Source of the DNA: a virus
Lineage: Duplodnaviria; Heunggongvirae; Uroviricota; Caudoviricetes
IMG/VR virus record: IMGVR_UViG_3300025162_000019
Coordinates: 138,826-189,489 of that record
Reading direction: 5' to 3' (one strand)
Length of the DNA: 50,664 nt
A program made the position numbers and the translations under genes. How positions within the stretch are numbered: the first letter of the stretch is position 1; each line of letters begins with the position of its first letter. This document shows, one piece after another, positions 1 through 50,664 of this stretch. The notes under the pieces were generated by a model that saw only the letters and a program-made list of their open reading frames with translations, did no database searches and was not told the origin of the DNA.

Positions 1-6
1 TTAACA

Positions 7-300
7 TTAAAGTAGTGTCGTAACAGGATTTTCAACCTTTACAAGTTCTTCGGATTCTTTCTGAACATACCCTGTAAATCTGGCTGAAAATCTCTTCTTA
101 TCATCTATCAAATAACTTACATTATACTTCTTCTCATCATGTATAAGCAAATCGCCATAAGAAGGTAAAAGGCCATTCAAAGATTCAGCAGTAAATGAAT
201 ACTCACCCGGCTTCAAATACATTACCTTATATTGCCCTTCAACTACATCATTTAACTGAGGTAAAAATATACTTTCAACAAATCCTTTTTTATTAGACAT
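7..300 (-). CDS. hypothetical protein (97 aa)
   Basis: ORF on the coding strand, overlapping the stop of 293..601; no recognised motif. Confidence 0.7.
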   Translation of the reverse strand: MSNKKGFVESIFLPQLNDVVEGQYKVMYLKPGEYSFTAESLNGLLPSYGDLLIHDEKKYNVSYLIDDKKRFSARFTGYVQKESEELVKVENPVTTLL

Positions 301-601
301 TATTATCTCCAGACATTCCTTTTACTAATGTATCTAATAGACTATTCATATTAGATGTATTCTTTTCAATTGATTTACTATACTTCTTATAGCCCATCTC
401 ATCAATGGTTTCAGCTTCATCGGATAATCGTACAATTTCAAAGGCCATCAAAACATCTACAATACTTGACAATCTTTCATACTCATCTTTCAAATCTTCT
501 TCTTCTTTAATACCATCCCTTGTAATCTCTATTTGTGGCTTGATATTATTAAAATTACCTGTATTGATTGTCATACTCCTAGACACAGTTATTTTTAACA
601 T
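293..601 (-). CDS. hypothetical protein (102 aa)
   Basis: GGAG SD upstream, tight packing with neighbours; no recognised motif. Confidence 0.75.
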   Translation of the reverse strand: MLKITVSRSMTINTGNFNNIKPQIEITRDGIKEEEDLKDEYERLSSIVDVLMAFEIVRLSDEAETIDEMGYKKYSKSIEKNTSNMNSLLDTLVKGMSGDNNV

Positions 602-615
602 ATTATACTCCTTTT

Positions 616-1029
616 TTAATAAAATATTTCAGCTAAAATCATTTCAGCCATTTTTAATCTATCCATTTGATTTTGAACATTTAATCCTTGTGTATTAACA
701 GCAAACTCTATCATATCAGCAATTTTAATCAGATAGATTTTCTCTAATGCACTATTTTTCAAAAAACAATCCAACATATACATTTTAGCCAAATCAAAAT
801 CTAATACAACTGCTGATGGTACTACTTGTGTAGGAACTGATGGTTGTATTTGCTGGCCAACAGTACCTGAAATCGTATGGATTTTTTTTATTGACGGGGA
901 TGAAGGCACCGCTTGTGTTTTACTACCATTATAAGGTTTAACAGTAGCGTCTTGCCCTTCACACTCACATTCAACTTTATCTATATCACTACATTTGTTT
1001 TCTTCATTCATTACCAGATCATCAAACAT
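616..1029 (-). CDS. hypothetical protein (137 aa) with a Pro/Gln/Ser-rich central linker
   Basis: AAGGAG SD upstream of ATG; packed in operon. Confidence 0.75.
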   Translation of the reverse strand: MFDDLVMNEENKCSDIDKVECECEGQDATVKPYNGSKTQAVPSSPSIKKIHTISGTVGQQIQPSVPTQVVPSAVVLDFDLAKMYMLDCFLKNSALEKIYLIKIADMIEFAVNTQGLNVQNQMDRLKMAEMILAEIFY

Positions 1030-1040
1030 AATTATTCTCC

Positions 1041-1907
1041 TTACATATCACTTAAATAGTTTTTTATTAGATTAGCTGTATATACAACATCCATTTCAGG
1101 GTAATAGTTCTTTATATCCACATAAATCTGATGTATAATACCAACATAACAAAGATCATAACTCTTTACATTATACCAAACACTAAAATCATTCTCAACA
1201 ATACTTTCAAATGCGTTATAGTATCTATTCTCTATCGGGATTAAAGGAATACAATTATTCTCTAATGCTTTTACAAAATCTGAATGGAGATAACCGCACA
1301 TATTTTGATTGAATGTATTGATTAAAATAGTAGCTTTCAGATCGCAAAACTCTATAGGTTTCTTTTTAACACTAAAATCTACATAGTTATTTTCATGCCT
1401 TATATCAGCATCATAGTTTACTTCTAATCCGCCATACATTTCAGATACATAATACTTATCAAAGGCTTGTATTCTATCACTTATAGAACCCTTATAACCC
1501 AATGGTGTTCGTTTCCAGTTGCAAAATTGAATGCCATTTAATGTTTTAATCTTCAACCAAAAAGGTAGATAACGAAATCCTCGCCTATGATTTAAATATG
1601 GCTCAAAAAATACAACATTAAACTTCTTCAGCCAGCTATATTCTTTCTCAGTCATTGATGCTTGACTATCAAAAATAATTATAGGCTTTTTCGTCCTTGT
1701 AAATTCTTCAACAAGTTCCGTTTGTTTTAAGATCAACTTTCCTTTATTAGAGTTCTTTTTATCATGCTCTGTTTTAATCCAGTTTAGAAAAATAGCATCA
1801 CACTCTTCATTTGAATCTGATGCTAATTCCTTCACCTTCATTACTGGGTCTTTATTCAACTCACAAATTAAACTACCATCATTAACATTAAAAATCCCAA
1901 GTATCAT
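1041..1907 (-). CDS. putative GT-B-fold glycosyltransferase, distantly T4 beta-glucosyltransferase-like
   Basis: LGYKGSISDR and KATILINTFNQNMCGYLHSDFVKALENNCIPLIPIE resemble the nucleotide-sugar-binding half of BGT (from memory: VIYGGSFR...AALIIGDKNY..FITLRVWETMASDAVMLIDEE); by-eye match only. CDS itself is certain, product is tentative. Confidence 0.4.
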   Translation of the reverse strand: MILGIFNVNDGSLICELNKDPVMKVKELASDSNEECDAIFLNWIKTEHDKKNSNKGKLILKQTELVEEFTRTKKPIIIFDSQASMTEKEYSWLKKFNVVFFEPYLNHRRGFRYLPFWLKIKTLNGIQFCNWKRTPLGYKGSISDRIQAFDKYYVSEMYGGLEVNYDADIRHENNYVDFSVKKKPIEFCDLKATILINTFNQNMCGYLHSDFVKALENNCIPLIPIENRYYNAFESIVENDFSVWYNVKSYDLCYVGIIHQIYVDIKNYYPEMDVVYTANLIKNYLSDM

Positions 1908-1928
1908 TATTTATTAAACCATTTCCTA

Positions 1929-3344
1929 TTATATTCTGGCCCATTTAACAATCAAATCGTTGACTTCTGTAAACCAACCATTCTTTTCCTCATGCTCATA
2001 TTCATAAATAAAATCTATAACATGATCCGAAAAGCCATTTATTAATGTCCAGTTTTTATCATATGTTAGACCTGAATCATATGTTGCAATGTTCATAATA
2101 TAACCCTTACTATTATTAGAAGGTAATGCTCTACCATCTGTTGATTGCTCATCTGTTATAACAATCACTCTATCATACTCTTCTTTACTCTTTAAATCGT
2201 TCAAAGAAGTTCTTAAAGCTGTTCCCATGTTAGGCTGATTATTAATAATAGAATCAGCTAATTCAAAACCATGATAGTTATTTCCTACAAGGGCTAATCT
2301 ATCAGAAAAGGTATATACAACACATTCATCGCACACTTCTCTTAAAAGAATAGCAAGTGCTGTTGCGGTATCAATCCTTTTTGTTTCAGACTTCCTTGCA
2401 GTAGCCCAAGTCATTGAACCAGATACATCAACAAGTAATGCAGTTTTACCAGATAACTTGTTAAATGTTCTAACACACTTTAACATCATATCTTCAAGTT
2501 CTTTCTTAATATCTACATCTGAAATATTCTTATATGCAGTATAGAATCTGAAAGGGAAAAGTTTTTCAACATTAGCCTTATGTAAAGCATCTATAATCGT
2601 ATACTTATCAAGACCAGCTTCTATCATACCTCTTATATTTTTGATCAAAGCCATAGCACCTAACTTATTATTCTTAATCAAATCCTCAAAAACATCTTTC
2701 TTATTTTCACCGGAAGATAAACGCACTTCCCAAGTATCAGGGATTTCTAATTTAGAATATTCACCATAAAATGCCTTGATTGGAAATCCTGCTTTTGTTA
2801 CTGTTGGAAAGAAATCTTTATTTACCAACTGAGCAAACATCTTTCCTTTTGTCATATTTTCAGGTTTAGCGTGGCACAAAAATGCCGCATCCCTCAACTG
2901 AACAGAGCCAGGGCCACTATCATTCTTATTCCATTTAGCTATCTGATACTCATTGAACTTATTGAAAGCCTTTGAAATACCTTTCTTTACCTGAGCAGAC
3001 AAAGAAGAATCTTTATCACTACCAGACCAATATAGTTTTAAGAACTCAATTATTTCATCAGGTCTTTGAATAATCTGATTTAAAGTATTACTTAAAATAG
3101 AAGGGGTATATGTCTTAGTATTACGAGCAAGCTCACGAATTAAAAGCAATGGTATTTTTCTTAAATGGAACTTATCTCTAGCTTCTATCGCAAGAGAGGC
3201 AACCATATAAGGATCGCATTGTTTAACCAATTCTTTTATTCTATTTGTACAAGATGCGCCTGATTCATAAAATGAATTTTCATTTAATAGGCAAGATAAT
3301 ACTGAACGTCTTAACTGAGCTTCTGAACTTAAATTTTCAAACAT
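1929..3344 (-). CDS. rsr: Ro60/Rsr ortholog (TROVE + vWA domain RNA-binding protein), about 471 aa
   Basis: LRRSVLSCLL-E-SFYE, LRKIPLLLIRELA, FNEYQIAKW, TWEVRLS (TROVE); DVSGSM and VITDEQ (vWA MIDAS). Start re-assigned from 3425 to ATG at 3344 (SD AGGAGA 8 nt upstream) because the longer start runs through a structured RNA unit. Confidence 0.93.
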   Translation of the reverse strand: MFENLSSEAQLRRSVLSCLLNENSFYESGASCTNRIKELVKQCDPYMVASLAIEARDKFHLRKIPLLLIRELARNTKTYTPSILSNTLNQIIQRPDEIIEFLKLYWSGSDKDSSLSAQVKKGISKAFNKFNEYQIAKWNKNDSGPGSVQLRDAAFLCHAKPENMTKGKMFAQLVNKDFFPTVTKAGFPIKAFYGEYSKLEIPDTWEVRLSSGENKKDVFEDLIKNNKLGAMALIKNIRGMIEAGLDKYTIIDALHKANVEKLFPFRFYTAYKNISDVDIKKELEDMMLKCVRTFNKLSGKTALLVDVSGSMTWATARKSETKRIDTATALAILLREVCDECVVYTFSDRLALVGNNYHGFELADSIINNQPNMGTALRTSLNDLKSKEEYDRVIVITDEQSTDGRALPSNNSKGYIMNIATYDSGLTYDKNWTLINGFSDHVIDFIYEYEHEEKNGWFTEVNDLIVKWARI

Positions 3345-3370
3345 AACATATTCTCCTTGAGTAAAGATTT

Positions 3371-3434
3371 GAGGAACAAATTGCATTGAGTGTTTTTTCA
3401 TTTTGTAGTTGAAGTAACTCAACACTCCGCCATC
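3371..3434 (-). ncRNA. Y-RNA (Yrl)-like structured RNA, unit 1
   Basis: GAUGGCGGA-GUGUUGAGU-UACUUCAACU...-ACUCAAUGC-AAUUUGUUCCUC; 9-bp stem with 2 G-U pairs; motif shared with units 2 and 3; lies directly upstream of rsr. Confidence 0.7.
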
Positions 3435-3450
3435 AAATTATATTAAAATA

Positions 3451-3510
3451 GGGAACAAACAGAATGAGCGTCTTTTCATTTCAAGTGAAGTATCTCATTC
3501 TAACACCACT
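3451..3510 (-). ncRNA. Y-RNA (Yrl)-like structured RNA, unit 2
   Basis: AGUGGUGUU-AGAAUGAG-AUACUUCACUUGAAAUGAAAAGACG-CUCAUUCU-GUUUGUUCCC; perfect 8-bp stem; CUUCACUUGA resembles the CACUUGAC strand of the metazoan Ro60-binding helix. Confidence 0.72.
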
Positions 3511-3528
3511 ATAATCTTTTTTATTAAA

Positions 3529-3638
3529 GAGGAACAATTAAAAAAGAGATTATCAGGAGTTTCACCCGAATCCTTTTATTGTTACATTTTTGATTATTAG
3601 TCAAATTTCAAGTGAAGTAACTCTTCTTATACACCATC
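3529..3638 (-). ncRNA. Y-RNA (Yrl)-like structured RNA, unit 3, with tRNA-like arms
   Basis: GAUGGUGUAU-AAGAAGAG-UUACUUCACUUGAAA...UUUGA(CUAAUAA)UCAAA...UCGGG(UGAAACU)CCUGA-UAAU-CUCUUUUU-UAAUUGUUCCUC; two 5-bp/7-nt-loop hairpins inside the conserved outer stem. Confidence 0.72.
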
Positions 3639-3653
3639 TTTAACTTTGAATAT

Positions 3654-3682
3654 ATTATAACATATTACTTTTTATTTGTCAA
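3654..3682 (-). promoter_or_regulatory. consensus sigma70-type promoter for the Y-like RNA/rsr operon
   Basis: TTGACA (3682-3677), 17 bp, TATAAT (3659-3654), with extended -10 TG; predicted start near 3647, about 9 nt before unit 3. Confidence 0.85.
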
Positions 3683-3938
3683 TCTTTTCTTTTACTTTTT
3701 CTTCTTTTATTTTTTTCTTTCCAAGAGCATTTTCAATAATAAAATCTCTTACTGGAAATGACAAAGCATCTAAACGGCAGTGTAACCCCTGAGCTATAAT
3801 ATTTATAGGGCCAACTACTGTTGCAATATGCCTTACCGCTTCTGCCAAATCAAATGCAGCAATAAATGCTGTAAAGCTGTTGAAATTTGGAATCTTTTCG
3901 TATTCAATTCTATACACATTAACTGTTTTTCCTGCCAT
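3672..3938 (-). CDS. hypothetical protein (88 aa), Lys-rich C-terminus
   Basis: AGGAG SD upstream; stop codon overlaps the -35 region of the rsr promoter. Confidence 0.7.
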   Translation of the reverse strand: MAGKTVNVYRIEYEKIPNFNSFTAFIAAFDLAEAVRHIATVVGPINIIAQGLHCRLDALSFPVRDFIIENALGKKKIKEEKVKEKIDK

Positions 3939-3944
3939 CTTAAA

Positions 3945-4005
3945 CTCCTATTAAACCTTTTATTTTATTCAAACAACATAACTTATCATTATACCAATCT
4001 TTGTC
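3945..4005 (-). pseudogene. remnant 3' end of a Zn-finger endonuclease gene (DKDWYNDKLCCLNKIKGLIGV*)
   Basis: 54/61 nt identical to 48253-48313, including a 32-nt perfect match (3971-4002 = 48279-48310); no start codon in frame. Confidence 0.8.
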
Positions 4006-4007
4006 AT

Positions 4008-4211
4008 TTAGCCTTCTATTATATCTTCATAACAAGGTTCATAAACATATGAATTTTTTTCTTTATCAATTTTAGTAATCTTATAATACGATATAAAACC
4101 ACTAGTTATTGATTCTTCTATTTTATCTAACATACTTTCTGATATAAAAATTTCGCCAATCTCAACTTTTTTCGGCTCTGTTTTTAACATTCTAACTTCA
4201 GATGATTTCAT
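4008..4211 (-). CDS. hypothetical protein (67 aa)
   Basis: ATG overlaps the TAA of the upstream 25-aa ORF (TAATG coupling). Confidence 0.65.
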   Translation of the reverse strand: MKSSEVRMLKTEPKKVEIGEIFISESMLDKIEESITSGFISYYKITKIDKEKNSYVYEPCYEDIIEG

Positions 4212-4288
4212 TATTTCTTTTTTCCTTTTTTCTTTTTACTTTTAGGTGCTACTTGTTGCTCTTTATCTTGTTTCTTTTTATTTCCCAT
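4211..4288 (-). CDS. small highly basic peptide MGNKKKQDKEQQVAPKSKKKKGKKK (25 aa), not in the ORF track
   Basis: GGAGGA SD about 9 nt upstream of ATG 4288; TAATG overlap with the next gene. Confidence 0.6.
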   Translation of the reverse strand: MGNKKKQDKEQQVAPKSKKKKGKKK

Positions 4289-4345
4289 AATAGATTTCCT
4301 CCTGTAAATATGTTTAATCTATTTATGAGAAAATTAAAATAAATA

Positions 4346-5479
4346 TTATTTCTTTGTTTTTTTCTTTGTCGTTACAGGATTTTCAGCTAAAGCGACATCT
4401 AACTCTTCTGAAGTTTTAACATCAACATTTTCAAGTAACTTCTCTGCTGCTTCCACCATTTCATTATGCGTAGAATAACCAGTATTTTTCAACCACTCAT
4501 CAACTTCTTCTAATAATTCAGGATGATTGGCTAAATTAGCTGTTGCATTATCAAATCCTTGTCCTAAAACTTCCCCAGTTTTTGTAATCTTAAACCATGC
4601 GCCACCTTGAGTTACAATGCCAGCTTCTATCAATAGATCAACAATGCCAGCATATATATCAATACCCTTATTATAATCTATTTTAATAATTGCATCCTGA
4701 TATGGTGGATACATACGATTCTTTATTGTCGTAGCCTTGATAATACTCTCACCTTCATTACTCTTTTCCTTTTTAAGTGATAAAAGAATACTTGGAAACA
4801 TTCTCATTGCCTTACCACCGCCAATCTGATCCGGTAATGGAACCTGCCCTGGCCTACTATACATATGACCAGTTATAATACCGATAGAACCAGTTTCGAT
4901 AATAACATTCAGCATCATTTTTAGCATTGAACGAATTTTCTTCTGTAGCTGACCTTGATCTGCTTTAGGTTCACCCTTCAAAGCATCAGCCATAACTTTA
5001 TCTTGATCTAAACCACCAACAGAATCTAATCCTATTATTCCCTTTTGACCTGTTGCTAAAAGCTTTTCTTTAATCTGTGCCAAAGTTATTTTTACATTAT
5101 CAACATATGGTGTATAAAAATACTGAGATTTCTTTGTATTTAATCCCCATCTTTTAGCAAAATCATTACCACAGCCTAGTTCTGAATCCATAATAAATGG
5201 AATATAGCCTTGCTTTTGCCCTTCTAACATACATAAAACCATAAAAGATGATTTCATTGTATGTTCAGGCCCTACAATACCAACGAGATTTTTATGCGGA
5301 ATACCCTTATGTAATGAGCCAGATATAATCCTATTCAAATCCAATGCAGGTGTTTTAACCCATTCAGTGACATTACCAATAGTAGATTCTGATAATGTTG
5401 AAATGTGAATACTTGGTAATGCTTTTTGCAATCCGGCTAATATATTATCAAATACTTCCTGATCTATTTCTTCTGTCAT
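4346..5479 (-). CDS. uvsX: UvsX/RecA-family recombinase
   Basis: TPALDLNRIISG, UvsX-type P-loop GPEHTMKS, GLDSVG, IGGGKAMRM, TIKNR, GGAWF. Confidence 0.93.
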   Translation of the reverse strand: MTEEIDQEVFDNILAGLQKALPSIHISTLSESTIGNVTEWVKTPALDLNRIISGSLHKGIPHKNLVGIVGPEHTMKSSFMVLCMLEGQKQGYIPFIMDSELGCGNDFAKRWGLNTKKSQYFYTPYVDNVKITLAQIKEKLLATGQKGIIGLDSVGGLDQDKVMADALKGEPKADQGQLQKKIRSMLKMMLNVIIETGSIGIITGHMYSRPGQVPLPDQIGGGKAMRMFPSILLSLKKEKSNEGESIIKATTIKNRMYPPYQDAIIKIDYNKGIDIYAGIVDLLIEAGIVTQGGAWFKITKTGEVLGQGFDNATANLANHPELLEEVDEWLKNTGYSTHNEMVEAAEKLLENVDVKTSEELDVALAENPVTTKKKTKK

Positions 5480-5494
5480 TTATATAACCTCTTT

Positions 5495-7684
5495 TTATAT
5501 TTTAGATAAAACTGAAAATCCCTGCGACTTATTTACCATATAAGCGTTATTAAATTCCAGATCATCTATTTCTTGTCTATGTGTTACTATATAAATTTTA
5601 CTACTATCATCTCTCTGTTTACCTTTAATAATCCTTAGCATTTGTTTCAAACCAGATGAATCTATTGATGAATCCAATATTTCATCTAAAACCAATATAT
5701 CAGGCCATATACCAGCCTGTAAACGAGAAATATCTAAAAAAGCTAACTGCATTGATAAATCTATGCTTCTAGCCTCACCACCACTTAAATTACCATAAGA
5801 GCAATTAAATATTCCTGGCCCTTCTATCGTTTCATTTAACCAAGCATCTAATATAAGATAAAAGTTTACACCACTTTCAGCCAGATAATAATTTACCTGT
5901 TTATTCAAATAGGGAAGAAATGATGATATAGCATATTGTTTTATATTTTCATCTTTACATATTAATTTTAAATAATTTAAATGATCGACTATAAGATTTA
6001 AACTTACATTATCCTTCTCTAACTTTTTTATTTCTTTATTATTTTTACTTCTATTATCTTCAATATCAGATAATAATTTTAGTAAATCTCTTTTTCTCTT
6101 TGTTTCTTGATCTACTTTCTCTAAAAGGATTCTCTTTTCTATCTCTAAATTATTAATGATTTTTAAAGATTCTTCAAATGATTCTATATCTATTCTAGTT
6201 TCAGTAATCGTAATCTTTATTTCTTGTAATTCCATATCAACTTTTAATCTTTCTTCTTCAACTTTTAATAGAAAAAATTGTATCTTTTCTACTTCTCTTT
6301 CAAGTCTTTCTAAATCATATGATAAGGCATCCTCTGAATAATTCTTTAACTCTAGTTCCAGCTCAATCTTTTTTATTTTAATTCTATTTAACTCTTTACT
6401 TTCAATATTTATCTTCTCTAAGCTTTCTTTATTTTCTTTCAGTAATAATTCTAACACATCTAATTTAATTTGTAAATCACTACTACATACCATTCTAATA
6501 TTGATTTTATTAAATAGTTTATCCTTACAATCATCGGTTATTGCTGTGTTACATAACGGACATTGATCAGATGCTTCTATTATACTCAAATCACTTCTAA
6601 GATTCAGTAAAACGCCTTCATTAACATTAATAGTATCTTTCAAAATAGAATATTCATCCATCACACCTTTAATCTCTGTATCTTTTAACGATATAGTATT
6701 ACTCAACTCTAAAATTAACTTGTCTATATCTGGATAAGTAGATTCGTAGGAATCATATTCTTTTTTTAAGGTAGTATACTTTTCATTGATTTTTATTCCC
6801 TCCTTGATTAAACTTATCTCTTCCTTCTTATTAGTAATCATATTTTTATATTCTTCTATTTGACTATCATATATAGAAATACTCTTACTACATTCAAATT
6901 CTTTGTCTAAATATGAAGTTCTTTCAAGTATAGCTTCTTCATATTCTCTTCTCAGTGACACCTTATCATATGTCTTTAATTTATTTTCAATCTCTTTTAA
7001 TGTATCTTCTGATGAACTAATTTTATTAATCATTTCAAGAAGTTCATTACCTTTAATACCTAAACTTACATCAACGGATTTATATTGACCCATAGATAAA
7101 TTATTCATACTTATCTTATCCAAATTTATCTGCAAATACTTATTGCCTTTCTCTACAAGTTTAGAATACATTTCAAGAGAAAATATCCGTTCAAGAAACT
7201 GCCTCTTCTTTCCCGTATCTAACTTTAGTATAGGTGTTAAATTGTTAAGATTAGTATGGATTAGATTAATAAAAGATAGAAAATCAAATCCCAATATTTC
7301 TTTTTCAAAGAACTTTTGATAATCTCTCGCATCAGACAATAATGGTATTAAAGAACCATTTTCATATATTTCTAATTTATCTGGTTTTATTGCTCTTAAT
7401 ATGGAATAATTTTTAGTATCTTTTATAAAATTTAATATGACTTCACAGTTCTTTTTATTTTTCCAGTTTATTATCTGTTCTTTTTTAACTGGCTTATTTG
7501 TTCTACCAAATAAAGCAAATGGTATTGTCTCCATAACAGAACTTTTACCTGAAGCGTTTGATCGTTTTTTATCATGGTCAAAACCAAATATGGCATTAAT
7601 ACCAGGCTCAAAAATTAAATGTTGAGGCGAATTACCATAACTGAAAAAATTCTTAAAAGTAGTATCTTGAAAATCTAATATCAT
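5495..7684 (-). CDS. gp46: gp46 recombination endonuclease ATPase subunit (Rad50/SbcC-like)
   Basis: FKNFFSYGN, NASGKSS Walker A, CPLC zinc hook in a coiled coil, LSGGE signature, LDEILD, VTH. Confidence 0.95.
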   Translation of the reverse strand: MILDFQDTTFKNFFSYGNSPQHLIFEPGINAIFGFDHDKKRSNASGKSSVMETIPFALFGRTNKPVKKEQIINWKNKKNCEVILNFIKDTKNYSILRAIKPDKLEIYENGSLIPLLSDARDYQKFFEKEILGFDFLSFINLIHTNLNNLTPILKLDTGKKRQFLERIFSLEMYSKLVEKGNKYLQINLDKISMNNLSMGQYKSVDVSLGIKGNELLEMINKISSSEDTLKEIENKLKTYDKVSLRREYEEAILERTSYLDKEFECSKSISIYDSQIEEYKNMITNKKEEISLIKEGIKINEKYTTLKKEYDSYESTYPDIDKLILELSNTISLKDTEIKGVMDEYSILKDTINVNEGVLLNLRSDLSIIEASDQCPLCNTAITDDCKDKLFNKINIRMVCSSDLQIKLDVLELLLKENKESLEKINIESKELNRIKIKKIELELELKNYSEDALSYDLERLEREVEKIQFFLLKVEEERLKVDMELQEIKITITETRIDIESFEESLKIINNLEIEKRILLEKVDQETKRKRDLLKLLSDIEDNRSKNNKEIKKLEKDNVSLNLIVDHLNYLKLICKDENIKQYAISSFLPYLNKQVNYYLAESGVNFYLILDAWLNETIEGPGIFNCSYGNLSGGEARSIDLSMQLAFLDISRLQAGIWPDILVLDEILDSSIDSSGLKQMLRIIKGKQRDDSSKIYIVTHRQEIDDLEFNNAYMVNKSQGFSVLSKI

Positions 7685-7917
7685 TAGATAAAATCATCAT
7701 TATCTATGTCATTATCAATATCATAGCCGAATGATTCATATGCCTCATCAAAGGCTTCATCAAGTCCGATACATTCCTGAAGAGTATCGCAATCATACTC
7801 TTCAAATCCTGTTATAAGAACCTTATACACCTTAACCCTTGTATCAAAATCCTCTATCTCAATTTTAATACCATATATCACATCTTCCATTAAATTAGAA
7901 CCAGTAGCCCATCCCAT
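7684..7917 (-). CDS. acidic hypothetical phage protein (77 aa)
   Basis: Coupled to gp46 by TAATG overlap; strongly Asp/Glu-rich. Confidence 0.7.
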   Translation of the reverse strand: MGWATGSNLMEDVIYGIKIEIEDFDTRVKVYKVLITGFEEYDCDTLQECIGLDEAFDEAYESFGYDIDNDIDNDDFI

Positions 7918-7920
7918 AGT

Positions 7921-8385
7921 TTATTCCTCCTGATCTCTTATTTGTTCATATATACTTGAAGCTAAATCAGCTACACGACTTGCCCAGCTAGGATCATCTG
8001 TATTCAATGATACTTCCTCATGGAAATCTGAAAAATCATGTGGAATTAATTTATAAGGGTTTTTAGCATCTAAATCTACATAACAATGTCTTAATTCATG
8101 CCTAAGTATTCTAACTCTATCATCCCTTGTAATATTATCCCATGCAATTTTATCAACAGTTAAAATATAATCAAAACCTTCTTCTATTCTATCATCAGCA
8201 GTTAGTGTTCTTAAAAGATCATTTGTTTTTCTTATCTGAGCTAAAATTACCAGACCTTCTTTTGTTCTCTTCTTTAAATCAAAAAGGCAACAAATCTGTG
8301 CGCTTCTAAGTTCAGGAAAAAAATCTGCTCTCACATCTGTTAATAATGCCTTTAATAAATCCGATGCATCTTCAAATCTACTCAT
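7921..8385 (-). CDS. putative phage zinc metallopeptidase (about 154 aa)
   Basis: HELRH (HExxH) then PHDFSDF. Start re-assigned to MSRFEDA (ATG 8385), which overlaps the upstream stop. Confidence 0.75.
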   Translation of the reverse strand: MSRFEDASDLLKALLTDVRADFFPELRSAQICCLFDLKKRTKEGLVILAQIRKTNDLLRTLTADDRIEEGFDYILTVDKIAWDNITRDDRVRILRHELRHCYVDLDAKNPYKLIPHDFSDFHEEVSLNTDDPSWASRVADLASSIYEQIRDQEE

Positions 8386-8674
8386 TAGTCTGTACCTCAC
8401 ATTCACAATTTTCACCGCAAGTTTCACCACAATCACATTCTTTTTCTGTAAGTTCTTTATTTAACTGAATAGGATATACCCAATCAATTCTATTTGGTTT
8501 AAATGGCTCATCTACTACAATTTGAATATAAAAATAATTTTCAGATATACAAGCAGCCATAGCCTTATCTACTGTACTATAAAGACCAACTACAGCCCAA
8601 GTTACATTACCGTCTGGCGTAGAACCATATTCACCAACCAAATAAGCCTTCAACTTAAACAAATTCTTAAACAT
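8378..8674 (-). CDS. hypothetical protein (98 aa) with Cys-rich C-terminus
   Basis: AGGAG SD upstream; C-terminal ECDCGETCGENCEC. Confidence 0.7.
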   Translation of the reverse strand: MFKNLFKLKAYLVGEYGSTPDGNVTWAVVGLYSTVDKAMAACISENYFYIQIVVDEPFKPNRIDWVYPIQLNKELTEKECDCGETCGENCECEVQTNE

Positions 8675-8685
8675 TTTTATCTCCT

Positions 8686-9654
8686 TTATTTAATTTTGCT
8701 ATATACCTTATACCAATCTACAAATTCCTTTATACCATCTTCTATAGAGAACTTAGGTTCATACCCTAACTCTCTTTTAACCATTGTTAAATCTGATAAT
8801 GATTCAACTATCTCACCTTTAGGTAGATCAACATATTCTCTTTTTGCTTCAATACCAGTAGTTTTTTCTATTATATCAAGTAGTTCTTTTAGCTGAACCA
8901 TTTCACCACGACCCAAGTTATATAGTTTATAATCTATTGGCCTTTCAAATGCTAACATGAAACCATTAATAATGTCATCTATATAAGTAAAGTCCCTATA
9001 CATATTTCCATTATTATTTATTACCACTTTAGTACCATTATACACTGCTTTAACCCATTTGTAAACTACCATATCTGGACGGCCCCAAGGCCCATAAACT
9101 GTAAAAAACCTTAGCCCTGTTGTTTTTATACCGAAATTTTTATTAAAAGCGTATGCTTCCATTTCATTAAATTTCTTTGTTGCGGCGTATGTATTCAATG
9201 GGCGTTCCGTACTATCTGTTTCCTTATAAGGCGGCACTAAATCACCATAAACACTACTACTTGACGCATATACAAAGTTCTTTACATTATAATTTTTAGC
9301 AGCATTGATTATATTTGTAAACCCATAGCAGTTAGTTAAGATATATGGTTCAGGATTTGTTAAAGAATACTGAACCCCGGCATATGCTGCTAAGTTGCAT
9401 ACATAGTTGGGCTTTTCTTTCTTAAAAATCCAATCTACATTATCTCTTGATGCTATATCCATTTCATAGTTCTTAAATGATGGATTTTTTACAATCTGTT
9501 TAATCCTTTCTCTCTTTAGCATTGCATCATAATATGTATTAAAGTTATCAACACCAACAACTTTTACACCTAACTTTAATAGTTTCCTACATAAATGAAA
9601 CCCTATAAAACCAGCTGAACCTGTTACTAAAACTTTATCATCCTTTTCAAACAT
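8686..9654 (-). CDS. NAD-dependent nucleotide-sugar epimerase (UDP-glucuronate 4-epimerase-like extended SDR)
   Basis: VTGSAGFIGFH, NLAAYAGV, YASSSSVYG, YAATK, LRFFTVYGPWGRPDM, RDFTYIDDI. Confidence 0.92.
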   Translation of the reverse strand: MFEKDDKVLVTGSAGFIGFHLCRKLLKLGVKVVGVDNFNTYYDAMLKRERIKQIVKNPSFKNYEMDIASRDNVDWIFKKEKPNYVCNLAAYAGVQYSLTNPEPYILTNCYGFTNIINAAKNYNVKNFVYASSSSVYGDLVPPYKETDSTERPLNTYAATKKFNEMEAYAFNKNFGIKTTGLRFFTVYGPWGRPDMVVYKWVKAVYNGTKVVINNNGNMYRDFTYIDDIINGFMLAFERPIDYKLYNLGRGEMVQLKELLDIIEKTTGIEAKREYVDLPKGEIVESLSDLTMVKRELGYEPKFSIEDGIKEFVDWYKVYSKIK

Positions 9655-9655
9655 A

Positions 9656-10648
9656 TTATTCTCCTATAATCAACTTATCTATTAGTTTATTCATTACATT
9701 CCTTTTTAAGTTCTCAGGAAAGTCTAACTTATCTATGTACTCCAATAAAATCTCTTTATTATCTTTAACTTGTATATCTTCTAACTTTAAATCTGATGCT
9801 ATAACATTTATATTACTAAAATCTACTGTCAGTTCCATTGGATTGTGCATCTGTATCTCATCAATAAGTTTTTCATTCTCTAACTTGCCATAATCCCTAT
9901 CAAAAATTAACTTAACAACATTACCAGTTATAGTTGATGGGACTATTTTATTATCTGTAAACAACTTAACATACTTAGGTGCGTCATCATATAGTACAAA
10001 CTCTAACTTATCATTTATTAAAGTATAATAGCCTCTTACAGAACCAACATCATTAAAAGTTAAATGATATGGCGCCCCCATATATATTATATTTCCTTTT
10101 GTTGAAGGCGTATGAAAATGACCTGTCAATACAAGGTCATAATTTTCTAAATCAGTATACTCTAAATTAGCTCCCTTAAATGGTGTGCTACCAGCTATGT
10201 TAAAACCATTTATTTCAAGATGCCCAAACAGATATTTATACTCACTACTTTTTATATATGCTGGATTGTATAACCAAGGAGCTAATAGAGAATCATCCAG
10301 TTCTGTTGTTGAATCTATTATTTTAACATTATCAAACAGTTCAAAGAACATTAAACTATGAATCTTAGAACTATCTTTATAATATATATCATGATTTCCT
10401 AATACAATAATCAGCTCTAGTCCGGCATCTTCAATCATATCAAGTATTTCATATGATATAGCTAAAGTTAAAATGTTTATCTGCTTTCTTGTATCGTGCC
10501 AATCGCCTAAATGTAGGATTGTTTTTACATTCTTTCGTACACAAGTATCAATAACATTCTTAAAAAAGTTGAAGGTAACATTATGCCATATATCAGAAAA
10601 CTTATGTGACCCTAAATGAGTATCTGTGATTATTACACAATCCCTCAT
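9656..10648 (-). CDS. gp47: gp47 recombination endonuclease nuclease subunit (Mre11/SbcD-like)
   Basis: ITDTHLG, LGDWHD, GNHD, GHLE, GHFH calcineurin-like phosphoesterase motifs. Confidence 0.95.
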   Translation of the reverse strand: MRDCVIITDTHLGSHKFSDIWHNVTFNFFKNVIDTCVRKNVKTILHLGDWHDTRKQINILTLAISYEILDMIEDAGLELIIVLGNHDIYYKDSSKIHSLMFFELFDNVKIIDSTTELDDSLLAPWLYNPAYIKSSEYKYLFGHLEINGFNIAGSTPFKGANLEYTDLENYDLVLTGHFHTPSTKGNIIYMGAPYHLTFNDVGSVRGYYTLINDKLEFVLYDDAPKYVKLFTDNKIVPSTITGNVVKLIFDRDYGKLENEKLIDEIQMHNPMELTVDFSNINVIASDLKLEDIQVKDNKEILLEYIDKLDFPENLKRNVMNKLIDKLIIGE

Positions 10649-11160
10649 TTTTTATAATCATCCTCATCATATATATGGCTATCATGTATCTGAGTGCATA
10701 TTTCTTGAACTGTTTCAATATGATTTTCTTTTTCATCTTTATCAATATACTTTAATATATCTTCATAGTTAAATGATTTTTGAACATAAGATGCTTCATT
10801 TGTCATTATAGATTCATTATATCCCTTATAACAAAGGTCTTTTATTACACCATGTTTATTTTGTTCTTTAATATAAAGTTTGAATGAATTGTTATAGATT
10901 TGTGTTATGTATGCGAATGCATTTGTAGATTTTTCAGGATCGAAATTTTTTAGATATTTAAGGCAAGTCAATATGGCTTCAGATACCATATCTCGTCTCC
11001 AAGTATAACTAGAAAAATTGCCTTTAGATGAAAAGTTCTCAGCAACCATTAAGAGCATTGATCCTAAGTTTTCAGATGCCCTACCTGTTTCTCTATATAA
11101 TATTACCTCTTTAAGTAATTCATCATTACTTATATAATACTTACCTCTTTTACGACTCAA
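10645..11160 (-). CDS. gp55: gp55 late-transcription sigma factor
   Basis: YISNDELL...NFSSYTWRRDMVSEAILTCLKY..NFDPEKSTNAFAYITQI; directly upstream of gp47 as in T4-like phages. Confidence 0.92.
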   Translation of the reverse strand: MSRKRGKYYISNDELLKEVILYRETGRASENLGSMLLMVAENFSSKGNFSSYTWRRDMVSEAILTCLKYLKNFDPEKSTNAFAYITQIYNNSFKLYIKEQNKHGVIKDLCYKGYNESIMTNEASYVQKSFNYEDILKYIDKDEKENHIETVQEICTQIHDSHIYDEDDYKK

Positions 11161-11181
11161 TTTAACCCACCTTTACATTTT

Positions 11182-11189
11182 TATTTATA
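11182..11189 (-). promoter_or_regulatory. T4-type late promoter TATAAATA upstream of gp55
   Basis: Exact consensus in intergenic position; the 8-mer also occurs by chance in AT-rich DNA. Confidence 0.45.
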
Positions 11190-11217
11190 TTTTAACAGAG
11201 TATGGGGTAATTGTAAA

Positions 11218-11568
11218 CTAATTTTTTATATTTTTTTCAATCTCATTTTTTATTTTAGCAAACATATCATTTGCTTCAAAATAATTCATTTTAATTTTTG
11301 TTATCAATCGTTCATTAATTTTTATATCACTTAACTCACAACCTTCGCTTAAACAGAAATCAAACTTATACTTACCGCCATATATAGTTTTTAACTCTTT
11401 ATTTAAGTCATCTATAATGATTTGAGAATCAATATTATACTTTTCATTAATATAAGATATAATTTCATCATACCTAGTTTTAGTATCAACTAGCTTGATA
11501 CTTAATGCTCTAAAAATATTTGTGTTCTCATCAAAACCGGAGTATGATAAATAGTTTAGTAATCTCAT
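11218..11568 (-). CDS. hypothetical protein (116 aa)
   Basis: Packed ORF on the coding strand; no motif. Confidence 0.7.
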   Translation of the reverse strand: MRLLNYLSYSGFDENTNIFRALSIKLVDTKTRYDEIISYINEKYNIDSQIIIDDLNKELKTIYGGKYKFDFCLSEGCELSDIKINERLITKIKMNYFEANDMFAKIKNEIEKNIKN

Positions 11569-11572
11569 TTTA

Positions 11573-12244
11573 TTATCCTATAAGAGTAATATGCGTATCG
11601 TCATCGCTTATCCTGCAATAAATTAAATTATTTCCATCAAGGGATTGTAAATATGTAGTGCAACCACCAGATAAAACATCTGTTTCTGTTGTCCAGCTAC
11701 CATCAATACTAACATATGACGTATATACTGGATAATTGTTATTCAAATTATGCTGAAGTGTGCATTTATATATACCATCTTCGTCCAATGTAAGTTTCAA
11801 TGTTTCAGTTGATATAGTTGAGCCCACTAAAGCCTTATATACACCGGCCTTAGATTCCCACCTATATGCCAACTCATTACTAATCATTTTATTTTTTGCT
11901 AAATCAGTACCAGAGTTATCTGTTTCATCCACTTCAGCTGATGGAACTATAATATCAACATAATCAACCGTTCCTTCATCTATAACACCAGCTTTAGACC
12001 ATTTTATCTTAAACTTTCCACTTGCATATCCATTTGTTTCAGATGAATCAGCTATCCAAAATTCAAAATAACCATTCTCATCTGTTGAAATTTGCGGTAA
12101 TGTATTTGTTGCCGAACCGCCATTTTCTGATGTATATACATATGCGGCAGTTGAAGAATTTGCAACATATACTGATATATCAACTCCATTTATAGGTTGC
12201 CCTTCTTCATTACTGATATATTCCCAATGATGCGCACGAGCCAT
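11573..12244 (-). CDS. putative virion structural (baseplate-associated) protein
   Basis: GGAG SD; N-terminal GQPINGVDISVY...STDENGYFEFW beta-rich module; C-terminal LQHNLNNNYPV repeat shared with the upstream gp7-like protein. Confidence 0.55.
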   Translation of the reverse strand: MARAHHWEYISNEEGQPINGVDISVYVANSSTAAYVYTSENGGSATNTLPQISTDENGYFEFWIADSSETNGYASGKFKIKWSKAGVIDEGTVDYVDIIVPSAEVDETDNSGTDLAKNKMISNELAYRWESKAGVYKALVGSTISTETLKLTLDEDGIYKCTLQHNLNNNYPVYTSYVSIDGSWTTETDVLSGGCTTYLQSLDGNNLIYCRISDDDTHITLIG

Positions 12245-12258
12245 AATGTAATCTCCTT

Positions 12259-15180
12259 TTATCTCATATCTTTCTTAACACGATACCATATTGTAAATGT
12301 AACATTATCAGGTTTAAATATTAAATCGCAATAAGTGTAAAATACTATATTATTATTTATATCAAACAGACCAATTTCATAAATGTTCATATCTCTATCA
12401 TCATCGACATTTATTTCAAAATAGAAAAATTCATTATCACTCTTTCTTCTTACTATAGGATACTGCCCATATGATTTTTCCATACCATGATTACTTTCTG
12501 GATTCCATTTTCTACCAGATGTACCATATCCAACTTCAGCATAAGTCACATTATTAATAATACCTGTCATATCTGTTGGAGAAATACCTATCTTTCGTAT
12601 AATAGCCGTTCCTGTTATTGAAGAGCCAAAAACAACAGTACATGAATTTGCATTATCAATAGTAAAAGTTTTTGGATAAACTATATAACCATCTTCATCA
12701 TAAAACTGTGCTTGTATAGCATTAGCATTCAGTCCATGATATATATTCCATGTAGTTGAAGCACTATCTCTTACATATCGTGACAAATCGGTATCAAATC
12801 TTGTTGCTGTATATGCAAAACCAGAATCGGAATATGCTAAATTTACTAAATATTCGGTTTGACTATCAGCAACTATTGATAAGGGTAAGAACTTGAATCT
12901 ATCAACATCATCTGTCTGAACAATATTCCATTTCTCAGCATCGCCATCAAAATTTAATCCATGTGTAACTGTCCATTGAATAGCATCAGATGCTTGTTCT
13001 AATGTAAATTCCGATACAGTTAAATAAGCAAATCCAGCAGTAGGTGTCGCAAATGTTATTTTAATTCTGTTTGCATCAATATTCTCAATAGATTTAGGTT
13101 CAAACATAACTTGCCCTAAAGTAAAACATTGTGTAATAATATTAGTTGAATTTAAATCATGTTTTATAATCCATGCTAACGAATTTGAGAATGACGCATA
13201 TACTAAGTTACCTTCTATACTACTCAATATAGGCTGATAACATTTAGAATACATTGCAGCTGCATAGTTTCCTGTATATAGAGGTATATTTTTTCCTGTA
13301 AAGTCTGTAATAGGTGCAATCAATTCATAATAATGTGAAAATCTACTAACTGGCCTAAACTTTTCAAAGTTACTTATAAGAATAGTTATTAAATCTTCAT
13401 TGATAATAAAATTTGTACCTAATGGCTCTCGGCTCAAATCCATTTCAACTTTATAATGAGGTGATAAGCACAAACCGCCACTTACTTCTTTTGAATATGT
13501 GGGATACTCAATAATCTCAGTATTATCAAAAACTATAGCATTACCAGATGCTTCATAACTAAATGTAATTAATAAACTATTTTTATCTAAGAATGTAATC
13601 TCATCTGGTACTTCAACCATATCATCAACTACAACTTGAACAATGGGATATTTTGTATTTAAATCATGTTCAACAATCCAAGACGATGAGGCTGCTGAGG
13701 TCGAATATGTATATAATTGATTATCAATACCTATTACAGCTGAGCCATCAATAGGATTATCAAAATAAACAGATAAATTATTTATATCATCAAAAATTAT
13801 CCTATTAGGTACGATAGAATAATCAGTACTCGAAACTTGCGCCATAGGATATTTGACACCTAAATTATGATTTATATGCCAAGTTGCTAAAGGTGTTCTC
13901 TGATCGAATTGATACCTATATGCGTTATTATCAGTTGTCATTGTAACTACTTTACCTGTTACAGCAGTATCAAAAGTTGCGACTAAATTATTTGAATCTG
14001 TAAAATATATCGAATCAGGTATAATAACCTGTTCATCATTATTTATAAACTGTGTAAAAATAAACTGCTCATTATATCCGTGAGTTACTTTCCATTCGGT
14101 AGAAACATCTTCAAAATATGTTAAAGATACACCAGCATCATAATAATAACCAGCACCAGCGCCTAGTGATGGTGGCAATGTATTATAACTTGGATATGAT
14201 ATATATAAATAATCATCAAAATAATTCAGTGGGGAGCCAGAAACTTCCCAATCATGCCATCTTTCATAAATATTAAGATAATTTAATGTATTATAAGTTA
14301 AAATTTTCCATATAATAAACAAAGAAGTATAAGTTCCCTTTCTCTTTAAGAAGTCAGGCAACTTACTCACATATTCTCTTTGTTCCTTTTCTGTAATTCG
14401 TTCTAATAAATTAACATCATACATATTAGAAATATAATATAGATAATCAAAATCAACTTCTGCTGGATCGGATAATGTCCATATATTCTTTAATAAGTTA
14501 TAGTTCTTACTGAAAACCCTATCAAAATATAGCTCTAAAAATCTAGCCATTAACATATTATACACATCATACTTATAACCATTTGCTGTGTCTATTACCA
14601 CTTTGGACTTATCACTACCTCTATTATTATAAGGCAAGGCATTAACGACAAAATCCTTAAAAGTATCTATAATAATATCAATTCTATTAGTTGCTGATAT
14701 ATATAACTTGCCAATATAATAGTATAACTTATTTGTATTTAAGTAATCAGTATAATCTGTATTGCTATCAATATAATCATTAAACTGGCGGTCTTTCTTA
14801 AAATAAACTTCACAACCATTATTGTCTATCAAATCTTCAATAGTTAGTTCGCAAAATCTATATGCATCACTCTCGTAGTTGAAACTAAATATATTACCTA
14901 TTGGTGTTCCACTTATAGGTGTTGCTTTTATTCTATAATATGTTCCTTCCACTTTAACATACAACTCAACACCAAAACCATATTTTGCAATGATGCCCGA
15001 CTTAGCACCTCTAAGTGAAACAGAAGAAGGATAATGATAGTTATGAGGTACTATTCTATTTCTTATTATAGTTGATGGTATATTAGTATCTAAACTAGTA
15101 AGATTTTTATGTATATCATTATCTTCATCTGTAAAATAGTTACTTAATATAAAATAAGGTGTATCAGAAAATTTTGCCAT
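12259..15180 (-). CDS. large baseplate wedge protein (gp7-like) with multiple W-x-I-x-H-N-L repeats
   Basis: Follows gp6; LSDPAEVDFDYLYYISNMY...QREYVSKLPDFLKRKGT resembles the gp7/P2 gpI module; about 7 repeats such as TWHINHNLGVKYPMAQV, SWIVEHDLNTKYPIVQV. Confidence 0.65.
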   Translation of the reverse strand: MAKFSDTPYFILSNYFTDEDNDIHKNLTSLDTNIPSTIIRNRIVPHNYHYPSSVSLRGAKSGIIAKYGFGVELYVKVEGTYYRIKATPISGTPIGNIFSFNYESDAYRFCELTIEDLIDNNGCEVYFKKDRQFNDYIDSNTDYTDYLNTNKLYYYIGKLYISATNRIDIIIDTFKDFVVNALPYNNRGSDKSKVVIDTANGYKYDVYNMLMARFLELYFDRVFSKNYNLLKNIWTLSDPAEVDFDYLYYISNMYDVNLLERITEKEQREYVSKLPDFLKRKGTYTSLFIIWKILTYNTLNYLNIYERWHDWEVSGSPLNYFDDYLYISYPSYNTLPPSLGAGAGYYYDAGVSLTYFEDVSTEWKVTHGYNEQFIFTQFINNDEQVIIPDSIYFTDSNNLVATFDTAVTGKVVTMTTDNNAYRYQFDQRTPLATWHINHNLGVKYPMAQVSSTDYSIVPNRIIFDDINNLSVYFDNPIDGSAVIGIDNQLYTYSTSAASSSWIVEHDLNTKYPIVQVVVDDMVEVPDEITFLDKNSLLITFSYEASGNAIVFDNTEIIEYPTYSKEVSGGLCLSPHYKVEMDLSREPLGTNFIINEDLITILISNFEKFRPVSRFSHYYELIAPITDFTGKNIPLYTGNYAAAMYSKCYQPILSSIEGNLVYASFSNSLAWIIKHDLNSTNIITQCFTLGQVMFEPKSIENIDANRIKITFATPTAGFAYLTVSEFTLEQASDAIQWTVTHGLNFDGDAEKWNIVQTDDVDRFKFLPLSIVADSQTEYLVNLAYSDSGFAYTATRFDTDLSRYVRDSASTTWNIYHGLNANAIQAQFYDEDGYIVYPKTFTIDNANSCTVVFGSSITGTAIIRKIGISPTDMTGIINNVTYAEVGYGTSGRKWNPESNHGMEKSYGQYPIVRRKSDNEFFYFEINVDDDRDMNIYEIGLFDINNNIVFYTYCDLIFKPDNVTFTIWYRVKKDMR

Positions 15181-17936
15181 TATCCTTCCTCTGTAAATGT
15201 GCAGTTATCTATTAGAACTTGCGGAAATTGATTATTACCCAACTCTATATCTCTAAGTTTATTATATCCATTATGAGTTATCTTATCTACAGTATATTTA
15301 GGAAAACCAATAAAGTTTCTTAAAACCATACCAAAACAATCACCTGCCTGAACATCAGTCACACCGTAATCTATGATTTTTACGGGATCAAATATATCAT
15401 CATTACTATTATTACCTAGTTGCCCGTAAGCATTCCAACCCCATGACCAAACAGCACCTTCAGTATCAAGGCCAAAAAAACTAACACTATTACTACAAAC
15501 TGCAACATTTGTAAAACTAACATCCATAACTGTTGCAACCGGACTTAATGTTGGTGGAGCCATAATATCAATATCCATACCCCAAGTATATACATTATCT
15601 TCCGATATACCAATAGAACATCCCAATCCGCAAGCTACATCCTTAAAACTTAAAGTTGATAGAACAGCAACTGGACTTGAACGACTATTTGTAGTACCAT
15701 CGCCTAACTGACCTTTATCATTATAACCCCACGCCCAAAGTGAACCATCTGAACTACGAATACCTATAATATGATCCATGCCAACAGATATTTTACTGAA
15801 TTGTATTCCGCCTAAAATCAAAGATGGTATTGAAGTATCAATATTTGTAAAATTAGCTAGCTGACCATAATTATTAGCACCCCATGCCCAAACTTCTCCA
15901 TTATTATCAAGTCCATATGAAGATGTATAACCAGCTATGACCTGAACCAAACTTGCACTACATGATACTAATACAGGGCTTGAACAACTATTACCACTTG
16001 TATTATTTCCAAACTGTCCATATGTATTATCACCCCACGCCCATAGCGAACTATCTGAACCATTAATACCTAAACTATGCATACCGCCAACAGAAATATC
16101 ACTAAAACTAATATTACCTTTTACAAAAACAGGACTTATTCTATCAATTACAGTACCATCTCCTAATTGGCCAAACATATTGTTACCCCAAGCCCATGCT
16201 GTACCATCCTCTTTTAAACCGATGGAATATACACCGAATGTTGATATTTTAGAAAAATTATCGGTATCAGCTAACAATACTGGTATAGACCTATCAGCCC
16301 AGTTTATATCATTATTGCCTAACTGCTTAGTATTATTCATACCCCATGCCCAAACAGCACCAGTAGTATTAGGTTCATATATAATATTTGCATTTACATC
16401 TCTAAACATTATATACTGAACTCCTTTTATATATGTAAAGTTATCAGTAGGCGAAACTTTACTTGTATCCATTAAATAGTCTATTATATCTGTCAACTTA
16501 ATTGTTTCATTAAAACTTCTATTAACATAGTTAAAATAGTATTCTAACTTATTCTTCACTGCTTCTTCTACTAAAGCAAAAGAATATGTACGTTTAGGCT
16601 TTATACCAATATCAAAAGAAAAATATACAAGATCAGGTACTTCATATTGTTCATAGATACATATAACCTTTCTAGGTTCAAGATACTTAGCTAAATCCGT
16701 TTTATATTCATCAGCATATAAGGTTGGAGTCAAAGAGCCATCAGCATTTGTAGTCTTATTAATCGTAGTAGTTCCCCATGTATCAGGTATAACAGAAATA
16801 TAAACTTTATTATACTCTAAAATTGAGCCAGATGGTGTCACACTTTGCTGGCCCCATGCATTTGCAGCAATAACATTATCCTTCTCTTCAAGAAACTTTA
16901 CATAATCATAAGATGTGACATCTCTAAACTGGTCATACATACTGCCAACAGAGTTTATTTTAATATCAGCAATACTTTCAGGACTTAGGCCACCTGTTGC
17001 GGAACTATGAGTAGTAATAACATAATTAGCATTATTTCCAGAGCCAGTTTCAAGATATGAAGTTTTTGTAGTGTTATAAATAAAATTAATAGGTAACTTA
17101 GTTACCACATTATTAGATACATTACCATTTTCACCCAAAGATTCTAATAAAGTTATAGAAATTGTACTATATGTTTCAGGTAAATTATTAGAACTTGAAA
17201 ACTCTACAACATAGTTTTGATACTTATTATACTTGAACATATAAATATTATCTCTGATACTTAAACCAGATATAGTATCATAGAAATTTTCAACTCTTGC
17301 CCAAGTTACGTCATCTACTTTTACTTCCATACAAGGATATACATTAGTTAAGTCATCATCATAGTCAAACTGTAAATAAGGTAAGTATATTTTATTGTCT
17401 ATCAAATCAATACCTGTAAACGTATATGTATGAACTTTACCTTGCCTTACTGGAACAGAAAAACTAAAAGGTACGGCTGTAACTTGTACTGTAGTTGTTT
17501 CAATAGTAGAAAATCGTATATTATTACCTTCAGAATCTTTAACATTCAAACCAGTATCGGGATTACATTCTATTTCAACCCAAGCAGGAATGGTAAGTGC
17601 ATCATATAAACTAATCCCTGTTGATGCGCCAAGAGTAAATGTTAAATAAGTACTTGAAGATATATAACCTTTTGGATTATAACCCCTAAGTCTTGATAAC
17701 ATATGTGTTGTTTCATATATATCAGATGAACTAAGATATTGGTTTTTTGCAACTTTATTAATATGATACATTGTAAGCATATTAATATAAGAAACCAGTT
17801 CACTTAAAATTGTTATATTGTTTCCTTCTATGTTATAATCCTTATATATTGGATTAGAACTCAATAAATCAAACAATCTCGTTCTCATTGTTTTATAATC
17901 AATATTTAAATAATCAGGTACTAATGTATTTGACAT
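15180..17936 (-). CDS. gp6: gp6-like baseplate wedge protein with inserted RCC1 beta-propeller (copy A)
   Basis: DYLNIDY..., DYNIEGNNITILSELVSY, RGYNP, ATGGLSPESIADIK, RDVTSYDY; 7 W(A/S)WG-N--GQLG repeats at about 15320-16361. Confidence 0.85.
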   Translation of the reverse strand: MSNTLVPDYLNIDYKTMRTRLFDLLSSNPIYKDYNIEGNNITILSELVSYINMLTMYHINKVAKNQYLSSSDIYETTHMLSRLRGYNPKGYISSSTYLTFTLGASTGISLYDALTIPAWVEIECNPDTGLNVKDSEGNNIRFSTIETTTVQVTAVPFSFSVPVRQGKVHTYTFTGIDLIDNKIYLPYLQFDYDDDLTNVYPCMEVKVDDVTWARVENFYDTISGLSIRDNIYMFKYNKYQNYVVEFSSSNNLPETYSTISITLLESLGENGNVSNNVVTKLPINFIYNTTKTSYLETGSGNNANYVITTHSSATGGLSPESIADIKINSVGSMYDQFRDVTSYDYVKFLEEKDNVIAANAWGQQSVTPSGSILEYNKVYISVIPDTWGTTTINKTTNADGSLTPTLYADEYKTDLAKYLEPRKVICIYEQYEVPDLVYFSFDIGIKPKRTYSFALVEEAVKNKLEYYFNYVNRSFNETIKLTDIIDYLMDTSKVSPTDNFTYIKGVQYIMFRDVNANIIYEPNTTGAVWAWGMNNTKQLGNNDINWADRSIPVLLADTDNFSKISTFGVYSIGLKEDGTAWAWGNNMFGQLGDGTVIDRISPVFVKGNISFSDISVGGMHSLGINGSDSSLWAWGDNTYGQFGNNTSGNSCSSPVLVSCSASLVQVIAGYTSSYGLDNNGEVWAWGANNYGQLANFTNIDTSIPSLILGGIQFSKISVGMDHIIGIRSSDGSLWAWGYNDKGQLGDGTTNSRSSPVAVLSTLSFKDVACGLGCSIGISEDNVYTWGMDIDIMAPPTLSPVATVMDVSFTNVAVCSNSVSFFGLDTEGAVWSWGWNAYGQLGNNSNDDIFDPVKIIDYGVTDVQAGDCFGMVLRNFIGFPKYTVDKITHNGYNKLRDIELGNNQFPQVLIDNCTFTEEG

Positions 17937-17957
17937 AGTTATCTTATTTCCTCTATA

Positions 17958-20882
17958 TTATTCTTCTTCTATAAATGTGCAATAATCAATTAAAATATTT
18001 GGAAACTGACTTTTATCTAAAGCTATATCTCTAAGCTTGTTGTTTCCGGTATAAGTAGATTCATTAACAGTATATTTGGGAAACTCGGTTACGGTATCCT
18101 TTAGAGCTGCTACAAAATTAAATCCTATAGTAAGATTATTAACACCAGTAAAACCAGCTATACCTACCGGACTTTGATATGATATAATACTATTATTACC
18201 TAACTGGCCATTTGTATTATTACCCCATGCCCACAAAGAAGTATCAGAACCCCGAATACCCATTGTTGTATAAAAGTTATTCATTTTTATATCCTTAAAA
18301 CTTATACCACCTTGAACAGAAACAGGGCTTGAATAATTCGTAGCATTACCAGTACCTAAGTTGCCTTGAGGATTATAGCCCCATGACCAAGCAGAGCCAT
18401 CTAAACCATTTATAGCAAAACAACTTGCACCATCAGTTATAAACTTTGTATAACTACGATTTCCTATTACTGAAACAGGATTTGATTGACTGCCTATAGT
18501 CCCATTACCTAACTGGCCATAATTATTAGCACCCCAAGTCCATAAATTCCCTGTTTCATTTTCAATACCGCCAATAGAATTCAACTGACTAAATTGTATT
18601 CCTCCAGCTACAGAAATAGGGCTTGAATAGTTATCAGTAGTATTATTTCCTAACTGGCCAAATGTATTATCGCCCCATGCCCAAGCAGTTAAAGTGAGAA
18701 GATTCAAACCATATACATAGTTATTATCTACAACTATCTGCTTATAACTTATGCCGCCAAGAACTGAAACTGGCCTTGATTTATCTATTGTTGTGCCATC
18801 ACCTAATTGCCCATAAGTATTCAATCCCCATGACCATGCTTGATTACTCTTAGACAAACCAATAACAAAATTATTACCATTAATATATAATTTTTTATAT
18901 TTATTACCGCCAAGAACTGAGGTAGGACTTGACCTATCATTATAATCACCAACACCTAATTGTCCATTTGTATTATATCCCCACGCCCAAGCAGTATCAT
19001 CAGACATACGAATGCCTATGGCAGTTTTACCATCACAAAAAATATCACTAAAAATAATATTCCCTATGACAGAAACAGGGCTTACTTTGTTAGTAATAGT
19101 CCCATCACCTAGCTGCCCTTTATCATTTTGGCCCCATGACCATAATGTACCATCTTCTTTTAATCCATAAATGGAATTACTGTTTGATACAATCTTTGTA
19201 AAGCTCAAATTATTATGTATAACAACTGGCGAATGAACTTCTGCCCAATTAGAATCATTATTACCTAACTGCCCATATGTATTATCACCCCAAGTCCAAG
19301 CCATATTATTTGAATCAGGCTCAGATATTGTAACACTATCTATATCTATATCTCTAACTAAAAGATATTGTATTCCCTTTACATTAGAAAATGTTTCAGT
19401 TAAAGATATATTATTTGTATTCAATATATACTCAATTATATCAGTAATCTTTATCGTTTCTTGAAAACTACGATTATACTTTGAAAAATAATAATTCAAC
19501 TTACTTTTAACATCAGCCTCAACTAAACTGAAAGAATATGATGGCTTTACCTTTATGCCTATTTTGATTATAAAATTTAATATATCAGGTAAAACATAAG
19601 TATCATATGTTGAAATTATTTTTCTTGTTGCTAAATATTCTGTTAGTTTTCTCTTGTAATCTTCTGAATATATAATAGGTATAACTTCATGACCTGATTC
19701 ATCTTGTGAAATACTTATAGTTCCTGTACCCCATTCATCAGGTATAACAGTAATAAAAATTTTGTTATAATCTCCAGTATTACCTAATGGCGATTCTTCC
19801 ATCTCACCCCAAACACTTGCAGCAACAACATCAGTTCTTTGCTCAAGATGCTTAATATAATCAATAGAAGTAACATTTCTAAACTGTGAATGAAATGTGC
19901 CACTTGAATTATCTTTCATATCCTTTATAAGTTCAGGGTCAACACCACCAGTTGCGGCGGTATGGGTAATAGTTACATAATCAGAATCAATAGTATTGCC
20001 ATTAGTAAGATATGCTAATGTTGTTATATTATAAATAAACTCCGTATTTACAGGATTTATTATAGTATTTTCTTCAACATTTCCTTTCTTACCATATGAT
20101 TCTAATACCTTTACAATAATTTTATCTGTGGGTTTAGGAACACCACTTGATACTAAAAATTCAATAGAATATGTTTGATACTTGTCAAACTTAAACATAT
20201 AAATATTACTTTCATTTAATAGACCTGTAACTTCATTATAAAAATTATTCACTCTAACCCAAATATCATTTCCAACTTGAACTTCAATAGATGGCAGATC
20301 ATCATTCAAATCATTATCATAATCAAAGTTTAATGAAGGTAAATATAACTTATTATCTGATAGGTCTAATCCTGTATAGCTATATGTTTTAACTTCACCT
20401 TGCTTTACTGGAACTTGAAATGCGAATGGAAAAGAATCTTCTGTAATTGAAACAGTTGTAGTAGTTGTAGTGGTAAACTTTACTAGGTTCCCATCTTCGT
20501 TTTTCTCTGTAGATTCAATTTCTGTCCAAGCAGGAATAGTAAGTGTATCATATACAACTGCACCCGCTGATGGCCCAACACTTATTGTTAATGTTGTATT
20601 AGAAGATACATAACCTTTTGGCTCATATCCTTTAAGACTTGATAACATATGTGTTGTTTCATATATATCAGACGTATCAATATAATGATTTTTTACAACC
20701 TTATTAATATAAAAAGATGATATAGAACCAGCATATGAAACTAGTTCATCCAAAATAGCTAAATTATTACCATCTTTCAAATAATCCTTAAACACCATAT
20801 CATTACTAAGAACATTTAAAAAATCACTTTTAATTATATCAAAAGTCTTATCAAAATATTCAGGTACTAAATCATTTGACAT
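17958..20882 (-). CDS. gp6: gp6-like baseplate wedge protein with inserted RCC1 repeats (copy B)
   Basis: Colinear paralog of 15180..17936 (KGYEP, ATGGVDPELIKDMK, RNVTSIDY); 8 RCC1 repeats at about 18100-19310. Confidence 0.85.
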   Translation of the reverse strand: MSNDLVPEYFDKTFDIIKSDFLNVLSNDMVFKDYLKDGNNLAILDELVSYAGSISSFYINKVVKNHYIDTSDIYETTHMLSSLKGYEPKGYVSSNTTLTISVGPSAGAVVYDTLTIPAWTEIESTEKNEDGNLVKFTTTTTTTVSITEDSFPFAFQVPVKQGEVKTYSYTGLDLSDNKLYLPSLNFDYDNDLNDDLPSIEVQVGNDIWVRVNNFYNEVTGLLNESNIYMFKFDKYQTYSIEFLVSSGVPKPTDKIIVKVLESYGKKGNVEENTIINPVNTEFIYNITTLAYLTNGNTIDSDYVTITHTAATGGVDPELIKDMKDNSSGTFHSQFRNVTSIDYIKHLEQRTDVVAASVWGEMEESPLGNTGDYNKIFITVIPDEWGTGTISISQDESGHEVIPIIYSEDYKRKLTEYLATRKIISTYDTYVLPDILNFIIKIGIKVKPSYSFSLVEADVKSKLNYYFSKYNRSFQETIKITDIIEYILNTNNISLTETFSNVKGIQYLLVRDIDIDSVTISEPDSNNMAWTWGDNTYGQLGNNDSNWAEVHSPVVIHNNLSFTKIVSNSNSIYGLKEDGTLWSWGQNDKGQLGDGTITNKVSPVSVIGNIIFSDIFCDGKTAIGIRMSDDTAWAWGYNTNGQLGVGDYNDRSSPTSVLGGNKYKKLYINGNNFVIGLSKSNQAWSWGLNTYGQLGDGTTIDKSRPVSVLGGISYKQIVVDNNYVYGLNLLTLTAWAWGDNTFGQLGNNTTDNYSSPISVAGGIQFSQLNSIGGIENETGNLWTWGANNYGQLGNGTIGSQSNPVSVIGNRSYTKFITDGASCFAINGLDGSAWSWGYNPQGNLGTGNATNYSSPVSVQGGISFKDIKMNNFYTTMGIRGSDTSLWAWGNNTNGQLGNNSIISYQSPVGIAGFTGVNNLTIGFNFVAALKDTVTEFPKYTVNESTYTGNNKLRDIALDKSQFPNILIDYCTFIEEE

Positions 20883-20885
20883 ATA

Positions 20886-21281
20886 TTATCCTCTTTTAAG
20901 AATTGTGGTAACAGAATATATATTACTGGAACTTATAGAACCTACGATAGAAAAATTAACGGTTACTTCATATTGGTTATTATCATAATTTGATTGAACA
21001 TTCAAATTTTCTATTTTAATTCTTTTTTCCCATGTTTGAATTGATGATAAAAATTCAGAACCAATTCTTCTAGCTGTTATATCGTCCATTGGCTCAAATA
21101 ATAACTTATAAAAATTACTACCAAACTCAGGTAACATTCTTCTGCTACCCATCATTGTTGTCATTATATTTTTTAATGAGTTTCTAATGGAATCTATATC
21201 AGTATTTAACTCAACATCACCATCGTTTTGTCTGAATAGATCGCCATTAAAATCTGAATACATATAATCTTTAGTTGCCAT
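20886..21281 (-). CDS. gp25: gp25 baseplate wedge subunit
   Basis: DIDSIRNSLKNI...GSRRMLPEFGS...LFEPMD...WEKRI. Confidence 0.92.
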   Translation of the reverse strand: MATKDYMYSDFNGDLFRQNDGDVELNTDIDSIRNSLKNIMTTMMGSRRMLPEFGSNFYKLLFEPMDDITARRIGSEFLSSIQTWEKRIKIENLNVQSNYDNNQYEVTVNFSIVGSISSSNIYSVTTILKRG

Positions 21282-21298
21282 TTTTATTTCCTCTTATG

Positions 21299-21306
21299 TA
21301 TTTATA
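21299..21306 (-). promoter_or_regulatory. late promoter TATAAATA upstream of gp25
   Basis: Exact consensus, intergenic, just upstream of GAGG SD. Confidence 0.55.
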
Positions 21307-21327
21307 CAATAAACTATTTAATCAATT

Positions 21328-21987
21328 TTAAGGTATTACATCTTCAATAATTTCATGTAATGATGGAACTTCTGGTATTGTTGGTAAAGTAACATTTGGT
21401 AAAGTCACATCTCCAATACCACCACCTAAAGATGATATTTTTGCTTGTATTTGCGGCACAATTGTAGGTATTTTTGTAGCTAATATAACTTGATTTTCTA
21501 TAATTGCTATATATGGTTGAGTAAATTGATTGATTACTTTCTTTATCCATGTTAATAATGAAGTTGGATTGATTGAAGGTACAATCATTAATGGCGCTAA
21601 AAATGATAACTCAGCTTGCATATTACTCACAAGATTGTTAAGTTCTTGATCAATTTTTAATGAATAACTTTGTAGTTCTCTCAAATCATTTATCATTTCT
21701 ATTTTTGAAGTAATACCATCGAGATATGATGAAACATCCATAGTTGGTAATTTTGGTATGGATGCTGTATAATCAAATTTTGGAAACTCAAGGTTTGATA
21801 ATGTATCCAATTTAAATTTTACATTCGGCAACTCTGGCATAGCAGGCAATTTAGGCAAAACTGTTGCTCTTTTATTCAAATCTATTTTACTAAATGCTGC
21901 TTTTTTTGCTGTTTCTATAGCAGAAAAATCAACTTTTGGTACAGATATTTCTGGTGGTACTAAATTAGGTAAAAGTGTGAATGGCAT
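21328..21987 (-). CDS. Pro-rich hypothetical protein (219 aa), probably virion-associated
   Basis: AGGAGG SD; lies between gp5 and gp25; LPKLP/LPTIP-type repeats at both ends. Confidence 0.65.
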   Translation of the reverse strand: MPFTLLPNLVPPEISVPKVDFSAIETAKKAAFSKIDLNKRATVLPKLPAMPELPNVKFKLDTLSNLEFPKFDYTASIPKLPTMDVSSYLDGITSKIEMINDLRELQSYSLKIDQELNNLVSNMQAELSFLAPLMIVPSINPTSLLTWIKKVINQFTQPYIAIIENQVILATKIPTIVPQIQAKISSLGGGIGDVTLPNVTLPTIPEVPSLHEIIEDVIP

Positions 21988-21999
21988 ATAAACCTCCTA

Positions 22000-22827
22000 T
22001 TAAATTATTGATACAACTATACCATCTTTTACAGTAACATTTTTATTCCCAGCATCAAAACTACCATTAGCACCATTTCCAACTGAAACACTTTTAGTAG
22101 TCGTTACATCACCAACACATATTATATTCTGCGAAGTTAAAGTAATATTACCAATAGCTTTTATTGATACATCACCACCTGTTGTAATATCCCAATCACC
22201 ACCAATTTGAGCTGTTTTATTACCAGCAATACCGTCTGTACTATTTGCAATACAACTAAGTAAAACATCACCATCTTTATCTATTTCTATATAAGTTCCT
22301 GAACAATGAAATAATGTTATTTTTTCATTACCGGGAGTTGAATCAAATTCTATATAATGCCCACTATGAACAGATAAAATAACACTATGAGGATATACAC
22401 CATATCCAGCATTCCAATCTGGTTGACCTACTTTATCAGGATATACACCATCTGGATCACTAAATCCTTTACTTGTGTCTGGTGATTCAGTTGGTATGGC
22501 TGGAGCGGATGCAAAATATCTAGGTTGCATTATATTACCAGCCTCAAAGAACACAAATACATGAGAACCCTGTAATGGTACACCAAACCAACCATACTTA
22601 GAAATAGAACCCTCAATCAAACTTAATGCTGGTTGAGCCCAAGGCAATTCAGCTGTTGGTATACCTTCAGTTGCTGATTTAGTTTTCATTTCAGTATGTA
22701 TACCAAAAATACGAACTTTACATCGTCCTGCTTTTAAGGGATCAACATTATCTTCAACTACACCACGATATATTGAATTTAATTTATCCTGTGGTAACTT
22801 AACATCTTTAAATGTATTTTTATCCAT
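22000..22827 (-). CDS. gp5: gp5-like baseplate central spike (OB-fold plus short beta-helix, no lysozyme domain)
   Basis: YRGVVEDNVDPLKAGRCKVRIFGIH, LPWAQP, GSHVFVFF, YPH...HSGHYIEFDSTPGNEKI..FHCSGTYIEI. Confidence 0.9.
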   Translation of the reverse strand: MDKNTFKDVKLPQDKLNSIYRGVVEDNVDPLKAGRCKVRIFGIHTEMKTKSATEGIPTAELPWAQPALSLIEGSISKYGWFGVPLQGSHVFVFFEAGNIMQPRYFASAPAIPTESPDTSKGFSDPDGVYPDKVGQPDWNAGYGVYPHSVILSVHSGHYIEFDSTPGNEKITLFHCSGTYIEIDKDGDVLLSCIANSTDGIAGNKTAQIGGDWDITTGGDVSIKAIGNITLTSQNIICVGDVTTTKSVSVGNGANGSFDAGNKNVTVKDGIVVSII

Positions 22828-24116
22828 TATCTTTTTCCTAATATAGAATCAACTTTAATATTTGTATTTGTAGATTTTGACAATGTTTTATCATTGCTTT
22901 CCGTATAAGCATTTTTCAATAGAACTATTTTTTGCTTAAATACAGGGTCTTGTTTTCCACTAAAATGATTTGTAACTGATTTTATTAAAAATTTACCATC
23001 TAATGTGCTATTAAGAACTTGATCCCTCATTTCAGTACTTGGCCATTTTATATTCGTAAGTAAGCCAGGGTATCTTCTTTCATGTCCTTTAACTGTTATT
23101 GTTGCTGATAATTGTTTAGAGTATCTTTTTATAAAATCACATTCATGAATATTTCTAATTACATCAGCATCATCTTCACCTGACATAACAAAATTATCAT
23201 TTGGTGAACTTATTGTATCAGGAAATAAAGTATTTTTACCTAGCATAGTAAATTTAGAAATAACATCTGTATAAGTAAATGATTCATCTATTAATTTTTT
23301 CTTTAAAAAATCATAACCTAAAACTCTTGATCCTTTTAATTGCTTTATTGCTGAATTATCTATACTATCCATCTTCCAATCTAAAATTGTATTATATGTT
23401 TTTGTTTTATCGCCATCTTTATTAAAAAATTCATAATAAATTATTTTATTATTTTCATCCTTTTCAACATCGGTACTTTGAAATAATTTATTTATTGTAA
23501 CTAAATTCAGTCCTCTTGTATTAAAATAATATAAATATCCAGCCGTTTTGGATTCTGAGCCTGATCCTCTTTCAACTAACCAACGTATTGCTTCAGATGG
23601 CGTCCAATAGGGCATAAAAAAATATGATAATTTTTCTCTCGTATTCTCAAATATTTTAAAAGTTTCAATACTTAACATATTTTTAGTTATATCTTTAATA
23701 ATATCCGATATTCTTTTATCTGTCCATGATATATTATATCTTTTATCCATTAGATTAGAATAATTAGTATCGACAAGAAATAAATCTATTTGACTCATTG
23801 AATTAGACTTTATTTTATCCATAGGATTCATGCTATCGACATTAAAAATATTAAATATAATAGTTACTACTTCTAACTCACCATATTGAATAACAATATT
23901 TTCATGCCCTGTAAATGGTAAAAATTCTGCTAACCCTCCTTTATCATAAAAAGATATTTTACCAACTAAACAAAATGAAAATATATCTTCTATAAAGTAT
24001 ATTTCAGATATATCTTCAAGATTTATATGGAAAACTCTTCCGTTTGAAAGAAGCTTAACATTAAATACTCCTTTATCTTCTTTTATATTTGCATTTACAT
24101 CATCAGTATTACTCAT
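22827..24116 (-). CDS. baseplate hub protein (gp27-like)
   Basis: Between gp53 and gp5; IYFIEDIF, PYWTPSEAIRWL, LDGKFLIKSVTNHF typical of hub/late-control D-like proteins. Confidence 0.7.
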   Translation of the reverse strand: MSNTDDVNANIKEDKGVFNVKLLSNGRVFHINLEDISEIYFIEDIFSFCLVGKISFYDKGGLAEFLPFTGHENIVIQYGELEVVTIIFNIFNVDSMNPMDKIKSNSMSQIDLFLVDTNYSNLMDKRYNISWTDKRISDIIKDITKNMLSIETFKIFENTREKLSYFFMPYWTPSEAIRWLVERGSGSESKTAGYLYYFNTRGLNLVTINKLFQSTDVEKDENNKIIYYEFFNKDGDKTKTYNTILDWKMDSIDNSAIKQLKGSRVLGYDFLKKKLIDESFTYTDVISKFTMLGKNTLFPDTISSPNDNFVMSGEDDADVIRNIHECDFIKRYSKQLSATITVKGHERRYPGLLTNIKWPSTEMRDQVLNSTLDGKFLIKSVTNHFSGKQDPVFKQKIVLLKNAYTESNDKTLSKSTNTNIKVDSILGKR

Positions 24117-24493
24117 TATAAATCCGCCATATCCCTCATTTCTCTCATTAAATAAGATATATAATAATTTCTCAATATTTTTATATTTTGACCATCTTCT
24201 AATTCTTCAAATGGATTAATAACATTATTGATCAAGCATACTACCCACCACAAATTTATATTATCGTGTACTTTATCAGCTATATTTTCCCAAAAATCTT
24301 TATTATCAATTTCATAGGTGTCATAAAAAACAATATCATTTTTTACAGAATCATTAATAGAATATGATCTAAAAATATTTAAAAATTTTGTACCATCATC
24401 ATCTAAAATATTAAACATTCTTAAAAACGATGAATTTAATAATGTATGATCTGTTAAATCAAAAAAATTATCAGTTGCTTTATTTGTTGACAT
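24116..24493 (-). CDS. gp53: gp53 baseplate wedge subunit (LysM-like)
   Basis: YEIDNKDFWENIADKVHDNINLWWVVCLINNVINPF. Confidence 0.85.
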   Translation of the reverse strand: MSTNKATDNFFDLTDHTLLNSSFLRMFNILDDDGTKFLNIFRSYSINDSVKNDIVFYDTYEIDNKDFWENIADKVHDNINLWWVVCLINNVINPFEELEDGQNIKILRNYYISYLMREMRDMADL

Positions 24494-24596
24494 TTTATTC
24501 TCCTGTTAAATAATTACATTAATGCTTGCCCAGAATCTGCGATATTAAAGAAATTATTATATACTTTATCCTTAAAACTTTCAGTTGCTACACCAT

Positions 24597-25382
24597 TTAT
24601 TTTTTACTTGTAGTTAATAAAGTACCATTAAATGATGTATTAAAAACGGGTAAAAGTCCTTGAAATGATAATGTAAGTTCGCAAGATGTAGGTAAATTAA
24701 ATATAAAAGGCGCTTTATATGTATATTGAACACCTGTTAAAACAGCGTAATCTAAATTTATAAGATCGCCACCATTAGATGATTTTATAAAAAAAACATG
24801 AGGTGGTAAAATAACTTCCATATCCCCTTTCCTTTGTGGGGATGAGAATGATTGTAGAGCACGGACTGTATTAATTATATTTTGTTTTGGCGAGCCGCAG
24901 TCATATAAAGTAAATGTAAATTCCATTGCTCTTCTACCTGTATTTTTATACACCATAGAAACATCAGGTCTTGAATAATTTACAGGTGTTTTATTTAAAG
25001 CACCTACTGCATTACTTGACATTTCTCCCGTTTCCCCGCCACCAAAAGCACCTTTTGTACCTTCTACTAATGCATTTTTTAAACCACTCAATTCTTTTCC
25101 GGCTTTTCCAAGTGTCTGACCCAATTCAGCACCTCTCGATGCAATACTATCATAATCAGCATATTCATGTGTTAAAGTTTCTGTTATATCATTTGGCGCT
25201 AAAAATTTAAATGTATGAAATTTTGATTCTAATTCAATAGTCATTCTAGCACCTGTTGGCTGACTTTTTAAAGGATATACATCTATTTCAATCCAAACCA
25301 AAGAATCAAAATTTGCAATATTTAACCATCCCTGTACTGGATTCTGTGTAATAGAACCTACTAATTCTATTTTATTATCCAT
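24597..25382 (-). CDS. gp48/gp54-like baseplate tail-tube initiator; C-terminus may extend to 24514 in the -1 frame
   Basis: RRAMEFTFTL, LPPHVFFI, AVLTGVQYTY, SCELTLSFQ tube-fold motifs. Confidence 0.7.
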   Translation of the reverse strand: MDNKIELVGSITQNPVQGWLNIANFDSLVWIEIDVYPLKSQPTGARMTIELESKFHTFKFLAPNDITETLTHEYADYDSIASRGAELGQTLGKAGKELSGLKNALVEGTKGAFGGGETGEMSSNAVGALNKTPVNYSRPDVSMVYKNTGRRAMEFTFTLYDCGSPKQNIINTVRALQSFSSPQRKGDMEVILPPHVFFIKSSNGGDLINLDYAVLTGVQYTYKAPFIFNLPTSCELTLSFQGLLPVFNTSFNGTLLTTSKK

Positions 25383-25392
25383 CGTATTCTCC

Positions 25393-27480
25393 TTAGCTAT
25401 TAATCAATGCAAAAGGCATTGGCATTGAAATAGGTATATCATGCTGTGGTTGAGAACTTTCATCTATAGTTGTAGATGCTTGTAAAACTGCATTACTTGT
25501 ATTTATATTATTATTTGTATTTTCCGAAACCATTTTTCCAAACTCATCTACACTCTTTTTATCCTTTTCATTTTCAACTTTAGCCTTTTCATCTTCAGCT
25601 TTAATAATATTATTTGATGACTCCTTTATCGGAGAATTTAGCATTTCATTTTTTGTTACTGCTAAACCACCGACACTAATATCAGCCGTTTGTAAAGTCT
25701 GTGATAATTTATTTGATATATTGTTTGCTGATGGTAATATTGATTGAGTACTAGCAGGTGTAGATGTAGATGCTGACTTTCCTATTGATGATGTACTAGC
25801 AGATGCAGATGTAGATGCTGACTTTCCTATTGATGATGTACTAGCAGGTGTAGATGTAGATGCTGACTTTCCTATTGATGATGTACTAGCAGGTGTAGAT
25901 GTAGATGCCGTAAATCCCCTAGATGCTCCGCCACCACCAGACATCCCACTACCTACTACTGGTGCAGTTACTGTACCGGATACTTTAGCTTTTTGTTCAT
26001 CCTTAACTTTTTGCTCATCTTGCTGTTTTTTTGTTGGTAAGCCAAACCATCCCCTAGCCCAATCAGGAATAAATCCAATCATTTTTTCAAAAAGCCAATT
26101 AAAACCATCACCTATCATATTACTAAGACCTGTAAATGGCTTCATCCAATTTATATTAGTAGCCCAGTTAGTTAAATCCATCCAGCTTTCAGAAACCATT
26201 TGTCCAAACATCATCATAGCTGTAGCGACATCTTTAGTACTCACCATTCCAAATGTAATACCACTAATAGCACCAGCAATAGCACTACCAATTTTTGATA
26301 ATATACCATCACCACCAAAAATATTATTTACTTCTTTATCATTCCATCCACTAAAAGCCTTATAAAGTATAAAACCTAAATATAGAAATGCTAAAACAGT
26401 AGGATTTTTCATAAGACTAAAAATAAGTTTTATTCCAGAACCTAACATACTAAAAATAGGGCCTATTAAACCACCTATAAATGAAAATAGTCCAGAACTC
26501 ATACCTTTTAATTTACTCAAAAGACCTTTCTTTTCGCCACCTTCTCTTTCATCTGCTAATTTATTTACTTTTACATATGCTAAAAATGCCGTAGCAATAC
26601 TCTTTATCTTTCCCGCTAAATTATCTTTTGTTTTTTCTATATCAATTGTTGGTTCTATAGTTTTTGCACTCCACCAACCTTGCTGTCCAGAAATATTAGG
26701 AAGTAAACTTTTTGTTGCTCCGCCACTTAAATGATCATATAAATCCTTAAATATTTCAGTTTCAATATTAACTGCTTTTGTTGTTGCAGATTCTTCTATT
26801 TTAGGTTCTTTTAATTTGTCTCTTTTAAACATACTACCAAAAGTTCTAAATCCATTCCATAATGATTTGAATGAACTTTTAGCTAAAGTATAAATTTTCA
26901 TTATTTCAGGGCCCATTAAATTTTCAAATTCTGATTGTATTATAGTTTTAGCATCATTAAAAGCATCTTTAAAAGATTCTACAGCTTCACCTTCTTTATC
27001 TGCAAATTTTTTCCACATATTAGACCATACACTATTTTGTTTAATTGTAATATCTTTTATACTAGAAGATAGTCCCCTTTTAGTTTTATCTGTAATATAT
27101 TTTTTCCATCCGCCACTTGCAGAATCGGCAATAGTTTTATTATAGCCAGTTAAATAATTTCCAATAACTTTTGCTGTTTTTAATGTATGTTCATTTATAC
27201 TTTTAGAAATTGTATCTTTCCTAAATAATGAAAATATTTTAGAACCAAAACTTCTAAAAGTACCAATATATGATTTTTCTATATAATCATTTGTTTGCTT
27301 TCCAACATCTTCACCAATTTTATCATCAGTCTTTTTAACAGCATCGGCTAATGATTGATTAAAATGTTTAGCAAGAGAATCAACACCTCTTTCAATACTA
27401 TTTAATACTTTAGTCTGATCACCTAAATGCTTATTAATTCTTTTACTTATATCAGCTACATTAGAAAATTCATCTGCCAT
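25393..27480 (-). CDS. tape-measure/gp29-like baseplate hub protein with Ser/Thr-rich repeat
   Basis: Long, helical, with hydrophobic Gly/Phe-rich middle; located downstream of the tail chaperone-like genes. Confidence 0.6.
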   Translation of the reverse strand: MADEFSNVADISKRINKHLGDQTKVLNSIERGVDSLAKHFNQSLADAVKKTDDKIGEDVGKQTNDYIEKSYIGTFRSFGSKIFSLFRKDTISKSINEHTLKTAKVIGNYLTGYNKTIADSASGGWKKYITDKTKRGLSSSIKDITIKQNSVWSNMWKKFADKEGEAVESFKDAFNDAKTIIQSEFENLMGPEIMKIYTLAKSSFKSLWNGFRTFGSMFKRDKLKEPKIEESATTKAVNIETEIFKDLYDHLSGGATKSLLPNISGQQGWWSAKTIEPTIDIEKTKDNLAGKIKSIATAFLAYVKVNKLADEREGGEKKGLLSKLKGMSSGLFSFIGGLIGPIFSMLGSGIKLIFSLMKNPTVLAFLYLGFILYKAFSGWNDKEVNNIFGGDGILSKIGSAIAGAISGITFGMVSTKDVATAMMMFGQMVSESWMDLTNWATNINWMKPFTGLSNMIGDGFNWLFEKMIGFIPDWARGWFGLPTKKQQDEQKVKDEQKAKVSGTVTAPVVGSGMSGGGGASRGFTASTSTPASTSSIGKSASTSTPASTSSIGKSASTSASASTSSIGKSASTSTPASTQSILPSANNISNKLSQTLQTADISVGGLAVTKNEMLNSPIKESSNNIIKAEDEKAKVENEKDKKSVDEFGKMVSENTNNNINTSNAVLQASTTIDESSQPQHDIPISMPMPFALINS
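25748..25908 (+). repeat. 45-bp tandem direct repeat, about 3.5 copies, encoding ASTS(T/A)(P/S)ASTSSIGKS
   Basis: gtactagc recurs at 25748, 25793, 25838 and 25883; copies nearly identical. Confidence 0.95.
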
Positions 27481-27492
27481 ATCTCTATCCTA

Positions 27493-29979
27493 TTAAACTC
27501 TATTATTAATCCCTATCATTTGTCCGCCACCTAATTTATTATCAGACTTAGGTATATTATCTTGTGGTTTTGATACTTTTGTAGTATTAGAAGCAACTTG
27601 TGAATAAGCGTTTGTTTTTACCAATGGTGTTGCCACCTTTGCCATAGCTTTATTTTTATCATCTTTCTTTTGTTGTTCTGTTTTTGTTACATCACCTTCA
27701 GCAGAATAAACTCTCGAAGCCCCACTGCCGCCAGATTTCCCACCTTCACCAATAGCCGATACTGAAGCTGACGTTCCCTGACCTTTTGAAATTTCTTGAA
27801 CATCTTTATTTTGAGAATACAATTCAGCTTTAGTTAAATCATCTTTACCTTTACCACTACTTAATGATAATGAACCATTTACAGTTTTTTGCATTATAGC
27901 ATTTTGTGTTTCCAAATCTGCTGAATTTACATCAACACCTAATTTTTTAGCAGCTCTTTTTCTTCCTTCCGCCAAAAACCAAGCAACAACTTTTGCAGCA
28001 ACAACAGGATCATCATTAACTAAATCTGGATTATCTATTAAAGCATTACCCATACCAATAGCTTTACTAGCTTTAGCATAATTAGCTTTACCAGTTAATT
28101 GTATATATCCACGACCTCTATATTTATAAGCATCCCCTTCAGTTGTATTACCTAGTTCTTTACCTTTAGATGAGCCTGTACCATATAAAAGTTCAGCAAG
28201 TTGTCTAGGGTCTTTTCTAATAGAATCCAATTGAGCATCCGAATAACCACTAAGTTTTGTACCAAAAGTTTTCCTTAATCCTTGAACTGAATAATTAAGA
28301 TTTTCTTCTTGCCTTTTCCCTTTAGATTCTTTCATTACCTGGCCAAGACTTGCAGCAACAGCTTCATCATTTAAACCCTGAGCTTTTAATTCTTTTGCTA
28401 TCTGAGATAAATTTTGTTTTGTATTCTGCCCACTTAAACCTACAGCAGTTCCGGCAGCCATACCACCTCTAAAAATTGCAGTACCTGTACTTATCACAGC
28501 ATTACCAACATTTTTTCCAACATTTTCTCCAACAGTTCCTTTAGTAGATTGTGTAACAAATTTACCAAACCGATCTAACGATGATGATGCTTTAACAGCA
28601 GACCACTTAAAAATTTTAGAGATAACATCTAAAATACTAAAATTTCTTAATTCCTCTAAAAATCCTTCCCATGCATTACTTAAACCCGTTTTTATTATAC
28701 CTATTGGATCACTTATTAAATTAGAAAAAAATGTTGATATAGTTGTAAAAACATTCTTAATCTGTTTACCTGTTTCTACTAACCAATCAATAGCTTTTGT
28801 AACCGGCTTAAAAAAATCTGTCATTGATTTCCAACAATCCGACATAATTTTTAATGTTTCACTAATTATATTATGTGTACCAAGCCATTGTTTAAGTTTA
28901 GAATTATCCCATATTGAAATCATGTTTTTAAACAACATAAATACAGCAACACCACCACCAATAACTAAAAGTGGTATTATCATTTTTTTCATATATCCTA
29001 AAATAAAAACATTCACACCCTTAAAAAATCCTAACATATTAGACCAAAATTGTTTTTTAAATACATTTCCAATTCTTGCTTTCCATAATATACCAACTGC
29101 TAAAGAATCCTTTATAACTGTTCCAACCATACCAGCAGCTTTTACAGCAGATTCATATGCTTTAACTTTTAAATTTTTCTTTTTTTCTTTTGGACTTTCT
29201 TCCTGTTCATCTACATCCGATCCTTCTCTATTATTCTCTTTTTTAATAACTGAAACTATCTTTTTTACTACAGATTTTCTTCCTTTTATCGGCTCAGCAG
29301 TTTCTTTATCTCTATCATCAAGATTATCATCCACATCTTGCTCATCTTTTGAAAATAAATACTTTATACCTCTACTAACTTTTTTTAAAATAGAAGCGCT
29401 AGTTATTATATAATCCCATAAAGGGCCCATAAGAAATTCTAATTTTTCCATAAAATAATTCCCAATTTCTTTAAAGCCATTTGCAAAAAAATCGCCCATA
29501 GAAGTTGACGCAGTTTTCCAACCATCTTTAAAAAATACAAATGTTTTACTAATTGCACGAGTTAAAAAATTACTCTTTGTATGCTTCCATATTTTGGATA
29601 AAGCATTTTTTATAGACTCTGATACCTTTTTGGTATTTGTTAATTTTAACCCTTTAAATGGTGAACCGATGATATTAAAAAGTCTTTTAATTCCGTCTCC
29701 AAAATCAGTAAAAGATGTTTTAAATATATCTAATACATTTGTAAATATTGAAGATATTTCAGGACTTTGTTTAGGAAAAGCTTTACCTAAAATATTTCTA
29801 CGACTATCAATTTTTAAATCAATACCTTTAGCAGTATTCTTTATACCTTCATCAATATTTTCTAATTGTTCTGTTACTATACTATAATTTTCAGCAACAG
29901 AGCCGATATGACCTTGTTTAATCTTCTTAGTATGTGAAGCTCTTATTAACTTTTGAAATTTCTGTTCTTTTGTACTCAT
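27493..29979 (-). CDS. tape-measure-like protein with GH19-like (chitinase/lysozyme) domain
   Basis: LGQVMKES...ENLNYS...LGNTTEGDAYKYRGRGYIQLTGKANY...NPDLV at about 27960-28395. Confidence 0.75.
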   Translation of the reverse strand: MSTKEQKFQKLIRASHTKKIKQGHIGSVAENYSIVTEQLENIDEGIKNTAKGIDLKIDSRRNILGKAFPKQSPEISSIFTNVLDIFKTSFTDFGDGIKRLFNIIGSPFKGLKLTNTKKVSESIKNALSKIWKHTKSNFLTRAISKTFVFFKDGWKTASTSMGDFFANGFKEIGNYFMEKLEFLMGPLWDYIITSASILKKVSRGIKYLFSKDEQDVDDNLDDRDKETAEPIKGRKSVVKKIVSVIKKENNREGSDVDEQEESPKEKKKNLKVKAYESAVKAAGMVGTVIKDSLAVGILWKARIGNVFKKQFWSNMLGFFKGVNVFILGYMKKMIIPLLVIGGGVAVFMLFKNMISIWDNSKLKQWLGTHNIISETLKIMSDCWKSMTDFFKPVTKAIDWLVETGKQIKNVFTTISTFFSNLISDPIGIIKTGLSNAWEGFLEELRNFSILDVISKIFKWSAVKASSSLDRFGKFVTQSTKGTVGENVGKNVGNAVISTGTAIFRGGMAAGTAVGLSGQNTKQNLSQIAKELKAQGLNDEAVAASLGQVMKESKGKRQEENLNYSVQGLRKTFGTKLSGYSDAQLDSIRKDPRQLAELLYGTGSSKGKELGNTTEGDAYKYRGRGYIQLTGKANYAKASKAIGMGNALIDNPDLVNDDPVVAAKVVAWFLAEGRKRAAKKLGVDVNSADLETQNAIMQKTVNGSLSLSSGKGKDDLTKAELYSQNKDVQEISKGQGTSASVSAIGEGGKSGGSGASRVYSAEGDVTKTEQQKKDDKNKAMAKVATPLVKTNAYSQVASNTTKVSKPQDNIPKSDNKLGGGQMIGINNRV

Positions 29980-29989
29980 TTTTCCTTAA

Positions 29990-30027
29990 AATAAGGGTCT
30001 AAAAGACTTGCTCTTTAGACCCTTATT
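29990..30027 (-). terminator. intrinsic terminator-like hairpin just upstream of the SD of 27493..29979
   Basis: AAUAAGGGUCUAAAG / UUUUAGACCCUUAUU, about 15-bp stem ending in a short U-run. Confidence 0.65.
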
Positions 30028-30058
30028 AGTCCTTTAGATTTTTTTATCTAAGTGAGCC

Positions 30059-30187
30059 TTATTTTTCTAATAGTTGTTCCTTCTTTCTATTAATATCTTT
30101 AATAATTAAATTAATATAAGCCTCTCTTTCAAAAATCGGTAACATATTACTTTCGGTCAAACTTATGTTAGCTCTACTAGATAACAT
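30059..30187 (-). CDS. gp51-like small hub-assembly protein (42 aa from ATG 30187, or C-terminus of a gp26 -1 frameshift fusion); not in the ORF track
   Basis: ISLTESNMLPIFEREAYINLIIKD resembles T4-like YSLTE.ENM.PWER..Y..LL; GAGGA SD 7 nt before ATG; frame stays open back to 30253. Confidence 0.75.
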   Translation of the reverse strand: MLSSRANISLTESNMLPIFEREAYINLIIKDINRKKEQLLEK

Positions 30188-30240
30188 ATATTGTTCCTCA
30201 GTTAGCGAATATATACTATCGCCAGAACATACAAGATGGT

Positions 30241-31059
30241 TTAGAAGAAAAAATCTTCTAAAGGTATCTCCCTCTTAGCTTCAATACCACAATGAGGACA
30301 TTTTTGTTTAAATGAAAACTCCAAACCAAAATCATTATCATTAAACCAAGTAGTAATTTTTTCTTGATCCATTTGACGAATATTATTCAATAAAAATAAC
30401 GCATCATCAAAATTATTATTAACATCGCCATCAGGAGTTATTATAGATTTTACACTCAATGCCTGGACATATGTAATCATTTCAACATTCTTCTGTGTTT
30501 CGGTTAAATCCTTATTATCATTGAACAAACTGAATACTTTTTGCTGCATACCTCTTGTTGGAAATGTAAGTTCAAGTTTTAATTTATTTTCTAATTCTAT
30601 AACGGGATTTAAATATACAATTTCACTATCTGTTTTAATGTTATTTTTAACCCTTTTAACAGTTATAACACTTGGTTTATCATCATCAACAAAGATAGGT
30701 TTTAATTTATTCACTATCAAATTATTCAAGGTTATATTTATCATTGTTTGAGAATCACATGATCCGCACTTAGCTTGAAATGAATAAACATTTCCTTTAG
30801 AGCATTTTCTTATTTCAACTAAAAGAAAAAATCTATCCTGTAAATATAAATCATTAATATCAAAATCTTCTGACACAACACACTCTGTAATCAATTGATC
30901 TAATGCTAGTTCAATTTTACCAGCATCTTCGACATCCTGATACAACAACATATTTTTTAACTGACCTGTTGTTATAGGTTTGAATTTAATTGTTTTACCT
31001 GATCCCGGCAATACAGTATCAAACACAAAAGTATTTAAATAATTTTTAAAATCTGACAT
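30241..31059 (-). CDS. gp26: gp26-like baseplate hub assembly / tail chaperone protein
   Basis: LPGSGKTIKFKPITTGQLK, DRFFLLVEIRKCSKG, CGSC and CPHC, ends LEDFFF. Confidence 0.85.
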   Translation of the reverse strand: MSDFKNYLNTFVFDTVLPGSGKTIKFKPITTGQLKNMLLYQDVEDAGKIELALDQLITECVVSEDFDINDLYLQDRFFLLVEIRKCSKGNVYSFQAKCGSCDSQTMINITLNNLIVNKLKPIFVDDDKPSVITVKRVKNNIKTDSEIVYLNPVIELENKLKLELTFPTRGMQQKVFSLFNDNKDLTETQKNVEMITYVQALSVKSIITPDGDVNNNFDDALFLLNNIRQMDQEKITTWFNDNDFGLEFSFKQKCPHCGIEAKREIPLEDFFF

Positions 31060-31079
31060 ATTTACACATCCTCCAATTT

Positions 31080-31805
31080 TTATAATCCACCGGCTATACC
31101 TATACCAGCTTTACGAATTGTTTCTCTAACAGCACCTTGAGGTTGATCATATACATTAAAAAATTGATATGAAAAGGTTACATCGACTGTTGATACCTCA
31201 TTACTTCCATAATCTAATGAAACTTGCCCTATTGATTTTGGCCATGCATAATACAATTTATATACTGAAATAGTATTTCCTGTACTATTTAATAGATATG
31301 CTTCTTGATTTACCATAAGTGAACTAGGTTTTGATTGCATATTTGATATAGGATCACGCATCATTTTCTGCCAATCATGAAACTTTTTAAGTATATAACC
31401 CTCAGAATCCAAATTAAATGTAACAGTCCAATCTTCATATGTTTTATTTCCTGGCACTTTAAATGTATTTCCCATCCAAGTTGAAGTCATATCTTCAAAT
31501 GATGAAGATGGTAAACTAGATGATTTTACATAGAATGGTATATCAGCCATTGACATTTTTTTAGACATTGTACCTATTTGCATACCAGCAACATCTACTC
31601 CTGCTAATGCGCCCGCTTCAGCCCCTTTTATAATAGCATCTGTTGGATTTGTAAAAATACTTCCGCCGCCAGATAATCCAGCCTCTAAACCTGTTAATAA
31701 TGCATTACCAACGCCTGGAAATTGAATATTCATCCAAAACAAATATTGTCTTGAAACATCAGTAAATTTACTCTTATAAGTATTAATATCTATTTGTATA
31801 TTCAT
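31080..31805 (-). CDS. gp19-like tail tube paralog
   Basis: VKSSSLP, PGNKTYEDWTVTFNLD, WPKSIGQVSLDY, VDVTFSY. Confidence 0.85.
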   Translation of the reverse strand: MNIQIDINTYKSKFTDVSRQYLFWMNIQFPGVGNALLTGLEAGLSGGGSIFTNPTDAIIKGAEAGALAGVDVAGMQIGTMSKKMSMADIPFYVKSSSLPSSSFEDMTSTWMGNTFKVPGNKTYEDWTVTFNLDSEGYILKKFHDWQKMMRDPISNMQSKPSSLMVNQEAYLLNSTGNTISVYKLYYAWPKSIGQVSLDYGSNEVSTVDVTFSYQFFNVYDQPQGAVRETIRKAGIGIAGGL

Positions 31806-32458
31806 TATATCAATCCTGTAATTTTTCCGACTACACTTTTAATAATTTGATCTTTAAATGACTTTGTTATGCTACTAGTCTTTATAGGTTCAAAATAAGA
31901 ATAACTAAATGTAATTTGAACTGTTGCATGCTCATTTGAAGAATAATCTAAAGCAACTTCACCAATTGATTTAGGCCATGCATTAATTAATGTATAGCCA
32001 ACTACTGTATTACCTCGACCATCCAGCAAAAAGATTTGCTGATCCTCTACAATATCAGAAAATGTATTTCTATTAAACTCGCCATCTTGAATTAAATTAT
32101 TCCATTCATAAAATTTAGTTAATATTTCAGCATCCCCATCAATATTAAATGTTACAACCCAATCACTATATGTTTTAAATCCTGGCATTTTAAGAGTTAT
32201 AAACTGTATTTCATGCGATCTTTCTTCAAATTCTACTGCTGGTATATTAGCAGACTTAACCAAATATGGATATTTATCTCTTGCAGAACCAAATCCAAAT
32301 GGTGTAAGTGCTGAACTTACAGATTTTATTATACCTGTTAAAGCTGAATCACTAGAAGAAATCTCTGACGGAAAACTAAATAAACAATAAAATAAATTAG
32401 CTTTTTGAGCTTCTACAAATCTAGTTTTATATGTTTCTATATCTAACTGTACATTCAT
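31805..32458 (-). CDS. gp19-like tail tube paralog
   Basis: VKSANIP, PGFKTYSDWVVTFNID, AWPKSIGEVALDY, QITFSY. Confidence 0.85.
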   Translation of the reverse strand: MNVQLDIETYKTRFVEAQKANLFYCLFSFPSEISSSDSALTGIIKSVSSALTPFGFGSARDKYPYLVKSANIPAVEFEERSHEIQFITLKMPGFKTYSDWVVTFNIDGDAEILTKFYEWNNLIQDGEFNRNTFSDIVEDQQIFLLDGRGNTVVGYTLINAWPKSIGEVALDYSSNEHATVQITFSYSYFEPIKTSSITKSFKDQIIKSVVGKITGLI

Positions 32459-32475
32459 TTTTTCTCCAAAATAAA

Positions 32476-32519
32476 AAAGTCCAAAAGGTATATTTTTTTA
32501 ATATACCCTTTAGACTTTA
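32476..32519 (-). terminator. intrinsic terminator-like hairpin downstream of the major tube gene
   Basis: AAAGUCUAAAAGG-G-UAUAU / AUAUA-CCUUUUGGACUUU followed by a U-run; U-G wobble favours the minus strand. Confidence 0.7.
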
Positions 32520-32597
32520 AATCCGTTGAGTTAAGTATCTCAAGTGGGTAACAACATATATTTATGTTATTCTATGTAAACTGTCAATCTCTATTTA

Positions 32598-33131
32598 TTA
32601 AAATGTAACTCCTATCTCATATGAAGTCTTATCAATAACATGATAAATATATGAAAATGTAACCTGAACCTGTGCAACTTCACTTGCTGAATAATCTAAA
32701 TCAATAGTGCCAATAGACTTAGGCCATGCGCCAACTAATTTATATTTTATAGTTGTATTACCTTCATGGTCAAGTAGTTCTAATACCTGATCTGCCATAT
32801 AAGTGCTTGGTTTATTAGCCTTATTACTTGTTGGATCATGAATTAATCTAGCCCAATCATGAAGCGATTTAATAACATCAGATTCAGCATCAACATTAAA
32901 TGTAACTGTAAAATCAGAATAAGTATATTTTCCAGCAAACTTGAAATCAAATCCTTGCCAATTTGTTGTTATTTCTTCGGTAGTAGTTTCAGGTAAAGTA
33001 GTTGTTCTTACAAGATAAGTAAGTTTATCAACATTTGTAGTAATAGGAAAATTAGGCTTATAATAAAACAAATATTGTTTTGCTCCACCTTGAAATGACG
33101 CTCTATATGAATCTATGTTAAAATTAGGCAT
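32598..33131 (-). CDS. gp19: gp19 major tail tube protein
   Basis: 177 aa, first tube gene after the sheath; LVRTTTLP, AGKYTYSDFTVTFN, GAWPKSIGTIDLDY. Confidence 0.88.
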   Translation of the reverse strand: MPNFNIDSYRASFQGGAKQYLFYYKPNFPITTNVDKLTYLVRTTTLPETTTEEITTNWQGFDFKFAGKYTYSDFTVTFNVDAESDVIKSLHDWARLIHDPTSNKANKPSTYMADQVLELLDHEGNTTIKYKLVGAWPKSIGTIDLDYSASEVAQVQVTFSYIYHVIDKTSYEIGVTF

Positions 33132-34008
33132 TCTTTATACCCTCCAAAATAAAATTGTCTATCTTATTAAAAATATTATATCTATCATTTATTAACTCTT
33201 GCTCTTTAATAACAAGTATATTTATACCTTTCTTAAAACATTGTTTCTTTTTCATTTCATCATGCCATTTTACTTTATCGTTATTATGCCAGTATTCACC
33301 ATTATATTCTATAGCTTTTTTCATTTCAGGTAGCCAAATATCAAGTTCTAAATTTTTACCTGTCCAGTAATTTTTAACTTGCATTCTATCATTTTCTAAA
33401 ATAATACCTGAATATATTGTTTTAACGTATTCAACTATTTTCTTTTCTGGCTTAGAACCACCACTTATATTTTTACACAATGGGCATCTTTGACCCTGTT
33501 GAAAATCATTATATCTCATTAAAAATTGGTGCCCTTTAATACATTGTAATCTTAATTTAGATTTATTAGCTATGTATTCATTAGATAATAATTTATAATC
33601 AAAACTTTCTATGTACTCTTTAATTTCATTTAATATTTTCTTAGGCGTACCAAAACATTCAGGGCACCTTTGACCCGTATAAAAATTACCATATCTCATT
33701 TTAAATAAATGACCTTCAGGGCATTGTAATTTTAATTTAGAAAGAGCATTAATATATTCAGTAGATAATAATTTATAGTCAAAACTTTCAATATATTCTT
33801 TAACCTTTTCTATTGTAAGTTTTTTATTGCCAGCACATTCTGGGCATCTATGACCTTGTTGAAAATCACCATATTTTATATTAAATATATGATTTTCAGA
33901 ACACTGCAATTTTAATTTAGCCCTGCTATCTATATAAACACTATTTAATAACTTATACCCATTATCTTCAACATATTTTTTTACATCGACATAATCCAAC
34001 TTTTTCAT
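33124..34008 (-). mobile_element. free-standing putative homing endonuclease: 3 x C-x3-H-x14-C-x2-C modules plus PD-(D/E)XK/DUF559-like nuclease
   Basis: Repeats YKLLS-EY-N--SKLKLQCPEGH-F---Y--F--GQRCPEC; C-terminal LELDIWLPEMKKAIEYNGEYWH; inserted between gp18 and gp19. Confidence 0.8.
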
Positions 34009-34034
34009 AAAACTTCCTTTATTCTTAATACCAT

Positions 34035-34063
34035 ATTATATAGTTTATCAACATAAATGTAAA
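34035..34063 (-). promoter_or_regulatory. sigma70-type promoter for the endonuclease, embedded in a 15-bp inverted repeat
   Basis: TTTACA, 17 bp, TATAAT; atattatatagttta (34033-47) is the reverse complement of taaactatataatat (34060-74). Confidence 0.6.
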
Positions 34064-34089
34064 CTATATAATATTGGTATAATGTCTAA

Positions 34090-35844
34090 TTACACTGCTG
34101 CTAACTCAGAGAACGATGCCCCTGTTTTAGTTGCAATAAAGTTAAGAACAATAAATTCTGCGGCCCTTGTTGGCTTAATATATATGTCGCACCACAGCTC
34201 ATTTCTATCAATTCTTTCAGGTGTATTATTTGTTGCATCGCAAACAATCATGTAATCATACACACCTCTACGACTTCTAACATCTCTCAAAAACGGATCA
34301 ATCATGTTAATCAATTGCAATCTTGTTAAATCATCATTAGGTTCAAACAAGAAATACTTTGCTGCTGTACTAATTGCCTTTTCAAGAATAATGAATAGTC
34401 TACGAACATTAATTCTATTAAATGCTGATTCCTTCTGTAACAATGTTTTCTGTCCCCAAATAACTTTACCCTGACCAGAAAAACTTACAATAGGATTCAA
34501 GCCATTCTTATAAAGAAGGTCACGATCACCCAATGTAGGATTCCATGCTAATCTTCTAATATTTGTAATAAGTGCTCTATTCAAACCAGCTGGCGCAAAC
34601 CAAGGATCAGAAACATTATCTGTATTAGCTACAATTCCAGCTACATGACCAGATGCTGGGCACCAACGATATTTACCATTCCATTTATCATATACCTCAA
34701 TCCAGTTAGAATAAATAGATGCGTAACTTGTATTTTCATTTAATGTACCGTTTCTATATTCCATTAAATCAACTGTTTCATTTCCTTTATTAAATACGAC
34801 ATCGCCATACATACAATCAAGAATTGCAATACAATCCTTTCTTGCTTCGCATATAGTTATCAACTCTTGCTTTACGCCTGTTGATTTATCAGAATCAATG
34901 AAAATATTAACATCAATCTCTTCTGGATTTGCATAAAGATCAAAACCTGCAATAATTATAGGATCGGTAATTTCAGTCCCTAATGAAGTTATAGTTCCAC
35001 CATCAGAATCAATACCACCACCAAACTGTTGCCATGCTGATGTTGAAATAGTGATTGTTGCATTAGAAATCAATTCATTTCCTGATATTCTAATATAATT
35101 TGATTGCGCATTTATTACTGTTTCAACAAATTTCTTTCTACCCTGATCATCAACACGATTCTCATCTGTTGAAACATTCCATACTTCCTTTGTTTCCCAT
35201 TCAGCAGATGATGCTGATGTATTTACAGCATTTTGGGGAAGAACTTGAACAATAATAAGAAAATCCTTATTATCTGTTAGTTGGCTATCTATTCCTCTAA
35301 TAACGCTAAATGTTTCCCAAGATGCATTTGTAGATGTTCTTGCAATAGTATTATAAGTTGCATAATCTACTACTGCTACTCTAATATTATTTCCCCATGA
35401 ACCCCTAGATGAAGCAATAAGCCAGAAAGGATCGGAACCAGTAACAGTCTCTGACCCAAATTCATCAGGATCATCGCCATCCATATCCATTAATATAAAT
35501 GCCGAACCAGATGCGTATGCTGTAAATGTTGTTGCCGCACCACTAGCAGCCTTTGTACCAGCAAAAGTTGCTGATGTTGGCATTGTTCTTGTACAATAAA
35601 GTGCAGAACCATATTTTAAATAACCAGAAGCTGATAAAATATCCTCATAACATCCTGAATATGATGTTGGTCGCCCAAATGTATCAATGAGTTCATTTAC
35701 ATTTGTTATAAGTGTTGTTTTATTCTCCGGGCCTTTATATGTTCCTCTTAAAACAGTTGCTGCTATTGAAGTCGCAACAGCTGGAATTGTTGTTGTAAGA
35801 TCAATCTCATTAACATCTACAACAGGACTTAGATAAAATGCCAT
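34090..35844 (-). CDS. gp18: gp18 tail sheath protein
   Basis: LSPVVDVNEIDLT, PWFAPAG, LYKNGLNPI, WGQKT, RINVRRLF, YLFEPND, IKPTRAAEFI. Confidence 0.97.
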   Translation of the reverse strand: MAFYLSPVVDVNEIDLTTTIPAVATSIAATVLRGTYKGPENKTTLITNVNELIDTFGRPTSYSGCYEDILSASGYLKYGSALYCTRTMPTSATFAGTKAASGAATTFTAYASGSAFILMDMDGDDPDEFGSETVTGSDPFWLIASSRGSWGNNIRVAVVDYATYNTIARTSTNASWETFSVIRGIDSQLTDNKDFLIIVQVLPQNAVNTSASSAEWETKEVWNVSTDENRVDDQGRKKFVETVINAQSNYIRISGNELISNATITISTSAWQQFGGGIDSDGGTITSLGTEITDPIIIAGFDLYANPEEIDVNIFIDSDKSTGVKQELITICEARKDCIAILDCMYGDVVFNKGNETVDLMEYRNGTLNENTSYASIYSNWIEVYDKWNGKYRWCPASGHVAGIVANTDNVSDPWFAPAGLNRALITNIRRLAWNPTLGDRDLLYKNGLNPIVSFSGQGKVIWGQKTLLQKESAFNRINVRRLFIILEKAISTAAKYFLFEPNDDLTRLQLINMIDPFLRDVRSRRGVYDYMIVCDATNNTPERIDRNELWCDIYIKPTRAAEFIVLNFIATKTGASFSELAAV

Positions 35845-35878
35845 TTGTTATATCCTCCTACCAAATAAGGTTTGTATA

Positions 35879-35926
35879 TATTTATAAAACTTTTGTATTT
35901 CACATTATTATTTATATTTATTTATG
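35879..35926 (-). promoter_or_regulatory. stacked late promoters upstream of gp18 (TATAAATA at 35879-86 and 35909-16; CATAAATA at 35919-26)
   Basis: Three consensus or near-consensus copies in a 95-bp intergenic gap before the high-copy sheath gene. Confidence 0.6.
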
Positions 35927-35939
35927 AAAAACATCTTTT

Positions 35940-36437
35940 TTATACAACTTCATATCTATCATAGGAAAATGTTACATCACCTTCTAACTGAGCTTCACCT
36001 TCCCTGTTAGATAATGTTATTTCTCCTAAAGATATTGGCCATATATTCTTAAACATAACCTTTTGTATAGTTTCGTGATAATTATTTGTTATAAGTAAAG
36101 AGGCATCAACCATATACTCATTTACTGGTCTTGTTGGCTTAATAGAATTATCAGTTATATACATTAACCAATCAAATAACAGTTTCCAGTTCTTTAGCTC
36201 TGAGTCCACAATATAATTTATAGTCCATTCACTAAAAGTAATACCGCCTACATGGAAATGCATCTTTTTTCCTTGCCAATCAGAATCAGTTGGCTCCAAT
36301 GCTACAGAAGGAATAATAGTACCATGAACATTCAATATAAATTCTTTATTTTCTCCTATAATTAATTTATGAGGTAATAAAGGAAATATCAATTCATAAT
36401 TACAAGCTGTACCTTTATTTAGATTTATATTATTCAT
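35940..36437 (-). CDS. gp3: gp3-like tail completion / tube terminator protein
   Basis: Tube-fold motifs (VHGTIIPSV, FSEWTINYIVDSELKNWKLLFDW, IWPISLGEI); follows gp15. Confidence 0.75.
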   Translation of the reverse strand: MNNINLNKGTACNYELIFPLLPHKLIIGENKEFILNVHGTIIPSVALEPTDSDWQGKKMHFHVGGITFSEWTINYIVDSELKNWKLLFDWLMYITDNSIKPTRPVNEYMVDASLLITNNYHETIQKVMFKNIWPISLGEITLSNREGEAQLEGDVTFSYDRYEVV

Positions 36438-37245
36438 CTAAATTAAACACCTCATATCGAGATAAAATAGCGGCATCCTCATCATATCCTAATCCTATTA
36501 TAGCTGTTGATTCTGCTGGAATGCCTTCTGGTTTAGGTACTGTTTCTAAACCACCCTTTAATTCACCACTAGATACTACTGTTGAACTTGTATTTCTACT
36601 ACTCCATGTTTCAGTATCTATATAATAATTGGTATAAATTTTATCAATAAGTTTAGAATCATCAATAGGTTTAAATAACCATGTTTGTGCAGTAAAAGTA
36701 CTAGACCATTTCAATACTCTTGCCTCTTCTTCATCAGCATCTTCTGTCATTTCAGGTGTACATGATTCTAAAATAACCTTAACTTCTACTTTTGTATCCA
36801 ACTCTGGTATATCAATTCTCATAAAAACATGAGGCGCAAAATAAGGTAATATCTGTTCATACATTTGATCAATATCAACCATGTGTAAGGCCCACATCGT
36901 CATATTAAATTCTAAATTATATGGTACGGCATTTTTATAATAATCAACTGACAATTCTGGTATTGATTTAGAAATCGTAATATTTTCATGCCTTGCACCC
37001 ATTCTATTAGGATCATATGAGATACCTTGAAGTTCAACTGTTATCATTGGTAACATTTCTTCAGTCTTTTGTTGATTTCTTATAAACATATATGCTTTAG
37101 ACTTTGGGCCAAACTTTATAGGAACATTAACTTGCCTTAATACATTTCCGTCAATATCATATCTAGCAATATAAATATCATTAAATATATCAAGAAATTG
37201 AATGATAGTTTTTCTAAATGTTTTATAAAAGAAATATTGTTTCAT
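36430..37245 (-). CDS. gp15: gp15 tail sheath stabilizer / head-tail connector
   Basis: YFFYKTFRKTIIQFLDIFNDI, VPIKFGPK, LPMIT, YDPNR, VPYNLEF, EQILPYFAP. Confidence 0.92.
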   Translation of the reverse strand: MKQYFFYKTFRKTIIQFLDIFNDIYIARYDIDGNVLRQVNVPIKFGPKSKAYMFIRNQQKTEEMLPMITVELQGISYDPNRMGARHENITISKSIPELSVDYYKNAVPYNLEFNMTMWALHMVDIDQMYEQILPYFAPHVFMRIDIPELDTKVEVKVILESCTPEMTEDADEEEARVLKWSSTFTAQTWLFKPIDDSKLIDKIYTNYYIDTETWSSRNTSSTVVSSGELKGGLETVPKPEGIPAESTAIIGLGYDEDAAILSRYEVFNLDE

Positions 37246-37258
37246 TTATCTCCTAATT

Positions 37259-37906
37259 TTAATAGCCATAAATTTTAGTATCTACATCACTATATGTATC
37301 TATCGCCACACTTTGTTCTTCAATATATTCATTATCACCAAATGCTGTAATAGATGGCGTTTCTGTTGTAATATTTGATGAAACACCAGCAGCGGATTCT
37401 GATTCTTCTGAATATCTGAAAGGCTTTAAATTTAATACCCAAATCAAACTTTTTAGCATAAAAATTTTATCATCTTGAGCCACATGAAGAACTTCAAAAC
37501 TTCTACTAAAATATGGTATATAAATAGCATCTCCAACTAAAGGAATGGTAGAACTATTAGCAGAATCGGGGTCTGTAGGATCAACATCACGCCTATAAAC
37601 TGACTGTGGAATGTGTGCTATAATAGAATCTGTTGCTAACATACCAAACATAGAATATACAGTAGGAACATCGCCTACATCATAGATAATCTTTGTTTCT
37701 TTTCCTTCAAGGTACTCAGCATTCTGTGTTTCACCATATAGCTGATCAGGTGGTACAGATGGATCACGCCTATAATATGTGCATGCAATCCCAGTTATAT
37801 CAGTAAATTCAGCAACAAGAGATTCAGCTAACTGATGGTCTGGATTATCAGTTAGATCATATAGATTCCAAGTAGGCTTGTTTAGTGAATCCTGTGGCAA
37901 TCTCAT
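37259..37906 (-). CDS. gp14: gp14 neck protein
   Basis: LVAEFTDITGIACTYY, LYGE, PLVGDAIY, FEVLHV, FRYSEE; position between gp13 and gp15. Confidence 0.85.
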   Translation of the reverse strand: MRLPQDSLNKPTWNLYDLTDNPDHQLAESLVAEFTDITGIACTYYRRDPSVPPDQLYGETQNAEYLEGKETKIIYDVGDVPTVYSMFGMLATDSIIAHIPQSVYRRDVDPTDPDSANSSTIPLVGDAIYIPYFSRSFEVLHVAQDDKIFMLKSLIWVLNLKPFRYSEESESAAGVSSNITTETPSITAFGDNEYIEEQSVAIDTYSDVDTKIYGY

Positions 37907-38759
37907 TTATTATCTCTATACTCCAACCATTATATTTTTTATTTCTCTTTAAATTATACGAAACAGTACTTCTATTAAGATTATTATCAACACAAAATTT
38001 TCTTAAACTATTTGTTATGTATTCAGTTCCTTCTGGTGATATAAACTTATACATATTCTTAACCATTTTTTCTCTTTGCTTTTCTTTTTGTTCATCGGTA
38101 ACAGGAACAGACTTTTTAACACCTATATGATTTTTGGACATTTTTTCTTTTATACTATCAGCCCGTTCTTTACCAAATCTATCTTCAAATGATTTATCTT
38201 TATTAGATTTATTATATTCACTAAAATTATAATTTACAACACCCTTTCTTTTTTCGCTGATTTTTTTTCTTACATCCAATCGTTTTGCTGGATTTTTATC
38301 ACCTAGCATATCAACCCTAATCTTACCATACATGGGGTTATTTTCACCAGAATTTAAAACACTTATTCTTTTACCCCATTCTTCTCTATATTCATCACTT
38401 ACATTAAGCCAATAGTTTTTATTACTTTCACTTATATTTTTTCGTGTATCTTCAGTAGGACACCAACCTAAGTTACCTTCGCCACCTAAAGTTAAATTAT
38501 AACCATTTGGCCTTTGTGTATTCAACTCTTTTATATAATATATTTCTCTTTCATTTAAATCATCTTTACTTAAACATTCACAAAGTATAGACCATTTAAA
38601 ATTCTCATTACCATATTTTCTTATTGCTCTATGTAAATAATAACTGCTATCATTTCTTACATCACATAAATGCTGTAATTTTCTTTTTTCTAAACTTTTT
38701 ACTGTTTGTCCAATATAACAACTACCATTTATTAGATTTTCAACTTTGTATATTAACAT
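37857..38759 (-). mobile_element. GIY-YIG (Seg-like) homing endonuclease with NUMOD3-like repeats
   Basis: LIYKVENLINGSCYIGQT, H..N, E...E..YI, NGYN; SGENNPMYGK; last 50 nt overlap the start of gp14. Confidence 0.92.
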
Positions 38760-38784
38760 ATAAAACCTCCCATGTGTTTTTATA

Positions 38785-38792
38785 TATTTATA
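38785..38792 (-). promoter_or_regulatory. late promoter TATAAATA for the GIY-YIG gene
   Basis: Exact consensus upstream of GGGAGG SD. Confidence 0.5.
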
Positions 38793-38817
38793 TCAAAGTT
38801 TAACCAATGTAAATGTC

Positions 38818-39594
38818 CTACCCTATGAGAAACCCAAGGCCCTCTGTCACCTCTTCCAATCGCAATTGTTCTTCTAATTTTTCCATTTCTGCCTGCCCTT
38901 CACTTATTAAAGAATCACCATCCATTGCCAATCCAGTATTACTACCTATTGCTGTAAAATTAGCAAACTTTGTTCTTATTCGTCCTAATGTCATTTTACA
39001 CATTGCTGTTGCATAATCTGTAAGCCACATATTATTATATAGATCATCAGGTTCGCCTTCTGCCATATACGCTCTAACTAAAATAAAGCCAGGTGTTTCA
39101 TATGTAATATCATTAATTGTTAATTGACCACCATAAGGCGGTGTAGGTTTTATTTCTAGTTGATTAGTATATTGATGGTATATAAAACTATAAGCATCAA
39201 CTACATATCTTTTTATTGTTTCTAAAAATCCTCTTGCTATATGATAAGAAACCATATCATAACCAGAACCAGCACTTCTCATCAACAACTGATCATACAT
39301 ACCCTGATTGTATAAATAATTTTCTATTGTAAATAATGTATGAATAGAACCAGCTGATTGAGTACTATACCCTATGACTTCAGTTATATTCGCTGGCATA
39401 TCATAAAAGGCTTCACCAGCTGACAGCATTAGAGTAAAAAACACTTCCTGCGTTGCTTGACCCACAGCCCATTTTATATACTTTGTTCTTGCATAGTCTA
39501 TAGCATCATTAATTTGCATTGGATCAAGTTCTATCTTTACAACAGGGGCGCCCAATCTGCGTTTAATCTTTTCGACCATATCAGATTTTTTCAT
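38818..39594 (-). CDS. gp13: gp13 neck protein
   Basis: IKRRLGAPVVKIELDPMQINDAID, LGRIRTKF...G..MDGDSLISEGQAE. Confidence 0.92.
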   Translation of the reverse strand: MKKSDMVEKIKRRLGAPVVKIELDPMQINDAIDYARTKYIKWAVGQATQEVFFTLMLSAGEAFYDMPANITEVIGYSTQSAGSIHTLFTIENYLYNQGMYDQLLMRSAGSGYDMVSYHIARGFLETIKRYVVDAYSFIYHQYTNQLEIKPTPPYGGQLTINDITYETPGFILVRAYMAEGEPDDLYNNMWLTDYATAMCKMTLGRIRTKFANFTAIGSNTGLAMDGDSLISEGQAEMEKLEEQLRLEEVTEGLGFLIG

Positions 39595-39628
39595 ATTTAC
39601 ATCCTCGATAAAATATATTCAATACTAT

Positions 39629-39636
39629 TATTTATA
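39629..39636 (-). promoter_or_regulatory. late promoter TATAAATA upstream of gp13
   Basis: Exact consensus, intergenic. Confidence 0.55.
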
Positions 39637-39643
39637 TATTATT

Positions 39644-41200
39644 TTAATTGATGTTATAATCCTGCAGCCAACTGAAGTCATCATCAGTTTCAGTAGATAC
39701 ATCACTCAAAAATCCCCATACTTCTTCTTCACTATTGTTATTGACAGGTTTAGAATCCATTAGATCATAATCATCTATAATGTTCATCTCTACAAAATAA
39801 CAAGCCCAATACAATGCAGAAACTAAATCATCTGGTAAATCCTTCCCCATAAAACGACCATTTGATTCAATAAAAGAACCTAACTGATATACTGTATCCT
39901 TATCATATATATCTACGCACTTATCTTCTATCAGTTTTTTCATTAATAGAACAGCTCTAGGTTTTGTATTTTTACTAGCTCTAATACCTAAGTCTGCATT
40001 TTTACTTCCAGTATTTACTAAGTTAGAGTTCTCAAATTCCCACCATAGTCTATTCACAACAGCAGAACCTTCTGAGTTATTTTCACACATAATATAAGCA
40101 TTGTTATAATAGTATGATAATCTATTTATAATCTCTGCGAACAAATAAACATCTGTCTGATTATCATTATATACGGCAACTTGTTGATACTTCAATGGTG
40201 TTAAACTTATAATCTTCATGATCTGTAATGTAGAAGCATTTTCACCAGTTCCTTTAGCAGTATCAGCACCAATAATATACTGTGCACCAGCTTCAGGTTC
40301 TTCATAAACAGAATACTTATTACCCATTTCTGTTTTTATAGGTTCTCTAACATTATCAAATAGGTATTCAAGTGTAACAGGGTCTATAACTGTATTTGTA
40401 GAACCTAAAAACTCACAGGCATATTCCTGAGTAAACTTTACCTTACCTAAGTTCTTTAATTGCTCTTGCGCCCAAGCCTCATCACGGCCAGGCACTTCTC
40501 TCCAAGTAACACGAATATGTTTAAATGTATTCTCTCCACGCTCTGCTTGACTGTATATCCTATGAAATAGATTGAACACTCCATTAGGTGTTGAAATAAG
40601 AATAATCTTTGCATCCTCAGAAGCTGAAATGGTCGGATAGTTGGCTGCCCAAAAATCTTCACATATACCTTTAGGAACGAATGCTATTTCATCACATATA
40701 AGTAAGTTGATTGTTCTACCACGGAAAGCATCAGGAGAAGTTGCGGATACTATTATTCTTGTACCATTATCAAATAAAATAAAAGTCTTAGAATATTCAC
40801 GGACACCCGGCTTTAACCATATTGGTAGCTCTTCATACATCAATTTAATTCTACTCATAATATCTATAGCTGATGTCTGCTTATTAGATACTATACCGAT
40901 TGTTTTATCAGAATTAAAGATTGAAAACCACAAAGCATAGACTGAAACAACAGTAGTTTTTCCAGCTTGTCTTGCGCATAGAGCACAAACAAATCTATTG
41001 TCTGCCATTTTTTTAAGAATTGTTTTTTGAAAGGAATAGGGTTCAAATTCAATTCGGCCCCTATCAGGATGGACAATCTTTATATATTGTAAAAAATTGT
41101 TTATATTTGTCGAACAATTTAATAAGGCTCTTACATCTTCAGGCTTATATTCAAACTGCTCCTCTGGCCTCTTCACATAATCATTATACTTAATACCCAT
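39644..41200 (-). CDS. gp17: gp17 terminase large subunit
   Basis: IVHPDRG, ARQAGKTT Walker A, LLICDE Walker B, STPNG, QEYACEF, IIGADTAKG, DDLVSAL. Confidence 0.97.
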   Translation of the reverse strand: MGIKYNDYVKRPEEQFEYKPEDVRALLNCSTNINNFLQYIKIVHPDRGRIEFEPYSFQKTILKKMADNRFVCALCARQAGKTTVVSVYALWFSIFNSDKTIGIVSNKQTSAIDIMSRIKLMYEELPIWLKPGVREYSKTFILFDNGTRIIVSATSPDAFRGRTINLLICDEIAFVPKGICEDFWAANYPTISASEDAKIILISTPNGVFNLFHRIYSQAERGENTFKHIRVTWREVPGRDEAWAQEQLKNLGKVKFTQEYACEFLGSTNTVIDPVTLEYLFDNVREPIKTEMGNKYSVYEEPEAGAQYIIGADTAKGTGENASTLQIMKIISLTPLKYQQVAVYNDNQTDVYLFAEIINRLSYYYNNAYIMCENNSEGSAVVNRLWWEFENSNLVNTGSKNADLGIRASKNTKPRAVLLMKKLIEDKCVDIYDKDTVYQLGSFIESNGRFMGKDLPDDLVSALYWACYFVEMNIIDDYDLMDSKPVNNNSEEEVWGFLSDVSTETDDDFSWLQDYNIN

Positions 41201-41205
41201 AAAAA

Positions 41206-41240
41206 AATCCTCCTAAACTATTTAGTTATTTAGGAGGATT
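41206..41240 (-). promoter_or_regulatory. 12-bp hairpin sequestering the AGGAGG SD of gp17, U-run tailed (terminator-like), with CTAAATA motifs in arm and loop
   Basis: AAUCCUCCUAAA-UAACUAAAUAG-UUUAGGAGGAUU-UUUUU-AUG. Confidence 0.7.
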
Positions 41241-41267
41241 ATGTATATTTTATAAATTGATTTATAG

Positions 41268-42800
41268 TTAACTCTTTTTTGGCGGCCTTATAGTTGGGTT
41301 TGTGTCTATTTTTACTTCATATCTTTTATCGCCTATTGTAGTAGAAAGAACTACTGGTCTACCCCAAAGAGTATAAATATGCTCTAAAGTTTTTACTGTA
41401 TTTAACTTATCCAACTCAATACCAGAAAAATCATGAGATAAATATAATGAGCCATCAAAATGATGATTTCCATCTATTATATTTATTTTGGGAATACCAC
41501 TATTAGAAAAACTATTTACAATCAGTTCCCTAATCTGAGCTGCTGTATGATCTGTTCTAACATAGTCTACAGTATTTGCATAATCTGCACTTGGGACTTC
41601 AGTATAAATATACATATCCAACTTATCAATGACATCTTCTGTAAGAAAATCCTGCATAAAGAACCAATCTGTATATGTTCTCATTACATCCTTACACTTT
41701 TCAAAGCCACCCATTTCCTTTGTATCCCACTCTTCTTTTAACTTGTAATCACTACATTCCATATATTCTTTACCATGACGACCTTTATCCCATCTTTCCT
41801 CAATATGCTCCCACATACCAGAGCCAATAAGATACGGATTCATACTATATCTACTCATAGCTTTTACAAGTGAGTTGGAATAGTTATACTGCCCATGCTC
41901 TTCTGCTGTTAATAGTTCTTCATCAAATAGTTTATTCATAATCTTCTGATGAATGAATGTAGCCCAACCCTCATTCATATACCTTGACCTCATAATAGGC
42001 CAATAATACTGACCCTCAATTCTCAAGATTTCAAGAATGTCCTTCTGCCAATCTTCTAAAATGCGTGAGTTATCAATAATAAATCTAAGCAAATCTTCAG
42101 TAGGCTCAACAGGAATCTGCTGTTTCAGTTCTCTCCATAAACGATTATTCATTAAATCAATAGACGCATCGTCAACAAAAGCATCAACAGATTTATGGGT
42201 ATCTGTTAAATCACCAAAAGAAGATAGATTAGTAATCTTCCTTTTTTCTTTCATCTGATCAAATACACGCAACCTTTTTTCTTCTTCTGTTTCATTATCA
42301 AAAGGACTTGAATGAAACTGAATAGAATGCGCTGCATCTACAATCTTTTCAACCTCACCAATACCATACATTCTTTCGTATTCATTAAATCGTTTAGAAC
42401 CTTCCCTCATAACACTCATTATATCATTACGATTATTGATAAACCATTTACTTTCCGTAAAGAAATTTGTATGGCCATAAACATGGGCAATAACCAATGC
42501 CTGTACTGCCAATGTATTACTATCCATTAAGTATGCTCTTGCAGGATTATCATGTATTACAACTTCATATGGTAGACTATCACCATATAAATCATAAAGT
42601 GTTTTATTCTTCTCATAATCTCGCCCATACTTCCAGTTAGATATATTTGTAGGAAGTCTATATGCCATAATCTCAAGCATCCTCTGAGGTGGGATAACAT
42701 CAAACTCTACATCAACACTTTTCAACTTCATATCATCAAAAAGTATTTGTTTAATCCTGTCCTCAATTTTAATAAGTCTTTGTAAATTACCCTTTTCCAT
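41268..42800 (-). CDS. spoVR: SpoVR/YcgB family protein
   Basis: YEVVIHDNPARAYL, LVIAHVYGHTNFF, QYYWP..RSRYMNEGWATFIH, NPYLIG, HIYTLWG. Confidence 0.95.
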   Translation of the reverse strand: MEKGNLQRLIKIEDRIKQILFDDMKLKSVDVEFDVIPPQRMLEIMAYRLPTNISNWKYGRDYEKNKTLYDLYGDSLPYEVVIHDNPARAYLMDSNTLAVQALVIAHVYGHTNFFTESKWFINNRNDIMSVMREGSKRFNEYERMYGIGEVEKIVDAAHSIQFHSSPFDNETEEEKRLRVFDQMKEKRKITNLSSFGDLTDTHKSVDAFVDDASIDLMNNRLWRELKQQIPVEPTEDLLRFIIDNSRILEDWQKDILEILRIEGQYYWPIMRSRYMNEGWATFIHQKIMNKLFDEELLTAEEHGQYNYSNSLVKAMSRYSMNPYLIGSGMWEHIEERWDKGRHGKEYMECSDYKLKEEWDTKEMGGFEKCKDVMRTYTDWFFMQDFLTEDVIDKLDMYIYTEVPSADYANTVDYVRTDHTAAQIRELIVNSFSNSGIPKINIIDGNHHFDGSLYLSHDFSGIELDKLNTVKTLEHIYTLWGRPVVLSTTIGDKRYEVKIDTNPTIRPPKKS

Positions 42801-43711
42801 TATGACATCCTTTCTATTAAATCGTTTATTTTATTTAAATAACATACCTTATCATCATACCAATCTTGCTCTTTGATAACTAATAAATCTATATTTTTCT
42901 TTATACATTGTTTCTTCTTCATTTCGTCATACCATTTTGACTTATCACTAGAATGCCAATATTCACCATTAAACTCTATTGCTTTTCTTACATCAGGTAA
43001 AAATATATCCAATTCAAGATTTTTACCCGTCCAATAGTTTTTTACTTGTGTTCTATCATTTTCTAAAATAGTACCCGAATAAATAGTTTTGACATATTCA
43101 GCAATTTCTTTTTCTGGTTTAGACCATCCTTTAACTAGAGCACATTCAGGGCATCCGCAATTTTGATTTTTAAAACGTCTAAAATACATTTTAAAAATAT
43201 GTCCTTCAGGGCATTTCAACTCTAATATAGATGAATTGTTTTTATACTTGCCTGACAGCCACACATAATTTCTATCTTTAATATATTGCATAACATCTAT
43301 TAATGATGCTCTTTGTATGATGCTTCTTCTTTTATTAAAACATTCCAAACATCTATGTCCTTGCTGAAAGTCATTAAATCTTTTTTTAAATATATGACCT
43401 TCAGGACATTGTAGTTCTAATATAGAAAAGGCATTTATATATTCACCAGATAACCATTTAAAGCTAAAATCTTCTATACGATTTTTAACATTAATATATT
43501 CTAATCTTTGACTATTACCTCTCATTTTATTATTACATTCAGGGCATCTATAACCTCTTTGAAAAACATTATATATTACTTTATAAATATGACCTTTTGG
43601 GCATTGTAGTTCTAATTTTTCTTTACTATTTTTGTATTCAGTAGATAGAAGTTTATAGTTGAAACTTTCTATATAACTTTTAACTTCTTCTAATGTATAC
43701 TTCCTATTCAT
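42800..43711 (-). mobile_element. free-standing putative homing endonuclease: 3 Zn-finger modules plus PD-(D/E)XK/DUF559-like nuclease
   Basis: Same architecture as 33124..34008; LELDIFLPDVRKAIEFNGEYWH; TAATG-coupled at both ends. Confidence 0.8.
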
Positions 43712-45054
43712 TATGCCTTCCTTTCAAACAAAATATGCTTAATTGCACTATAAATATGGGATTTATTTCTAATCTCACACATCACAAAATGATTAGCGTC
43801 ATCCTTATAGAAGTTCGTGCCATTTTCCGTAGTCATAGCAAATTTAAATGTCTTAATATATTCCTTTAACAATGTATTTGGCGACCATCCGGCTCCATAA
43901 ACAGGACTAAATGAATTATCCTCATCTTCAACACCATTTACTTCGCAATAAGCTAACATATTCACACTCTTATTTAACATTTCCTTTGTTGATTTCATTG
44001 TTCTATCAAAGTTAAAATCTTCACCATCAGATGCGTAGATTACATATCTATTCCATGCTTCTTCAGGGTATTCAGTATCTAATGCGTAGTTAGCCAAATC
44101 AAATGCTGTATGGCAGTTAGTTCCGCCAGATTCACCCTTCTTAAAAAATTCGTCCTCAGAGACAAACTGAGCCTCTGTAGTATGAGTAATAAACCTAATC
44201 ACAACATTATCATATGACTTCTTCAAAAACTCATTTATCCAAAACAATAATGACCTTACAAGATACTTCTTATTACTATCCATAGAACCTGATGTATCAA
44301 TCATTGCGATAATAACGCAGTTAGATAGTGGTGTCATCTGTTCTTCTGGTACTCTAAACCTTAAATCATCATCTTCGATATACAACTGCTCTGGATCAAT
44401 AGAACGATCCAATATATTATTCTTTATGATTAAAATAGCTTCTTCCAAATCGCCAAAAGATTGAACCAATGCCTGTGAAGCCTCTGTTTCAGTACAACCA
44501 GTATCTTCCATTATTTCTTTAATGAAAAGGCTAGTTCGTAACATTGTTTCTTTTAAAGTCTTTTTCTTATGTAGTCTAGGCTGAATACCTATCTTAGATG
44601 TAGTTTCAAACTTCCAGCCAGTAGGAACTAGCATACTTTTATCAGATGTTTTTTCTTCAATGTATGGTAGACCCAAGTCCTCAAACATTAACTGAATGAT
44701 TTGTTCAATATCAATTTCAGTTTCCATATAATCTTCACCCATCTGATCACCTGGCTCATCACTACCACCGTCACTCTTTACTTTCCTTCTACCGATTACA
44801 TCACCTGGCTTTCCTTCACCTTGTCCCACACCGCCAGAACCTTCGTCATTTCTACCATAGACAAAACGATAGTCCTTAAGACCCTTAATAGGAACCTTTA
44901 CTTTACCATTCTTTCCTTTAGTAATAATGGATTCTTCACCAATAATGTCCTTAACTTGGCCTCTAATAACAGCATCAACTTTTTGTCTATGCCTTTCAGC
45001 ATCCTTTTTTCCTTTCTCAGAAAACTGCCAATCACCATCAGCTACTATTGTCAT
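43711..45054 (-). CDS. yeaH: YeaH/YhbH (DUF444) vWA-domain protein
   Basis: DAERHRQKV, LKDYRFVYG, GVGQGEG, LFEDLGLP, IAMIDTSGSM, SGGTNC, ASDGED. Confidence 0.93.
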   Translation of the reverse strand: MTIVADGDWQFSEKGKKDAERHRQKVDAVIRGQVKDIIGEESIITKGKNGKVKVPIKGLKDYRFVYGRNDEGSGGVGQGEGKPGDVIGRRKVKSDGGSDEPGDQMGEDYMETEIDIEQIIQLMFEDLGLPYIEEKTSDKSMLVPTGWKFETTSKIGIQPRLHKKKTLKETMLRTSLFIKEIMEDTGCTETEASQALVQSFGDLEEAILIIKNNILDRSIDPEQLYIEDDDLRFRVPEEQMTPLSNCVIIAMIDTSGSMDSNKKYLVRSLLFWINEFLKKSYDNVVIRFITHTTEAQFVSEDEFFKKGESGGTNCHTAFDLANYALDTEYPEEAWNRYVIYASDGEDFNFDRTMKSTKEMLNKSVNMLAYCEVNGVEDEDNSFSPVYGAGWSPNTLLKEYIKTFKFAMTTENGTNFYKDDANHFVMCEIRNKSHIYSAIKHILFERKA

Positions 45055-45082
45055 ATGAATCCTCTTTTCTATATTTTAAGTT

Positions 45083-45111
45083 ATTATATCATATAACTTG
45101 TTATTTGTCAA
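45083..45111 (-). promoter_or_regulatory. consensus sigma70-type promoter upstream of yeaH
   Basis: TTGACA, 17 bp, TATAAT with extended -10 TG; 26/29 nt identical to the rsr promoter. Confidence 0.85.
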
Positions 45112-45754
45112 TAACCAATTTTTCCAAATATTCGTTAAACATACTCTCATAATCTTCTTCATGCTTTTTTATAGAATAATGGCAGTTTTCACATAAAGTC
45201 ACACCATTATTTTTATTATATATTAAATCTCTATATAATGCAAATCTTTTAATATGGTGTGCTTGTAACTTATATCCTCTTTCATTACACATAACACAAG
45301 TATAGTTATCCCTTTCAAATACAGATGTTCTCCATTCCTTATATTCTTTAGAACAATATATCTTAGTATTTTCTGAAGTTATACCACCCTTCCAATTACC
45401 ATTTAATTCACCTATTCTTTTTGAACTATTTAATGCACATTTTGCTTTGAAATCATCATTCATTTTTTTACCTAAATTTGCTTGACTGATTTTCTTAGCA
45501 GTTTCTTCCGATATACCATACATTGCATTTCTTTTTTTAGCATTACACGAAAAAGAACAACAACAACCTTTATTACCACTACAATAAAAAAACTTTTCAC
45601 CACATACTTCACAAGGAGCATCACTTAAAATATATACAGTCATTCTCCAAGGATTTTCAGCTGTCGGATTATCTTTATACCATTTACCTGTTTTTTCATT
45701 AAATCTTAATACTTTTAATCCTTCTTCATACTTCATAAATAAAAATACCTCCAA
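45101..45754 (-). mobile_element. HNH homing endonuclease
   Basis: CVMC...QAHHIKRF...NGVTLCENCH; NUMOD3-like ETAKKISQANLGKK and GELNGNWKGG. Confidence 0.9.
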
Positions 45755-45774
45755 TAAAATTTCCTTACTGAAGG

Positions 45775-45782
45775 TATTTATA
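45775..45782 (-). promoter_or_regulatory. late promoter TATAAATA for the HNH gene
   Basis: Exact consensus, intergenic, upstream of GGAGG SD. Confidence 0.5.
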
Positions 45783-45826
45783 TATTTCCTTTGTTGGGGA
45801 AACTATGTTGATTTTTCCGTACTATA

Positions 45827-47782
45827 TCACTCCTTGCGCAAAATTTCTCCAACGAAACTTAACAGGATTTTGGCACATTCCTCACAATAGCCATTCTTCT
45901 TCAATCGTTCAATAACAGTAGTCCTACGAGCTTTAGACTTCAAATCTGTACTAGACTTGTCTGCGATTGTCAAACTTACAACATTCTTCAAATCGGACAT
46001 AAGTTTCTTCTCAATAGCTGTTCTCAACGGGTCATAGTCTTTGAAAGTAAACTCCTTACCTCTTTCAAGCTGAGAAGATTTATACACGAAAATACCCTGT
46101 CTAAACTCTGTCTTAGCATTTACTGGAACACTGATAAACTCTTCAATCTGCCTCATCAACTTTTCATCAGGGTCGGAATACTCGCCGGTAATAGAATCCA
46201 TTACCTTCTCTTTCTTACAATAAGCCGAAGCGTTTAACAAATAGTTATCAAACAAAGATTGTGCCTGCTCTTCATATGCCGACATAAAAGACATATTTAC
46301 TTCTTTCTTTGCAATCTCTTTATACTCAGAGCTTACAGACTCTTTTTCAGAAAGTAAAAGATTAATAAAACGCTTCCTATCTTCTTCAGAAATACCAATG
46401 TGATGATCAAAGTTGGACTTCAAACCTCTAATAATATCAATAGGATTAATACATTTCTTATCCTCTTTCATACCAAGAGAAATGTTAATGGCGTTAATAA
46501 TAAATCTCGGAGAAATACCACTCATGCCTTCACCCTTCTCACGGCCTTCCTGTAGAAGTTGTTTAACATCAAGATTCTGCTTCCTCATTTCTTCAGTAAT
46601 CTCACCATTATAAATCTTCATCTTATCCAATAGAGAGTTTACCTTAGCTGTGGGAATAAGGCGAGAAAGAATAGCAAACTGTGCCGCAACCCTTAATGTA
46701 TTAGGTGCGATATGAATACCTCTAAAAGAAGATTCACCAATCATCTTTTCATAAATCTTAACCTCATCATCAATTTTAAGATTCCAAGGAACCATTACAG
46801 GATACATTCTATCATGTAGTGCTTCATTCTTCTTATCAGACTTAAATGTATCAAACTCTGTCTGGTTAGTATGACTCAAAACCAAAGTATCAATATACAT
46901 CTGAGGAAAGCCTGGTGTTTTAATAAGTTGTTCCTGTGCTACTGTAATAAATACATACAGAAGTTTAGTATCAACTTTAATCATTTCAATCATTTCAATC
47001 ATACCACCATTAGCTACCTGCAACTCACCATTAAACTGATATGCTCTTGGGTCTGTTTCACCATAACGAGTAATCTTAGAAAGATTTACTCTACCAATAA
47101 GTTCGGAAATATCCTGACTCTTAGGATCGGAAGGTGAAAATGTTGCAATACCAACACGGTCATGCTCAGATAATGCAATCTTCTCTACCAAAACATTTTC
47201 CCATTGTACATTGCCATCTTCAGACATATAGTTTGCTTCAATATTCTGTTTGCATACAGGACATAATGTTCCTTCAATCTGAACACCTAGTTCCTTTTCC
47301 CAATATGGCCTATCAACTTCAGGAATCAAATGTAATGGTTCCTCATGAATTGGGCAATCCTTAATTGCGTACTTAGGTGTCTTATCTCTTTCCAAACCCT
47401 TTTTAATCAAGGAAGCGATTGTTGATTTACCAGAACTAACTGGGCCAACCATGATCAAAATACGTTTTCCTGTTTCTGTTCTATGAGAGGCTGCTTTCAA
47501 GAAACGCATCAAATCATGAATAGGCTCAAGAGTACCATAAATCTTCTTATCAAAAAACTTATAACGAACCAAATCTTCATAACTTCTTGTCTTGAATGCA
47601 TCATCAACAGGTTCTGTGCCATAAGACATGATCATATTATAAATACGACCCGGCGCAAATTGTGCGATATAAGGATTTTCTTTTACAAAATTAAAGTAAT
47701 CAAGACAAGTGCCTTCCCATTTATTGTTTTCCTTTTTACTTCTCTGCTCAAGAATCACATTCCTAAAATCAACATTATTCAT
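45827..47782 (-). CDS. prkA: PrkA/YeaG AAA+ serine kinase (about 651 aa)
   Basis: GPVSSGKST, CPIHEEPLHLIP, FSPSDPKSQDISEL, DPRAYQFNGEL, GEGMSGISPRF, GYCEECA; start at MNNVDF (AAGGAG SD). Confidence 0.96.
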   Translation of the reverse strand: MNNVDFRNVILEQRSKKENNKWEGTCLDYFNFVKENPYIAQFAPGRIYNMIMSYGTEPVDDAFKTRSYEDLVRYKFFDKKIYGTLEPIHDLMRFLKAASHRTETGKRILIMVGPVSSGKSTIASLIKKGLERDKTPKYAIKDCPIHEEPLHLIPEVDRPYWEKELGVQIEGTLCPVCKQNIEANYMSEDGNVQWENVLVEKIALSEHDRVGIATFSPSDPKSQDISELIGRVNLSKITRYGETDPRAYQFNGELQVANGGMIEMIEMIKVDTKLLYVFITVAQEQLIKTPGFPQMYIDTLVLSHTNQTEFDTFKSDKKNEALHDRMYPVMVPWNLKIDDEVKIYEKMIGESSFRGIHIAPNTLRVAAQFAILSRLIPTAKVNSLLDKMKIYNGEITEEMRKQNLDVKQLLQEGREKGEGMSGISPRFIINAINISLGMKEDKKCINPIDIIRGLKSNFDHHIGISEEDRKRFINLLLSEKESVSSEYKEIAKKEVNMSFMSAYEEQAQSLFDNYLLNASAYCKKEKVMDSITGEYSDPDEKLMRQIEEFISVPVNAKTEFRQGIFVYKSSQLERGKEFTFKDYDPLRTAIEKKLMSDLKNVVSLTIADKSSTDLKSKARRTTVIERLKKNGYCEECAKILLSFVGEILRKE

Positions 47783-48248
47783 CTTTCTCTCCTTCAATTA
47801 GTTTAGCATCTATTAATTTTTTATCAACTTTTAACATTCTTAATATTGTTTCTCTATCTGTTACAATAATATTTTGATTTCTCACACCAGTATTCTTATC
47901 TAAGATTTTTAATTTCACTAGTGTTTCTTTTTCTTTTAATTCTAACATTTTTTCTTTCAAAAGTAAATCACAATTTTGCGTATTTTTTTTATTTATAATT
48001 TCAACCGCCGAATTAATATTTGCTACCATATAACTGGCAACTTCTACTAATCGTGCAGAGAACCCGCCTGAACCCATTTCAGATAATATTTGATCTAATA
48101 TCTGATTAGCCTTTGATATATTTTTTTCCATTATATCATTTGGATTATTCACATCTACATCATTTGTTTGTGGTATACTATCATCAGGATTAAGTCTAAA
48201 ATCCATACCAAACTCATCTGCTAAATTCTCTCTATCTAAATCAGGCAT
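47775..48248 (-). CDS. gp16: putative gp16 terminase small subunit
   Basis: 157 aa; SARLVEVASYM helical core and C-terminal NQNIIVTDRETILRML resemble T4-like gp16; upstream of gp17 module. Confidence 0.6.
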   Translation of the reverse strand: MPDLDRENLADEFGMDFRLNPDDSIPQTNDVDVNNPNDIMEKNISKANQILDQILSEMGSGGFSARLVEVASYMVANINSAVEIINKKNTQNCDLLLKEKMLELKEKETLVKLKILDKNTGVRNQNIIVTDRETILRMLKVDKKLIDAKLIEGEKDE

Positions 48249-48943
48249 CTTACACCTATTAACTCATTTATTTTGTTTAAACAACATAACTTATCATTAT
48301 ACCAATCTTTATCTTCTATAACTAATAAATTAATACCCTTTTGTATGCATTGCTTTTGTTTCATTTCATCATACCATTTAGTTGTATCGTTTGAATGCCA
48401 CCATGTTCCATTAAACTCTATTGCTTTAGAAAGTTCAGGTAAAAATATATCTAATTCAAGATTTTTACCAGTCCAAAAGTTCTTAATTTGTGTTCTGTCA
48501 TTTTCTACAACATCACCAGAATAATTCTCTTTAACATATTCAGCAATTTCCTTTTCTGGCTTAGACCATTTTAATACTGACGAACATTCAGGGCATCTTC
48601 TCCCTTGTTGAAAATGATTATATGATGCTTTATATATATGGTTTTCTGAACATTGCAATTCTAATTTATCTTTACTACTTTTATAAATAGTTGATAATAA
48701 TTTATATCCATTACATTCTATATATTCTTTAACACTTTTATATTCTAAATATTTACTATTACTATAACATTCAGGGCATCTATTTCCTCTTTGAAAATTA
48801 TTATATCTCATTTCAAATACATGACCGACAGAACATAATATTCTTAATTTAGTCAAAGCATTTTTATATTCTGTTGATAAAAGTTTATACTTATAACTTT
48901 CAATATCTTTTTTAACATAATCTATTAAATGCTTTCTATTCAC
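48236..48943 (-). mobile_element. free-standing putative homing endonuclease: 2 Zn-finger modules plus PD-(D/E)XK/DUF559-like nuclease
   Basis: Same family as 33124 and 42800; LELDIFLPELSKAIEFNGTWWH. Confidence 0.8.
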
Positions 48944-48968
48944 TTTATTACCTCTTTATTATGTTTGT

Positions 48969-48997
48969 ATTATACCTTATATTTATACAAATGTCAA
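48969..48997 (-). promoter_or_regulatory. consensus sigma70-type promoter with a late promoter (TATAAATA, 48980-87) nested in its spacer
   Basis: TTGACA (48997-92), 17 bp, TATAAT (48974-69). Confidence 0.75.
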
Positions 48998-49001
48998 GTA
49001 T

Positions 49002-50417
49002 TTATTTCATTACAAATTTTATATTACCACAATCATAGATTCTATCCCAACCTTGTTCTTGCATTATATCCCATTCAGTTTGAGTATCTTGTGTAGCTAA
49101 ATGCCTTATCTTATCTTTCCTAAAATTAAAACGATGTATTCTCTTTAGCACATCATACTTAAAATACCAATAATTAGGTTCAGTTAAACTCACTTGTGTA
49201 AATCCAATTTTAGAATACACATTACCTTCCGACCACCGCCTATCAGCATATGAATAAATTTCAACCCAACAATAATTTCTCTTAAAAAATTCTAATAACT
49301 TACCAGCAATGCCTATTATACTTTTAGATGTACAAAATCTACTTAATTCCCATACACCATCGACATTTTTAGACCCTTTTGATATATTACCTCTAGCAAA
49401 AGTCATTACAGAAACAAGTTCATCATTATAGTATGCACCTAATTTTATAGATGATGGTGTATAACCCTGTATATGGTATAATTCAATAAAAGACTTTGCT
49501 ATAGTTGTTTCTATTTCTCTTATAATGCACTTCCTTGCGTAAAGTTTTTCATCTGATAAACCTATTATATGCTTTAATCTGTCCTTTACAATATCATTTT
49601 TAAATAACCATTCATCTTCAAAAATAGTTATTAATCTATATCCCTGTTCATTACATAGTTCCAATTTTTTAAGATGATATTTTTTATCTGGCTTCTTTAA
49701 ATTACCATGCCAATATAAACCACAATATTCTATAGCGATTTTTTTATCTGGTATTACTATATCTAGTTCTAAAGGTCTTATTATTTTTCTATCATTACAT
49801 ATAATACTTAAATTAAAAGTTTGTATATATTCTAATATTTCTTTTTCAGCATTAGAAATTGACATAGAGCATTCATAACATCTATGCCCCTGCTTAAAAT
49901 CATTCCAAATCTGCCATCTATCATGCCCATTATTACAAATATATCTAACTTTAAAATTTTCACCTTTTATATTTCCACTTTTTTCTATATATTCATAATC
50001 AGCATCTTTTAAAGCATTTATAATATCATTTTCTTTTGTAGATGAACTAATGGACTTTTTTAATCTCGTATCTTCATTTTTCATGGGGTTATTAATACTT
50101 AAATTTAATTTTCTTTCTATATTACCAGACCATGATTTTTTTGTAGCGGACGAAATTTTTTCACTCATACTTTCTCTATATTCATTATCAGCCCATCGCA
50201 ACTTAGATGAGATAGATTGTTTTTCTTTTACATCTTCTCTATTAGCTGTATGTCTGTTTCTACATGGCCTGCAAAAATGGCCATCATTCTGTTTTAAATA
50301 TATTCTATACTGCTGTTGAACTTCAATACCACAAATATCGCAGTTAAAAATAATTTCCTTATGACTCCCACTCTTTAATAAAGATACATCACCATTGTCT
50401 ACTCTTCTTATTAGCAT
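49002..50417 (-). mobile_element. multidomain endonuclease-like protein: Zn ribbons, DUF559-like nuclease and Hef-like C-terminal domain
   Basis: CDIC..FCRPC, CNNGH..RCYEC, ELDIVIPDKKIAIEYCGLYWH, CIIREI..YHIQGY..WELSRFC..YADRRWSEGNVY..IYDCG. Confidence 0.75.
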
Positions 50418-50664
50418 ATAAATTTTTTAATCTCCTCTAAACAGTTTTCTTTATTATTAATCCAATCTCGTTCATTTATTATAAATAAATCAATTTTCTT
50501 TTTTATACATTGTTTCTTCTTCATTTCGTCATACCATTTTGACTTATCACTAGAATGCCAATATTCACCATTAAATTCTATTGCTTTTCTTACATCAGGT
50601 AAAAATATATCCAATTCAAGATGTCTACCAGACCAATAATTTTTACATATGGTTCTGTTATTTT
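50411..50664 (-). mobile_element. 3' end of another Zn-finger-family endonuclease, truncated by the window edge
   Basis: Frame is open to the window end (NNRTICKNYWSGRHLELDIFLPDVRKAIEFNGEYWH); the ORF-track start at 50614 is an internal TTG. Confidence 0.85.

What the first reader, a model, noticed from the sequence alone, without database searches (positions are those of the whole stretch)
1929..3682. Phage Ro60/Rsr operon led by a tandem array of three covarying Y-like RNAs under a consensus promoter
Seen: a consensus TTGACA-17-TATAAT promoter (3682-3654) is followed by three spaced units (3638-3529, 3510-3451, 3434-3371) and then rsr. All share GG(U/C)G, an 8-9 bp stem, UACUUCA, the partner stem strand, and UUGUUCC. 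Stem sequences differ but pairing is kept (AAGAAGAG/CUCUUUUU, AGAAUGAG/CUCAUUCU, GUGUUGAG/CUCAAUGC), which is compensatory covariation. G-U pairs fix the minus strand as the RNA. Known: Ro60 proteins bind Y RNAs that are usually encoded next to the gene, and Ro60-Y RNPs act in RNA decay and stress responses; some phage examples are known. Inference: this phage expresses early a Ro60 RNP with three RNA partners, two of them unusually minimal (about 60 nt, no tRNA-like module). They could act as tethers, gates or autoregulatory leader sites, perhaps to counter host RNA-targeting defences.
Basis: partly seen in the sequence, partly recalled or inferred. Interest (0 to 1): 0.9.

Follow-up and report, generated by a model that had tools for sequence, protein, structure and literature searches.

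The report
Phage Ro60 gene with three Y RNAs
An uncultured T4-like lake phage carries a Ro60 (Rsr) RNA-binding protein gene preceded by three small Y-type partner RNAs under one strong promoter; the call is sound, but this arrangement is already known from bacteria and other phages.

Summary
On the minus strand a perfect TTGACA-17-TGnTATAAT promoter (3682-3654) is followed by three units (3644-3523, 3516-3444, 3440-3365) and a TROVE/vWA Ro60 gene (3344-1929).

All three units share one frame: outer stem P1, a bulged U, a GG:CC pair, UGGYG, inner stem P2, (U/A)UACUUC, an apical part, P2', UUGUUCC and P1'.

A covariance model built only from units of other phages finds exactly these three sites in the window (E 5e-11 to 6e-10; next best 0.13). 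It finds no convincing fourth unit in the 127.5-kb contig.

About 65 homologous units flank TROVE genes in 26 other loci, always on the gene's strand, up- or downstream, and often 3-5 per locus. Covariation is strong: 89.5% of cells paired against about 45% when the partner strand is slid.

These are Y RNAs of the bacterial/phage Yrl type (Chen 2014; Thermus phage phiLo 2025). The 60-nt "minimal" units are common, not unusual.

What sets this locus apart is small. No unit has a canonical tRNA-like T or D arm. The GNCGAA motif is degenerate. U1 keeps an anticodon-arm mimic from a tRNA-embedded subtype.

Verdict: new member of a known kind, moderate interest. An earlier scan note on this same window had already flagged U1's tRNA-like hairpins.

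The parts
3654..3682 (-). Sigma-70-type promoter TTGACA-17-TATAAT with TGn extended -10 and an A-rich upstream stretch. The predicted start near 3647 is about 3 nt before U1's outer stem.
   Evidence: It is 12/12, one of 5 such sites in 127.5 kb. The closest relative L143 has TTTACA-17-TGnTATTAT at the same place.
3523..3644 (-). Y RNA unit U1 (about 122 nt). P1 is 3644-3637 with 3530-3523, and the bulged U is 3636. GG 3635-3634 pairs with CC 3532-3531. P2 is AAGAAGAG 3628-3621 with CUCUUUUU 3548-3541. UUACUUC is 3620-3614 and UUGUUCC is 3537-3531. It carries an insert of 53-59 nt.
   Evidence: Model R1, which did not contain U1, scores it 45.5 bits, E 9e-10. Model R2 scores it 48.6 bits, E 6e-10.
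3589..3605 (-). Anticodon-arm-like hairpin inside U1: UUUGA / CUAAUAA / UCAAA (5 bp plus a 7-nt loop).
   Evidence: It is nearly identical to hairpins in L011:2277-2387 and L158:3221-3340. There the Rfam tRNA model aligns it as the anticodon arm. It is invariant in five strain variants.
3553..3569 (-). Hairpin at the T-arm position of U1: UCGGG / UGAAACU / CCUGA (5 bp plus a 7-nt loop). The loop is not the canonical UUCRANU.
   Evidence: The homologues L011 and L158 have a canonical GGUUCAAnUCC here.
3444..3516 (-). Y RNA unit U2 (about 73 nt, hairpin type). P2 is AGAAUGAG/CUCAUUCU. The apical loop is AUACUUCACUUGAAAUGAAAAGAC.
   Evidence: R1 scores it 63 bits and R2 52.4 bits, E 7e-11. The same apical loop occurs with different stems in L123, L035 and L115.
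3365..3440 (-). Y RNA unit U3 (about 76 nt, hairpin type). The 5' motif is UGGCGGAG. P2 is GUGUUGAG/CUCAAUGC with two wobble pairs.
   Evidence: R1 scores it 58.3 bits and R2 52.8 bits, E 5e-11.
3353..3358 (-). Shine-Dalgarno AAGGAG of rsr, 8 nt before the ATG and only about 7 nt after the end of U3.
   Evidence: Read.
1929..3344 (-). rsr: a Ro60 orthologue of 471 aa with a TROVE HEAT-repeat ring and a vWA domain. The MIDAS motif is D306-x-S308-x-S310.
   Evidence: Pfam gives TROVE 9.3e-23 and vWA_Ro60 2.2e-5. PHROG 850 'RNA-binding protein' scores 2e-39. The solved Thermus phage phiLo Ro60 (9KOP/9L5Y) matches at E 2.7e-22 over residues 17-451.

Best explanation
This is a phage-encoded Ro60 (Rsr) ribonucleoprotein locus of the bacterial/phage Y RNA type.

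One strong host-type promoter makes a transcript that begins almost exactly at the first Y RNA. It carries three Y RNAs in tandem and runs on into the rsr mRNA.

Each Y RNA closes its 5' and 3' ends into a stem (P1). It presents a conserved asymmetric bulged region, 5' U-GG-YG and 3' UUGUUCC, which is the expected Ro60 docking site. Above this sits a second stem (P2) and a unit-specific apical part.

Inferred steps: host RNases cut the units out of the precursor. Rsr binds and stabilises each of them. The different apical parts act as adaptors that couple Rsr to other factors. The most likely factor is a host 3'-5' exoribonuclease such as PNPase, so that structured-RNA turnover is redirected during infection.

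Shown here: the anatomy, homology to about 65 units next to other TROVE genes, covariation, strand specificity and exclusive linkage to TROVE genes.

Not shown here: expression, processing, Rsr binding, or the partner and its biological role.
For: (1) The protein is Ro60-like along its whole length.

(2) The three units fit one covariance model. Model R2, built from 48 units of other phages only, gives E 5e-11, 7e-11 and 6e-10, with the next site in the window at E 0.13. In the whole 127.5-kb contig model R1 finds nothing further below E 0.06.

(3) Covariation on 53 units: 89.5% of cells are paired, against 44-47% when the 3' partner is slid. There are 377 cells changed on both sides, against 61-113. 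The score is 0.90 against 0.12-0.20. All 18 pairs show changes on both sides.

(4) The first G of GGYG and the last C of UUCC covary: G:C 34, A:U 13, U:A 3.

(5) RNAalifold recovers P1, the bulge, GG:CC and P2 on its own from a MAFFT alignment. Hand-set counts on the 13-sequence seed agree.

(6) Every hit in 26 other loci is on the TROVE gene's strand.

(7) In a control of 917 kb from 100 unrelated viral loci, each holding the loop 15-mer, hits occurred only in the four loci that carry a TROVE gene.

(8) Five strain variants of the same phage differ from the window only in apical loops and one spacer site. They never differ in P1, P2 or the motifs.

(9) Published precedents exist. YrlA and YrlB lie upstream of rsr and are processed from one precursor in M. 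smegmatis. D. radiodurans has several Y RNAs upstream of rsr. Twenty-two phages carry YrlA-like RNAs (PMC4201824). Thermus phage phiLo Ro60 binds two upstream hairpin Yrl RNAs and assembles with host PNPase (PMC12135203).
Against: There are no expression, processing or binding data for this uncultured phage.

The published 5' motif GNCGAAN0-1G is only loosely kept: U3 has GGCGGAG, U1 GGUGUAUAAG and U2 GGUGUUAG. GGUG forms are, however, frequent among the relatives' units.

No unit has the T and D arms that Chen et al. reported for at least one Y RNA per species.

No terminator or obvious processing signal separates U3 from the rsr ribosome-binding site. The units could therefore also act in cis.

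No RtcB or Rnl2-type RNA ligase is found on the contig, which is about 57% complete. An RNA-repair link therefore has no local support.

The PNPase partner is taken from other systems, not from this sequence.
Confidence: 0.85

Rival explanations
1. The three units are mainly cis-acting sites in the rsr 5' leader. Rsr would bind its own leader and throttle translation or stability of its mRNA. They would then be autoregulatory operators rather than free Y RNAs.
For: No terminator lies between the units and rsr. U3 ends about 7 nt before the Shine-Dalgarno sequence. All units are upstream of the gene in this phage and in its closest relative L143.
Against: In relatives the same module lies downstream of the TROVE gene (L002-L010, L035) or between tRNA genes (L012, L010, L007). 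There it cannot be a leader. Published upstream Y RNAs are cut from precursors and accumulate as free RNAs (PMC4201824). The conserved apical loops shared between distant phages point to a trans-acting partner. The two roles do not exclude each other.
Confidence: 0.12
2. The units are decayed remnants of a phage tRNA array (tRNA pseudogenes) with no present function.
For: Relatives have tRNA arrays around rsr. The U1-type insert is scored as tRNA in L158 (51.5 bits) and L011 (27.8 bits). This contig has no tRNA genes.
Against: The conserved part is the non-tRNA frame (P1, UGGYG, P2, UUACUUC, UUGUUCC). It is kept by compensatory changes across 27 loci and is invariant among strains. U2 and U3 have no tRNA features at all. 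A perfect promoter sits directly upstream.
Confidence: 0.02
3. The units are generic intergenic repeats or chance hairpins of an AT-rich phage genome, unrelated to Ro60.
For: The genome is 30% G+C. Single-sequence folding energies are not significantly better than shuffles, with z from -0.4 to -1.8.
Against: The model finds only these three sites in 127.5 kb. In about 1.1 Mb of other viral DNA it finds units only beside TROVE genes.
Confidence: 0.01

Closest known systems
Bacterial and phage Y RNAs of the Yrl type (YrlA/YrlB of Salmonella Typhimurium and Mycobacterium smegmatis; Chen et al. 2014, PMC4201824)
   Same: They are encoded within 4 kb of rsr on the same strand. Several occur per locus, and in M. 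smegmatis they lie upstream of rsr and are co-transcribed. The 5' and 3' ends pair. A G-rich 5' motif (GNCGAAN0-1G) sits in a bulged region, followed by a YUAY element. Relatives of this locus show that motif in canonical form (UGGCGAAG, UGGCGUAG) and carry YrlA-type T and D arms. CcrColossus, a phage cited for Y-like RNAs, is hit by my model (L020).
   Different: None of the three units here has a canonical T arm or D arm. The 5' motif is degenerate (GGUG in two units, GGCGGAG in one). A conserved 3' strand, UUGUUCC, with a covarying closing pair is evident in this phage group. Chen et al. state that only the 5' strand is recognisable in the Salmonella and M. smegmatis RNAs.
Thermus phage phiLo Ro60 with Yrl1/Yrl2 (NAR 2025, PMC12135203; PDB 9KOP, 9L5Y)
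   Same: It is a phage Ro60 with simple stem-bulge-stem Y-like RNAs just upstream of the gene. The protein is homologous over its full length (E 2.7e-22). Binding and assembly with host PNPase were shown there.
   Different: This locus has three units rather than two and comes from a mesophilic AT-rich T4-like phage. Sequence relatedness of the RNAs was not tested, because the phiLo RNAs were not among the sequences I held. The CGAA core used to find the phiLo RNAs is absent from all three units here.
Deinococcus radiodurans Yrn1/Yrn2 and the Rsr-Y RNA-PNPase (RYPER) machine
   Same: Multiple Y RNAs lie upstream of rsr in a polycistronic precursor. Both strands of the Ro-binding helix are conserved. 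Yrn1 has a tRNA-like part in the order D, anticodon arm, T. The U1-type inserts of L158 and L011, and in degenerate form U1, have the same order.
   Different: No sequence homology to Yrn1 was tested. U1 lacks the T-loop sequence. PNPase tethering is only assumed here.
Metazoan Y RNAs (hY1-hY5, Xenopus Y3)
   Same: They share the stem / bulged conserved helix / upper stem / variable loop layout. They have a UGGU-containing 5' strand opposite a UUG-containing 3' strand. This comparison is recalled from memory and was not tested here.
   Different: Rfam Y_RNA does not match, even at E 10. The register of the bulge differs. Transcription and La binding also differ.

Membership tests
Ro60/Rsr protein | TROVE (HEAT-repeat ring) domain | tested here: met
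   Pfam PF05731 scores 9.3e-23, 81.5 bits against a cut-off of 23. The protein aligns over residues 17-451 to the solved phage Ro60 9KOP.
Ro60/Rsr protein | C-terminal vWA domain with a MIDAS DxSxS motif | tested here: met
   vWA_Ro60 scores 2.2e-5 and VWA_2 5e-5, both slightly below Pfam's curated cut-offs. D306-V-S308-G-S310 is read directly from the translation.
Y RNA (bacterial/phage Yrl type) | Encoded within about 4 kb of rsr on the same strand | tested here: met
   All three units lie 21-300 nt upstream of rsr on the minus strand.
Y RNA (bacterial/phage Yrl type) | 5' and 3' ends pair into a stem that flanks a conserved bulged region, with a second stem above (stem-bulge-stem) | tested here: met
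   P1, the bulged U, GG:CC and P2 are recovered by RNAalifold. Covariation supports them in 53 units.
Y RNA (bacterial/phage Yrl type) | GNCGAAN0-1G motif near the 5' end (PMC4201824) | tested here: not met
   U3 has GGCGGAG (one mismatch), U1 GGUGUAUAAG and U2 GGUGUUAG. Strictly, none matches. Relatives range from canonical GGCGAAG to the same GGUG variants. The window units therefore lie inside the family's observed spread.
Y RNA (bacterial/phage Yrl type) | YUAY element after the stem | tested here: met
   U1 and U3 have UUAC. U2 has AUAC, so its first base departs from the pattern.
Y RNA (bacterial/phage Yrl type) | Bound and stabilised by Ro60/Rsr; accumulates as a discrete small RNA | not testable with these tools
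   This needs RIP or EMSA and Northern or RNA-seq.
YrlA subclass (tRNA mimic) | Canonical T arm (GGUUCRANUCC) and D arm (AGCUCAGUNGGUAGAGC) joined by an acceptor-like stem-loop | tested here: not met
   No such sequence occurs in U1-U3. There is no tRNA model hit at E up to 10. ARAGORN finds no tRNA-like gene in the window or the contig. Most long units of relatives do have them.
Hairpin Y RNAs (YrlB / Yrn2 / phiLo Yrl2 type) | Long hairpin with a Ro-binding region and a small apical loop, no tRNA-like domain | tested here: met
   U2 and U3 fit this description. The published 'pyrimidine-rich loop' does not apply to them: their loops are A-rich after UACUUC. Sequence homology to YrlB itself was not tested.

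The most novel reading that the evidence does not exclude
The apical parts of phage Y RNAs may form a set of conserved, exchangeable adaptor modules. Two observations prompt this. A roughly 20-nt loop, UACUUCACUUGAAAUGAAAA, is kept in at least four distant phages while its stems covary. An anticodon-arm mimic (CU-NAU-AA loop) is shared by three distant large phages.

In this phage lineage the canonical tRNA-like T/D module has been lost. Rsr would then be coupled to partners other than those of YrlA systems. U1 could, for example, serve as a decoy or sensor for a host anticodon-directed nuclease or a tRNA-modifying enzyme.
Probability: 0.15. Interest if true: 0.65.

Novelty: new member of a known kind. 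Interest (0 to 1): 0.35.

Why it matters
It adds a clean, well-delimited Ro60-Y RNA locus from a T4-like freshwater phage. With the roughly 65 related units collected here, it gives a sharper consensus for phage Y RNAs. That consensus includes both strands of the presumed Ro60 docking site, a covarying closing pair and the invariant UUACUUC.

Rfam 15 has no family that detects these RNAs. Such an alignment could therefore seed one and improve phage annotation.

The biological questions remain open: what phage Ro60 RNPs do during infection, and what the different apical modules recruit. This locus, with three distinct small units and one promoter, would be a compact construct to test them. It does not by itself overturn or extend current concepts.

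Tried and rejected
- Rfam at gathering thresholds on the window gave nothing. At E up to 10 on 3300-3720 it gave only chance-level hits: KRAS_3UTR, 6S-Flavo, snoU109. Rfam also fails to call the clear YrlA-type units of relatives. It evidently holds no Yrl family, so 'no hit' says nothing here.
- blastn of the 356-nt leader against 50,697 phage records gave only 59-nt chance matches in T5-like tail genes.
- A 15-mer scan (TACTTCACTTGAAAT) of IMG/VR returned 119 loci. Nearly all were chance, and four proved to be TROVE loci.
- Single-sequence folding energies are not significant, with z from -0.4 to -1.8. The case rests on comparative data.
- An alternative 9-bp long-range helix in U1 (UCACUUGAA with UUCGGGUGA) is rejected. 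Strain variants carry an insertion and a substitution in its 5' strand with no compensation.
- The terminator-like call at 3569-3553 is the T-position hairpin of U1. Its U-run starts 7 nt after the stem, so I do not read it as a terminator.
- RtcB and Rnl2 families are absent from the contig.
- The 288-aa ORF downstream has no Pfam or PHROG match. It is syntenic only in the closest relative, so it is not a general Ro60 partner.
- The best phage protein hit, RsoM2USA, showed no unit within 1.5 kb either side.
- The supplements of Chen 2014 and the 2020 Annual Review were not available.
Full report
**Observation**

Reading the minus strand of 3900-1800 shows the following, in order:
- TTGACA (3682-3677), a 17-nt spacer ending in TGT, and TATAAT (3659-3654).
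- Three units.
- A Shine-Dalgarno AAGGAG (3358-3353).
- An ATG at 3344 that opens a 471-codon frame ending at 1929.

The promoter scan rates the site 12/12 with an extended -10. Only five 12/12 sites exist in the whole 127.5-kb contig (30% G+C), and this one also has an A-rich upstream stretch. The predicted start, near 3647, is about 3 nt before the first base of U1's outer stem.

The ORF is a Ro60 orthologue:
- Pfam TROVE scores 9.3e-23, with a Ro60-type vWA domain.
- PHROG 850 scores 2e-39.
- It aligns along its full length to the solved Ro60 of Thermus phage phiLo (9KOP/9L5Y, E 2.7e-22).
- The MIDAS motif D306-x-S308-x-S310 is present.

**Are the units real?**

Rfam gives nothing. It also fails on obvious YrlA-type RNAs in relatives, so it has no model for this class.

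I therefore collected relatives of the protein:
- 14 IMG/VR loci at 26-46% identity.
- Seven cultured phages, including CcrColossus, crAss001 and Xanthomonas, Brevundimonas, Rhizobium and Microcystis phages.
- The closest relative, a 59%-identical syntenic Logan contig, L143.

The DNA next to these genes is full of units with the same frame as the window's three. That frame is: outer stem, U, GG(Y)G, purine-rich linker, inner stem, (G)UUACUUC, variable apical part, inner stem partner, UU(G/A)UUC(C), outer stem partner.

A MAFFT alignment of 13 short units (A1) was folded by RNAalifold. Without guidance it returned:
- an outer stem P1;
- a bulged U;
- a GG:CC pair continuing P1;
- a 7-8 bp inner stem P2.

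Twelve of the 14 predicted pairs show compensatory changes.

Model R1, built from this seed, found three hits in the 50.7-kb window, all at the site. They included U1, which was not in the seed (45.5 bits, E 9e-10, with a 53-nt insertion in the apical loop). Across the whole contig nothing else scored below E 0.06.

In 22 loci of relatives R1 found 50 further units at E < 1e-3. Every one lies on the strand of the TROVE gene.

On the 53-unit alignment, with controls in which the 3' partner strand is slid:

| Measure | Observed | Slid controls |
|---|---|---|
| Cells forming standard pairs | 89.5% | 44-47% |
| Cells changed on both sides | 377 | 61-113 |
| Covariation score | 0.90 | 0.12-0.20 |

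All 18 pairs show double changes. This alignment is model-fitted, which favours the structure. The MAFFT-based counts and RNAalifold agree with it.

One pair is telling. The first G of GGYG pairs with the last C of UUCC as G:C in 34 units, A:U in 13 and U:A in 3.

To remove circularity I rebuilt the model from 48 units of other phages only (R2). R2 scores U3 at 52.8 bits, U2 at 52.4 bits and U1 at 48.6 bits (E 5e-11 to 6e-10). The next site in the window is at E 0.13.

As a specificity control, R2 was run on 917 kb from 100 unrelated viral loci. Each of them happens to contain the 15-mer TACTTCACTTGAAAT. Hits occurred only in L108, L115, L123 and L035. The first three carry TROVE genes. L035 begins with the 3' end of a TROVE-like ORF, followed by three units and what looks like a tRNA gene (not checked).

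Five strain variants of this same phage (99.8% identical Rsr) differ from the window at a handful of sites in the 370-nt region. All are in apical loops or in the spacer before the Shine-Dalgarno sequence. None is in P1, P2 or the motifs.

G-U pairs in P2 of U1 and U3, together with the strict strand bias of all hits, fix the minus strand as the RNA strand.

**What they are**

The anatomy matches published bacterial and phage Y RNAs. Chen et al. 2014 (PMC4201824) report:
- YrlA and YrlB lie near rsr on the same strand.
- They carry a 5' GNCGAAN0-1G motif in the presumed Ro60 site, followed by a YUAY element.
- There are at least two Y RNAs per species. One has tRNA-like T and D arms. Another is a long hairpin.
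- In M. smegmatis the Y RNAs lie upstream of rsr and are cut from one precursor.
- D. radiodurans has several upstream RNAs in a polycistron with a tRNA.
- Twenty-two phages carry YrlA-like RNAs.

The 2025 phiLo study (PMC12135203) adds further points:
- A phage Ro60 binds two simple stem-bulge-stem RNAs encoded just upstream of its gene.
- It assembles with host PNPase.
- The study cites CcrColossus as having Y-like RNAs, and my model hits CcrColossus (L020).

Relatives in my set show the canonical motif (UGGCGAAG, UGGCGUAG). Their long units carry GGUUCRANUCC T arms and AGCUCAGUNGGUAGAGC D arms. The window's units therefore belong to the same family as YrlA-type RNAs.

**How this locus compares**

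*Number of units.* Three units is ordinary. Twelve of the 26 TROVE loci I tabulated have three or more.

*Short units.* The 60-75 nt units are the commonest class, so 'unusually minimal' does not hold.

*Position.* In relatives the units lie upstream, downstream or between tRNA genes. This argues for free RNAs rather than leader elements.

*What is particular here:*
- None of the three units has a canonical T or D arm. The contig has no tRNA genes at all. The closest relative, L143, likewise has only two units without T arms.
- The GNCGAA core is degenerate: GGUG in U1 and U2, GGCGGAG in U3.
- U1's insert is homologous to inserts in two distant jumbo-phage contigs, L011 and L158. In those the Rfam tRNA model recognises a cloverleaf in the order D arm, anticodon arm, T arm, at 27.8 and 51.5 bits. 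U1 keeps the anticodon-arm mimic almost letter for letter (UUUGA-CUAAUAA-UCAAA). At the T position it keeps a 5-bp/7-nt hairpin, but with the loop UGAAACU, and it has no D arm. I read U1 as a degenerate form of that tRNA-embedded subtype. An earlier scan note on this window had pointed to the two hairpins. The homologues now support the anticodon-arm reading and show that the T loop is non-canonical.
- U2's apical loop, AUACUUCACUUGAAAUGAAAAGAC, recurs identically in L123 and with small differences in L035 and L115. All three have quite different stems. This suggests a sequence-specific partner.

**Mechanism**

*Shown:* the anatomy, homology, covariation and linkage to Ro60.

*Inferred from the named precedents:*
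- The promoter drives a U1-U2-U3-rsr precursor.
- Host RNases release the units.
- Rsr binds the bulged UGGYG/UUGUUCC region.
- The apical modules couple Rsr to other factors, most plausibly a host 3'-5' exoribonuclease such as PNPase.

*Timing.* A perfect sigma-70-type promoter, in a block with UvsX-like and gp46/SbcC-like genes, suggests early transcription by analogy with T4. This is inference only. An earlier scan note calls the genome a large T4-like lake phage.

*RNA repair.* A link to RNA repair has no local support, because no RtcB or Rnl2 was found on the roughly 57%-complete contig.

*Autoregulation.* Regulation through the leader copies is possible as a secondary role, since U3 ends 7 nt before the Shine-Dalgarno sequence.

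**Verdict**

The finding is real and correctly identified, but it is a new member of a known kind. Its interest is moderate. It gives a clean example in a T4-like phage, a lineage that lacks the canonical tRNA-like module, and a comparative set that could seed an RNA family missing from Rfam.

Noticed in passing
L158:3221-3340 (IMGVR_UViG_3300032321_002024, 262.6 kb): A Y-type unit whose core is scored as a complete tRNA by Rfam (51.5 bits, anticodon loop CUUAUAA). The conserved UUACU of the Y frame forms the 5' acceptor strand. It sits between ordinary tRNA genes. The contig has a TROVE gene elsewhere, with two more units beside it.
   Followed up: partly
L123:8761-8831, L035:367-439, L115:6422-6491 and window 3444-3516: The apical loop UACUUCACUUGAAAUG(A/U)AAA is shared by hairpin-type Y units of four phages whose Ro60 proteins are very diverged (26-41% identical to the window's where measured), while both stems differ completely. 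It can be drawn as a 4-bp stem (UUCA/UGAA) with a 7-nt loop CUUGAAA. No covariation is available to test that drawing.
   Followed up: partly
window 45111-45083 and 48997-48969 (minus strand): Two more perfect TTGACA-17-TATAAT sites. The first is 85% identical to the Y RNA promoter over 39 nt, which suggests a shared phage promoter class.
   Followed up: no
window 1041-1907 (minus strand): The 288-aa ORF directly downstream of rsr has no Pfam or PHROG match. It is conserved (45% identity) and syntenic only in the closest relative, L143. It is not found next to other TROVE genes.
   Followed up: partly
L017 (Ralstonia phage RsoM2USA, MG752970.1 42262-46500): This is the best cultured-phage match to the Ro60 protein (42.5% identity). 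It has no Y-type unit detectable by the model within 1.5 kb on either side of the gene.
   Followed up: no
L002-L010, about 80 nt downstream of the TROVE stop (e.g. L010:4322-4398): In this group of IMG/VR phages the best-scoring hairpin unit lies just after the TROVE gene. Up to two further units (in L002) and tRNA genes (shown for L010) follow it. A YrlA-type unit and a longer unrelated structured region lie upstream.
   Followed up: partly
whole contig G000 (127.5 kb): ARAGORN finds no tRNA gene in 127.5 kb of this T4-like phage, although most relatives with Ro60 embed the gene in tRNA arrays. The contig is estimated to be 57% complete.
   Followed up: partly

What the first reader, a model, noticed from the sequence alone, without database searches (positions are those of the whole stretch)
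15180..20882. gp6 duplicated into two paralogs, each with an RCC1 propeller inserted at the same C-terminal site
Seen: two colinear gp6-like genes (918 and 974 aa). In both, RCC1 repeats (7 in copy A, 8 in copy B with one shortened blade) interrupt the sequence between I..EP and FPKYT, and the gp6-like tail (NKLRDI.L...QFP) resumes afterwards. Known: T4 wedges contain two gp6 chains in non-equivalent positions with gp7; RCC1 propellers are interaction modules found in some phage adhesins. Inference: a heterodimeric gp6A/gp6B wedge could display up to 12 propellers around the baseplate as built-in receptor-binding or adhesion modules, an atypical T4-like baseplate.
Basis: partly seen in the sequence, partly recalled or inferred. 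Interest (0 to 1): 0.7.

Follow-up and report, generated by a model that had tools for sequence, protein, structure and literature searches.

The report
Duplicated phage baseplate wedge with propellers
An uncultured T4-like lake phage has two diverged tandem copies of its gp6 baseplate wedge gene, each with a seven- or eight-repeat RCC1 beta-propeller spliced into the same C-terminal loop. This suggests a baseplate built from two different gp6 subunits that carries its own ring of probable host-binding modules.

Summary
Window 15180-17936(-) (gp6A, 918 aa) and 17958-20882(-) (gp6B, 974 aa) are colinear paralogs, 43% identical.

- **They are gp6.** Profile search hits solved gp6 chains at E 2e-18 and 7e-16, hhalign against T4 gp6 gives 98.2%, and the top Foldseek hits for the gp6A model are gp6 of Klebsiella phage KP1 and T4.
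- **The insert.** An RCC1-like domain (7 repeats in A, 8 in B) sits at exactly the same bond, about 40 aa before the C-terminus. The conserved tail resumes after it and is modelled with high confidence.
- **Rarity.** About 170 homologs and all 80 related viral loci examined have a single gp6 of about 566 aa without RCC1, in otherwise identical synteny.
- **Order of events.** A and B form one clade on long branches (SH-aLRT 99), so the duplication is lineage-specific. The insertion most likely came first.
- **Persistence.** Both genes co-occur, full-length, in at least 7 independent assemblies.
- **New here.** Other family members carry Kelch, FG-GAP or unknown inserts in the same loop. The phage also has RCC1 propellers on a collagen-like fibre protein.

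The heteromeric gp6A/gp6B wedge and the adhesin role are well-motivated inferences, not shown. No DGR reverse transcriptase was found in the record. I rate this a new variant of a known kind, of moderate to high interest.

The parts
17958..20882 (-). gp6B, 974 aa: baseplate wedge gp6 paralog with an RCC1 insert
   Evidence: ORF. Pfam RCC1 3e-57 and PHROG 219 2e-33. The AF2 core and tail are confident. The ortholog P0008 is 87% identical.
19305..20882 (-). gp6B core, aa 1-526 (N-terminal helices, wing, trifurcation and most of the C-terminal domain)
   Evidence: Alignment with about 566-aa homologs. Block pLDDT is mostly 70-96.
18084..19304 (-). gp6B RCC1 insert, aa 527-933, 8 repeats (the fifth is 47 aa)
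   Evidence: Motif spacing and repeat list; 8 Pfam RCC1 stretches. The fold was not resolved by AF2, pLDDT below 50.
17961..18083 (-). gp6B conserved C-terminal tail, aa 934-974 (FPKYT...NKLRDI...QFP)
   Evidence: Family-invariant P935, N948, Q959 and E973. Block pLDDT is 75-94.
15180..17936 (-). gp6A, 918 aa: baseplate wedge gp6 paralog with an RCC1 insert
   Evidence: ORF. Pfam and PHROG matches. AF2 model with Foldseek top hits to gp6 of KP1 and T4.
16359..17936 (-). gp6A core, aa 1-526
   Evidence: hhalign of the family against T4 gp6: 98.2%, family 10-347 vs T4 21-354. Block pLDDT over residues 71-520 is mostly 84-96.
15306..16358 (-). gp6A RCC1-like seven-bladed propeller, aa 527-877 (blade 6 degenerate)
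   Evidence: VIA-align places residues 522-877 on RPGR, RCC1 and HERC2 RCC1-like domains at Z 25-26, 279-301 residues aligned, rmsd 3.4-3.8. Pfam WD40_RLD 5e-61.
15183..15305 (-). gp6A conserved C-terminal tail, aa 878-918
   Evidence: Family-invariant P879, N892, Q903 and E917. pLDDT is 84-95, with strands 903-907 and 913-916.
20886..21281 (-). gp25-like sheath initiator / wedge subunit, immediately upstream of gp6B
   Evidence: Pfam GPW_gp25 5e-17 and PHROG 261 4e-36. The gp25-gp6 order is the same in all related loci.
12259..15180 (-). 973-aa protein in the gp7 position (probable peripheral wedge subunit); its start shares a base with the gp6A stop codon
   Evidence: It follows gp6 in all relatives, at 725-2499 aa. 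The family profile hits A-1(L) wedge protein gp32, the gp7 equivalent, at E 0.003 (PMC10966104). There is no match to T4 gp7.
22000..22827 (-). gp5-like hub/spike OB protein (context of the baseplate module)
   Evidence: Pfam Gp5_OB 1e-14 and PHROG 430 4e-60.
24116..24493 (-). gp53-like wedge subunit (context)
   Evidence: PHROG 232 9e-14 and Pfam Phage_gp53 3e-4.

Best explanation
In this lineage of uncultured T4-like lake phages, an ancestral single gp6 wedge gene first acquired an RCC1-like beta-propeller. The propeller entered a surface loop of the last, C-terminal domain; in the solved baseplates described in the papers I read, the C-terminal/dimerisation domains of gp6-type proteins join neighbouring wedges. 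A propeller's two ends lie side by side, so it can sit in a loop without breaking the host fold.

The gene then duplicated in tandem, and the copies diverged to about 50% identity in the core.

I propose that gp6A and gp6B now fill the two non-equivalent gp6 positions of each wedge, together with the downstream 973-aa gp7-position protein. The baseplate would then carry 6 + 6 propellers around the inner ring. I further propose that these act as built-in adhesion or receptor-binding modules, alongside the RCC1 propellers on a collagen-like fibre protein of the same phage.

Shown: gp6 identity, the exact shared insertion site, the lineage-specific duplication, and persistence of both genes.

Inferred: the order of events, the heteromeric stoichiometry, exposure of the propellers, and ligand binding.
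For: **gp6 identity**
- Profile search hits solved gp6 chains at E 2e-18 (9f4a) and 7e-16 (T4).
- hhalign against T4 gp6 gives 98.2% probability.
- Foldseek top hits are 9f4a (2.6e-26) and 5iv5 (4e-24).
- Synteny is gp53, gp5, gp25, gp6, then the gp7-position gene.

**Propeller**
- Residues 522-877 of gp6A align to RCC1-like domains at Z 25-26.

**Rarity**
- Among the 120 homologs listed of 174 found, only A and P0008 (a B ortholog) have RCC1.
- All 80 related IMG/VR loci examined have one gp6 and no RCC1 in it.
- No cultured-phage record listed whose match is to the gp6 core has a second gp6 place.

**Duplication in this lineage**
- A + (B, P0008) form a clade at SH-aLRT 99, with end branches of 0.64 and 0.67 against a median of 0.2.

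**One insertion before the duplication**
- The insert sits at the identical bond in both copies, whereas the other inserts in the family lie before the YEPN motif, in the same loop.
- The first four repeats start at identical positions (529, 581, 632, 683) in A and B.
- Blade 1 is the reciprocal best match between A and B.
- Six derived substitutions are shared, including Y-to-F at the residue right after the insert.

**Both copies functional**
- A keeps 115 and B keeps 108 of 131 family-conserved columns. Their losses are mostly non-overlapping: 10 A-only, 17 B-only.
- Clusters of 10 and 12 natural variants, all but one per cluster full-length, share contig lengths. This implies co-occurrence in at least 7 assemblies.
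- B against P0008 is 91.8% identical in the core and 80.6% in the propeller.

**Adhesin reading**
- Kelch (P0157), FG-GAP (P0145) and unknown inserts occupy the same loop in relatives.
- A 1004-aa protein with a collagen-like N-terminus and weak tail-fibre PHROG matches carries two RCC1 propellers at its C-terminal end.
- Bacterial seven-bladed lectins and BLIP-II are structural neighbours at Z 20-21.
- Natural variation is modestly enriched in the propellers (14/756 sites against 7/1136, Fisher p 0.014). A hot spot lies in the last strand of blade 1 in both paralogs.

**Precedent for distinct roles of the two gp6 positions**
- A-1(L) gp31A and gp31B, and phage 812 wedge proteins A and B (PMC10966104, PMC13433997).
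Against: - There is no virion proteomics, no multimer model and no structure, so the stoichiometry is pure inference.
- The gp7 assignment of the 973-aa protein rests on synteny and one weak profile hit (E 0.003). hhalign against T4 gp7 found nothing.
[quoted passage not shown] I could not place the loop on a solved baseplate, so its exposure is assumed.
- The AF2 propeller of A has only moderate confidence (pLDDT 35-79), and that of B did not fold.
- Repeat-level similarity does not clearly pair A with B beyond blades 1 and 2. Several B blades are closer to those of the fibre proteins, so later module exchange cannot be excluded.
- The A + B clade joins two long branches, so long-branch attraction is possible.
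- The variant sites are linked haplotypes, so the p-value overstates independence.
Confidence: 0.55

Rival explanations
1. The paralogs do form the wedge, but the propellers are internal docking platforms. They would hold fibres or other peripheral baseplate proteins in place of T4-type gp8-gp11, and would not contact the host.
For: - RCC1-like domains are classic protein-protein interaction modules (RCC1-Ran; BLIP-II-TEM-1 is a structural neighbour at Z 20).
- In A-1(L), the insertion domain of wedge protein gp31B holds the long tail fibre (PMC10966104).
- No gp8, gp9/10 or gp11 Pfam match was found in the record.
- In relatives the baseplate module ends after the gp7-position gene and two small genes.
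Against: - The same propeller family forms the C-terminal end of a collagen-like fibre protein, where a receptor-binding domain is expected.
- Relatives place unrelated propellers (Kelch, FG-GAP) or nothing in this loop. That suits interchangeable ligand binders better than a conserved structural joint.
- The propeller evolves faster than the core.
- The record is only 57% complete, so missing gp8-11 prove little.
Confidence: 0.2
2. gp6A and gp6B are alternative rather than obligate partners. Either one can fill both gp6 positions, giving mixed or alternative baseplates with two binding specificities, a form of host-range bet-hedging.
For: - Both copies keep the whole gp6 architecture and most family-conserved residues.
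- Their propellers differ strongly: about 41% identity and 7 against 8 repeats.
Against: - The genes are 21 nt apart on the same strand, with no terminator examined between them. They are therefore probably made together in similar amounts.
- The cores themselves diverged on long branches with mostly non-overlapping losses of conserved residues. That is expected if each copy adapts to one position, and unnecessary if only the propellers needed to differ.
Confidence: 0.15
3. Only one paralog is a virion component. The other is a redundant, decaying or non-structural copy.
For: No expression or proteomic data are available. Each copy departs from family-conserved residues more often than a typical single-copy homolog (16 and 23 against a median of 7).
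Against: - Both ORFs are intact after about 50% divergence.
- Both are full-length in nearly all of 10 and 12 natural variants from at least 7 assemblies.
- The B ortholog P0008 shows a conserved core, 91.8% identical.
- All 33 invariant family columns are kept in both copies.
Confidence: 0.07

Closest known systems
T4 gp6 baseplate wedge protein and its (gp6)2-gp7 heterotrimer (PDB 5IV5, 5HX2; also Klebsiella phage KP1, 9F4A)
   Same: - The N-terminal half is homologous (hhalign 98.2%).
- The overall fold gives the top Foldseek hits.
- The gene sits directly after gp25 and before a large gp7-position gene.
   Different: - There are two diverged genes instead of one gene used in two conformations.
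- The core is shorter, about 566 aa against 660 aa.
- A 351-407 aa RCC1 propeller is inserted near the C-terminus.
- The C-terminal half is not alignable by sequence.
- No gp8-gp11 homologs were found nearby.
Single-gene wedge proteins of simpler myophages and T6SS: Pam3 gp22, XM1 gp16, A-1(L) gp31, phage 812 wedge protein, phiKZ gp87, Goslar gp63, TssF
   Same: The logic is two gp6-type chains plus one gp7-type chain per wedge. C-terminal dimerisation domains join neighbouring wedges. The two chains have different partners, and insertion domains are used for extra contacts (PMC9942802, PMC10457771, PMC10966104, PMC13433997, PMC13250141, PMC13742148, PMC6300606).
   Different: In all of these the two chains are products of one gene. 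None is reported, in the papers I read, to carry a beta-propeller in the wedge protein.
Single-copy gp6 homologs of the same uncultured phage clade with other inserts in the loop (P0157 Kelch, P0145 FG-GAP, P0151/P0155/P0164 unknown)
   Same: They belong to the same gp6 family, use the same C-terminal loop as the insertion site, and in two cases the insert is a beta-propeller.
   Different: - Their insert lies before the YEPN motif, whereas the RCC1 insert follows it.
- The repeat families differ.
- The one such homolog whose downstream neighbour could be read (P0145 in L092) has no second gp6 copy. There the next gene, in the gp7 position, carries FG-GAP instead.
phiKZ gp131 family of baseplate fibre proteins with a C-terminal seven-bladed propeller
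   Same: A seven-bladed propeller at the baseplate periphery, proposed to bind the host, and multiplied by paralogy (PMC13250141).
   Different: There the propeller is the C-terminal domain of separate fibre proteins. It is not an insert in the conserved wedge subunit, and it is not reported as RCC1-type.

Membership tests
gp6 / gpJ / TssF-type baseplate wedge protein | Sequence homology to T4 gp6 (N-terminal helices, wing and trifurcation region) | tested here: met
   The family profile hits PDB gp6 chains at E 2e-18 and 7e-16. hhalign against T4 gp6 gives 98.2%, E 4.6e-14, family 10-347 vs T4 21-354. PHROG 219 scores 1.8e-37 (A) and 2.3e-33 (B). Pfam Gp6-like_1st is below its cut-off for A and B themselves (about 22 against 27 bits), but many homologs carry the domain in the precomputed Pfam annotation, and several insert-bearing relatives exceed the cut-off.
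gp6 / gpJ / TssF-type baseplate wedge protein | gp6-like three-dimensional fold of the parts flanking the insert | tested here: met
   The AF2 model of A has a confident core and tail. The Foldseek top seven hits are gp6 chains of KP1 and T4 (E 2.6e-26 to 9.6e-21), followed by the phage P1 baseplate.
gp6 / gpJ / TssF-type baseplate wedge protein | Gene position after gp25 and before the gp7-type gene in a baseplate module | tested here: met
   The order is the same in all related loci inspected.
gp6 / gpJ / TssF-type baseplate wedge protein | Two chains per wedge with one gp7-type chain; C-terminal domains join wedges | not testable with these tools
   No multimer prediction or virion data are available. 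The stoichiometry comes from the literature on other systems (PMC6300606, PMC10457771).
RCC1-like domain (seven-bladed propeller) | Tandem repeats of about 51 aa matching the RCC1 profile | tested here: met
   Pfam RCC1 at E 5e-57 (A) and 3e-57 (B); WD40_RLD at 5e-61 and 2e-71. There are 7 and 8 WxWG-led repeats.
RCC1-like domain (seven-bladed propeller) | Closed seven-bladed propeller fold | tested here: inconclusive
   For A, Z is 25-26 to RPGR, RCC1 and HERC2 over residues 522-877, but loop pLDDT is 35-50. For B the region did not fold, pLDDT below 50. Whether B is seven- or eight-bladed is unknown.
T4 gp7 / P2 gpI / TssG-type wedge protein (for the 973-aa neighbour) | Homology to a known gp7-type subunit | tested here: inconclusive
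   The family profile hits A-1(L) gp32 (8kea) at E 0.003 over about 76 positions. hhalign against T4 gp7 gives 0.1% probability. Pfam finds nothing. The gene is in the gp7 position in all relatives.
DGR (diversity-generating retroelement) target protein | Reverse transcriptase plus template/variable repeat pair | tested here: inconclusive
   No PF00078 match was found in the 127.5 kb record. Direct repeats in the region are only the diverged RCC1 units. Natural variants differ at 7 sites (A) and 14 sites (B) in total. The record is about 57% complete, so a reverse transcriptase elsewhere is not excluded.

The most novel reading that the evidence does not exclude
This would be the first natural baseplate in which the two non-equivalent gp6 positions are encoded by separate, specialised genes, making an obligate gp6A-gp6B-gp7 wedge. 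More broadly, one loop of the gp6 C-terminal domain would serve as a general display site in a large clade of freshwater T4-like phages, into which RCC1, Kelch or FG-GAP propellers are swapped as baseplate-integrated receptor binders. This would be a route to host recognition that bypasses fibres.
Probability: 0.35. Interest if true: 0.7.

Novelty: new variant of a known kind. Interest (0 to 1): 0.55.

Why it matters
The (gp6)2-gp7 wedge is the conserved core of all contractile injection machines. In every solved case, one gene product adopts two conformations with different partners.

A natural system that has split this job between two genes would show which surfaces belong to which position. 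It would also be a ready-made test of how symmetry breaking in the wedge evolves.

The recurrent insertion of unrelated beta-propellers into one loop of gp6 points to an overlooked place where host-range determinants can sit. That is useful both for predicting receptor-binding proteins in metagenomic phages and for engineering display sites on contractile tails.

Tried and rejected
I could not fetch the contigs of P0002, of P0008 (the B ortholog on a 3.5 kb contig) or of the insert-bearing homologs. Whether P0008's phage also has an A copy is unknown.
- **Megablast against cultured phages** found no match.
- **DGR idea.** No reverse transcriptase in the record, no template-like repeat, and little natural variation. 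I dropped this as an explanation, though the record is incomplete.
- **AF2 of gp6B** left the propeller unfolded, so the blade number of B rests on sequence motifs alone.
- **Sequence mapping of the insertion site onto T4 gp6 failed.** hhalign aligns only the N-terminal 347 positions, so I could not place the loop on the T4 baseplate.
- **T4 gp7 against the 973-aa family** gave no match.
- **Whole-propeller identities are uninformative.** Values among A, B and the two other RCC1 proteins are all 39-55%, and repeat-level best hits are dominated by the repeat consensus. They cannot date the insertion on their own.
- **Pfam gp8, gp9/10 and gp11 models** found nothing in the record, and the controls did not ring either. 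This is weak negative evidence.
- **S-WAM2 'baseplate wedge subunit (x2)'** turned out to be gp25 plus a single gp6.
- **Assembly chimera as the cause of the duplication** is rejected. The copies are only 43% identical, and both occur together in at least 7 assemblies.
Full report
**Setting.** The window is part of a 127.5 kb IMG/VR virus record, about 57% complete, about 30% GC, with nearly all genes on the minus strand. Earlier notes of this scan describe it as an uncultured T4-like lake phage. My own annotation agrees. It finds a T4-type large terminase, sheath, tube, gp5, gp25, gp53, the late sigma factor gp55 and SbcD.

**The observation.** Two intact ORFs lie at 15180-17936(-) (918 aa, 'gp6A') and 17958-20882(-) (974 aa, 'gp6B'). 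They are 21 nt apart, with a GAGGA upstream of the second start.
- They align colinearly end to end at 43% identity. By region: core 49.6%, propeller about 41%, tail 56.5%.
- Both combine a PHROG 219 'baseplate wedge subunit' match over the first ~500-520 residues with very strong RCC1 matches behind it.
- A has seven WxWG-led repeats, the sixth degenerate. B has eight, the fifth only 47 aa.

**They are gp6.**
- A profile of the family hits the gp6 chains of Klebsiella phage KP1 (9f4a, E 2e-18) and T4 (5hx2/5iv5, E 7e-16) in the PDB sequence set.
- hhalign against T4 gp6 gives 98.2% probability over positions 10-347 vs 21-354.
- The AF2 model of gp6A is confident in the core and in the last 40 residues. 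Its best Foldseek matches are seven gp6 chains of KP1 and T4 (E 2.6e-26 to 9.6e-21), then phage P1 baseplate chains.
- Residues 522-877 superpose on RPGR, RCC1 and HERC2 RCC1-like domains at Z 25-26. Seven-bladed bacterial lectins and BLIP-II follow at Z about 20-21.

**The insert is a clean loop insertion.**
- The closest homologs are about 566 aa and have no RCC1.
- In a 69-sequence alignment the family-invariant tail residues align across the insert: A P879, N892, Q903, E917.
- The short proteins read ...YEPNxxG-N-YPxY.... A reads ...YEPNTTG-[351 aa]-FPKYT. B has its 407-aa insert at the same bond.
- The tail after the insert is modelled with pLDDT 84-95 and forms strands. I infer that it rejoins the last domain.

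**How unusual it is.**
- Of the 120 homologs listed of 174 found in the 5.8-billion-protein set, only gp6A itself and P0008 carry RCC1. P0008 is a 976-aa ortholog of gp6B, 87% identical.
- All 80 related IMG/VR loci examined contain exactly one gp6 and none has RCC1 in it.
- Their gene order matches the window except for the second gp6: gp53, PHROG-350 tail protein, gp5, variable, gp25, gp6, large gp7-position protein, 223-aa, 116-aa, gp55.
- No cultured phage listed whose match is to the gp6 core has a second gp6 place. The one suspicious annotation (S-WAM2) was gp25 plus one gp6.

**Order of events.**
- A maximum-likelihood tree of the 516 kept core columns, insert excluded, puts gp6A with (gp6B, P0008) at SH-aLRT 99, inside the single-copy relatives. 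Their end branches are 0.64 and 0.67 against a median of 0.2. The duplication is therefore lineage-specific and was followed by fast divergence.
- Several observations favour one insertion before the duplication:
  - the bond is identical in both copies, while all other inserts in the family lie before the YEPN motif, in the same loop;
  - the first four repeats start at identical residue numbers in A and B;
  - blade 1 is the reciprocal best match, with a shared NNDxNWA signature;
  - six derived substitutions at family-conserved columns are shared, including Y-to-F at the first residue after the insert.
- Caveats: two long branches may attract each other, and several B blades resemble blades of the phage's other RCC1 proteins more than A's. 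Later exchange of repeats is therefore not excluded.

**Both copies are maintained.**
- A keeps 115 and B keeps 108 of 131 columns that are at least 85% conserved in 66 single-copy homologs. Ten losses are A-only, 17 are B-only and 6 are shared. A typical single-copy homolog misses 7.
- The 90%-identity clusters of A and B hold 10 and 12 natural variants, all but one per cluster full-length. The lists of longest contigs coincide (197316, 45066, 41635, 35043, 29005, 12516, 10589). I read this as the pair occurring together in at least seven assemblies.
- Between gp6B and P0008 the core is 91.8% identical, the tail 93.2% and the propeller 80.6%.
- Among the close variants, 14 of 21 variable sites fall in the propellers (Fisher p 0.014, but the sites are linked). 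There is a small hot spot in the last strand of blade 1 in both paralogs, at A 568-569 and B 564-576.
- This is ordinary microdiversity, not DGR-style hypervariation. No reverse transcriptase is present in the record.

**New context 1: the loop is a recurrent insertion site.**
- A full HMMER search of 1.84 billion representatives with the core profile found further family members that are too long.
- P0157 (891 aa) carries Kelch repeats and P0145 (1139 aa) carries FG-GAP repeats.
- P0151, P0155, P0164, P0146 and P0149 carry 40-184 aa with no Pfam match or not scanned.
- In all of them the insert lies between the strand 'GIQxLxIRDI' and the YEPN-type motif, a few residues before the RCC1 site.
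- In locus L092 the FG-GAP gp6 is followed not by a second gp6 but by a gp7-position gene that also carries FG-GAP repeats.

**New context 2: the same phage uses RCC1 elsewhere.** Outside the window there is a 1004-aa protein with a collagen-like Gly-X-Y N-terminus, weak tail-fibre PHROG matches and 14 RCC1 repeats (two propellers). Next to it, at the contig end, is a partial protein with seven more.

**The neighbour in the gp7 position.**
- The 973-aa protein has no Pfam match and no similarity to T4 gp7 by hhalign.
- It follows gp6 in every relative, at 725-2499 aa with a variable repeat-rich middle.
- A profile of the family hits the gp7-equivalent wedge protein gp32 of cyanophage A-1(L) at E 0.003 (role of gp32 from PMC10966104).
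- I treat it as the probable third wedge chain, with low certainty.

**Mechanism proposed.**
- Papers on T4-type and simpler systems agree on the wedge plan. Each wedge contains two conformers of one gp6-type protein plus one gp7-type protein. The C-terminal or dimerisation domains of gp6-type chains tie neighbouring wedges into a ring. The two conformers have different partners (PMC6300606, PMC10457771, PMC9942802, PMC10966104, PMC13433997, PMC13250141, PMC13742148).
- Tandem paralogs with diverged cores fit a split of these two roles between two genes. That would put six A and six B propellers around the ring.
- Three observations make ligand binding the most likely role:
  - unrelated propellers are interchangeable in this loop across relatives;
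  - the same RCC1 module sits at the C-terminal end of a collagen-like fibre protein;
  - the propeller evolves faster than the core.
- A docking role for fibres is the main rival.
- None of this was tested directly. Stoichiometry, exposure and binding are all inferred.

**Comparison with what is known, and novelty.** The proteins are members of the gp6 family, and the insert is an RCC1-like domain. In the literature I could search, I found no report of two gp6 paralogs in one baseplate or of a beta-propeller inside a gp6-type wedge protein. The closest functional analogy is the propeller-tipped gp131 fibre family of phiKZ (PMC13250141). I class the finding as a new variant of a known kind.

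**Limits.**
- The insertion site could not be mapped onto a solved baseplate.

Noticed in passing
outside the window: G000:C1:123469-126483 (-), = L006:73-3087:-: A 1004-aa protein with a collagen-like Gly-X-Y N-terminus (GTSGSS repeats), a middle domain of about 170 aa and 14 RCC1 repeats (two propellers). It has weak tail-fibre PHROG matches. It is probably a fibre tipped with the same module as gp6A and gp6B.
   Followed up: partly
outside the window: G000:C1:126503-127545 (-), = L003:1036-2007:-: A partial RCC1 protein at the contig end whose 51-aa blades are near-identical. Blade 1 equals blade 4 and blade 2 equals blade 5 exactly. This is either a very recent tandem amplification of a three-blade unit or an assembly problem that ended the contig.
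   Followed up: no
window 12259-15180 (-): The gp7-position protein has a conserved N-terminus (1-338) and C-terminus (559-970) around a repeat-rich middle with five PHROG 21918 stretches. Its homologs range from 725 to 2499 aa, so the middle is a second variable display region of the wedge.
   Followed up: partly
L092:385-5898 (IMGVR_UViG_3300022696_000114): In a related phage, FG-GAP propellers occur both inside gp6 (P0145) and in the next gene, in the gp7 position. This parallels the multi-protein use of RCC1 in the window's phage.
   Followed up: partly
window 16227-16232 (gp6A aa 568-569) and 19155-19193 (gp6B aa 564-576): Natural variants of both paralogs are polymorphic at the equivalent spot, the last strand of propeller blade 1, as two linked haplotypes in each. 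This could be a recombination tract or a ligand-contact site.
   Followed up: partly
window 22000-22827 (-): The gp5-like protein is only 275 aa: an OB domain plus a PHROG match to the C-terminal part of gp5, with no lysozyme domain matched. The relative in L091 has a 575-aa gp5. An 828-aa protein at 27493-29979 carries the lysozyme/chitinase-like domain instead.
   Followed up: no
window 41268-47797 (-): SpoVR- and PrkA-family genes lie next to the large terminase gene. This was already noted by this scan.
   Followed up: no

Follow-up and report, generated by a model that had tools for sequence, protein, structure and literature searches.

The closest described system is the cellular module prkA-yhbH-spoVR of Bacillus subtilis, named yeaG-yeaH-ycgB in Escherichia coli, which occurs in many bacteria and archaea and is widespread in non-sporulating bacteria. 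In six bacteria, the cofitness of yeaG, yeaH and ycgB lies above r = 0.7 (bioRxiv 10.1101/072470). In E. coli, a largely non-specific, starvation-induced degradation of cytoplasmic proteins requires YeaG (PMC13684143), and B. subtilis PrkA displays ATP-dependent proteolysis of casein (PMC9512850).

Genes of this module have already been annotated in phages. PrkA is carried by the Thermus phages phiYS40/TMA/YS40_Isch, phiLo, MN1 and Lalka, by the Ralstonia jumbo phage RsoM2USA (SpoVR as ORF28, PrkA as ORF30) and by the huge uncultured phages LR7565xx; phage copies are also represented by PHROGs 22605, 19072 and 35217. In the stretches covered, YS40_Isch alone showed the complete trio. Another point of comparison is provided by the MoxR-type AAA+/vWA-MIDAS pairs RavA-ViaA, CbbQ-CbbO and NorQ-NorD, in which the vWA protein is the adaptor to the client.

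Layout and inheritance of the locus

In the window, that is, the whole stretch of 50,664 nucleotides of phage DNA analysed here, prkA, yeaH and spoVR are all full length, and their coding span occupies positions 41268-47782 of the minus strand (Table 1). The trio is located within the head/neck/tail module of a 127.5-kb IMG/VR contig. The surrounding morphogenesis block reads gp20-gp21-gp22-gp23 ... gp17-gp13-gp14-gp15-gp18, with matches to Gp23 (1.4e-105), Portal_T4 (9.7e-100), Peptidase_S77 and T4_CASP, as well as to sheath, sheath stabiliser, tube and neck proteins. The presence of gp23, gp20, gp21, gp22, gp17, gp13, gp14, gp15 and gp18 homologues in one block identifies the phage as T4-like (Straboviridae-type), and its large terminase subunit (TerL) is 34-36% identical to cyanophage gp17.

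Table 1. Positions in the window of the module, its neighbours and the associated signals
Feature	Position	Strand	Description
Perfect sigma-70 consensus promoter	48969-48997	-	TTGACA-17-TATAAT; 25 nt upstream of the HE235/orf157/prkA unit
Late-type motif TATAAATA	48980-48987	-	within the spacer of the sigma-70 promoter at 48969-48997
HE235, homing-endonuclease-like gene	48236-48943	-	235 aa; CapR/DUF4379 zinc finger and MTES_1575 nuclease; phrog_559
orf157, gp16-like small-terminase candidate	47775-48248	-	157 aa; directly upstream of prkA
prkA	45827-47782	-	651 aa from ATG 47782; AAA+ ATPase domain and PrkA C-terminal kinase-like domain
T4-type late-promoter motif TATAAATA	45775-45782	-	20 nt upstream of the HNH gene
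HNH217, HNH homing-endonuclease gene	45101-45754	-	between prkA and yeaH; PF01844, phrog_119
Perfect sigma-70 consensus promoter	45083-45111	-	extended -10 TG; 28 nt upstream of the yeaH ATG
yeaH (DUF444)	43711-45054	-	447 aa; vWA-like domain, complete MIDAS, conserved N-terminal docking segment
HE303, homing-endonuclease-like gene	42800-43711	-	303 aa; between yeaH and spoVR; CapR/DUF4379/MTES_1575-type; phrog_559
spoVR	41268-42800	-	510 aa; zincin-like helical domain (residues 1 to ~395) and SpoVR_C domain
13-bp hairpin and U-run	41201-41241	-	between spoVR and the large-terminase gene; -16.4 kcal/mol, z = -4.28
Large terminase subunit, T4 gp17 type	39644-41200	-	Terminase_6N 1.6e-19, Terminase_6C 3.1e-8

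The preliminary description placed the trio, in the bacterial gene order, between putative gp16 and gp17. The order stands, as does the position between a TerS-like gene (orf157) and TerL, but the gp16 assignment is weak. Searches of Pfam, PHROGs and BLAST with orf157 gave no match, and its AF2 model is a helical hairpin (pLDDT 64.5) for which the Foldseek search was uninformative. The best PDB match of a profile of 12 orthologues is the T4-family small terminase 3txq/3txs, at a weak E=0.053. On this weak evidence, orf157 is probably the T4-type small terminase subunit (gp16-like). Immediately ahead of prkA, 18 of 19 clade-A loci have it at 31-42% identity (as exceptions, L021 begins inside prkA and L014 has none within 10 kb). 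In the window, the prkA start and the stop codon of orf157 overlap (ATGAATAA), and prkA is translationally coupled to orf157.

On the other hand, the trio is not the unbroken run that had been implied, since the HNH217 and HE303 genes, both missed in that description, interrupt it. The start and stop of HE303 overlap yeaH and spoVR. HNH217 is present in relatives L003-L006 and L020 and absent from L007-L012 and L017, HE303 is variable among the clade-A relatives, and HE235 is absent at its position in most relatives. HNH217 and HE303, which lie between conserved genes and show such presence/absence polymorphism, are accordingly classed as free-standing homing endonucleases. In addition, relatives carry inteins within conserved motifs, after residue 226 of PrkA and inside NEGWAxxxH of SpoVR. 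Both the interleaved endonucleases and these inteins may be regarded as selfish passengers that target conserved phage genes.

Contig chimerism with host DNA, the main concern raised about the locus, is ruled out. At least 23 contigs from independent assemblies, the longest of 197 kb, carry an identical PrkA in an unchanged gene order, and the order orf157-PrkA-YeaH-SpoVR-TerL is kept in 19/19 diverged clade-A viral contigs wherever these genes fall within the contig. Phage structural genes flank both sides, GC is uniform across the locus (0.30-0.33), and the closest cellular PrkA found is just 43% identical; an assembly artefact or host contamination is therefore extremely improbable. Within clade A, PrkA (63-74% identity) is better conserved than TerL (57-66%). 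More than 120 protein clusters at 64-74% identity lie on contigs of up to 270 kb. The module is thus a genuine and intact, old, vertically inherited phage copy, fixed between the terminase genes of one clade of T4-like, ~200-kb phages.

The survey of other phages that had been proposed finds trio genes in no fewer than four lineages that are unrelated to one another, among them Thermus, Ralstonia and marine-type phages. The three genes are located and inherited together in the window and in each clade-A locus long enough to show it, and the same is true of most loci of clades B and C and of most cellular loci. The terminase-adjacent position is peculiar to clade A. In other phage clades the neighbours of the trio are GroEL, Ro60-like, Thg1, replication or tail-fibre genes, and no terminase was found within the flanks (up to 10 kb) in clades B and C and the nearest non-clade-A relatives.

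Promoters and the terminase neighbourhood

Three perfect sigma-70 consensus sites occur in the window (0.15 expected) and five in the whole contig. Two of these five precede the module, one at the PrkA unit and one at yeaH, and the surrounding structural genes have no such promoters. The yeaH promoter and the Ro60/Y-RNA promoter at 3654-3682 have almost the same spacer. Sigma-70-like promoters are also found upstream of orf157 in relatives L003, L005 and L006. As for the late-type motif, 8 of the 18 gene-strand matches to TATAAATA in the window are intergenic, compared with 3.6% of the window being intergenic DNA, and the motif stands directly before TerL in six relatives. The hairpin downstream of spoVR holds the Shine-Dalgarno sequence of the terminase gene within its 3' arm; it may terminate transcription and/or gate translation.

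These signals bear on whether the AAA+/vWA machine is an assembly chaperone for the head, terminase or neck, serving virion morphogenesis or DNA packaging, as the preliminary description had considered. Such a role would explain the placement between TerS and TerL, and it agrees with the invariant orf157-trio-TerL position across clade A, with the coupling of prkA to orf157, with the late-promoter motifs, and with the location of the trio ~4 kb from TerL in Thermus phage YS40. It is nevertheless quite unlikely, because clades B and C and the nearest non-clade-A relatives show no terminase in flanks of up to 10 kb, the module possesses sigma-70-type promoters of its own, the hairpin and U-run divide it from TerL, TerL has its own late promoter in six relatives, and the cellular homologues function without any virion. 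Thus, the suggestion found no specific support.

Family membership, fold and possible function

PrkA matches PF08298 (2.6e-107, 359 bits) and PF06798 (7e-70, 236 bits), both far above the cut-offs of 25, which places it in the PrkA/YeaG family. It aligns with the solved homologue PDB 9xip at E=7.8e-127 over residues 26-653; its Walker A sequence GPVSSGKST corresponds to GPVGSAKST of 9xip, and the FSPSDPKSQD block is present and also aligned. The P-loop lysine equivalent to B. subtilis K108 is retained, with G118, K119 and S120 in columns conserved to at least 95%. YeaH is a full-length DUF444 protein (PF04285, 1e-82, 279 bits), whose MIDAS residues (DxSxS..T..D) D253, S255, S257, T312 and D343 are invariant, and SpoVR has the two-domain SpoVR/YcgB architecture (PF04293, 6.2e-93, 312 bits; SpoVR_C PF24755, 7e-11, 42 bits). 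Of the columns conserved to at least 95% among aligned phage and cellular homologues, the window proteins keep 56/57 (PrkA), 36/37 (YeaH) and 39/40 (SpoVR). These results bear out the earlier view that the three genes are full length with intact motifs.

Its view that PrkA is closer to the Bacillus type also holds. The best named cellular PrkA matches are from Firmicutes (40-43% identity, compared with 27-30% for the gammaproteobacterial type), and the best NCBIfam match of YeaH is TIGR02877 spore_yhbH (316 bits, under the cut-off of 468). PrkA scores 301 bits against NF011999 (E. coli YeaG; cut-off 576) and is a family member rather than an equivalog, and SpoVR scores 205 bits against NF008737 (cut-off 679). 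All three proteins fall below the NCBIfam equivalog cut-offs, so it is not certain that they function as their E. coli or Bacillus counterparts do.

The AF2 model of SpoVR is confident (pLDDT 86.9, pTM 0.84). Its top 50 structural matches are nearly all zincin metallopeptidase catalytic domains (Z 6-12.9), and residues 1 to ~395 superpose on those of the gluzincins M1, M3, M4 thermolysin and M32 and of DUF885 (Z 8-12.9), although helical models can also reach such Z-scores by chance. The motifs H106xxxH110 (HVYGH), E151xxxD155, N276-E277-G278 and H284 include the zinc-ligand spacing HxxxH ... ExxxD of gluzincins. On the other hand, the general-base Glu of HExxH is replaced by Val throughout the SpoVR family, and no match to gluzincin metallopeptidases was found at the sequence level, so the resemblance is one of fold and SpoVR is not filed as a member. 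The canonical zincin mechanism is therefore excluded, and any catalysis must be non-canonical.

A controlled complex prediction suggests that YeaH and SpoVR may bind each other. The YeaH-SpoVR model reaches an ipSAE of 0.73 (0.73, 0.67 and 0.73 in the separate runs), compared with 0.00 for the best control; the ipSAE mark used is attained by 58 of 80 solved complexes and by 2 of 110 mismatched pairs. Agreement between the runs covers at least 83% of contacts, the partner pLDDT is no lower than 81, and the predicted interface involves the conserved YeaH motif RGLKEYRFxYG. Since no solved homologue of either protein was found by sequence, the prediction does not reproduce a known structure.

Based on the results presented above, the module can plausibly, though still tentatively, be read as a machine of AAA+, MIDAS and zincin-like parts for the bulk degradation or remodelling of cytoplasmic proteins of the host. 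PrkA would be the ATP-driven AAA+ motor; YeaH would be the MIDAS/vWA adaptor, whose conserved N-terminal segment is predicted to clamp the C-terminal side of SpoVR; and SpoVR would be the zincin-like metal-binding subunit, either a non-canonical peptidase or a substrate-holding pseudo-peptidase. Expressed from the strong host-type promoters of the module as well as from late promoters, this machine would unfold and degrade, or remodel, host proteins in the manner of the YeaG-dependent degradation in starved E. coli, and the amino acids and energy released could feed virion synthesis in nutrient-poor, slow-growing hosts. The remodelling machine envisaged in the preliminary description comes close to this reading, except that the target proposed here is host protein rather than virion assembly.

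Several points count against bulk turnover, among them, as noted above, the missing general-base Glu of SpoVR, structural Z-scores that helical models can reach by chance, and the scores below the equivalog cut-offs. The invariant terminase-flanked position in clade A is left unexplained by a host-directed role. Starvation-induced protein degradation in E. coli has a flux of a few percent per hour, which is slow compared with a typical lytic cycle. Finally, hardly any protease or kinase activity was measured in vitro for B. anthracis PrkA (PMC13001217).

A further extension, which we consider somewhat unlikely, is that the PrkA/YeaG system has in SpoVR its long-missing subunit for hydrolysis or for holding the substrate, which would be zincin-derived, clamped by YeaH and fed by PrkA. 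Whole clades of large phages would then carry a proteasome-like machine under host-type promoters and break down the host proteome as a source of amino acids and energy, which would be the protein counterpart of the host DNA degradation by T4.

Two other host-directed roles have to be weighed against bulk turnover. The module might instead have one or a few specific clients in the host, for example a regulator, a defence protein or ribosome-hibernation factors, which it would remodel or degrade. In that case it would be a take-over device and not a nutrient recycler. MoxR-type AAA+/vWA-MIDAS pairs usually act on specific clients, and the strong sigma-70 promoters fit an early take-over role. 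The mutant phenotypes of the cellular trio also vary between species (bioRxiv 10.1101/072470). Such selective action is unlikely, given that the E. coli data indicate non-specific turnover (PMC13684143) and that PADLOC returned neither a match nor a link to defence.

The preliminary description also proposed that the phage manipulates host dormancy or persistence. In this reading, PrkA would be a Ser/Thr kinase signalling module that drives the host towards dormancy, sporulation or persistence, or keeps it from such a state. For the cellular trio, links to sporulation are indeed known in Bacillus, as are links to starvation for nitrogen or carbon (PMC4664914, PMC9512850), and the window proteins are of the Firmicutes type. 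However, two groups detected no PrkA kinase activity (PMC9512850, PMC13001217), and in E. coli the module is linked to bulk starvation proteolysis rather than to a defined dormancy switch (PMC13684143). The phage lineages that carry the module include some with non-sporulating hosts (Thermus, Ralstonia and marine-type phages), the present analysis gave no pointer to a sporulating host, and the module is common in bacteria that do not sporulate. The proposal has no specific support and is quite unlikely.

Comparison with known systems

As in the MoxR-type pairs, the AAA+ ATPase gene of the module is accompanied by a gene for a MIDAS-containing vWA protein; in those pairs the two genes adjoin. 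The trio differs from them in that PrkA belongs to a different AAA+ family, one with a kinase-like domain at the C-terminus, in having an obligatory third subunit of zincin-like fold, SpoVR, and in that its vWA protein is predicted to bind this subunit through the N-terminus.

The public phage copies share with the window a phage-borne PrkA in every case, at 27-37% identity to the window protein and on separate branches of the PrkA tree. They also differ from the window in gene order (YeaH-SpoVR-x-PrkA in phiYS40) and in genome context, and no public copy has been reported between TerS and TerL.

With the cellular module, the phage version shares the same three Pfam families, the gene order of most bacterial operons, and the Walker A, MIDAS and invariant SpoVR residues, and its proteins are nearer to the Firmicutes type. 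No named cellular PrkA found exceeds 43% identity to the phage PrkA, and the phage proteins score below every NCBIfam equivalog cut-off. Whereas the cellular module is under RpoS/NtrC or sigma-E control, the phage version sits between the terminase genes of a T4-like phage of the lytic type, is interleaved with homing endonucleases and is under consensus sigma-70 and T4-late-type promoters.

The module and its genomic setting

The PrkA, YeaH and SpoVR genes were confirmed by Pfam family matches at the positions where the preliminary description had placed them, and the identity of the module as PrkA-YeaH-SpoVR is next to certain. All three proteins fall below the NCBIfam equivalog cut-offs of the E. 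coli and Bacillus proteins, and PADLOC returned no match for the module or its neighbouring genes. The genes are real, but two mobile endonuclease genes that the preliminary description did not mention interrupt the series, an HNH gene after prkA and a homing-endonuclease-like gene (HE303) after yeaH. The minus strand holds all genes around the trio, in DNA of even GC content (0.30-0.33), and the prkA start codon (ATG at 47782, with GGAG ahead) overlaps the stop codon of orf157, a 157-aa ORF (ATGAATAA). Upstream of the trio lie the portal gp20, an intein-bearing prohead protease gp21, the scaffold, the major capsid protein gp23 and more endonuclease genes; downstream are gp13, a GIY-YIG endonuclease, the gp14 neck protein, a sheath stabiliser, tube proteins, the sheath and the baseplate hub. 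Besides the sheath gene, the window carries four tail-tube (phrog_45) paralogues, three of them in tandem.

Coordinates of the features considered (window positions unless a related locus, L, is named)
Feature	Position	Strand	Match or remark
HE235	48236-48943	minus	CapR/DUF4379/MTES_1575 homing-endonuclease-like protein
orf157	47775-48248	minus	157-aa ORF
PrkA	45827-47782	minus	PF08298 2.6e-107, PF06798 7e-70
HNH endonuclease	45101-45754	minus	homing-endonuclease gene
YeaH/DUF444	43711-45054	minus	1e-82
HE303	42800-43711	minus	second CapR/DUF4379/MTES_1575 endonuclease
SpoVR + C-terminal domain	41268-42800	minus	6.2e-93
Large terminase (TerL)	39644-41200	minus	T4-type
Further homing-endonuclease genes	33124-34008; 37857-38759; 49002-50417; 50411-51286
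Tail-tube paralogues	31080-33131; 35940-36437		phrog_45
Ro60, window	1929-3425
Ro60-like protein, clade C	L040:3737-5356; L034:4403-6082		phrog_850
yeaH promoter	45083-45111		perfect sigma-70
Ro60/Y-RNA-region promoter	3654-3682		perfect sigma-70
spoVR-TerL gap hairpin	41201-41241
PrkA intein	L015:8651-10000		after residue 226, inside FSPSDPK|SQD
SpoVR intein	L005:6322-7398; L019:16885-18054		after ~residue 281, inside invariant NEGWAxxxH, same site in both
TerL intein	L006:12603-13925
TerL insert	L005:8919-11372		2.4 kb
gp21 prohead protease (Peptidase_S77) intein	L076:3793-5466 = contig 107292-108965		LAGLIDADG domain; just past window end

The catalytic motifs, earlier described as intact, are retained. 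[quoted passage not shown] When 44-62 phage and cellular homologues were aligned per protein and columns at least 95% conserved were counted, the window proteins were found to keep 56 of 57 such columns in PrkA, 36 of 37 in YeaH and 39 of 40 in SpoVR. These include the MIDAS residues D253, S255, S257, T312 and D343 of YeaH, as well as H106, H110, E151, D155, N276, E277, G278 and H284 of SpoVR.

The window corresponds to bases 53337-104000 of a 127,545-bp linear IMG/VR viral contig with a CheckV completeness of 57%. Chimerism with host DNA, against which the preliminary description had cautioned, was examined and excluded, because the identical PrkA sequence recurs on at least 23 contigs of separate public assemblies, of up to 197,316 bp, with an identical gp21-to-gp14 gene order at all places shown; the synteny of related loci (clade A, below) also speaks against an assembly chimera. 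That the module is an artefact is thus vanishingly improbable.

The insertion of the trio between the two terminase subunits is probable. The large subunit is of T4 type, and the candidate small subunit is orf157, which has no Pfam, PHROG or BLAST match and, by tblastn against the phage collection, no hit even at E <= 1. Among 177,635 PDB sequences, a profile of 12 orf157 orthologues placed 3txq/3txs, the T4-family small terminase, first, in an alignment that spans the oligomerisation helices (S-x-R-x-V-E-V...Q-L) and is weak (E=0.053). The AF2 model of orf157 is a long helical hairpin (pLDDT 64.5), and a Foldseek search with it against the PDB returned generic helical hairpins only. Since the profile match is weak and the fold search uninformative, a position between the terminase genes is probable but not proven.

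Distribution among phages and mobile-element load

The survey of other large phages that had been proposed was carried out in IMG/VR and yielded 43 loci. In the 19 loci of clade A, the order orf157-PrkA-YeaH-SpoVR-TerL-gp13 is kept wherever the genes fall within the contig; the sole departure, L014, lacks orf157 in the 10 kb upstream and TerL in the 5.8 kb past SpoVR. PrkA is the best-conserved protein of this neighbourhood, as its identity to the window protein (63-74%) exceeds that of TerL (57-66%), SpoVR (51-63%), YeaH (50-58%) and orf157 (31-42%). More than 120 PrkA clusters at 64-74% identity are found in the protein database, on contigs of up to 270 kb. One clade-A PrkA (P0116, 64% identical) bears the NCBI label of a "Candidatus Hodarchaeales archaeon" MAG and probably derives from a phage contig that binning assigned to an Asgard archaeal genome.

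Clade B (PrkA ~37% identical, contigs up to 211 kb) shows the order YeaH-SpoVR-PrkA adjoining a phage GroEL gene, and clade C (27-30%, contigs up to 336 kb) keeps the bacterial order near Ro60-like, Thg1 and tail-fibre genes; in both, terminase genes were absent from the flanks examined (up to 10 kb). The nearest representatives outside clade A are 42-48% identical and lie on phage-like contigs, one within a helicase/DnaB/DnaC replication operon. Among isolated phages, PrkA is found in Thermus phages phiYS40, TMA, phiLo, MN1 and Lalka and in Ralstonia phage RsoM2USA, and all three trio genes were seen in YS40_Isch; the RsoM2USA genome paper lists SpoVR and PrkA (PMC8504454). In a midpoint-rooted FastTree phylogeny of 153 PrkA sequences, clades A, B and C and the Thermus phage form separate branches, so that, judged from sequence, there appear to be at least four phage PrkA lineages. 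Of the named cellular relatives, Firmicutes proteins come closest (40-43% identity), in agreement with the Bacillus type first suggested for PrkA. In clade-C jumbo phages, the gene for the Ro60-like RNA-binding protein precedes the trio by a few kb, and the phage of the window encodes a Ro60 as well. That these two stress-type modules occur together in unrelated phages may be more than coincidence.

Free-standing homing-endonuclease genes are exceptionally dense in the morphogenesis block, with seven in ~18 kb: five CapR/DUF4379/MTES_1575-type paralogues, one HNH and one GIY-YIG. In the 471-aa copy, the C-terminus gives a weak Mom-like match just under the cut-off (E=6.9e-6). Homologues of the two interleaved endonuclease genes occur patchily in clade A, where some loci have them and others do not. 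Those inserts in the split genes of relatives that were tested for an open through-reading frame proved to be in-frame inteins of 359-450 aa with an HN end; database representatives suggest that phage PrkA has at least three more sites, at about residues 220, 270 and 300. The exception is the TerL insert of L005, which was rejected as a simple intein because its through-read contains 24 stops. No group I intron was detected with Rfam in the window or in three loci with split genes, and the L005 insert gave no Rfam intron match. Because inteins typically invade sites that are critical to function, their placement inside conserved motifs of PrkA and SpoVR underlines the importance of those motifs.

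Transcription signals around the module

The T4 late motif TATAAATA has 18 gene-strand matches in the window, eight of which are intergenic and lie 17-64 nt ahead of a start codon, in DNA of which only 3.6% is intergenic; on the opposite strand, 0 of 16 matches are intergenic. One such motif precedes the HE235-orf157-prkA unit and another the HNH-yeaH unit, and TerL is preceded by its own in six relatives. Perfect sigma-70 consensus promoters (TTGACA-N17-TATAAT) number three in the window against 0.15 expected, and five in the whole contig. One is located 25 nt ahead of the HE235/orf157/prkA unit and one 28 nt ahead of the yeaH ATG; the related loci L003, L005 and L006 carry an 11/12 sigma-70-like promoter 23-31 nt ahead of orf157. 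Because the yeaH promoter and the promoter of the Ro60/Y-RNA region share a nearly identical 17-nt spacer (TTGACAAATAA.AAGT.ATATG.TATAAT), they suggest a phage-specific early promoter family linking the host-directed Ro60/Y-RNA and yeaH modules.

In the gap between spoVR and TerL, a 13-bp hairpin followed by a U-run (-16.4 kcal/mol, z = -4.28) contains the Shine-Dalgarno sequence of TerL. This hairpin could sequester the ribosome-binding site and serve as a terminator or as a translational gate for terminase synthesis. From these signals, with promoters and late motifs read as motif matches and not as measurements, we infer that the module may be transcribed early by unmodified host polymerase and also late, and that it is probably insulated from TerL transcription.

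Predicted structures and a proposed function

PDB sequence searches gave no match for SpoVR or YeaH. The SpoVR model is confident (pLDDT 86.9, pTM 0.84); Foldseek against the PDB found nothing at E <= 0.001, and an exhaustive VIA-align search returned, for residues 1 to ~395, matches that were nearly all catalytic domains of zincin metallopeptidases (DUF885-type proteins, M1 aminopeptidases, LTA4 hydrolase, M3, M32, thermolysin and ACE) at Z 6-12.9, a range in which helical models can match by chance. The conserved spacing H106xxxH110 ... E151xxxD155 is the gluzincin ligand pattern. Given the uniformity of the match list and this spacing, it is likely that the modelled SpoVR core is zincin-derived. 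SpoVR thus resembles zincins in predicted fold and ligand spacing and differs from them at the general-base Glu, which is Val across the whole family; for this reason we do not call it a zincin peptidase. A literature search found no paper linking SpoVR with zincins.

The predicted YeaH-SpoVR complex has an ipSAE of 0.73 (runs 0.73, 0.67, 0.73) against 0.00 for the best control. The ipSAE mark was attained by 58 of 80 solved complexes, as well as by 2 of 110 mismatched pairs; contact agreement is 83% or more, and the pLDDT of the partner is 81 or higher. The interface comprises YeaH residues 11-25 and 58-93, with the family-wide motif RGLKEYRFxYG, and SpoVR residues 39-63, 147-163, 315-324 and 394-474, with the C-terminal domain, and leaves the YeaH MIDAS domain free. 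The prediction supports but does not show binding.

To our knowledge, the trio is among the most widespread bacterial modules of still-unknown biochemistry, and a literature search found no paper on the function of its phage-borne form. In six bacteria, tight cofitness links the three cellular genes (bioRxiv 10.1101/072470). A 2026 study ties YeaG, the cellular PrkA counterpart, to bulk starvation proteolysis, finding it necessary for a largely non-specific breakdown of cytoplasmic proteins, which provides amino acids and ATP, and does not identify the machinery (PMC13684143). B. subtilis PrkA supports Walker-A-dependent casein proteolysis (PMC9512850), and B. anthracis PrkA alone has negligible protease and kinase activity (PMC13001217). 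A role in kinase-based dormancy signalling appears improbable.

Since phages keep the module, with PrkA conserved above TerL, it is presumably useful during infection. Combining the literature on the cellular trio with the present sequence, promoter and model results, we tentatively propose, at slightly less than even chances, that PrkA would act as a phage-encoded AAA+ motor, YeaH as a MIDAS adaptor and SpoVR as a zincin-like subunit, which together would degrade or remodel host cytoplasmic proteins and feed virion production. Remodelling restricted to selected clients is an unlikely alternative for the same machine. The degradation or remodelling of host proteins leaves the exact orf157-TerL position of the module in clade A unexplained, a position that a morphogenesis or packaging chaperone might account for; such a role nevertheless seems rather doubtful. 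If host-protein proteolysis is correct, the module would represent a new class of auxiliary function, host-proteome recycling, and would be important for the ecology of phages in waters poor in nutrients.

The phage trio offers a compact, host-independent version for reconstitution, and the predicted interface and zincin-like core suggest concrete mutants in the phage proteins and in E. coli/Bacillus. Phage-borne PrkA, YeaH and SpoVR are not new, having already been annotated in Thermus and Ralstonia phages, and PHROG families exist for them; what the window adds is the consensus sigma-70 promoters, the load of endonucleases and inteins, a zincin-like model of SpoVR and a predicted interface between YeaH and SpoVR.
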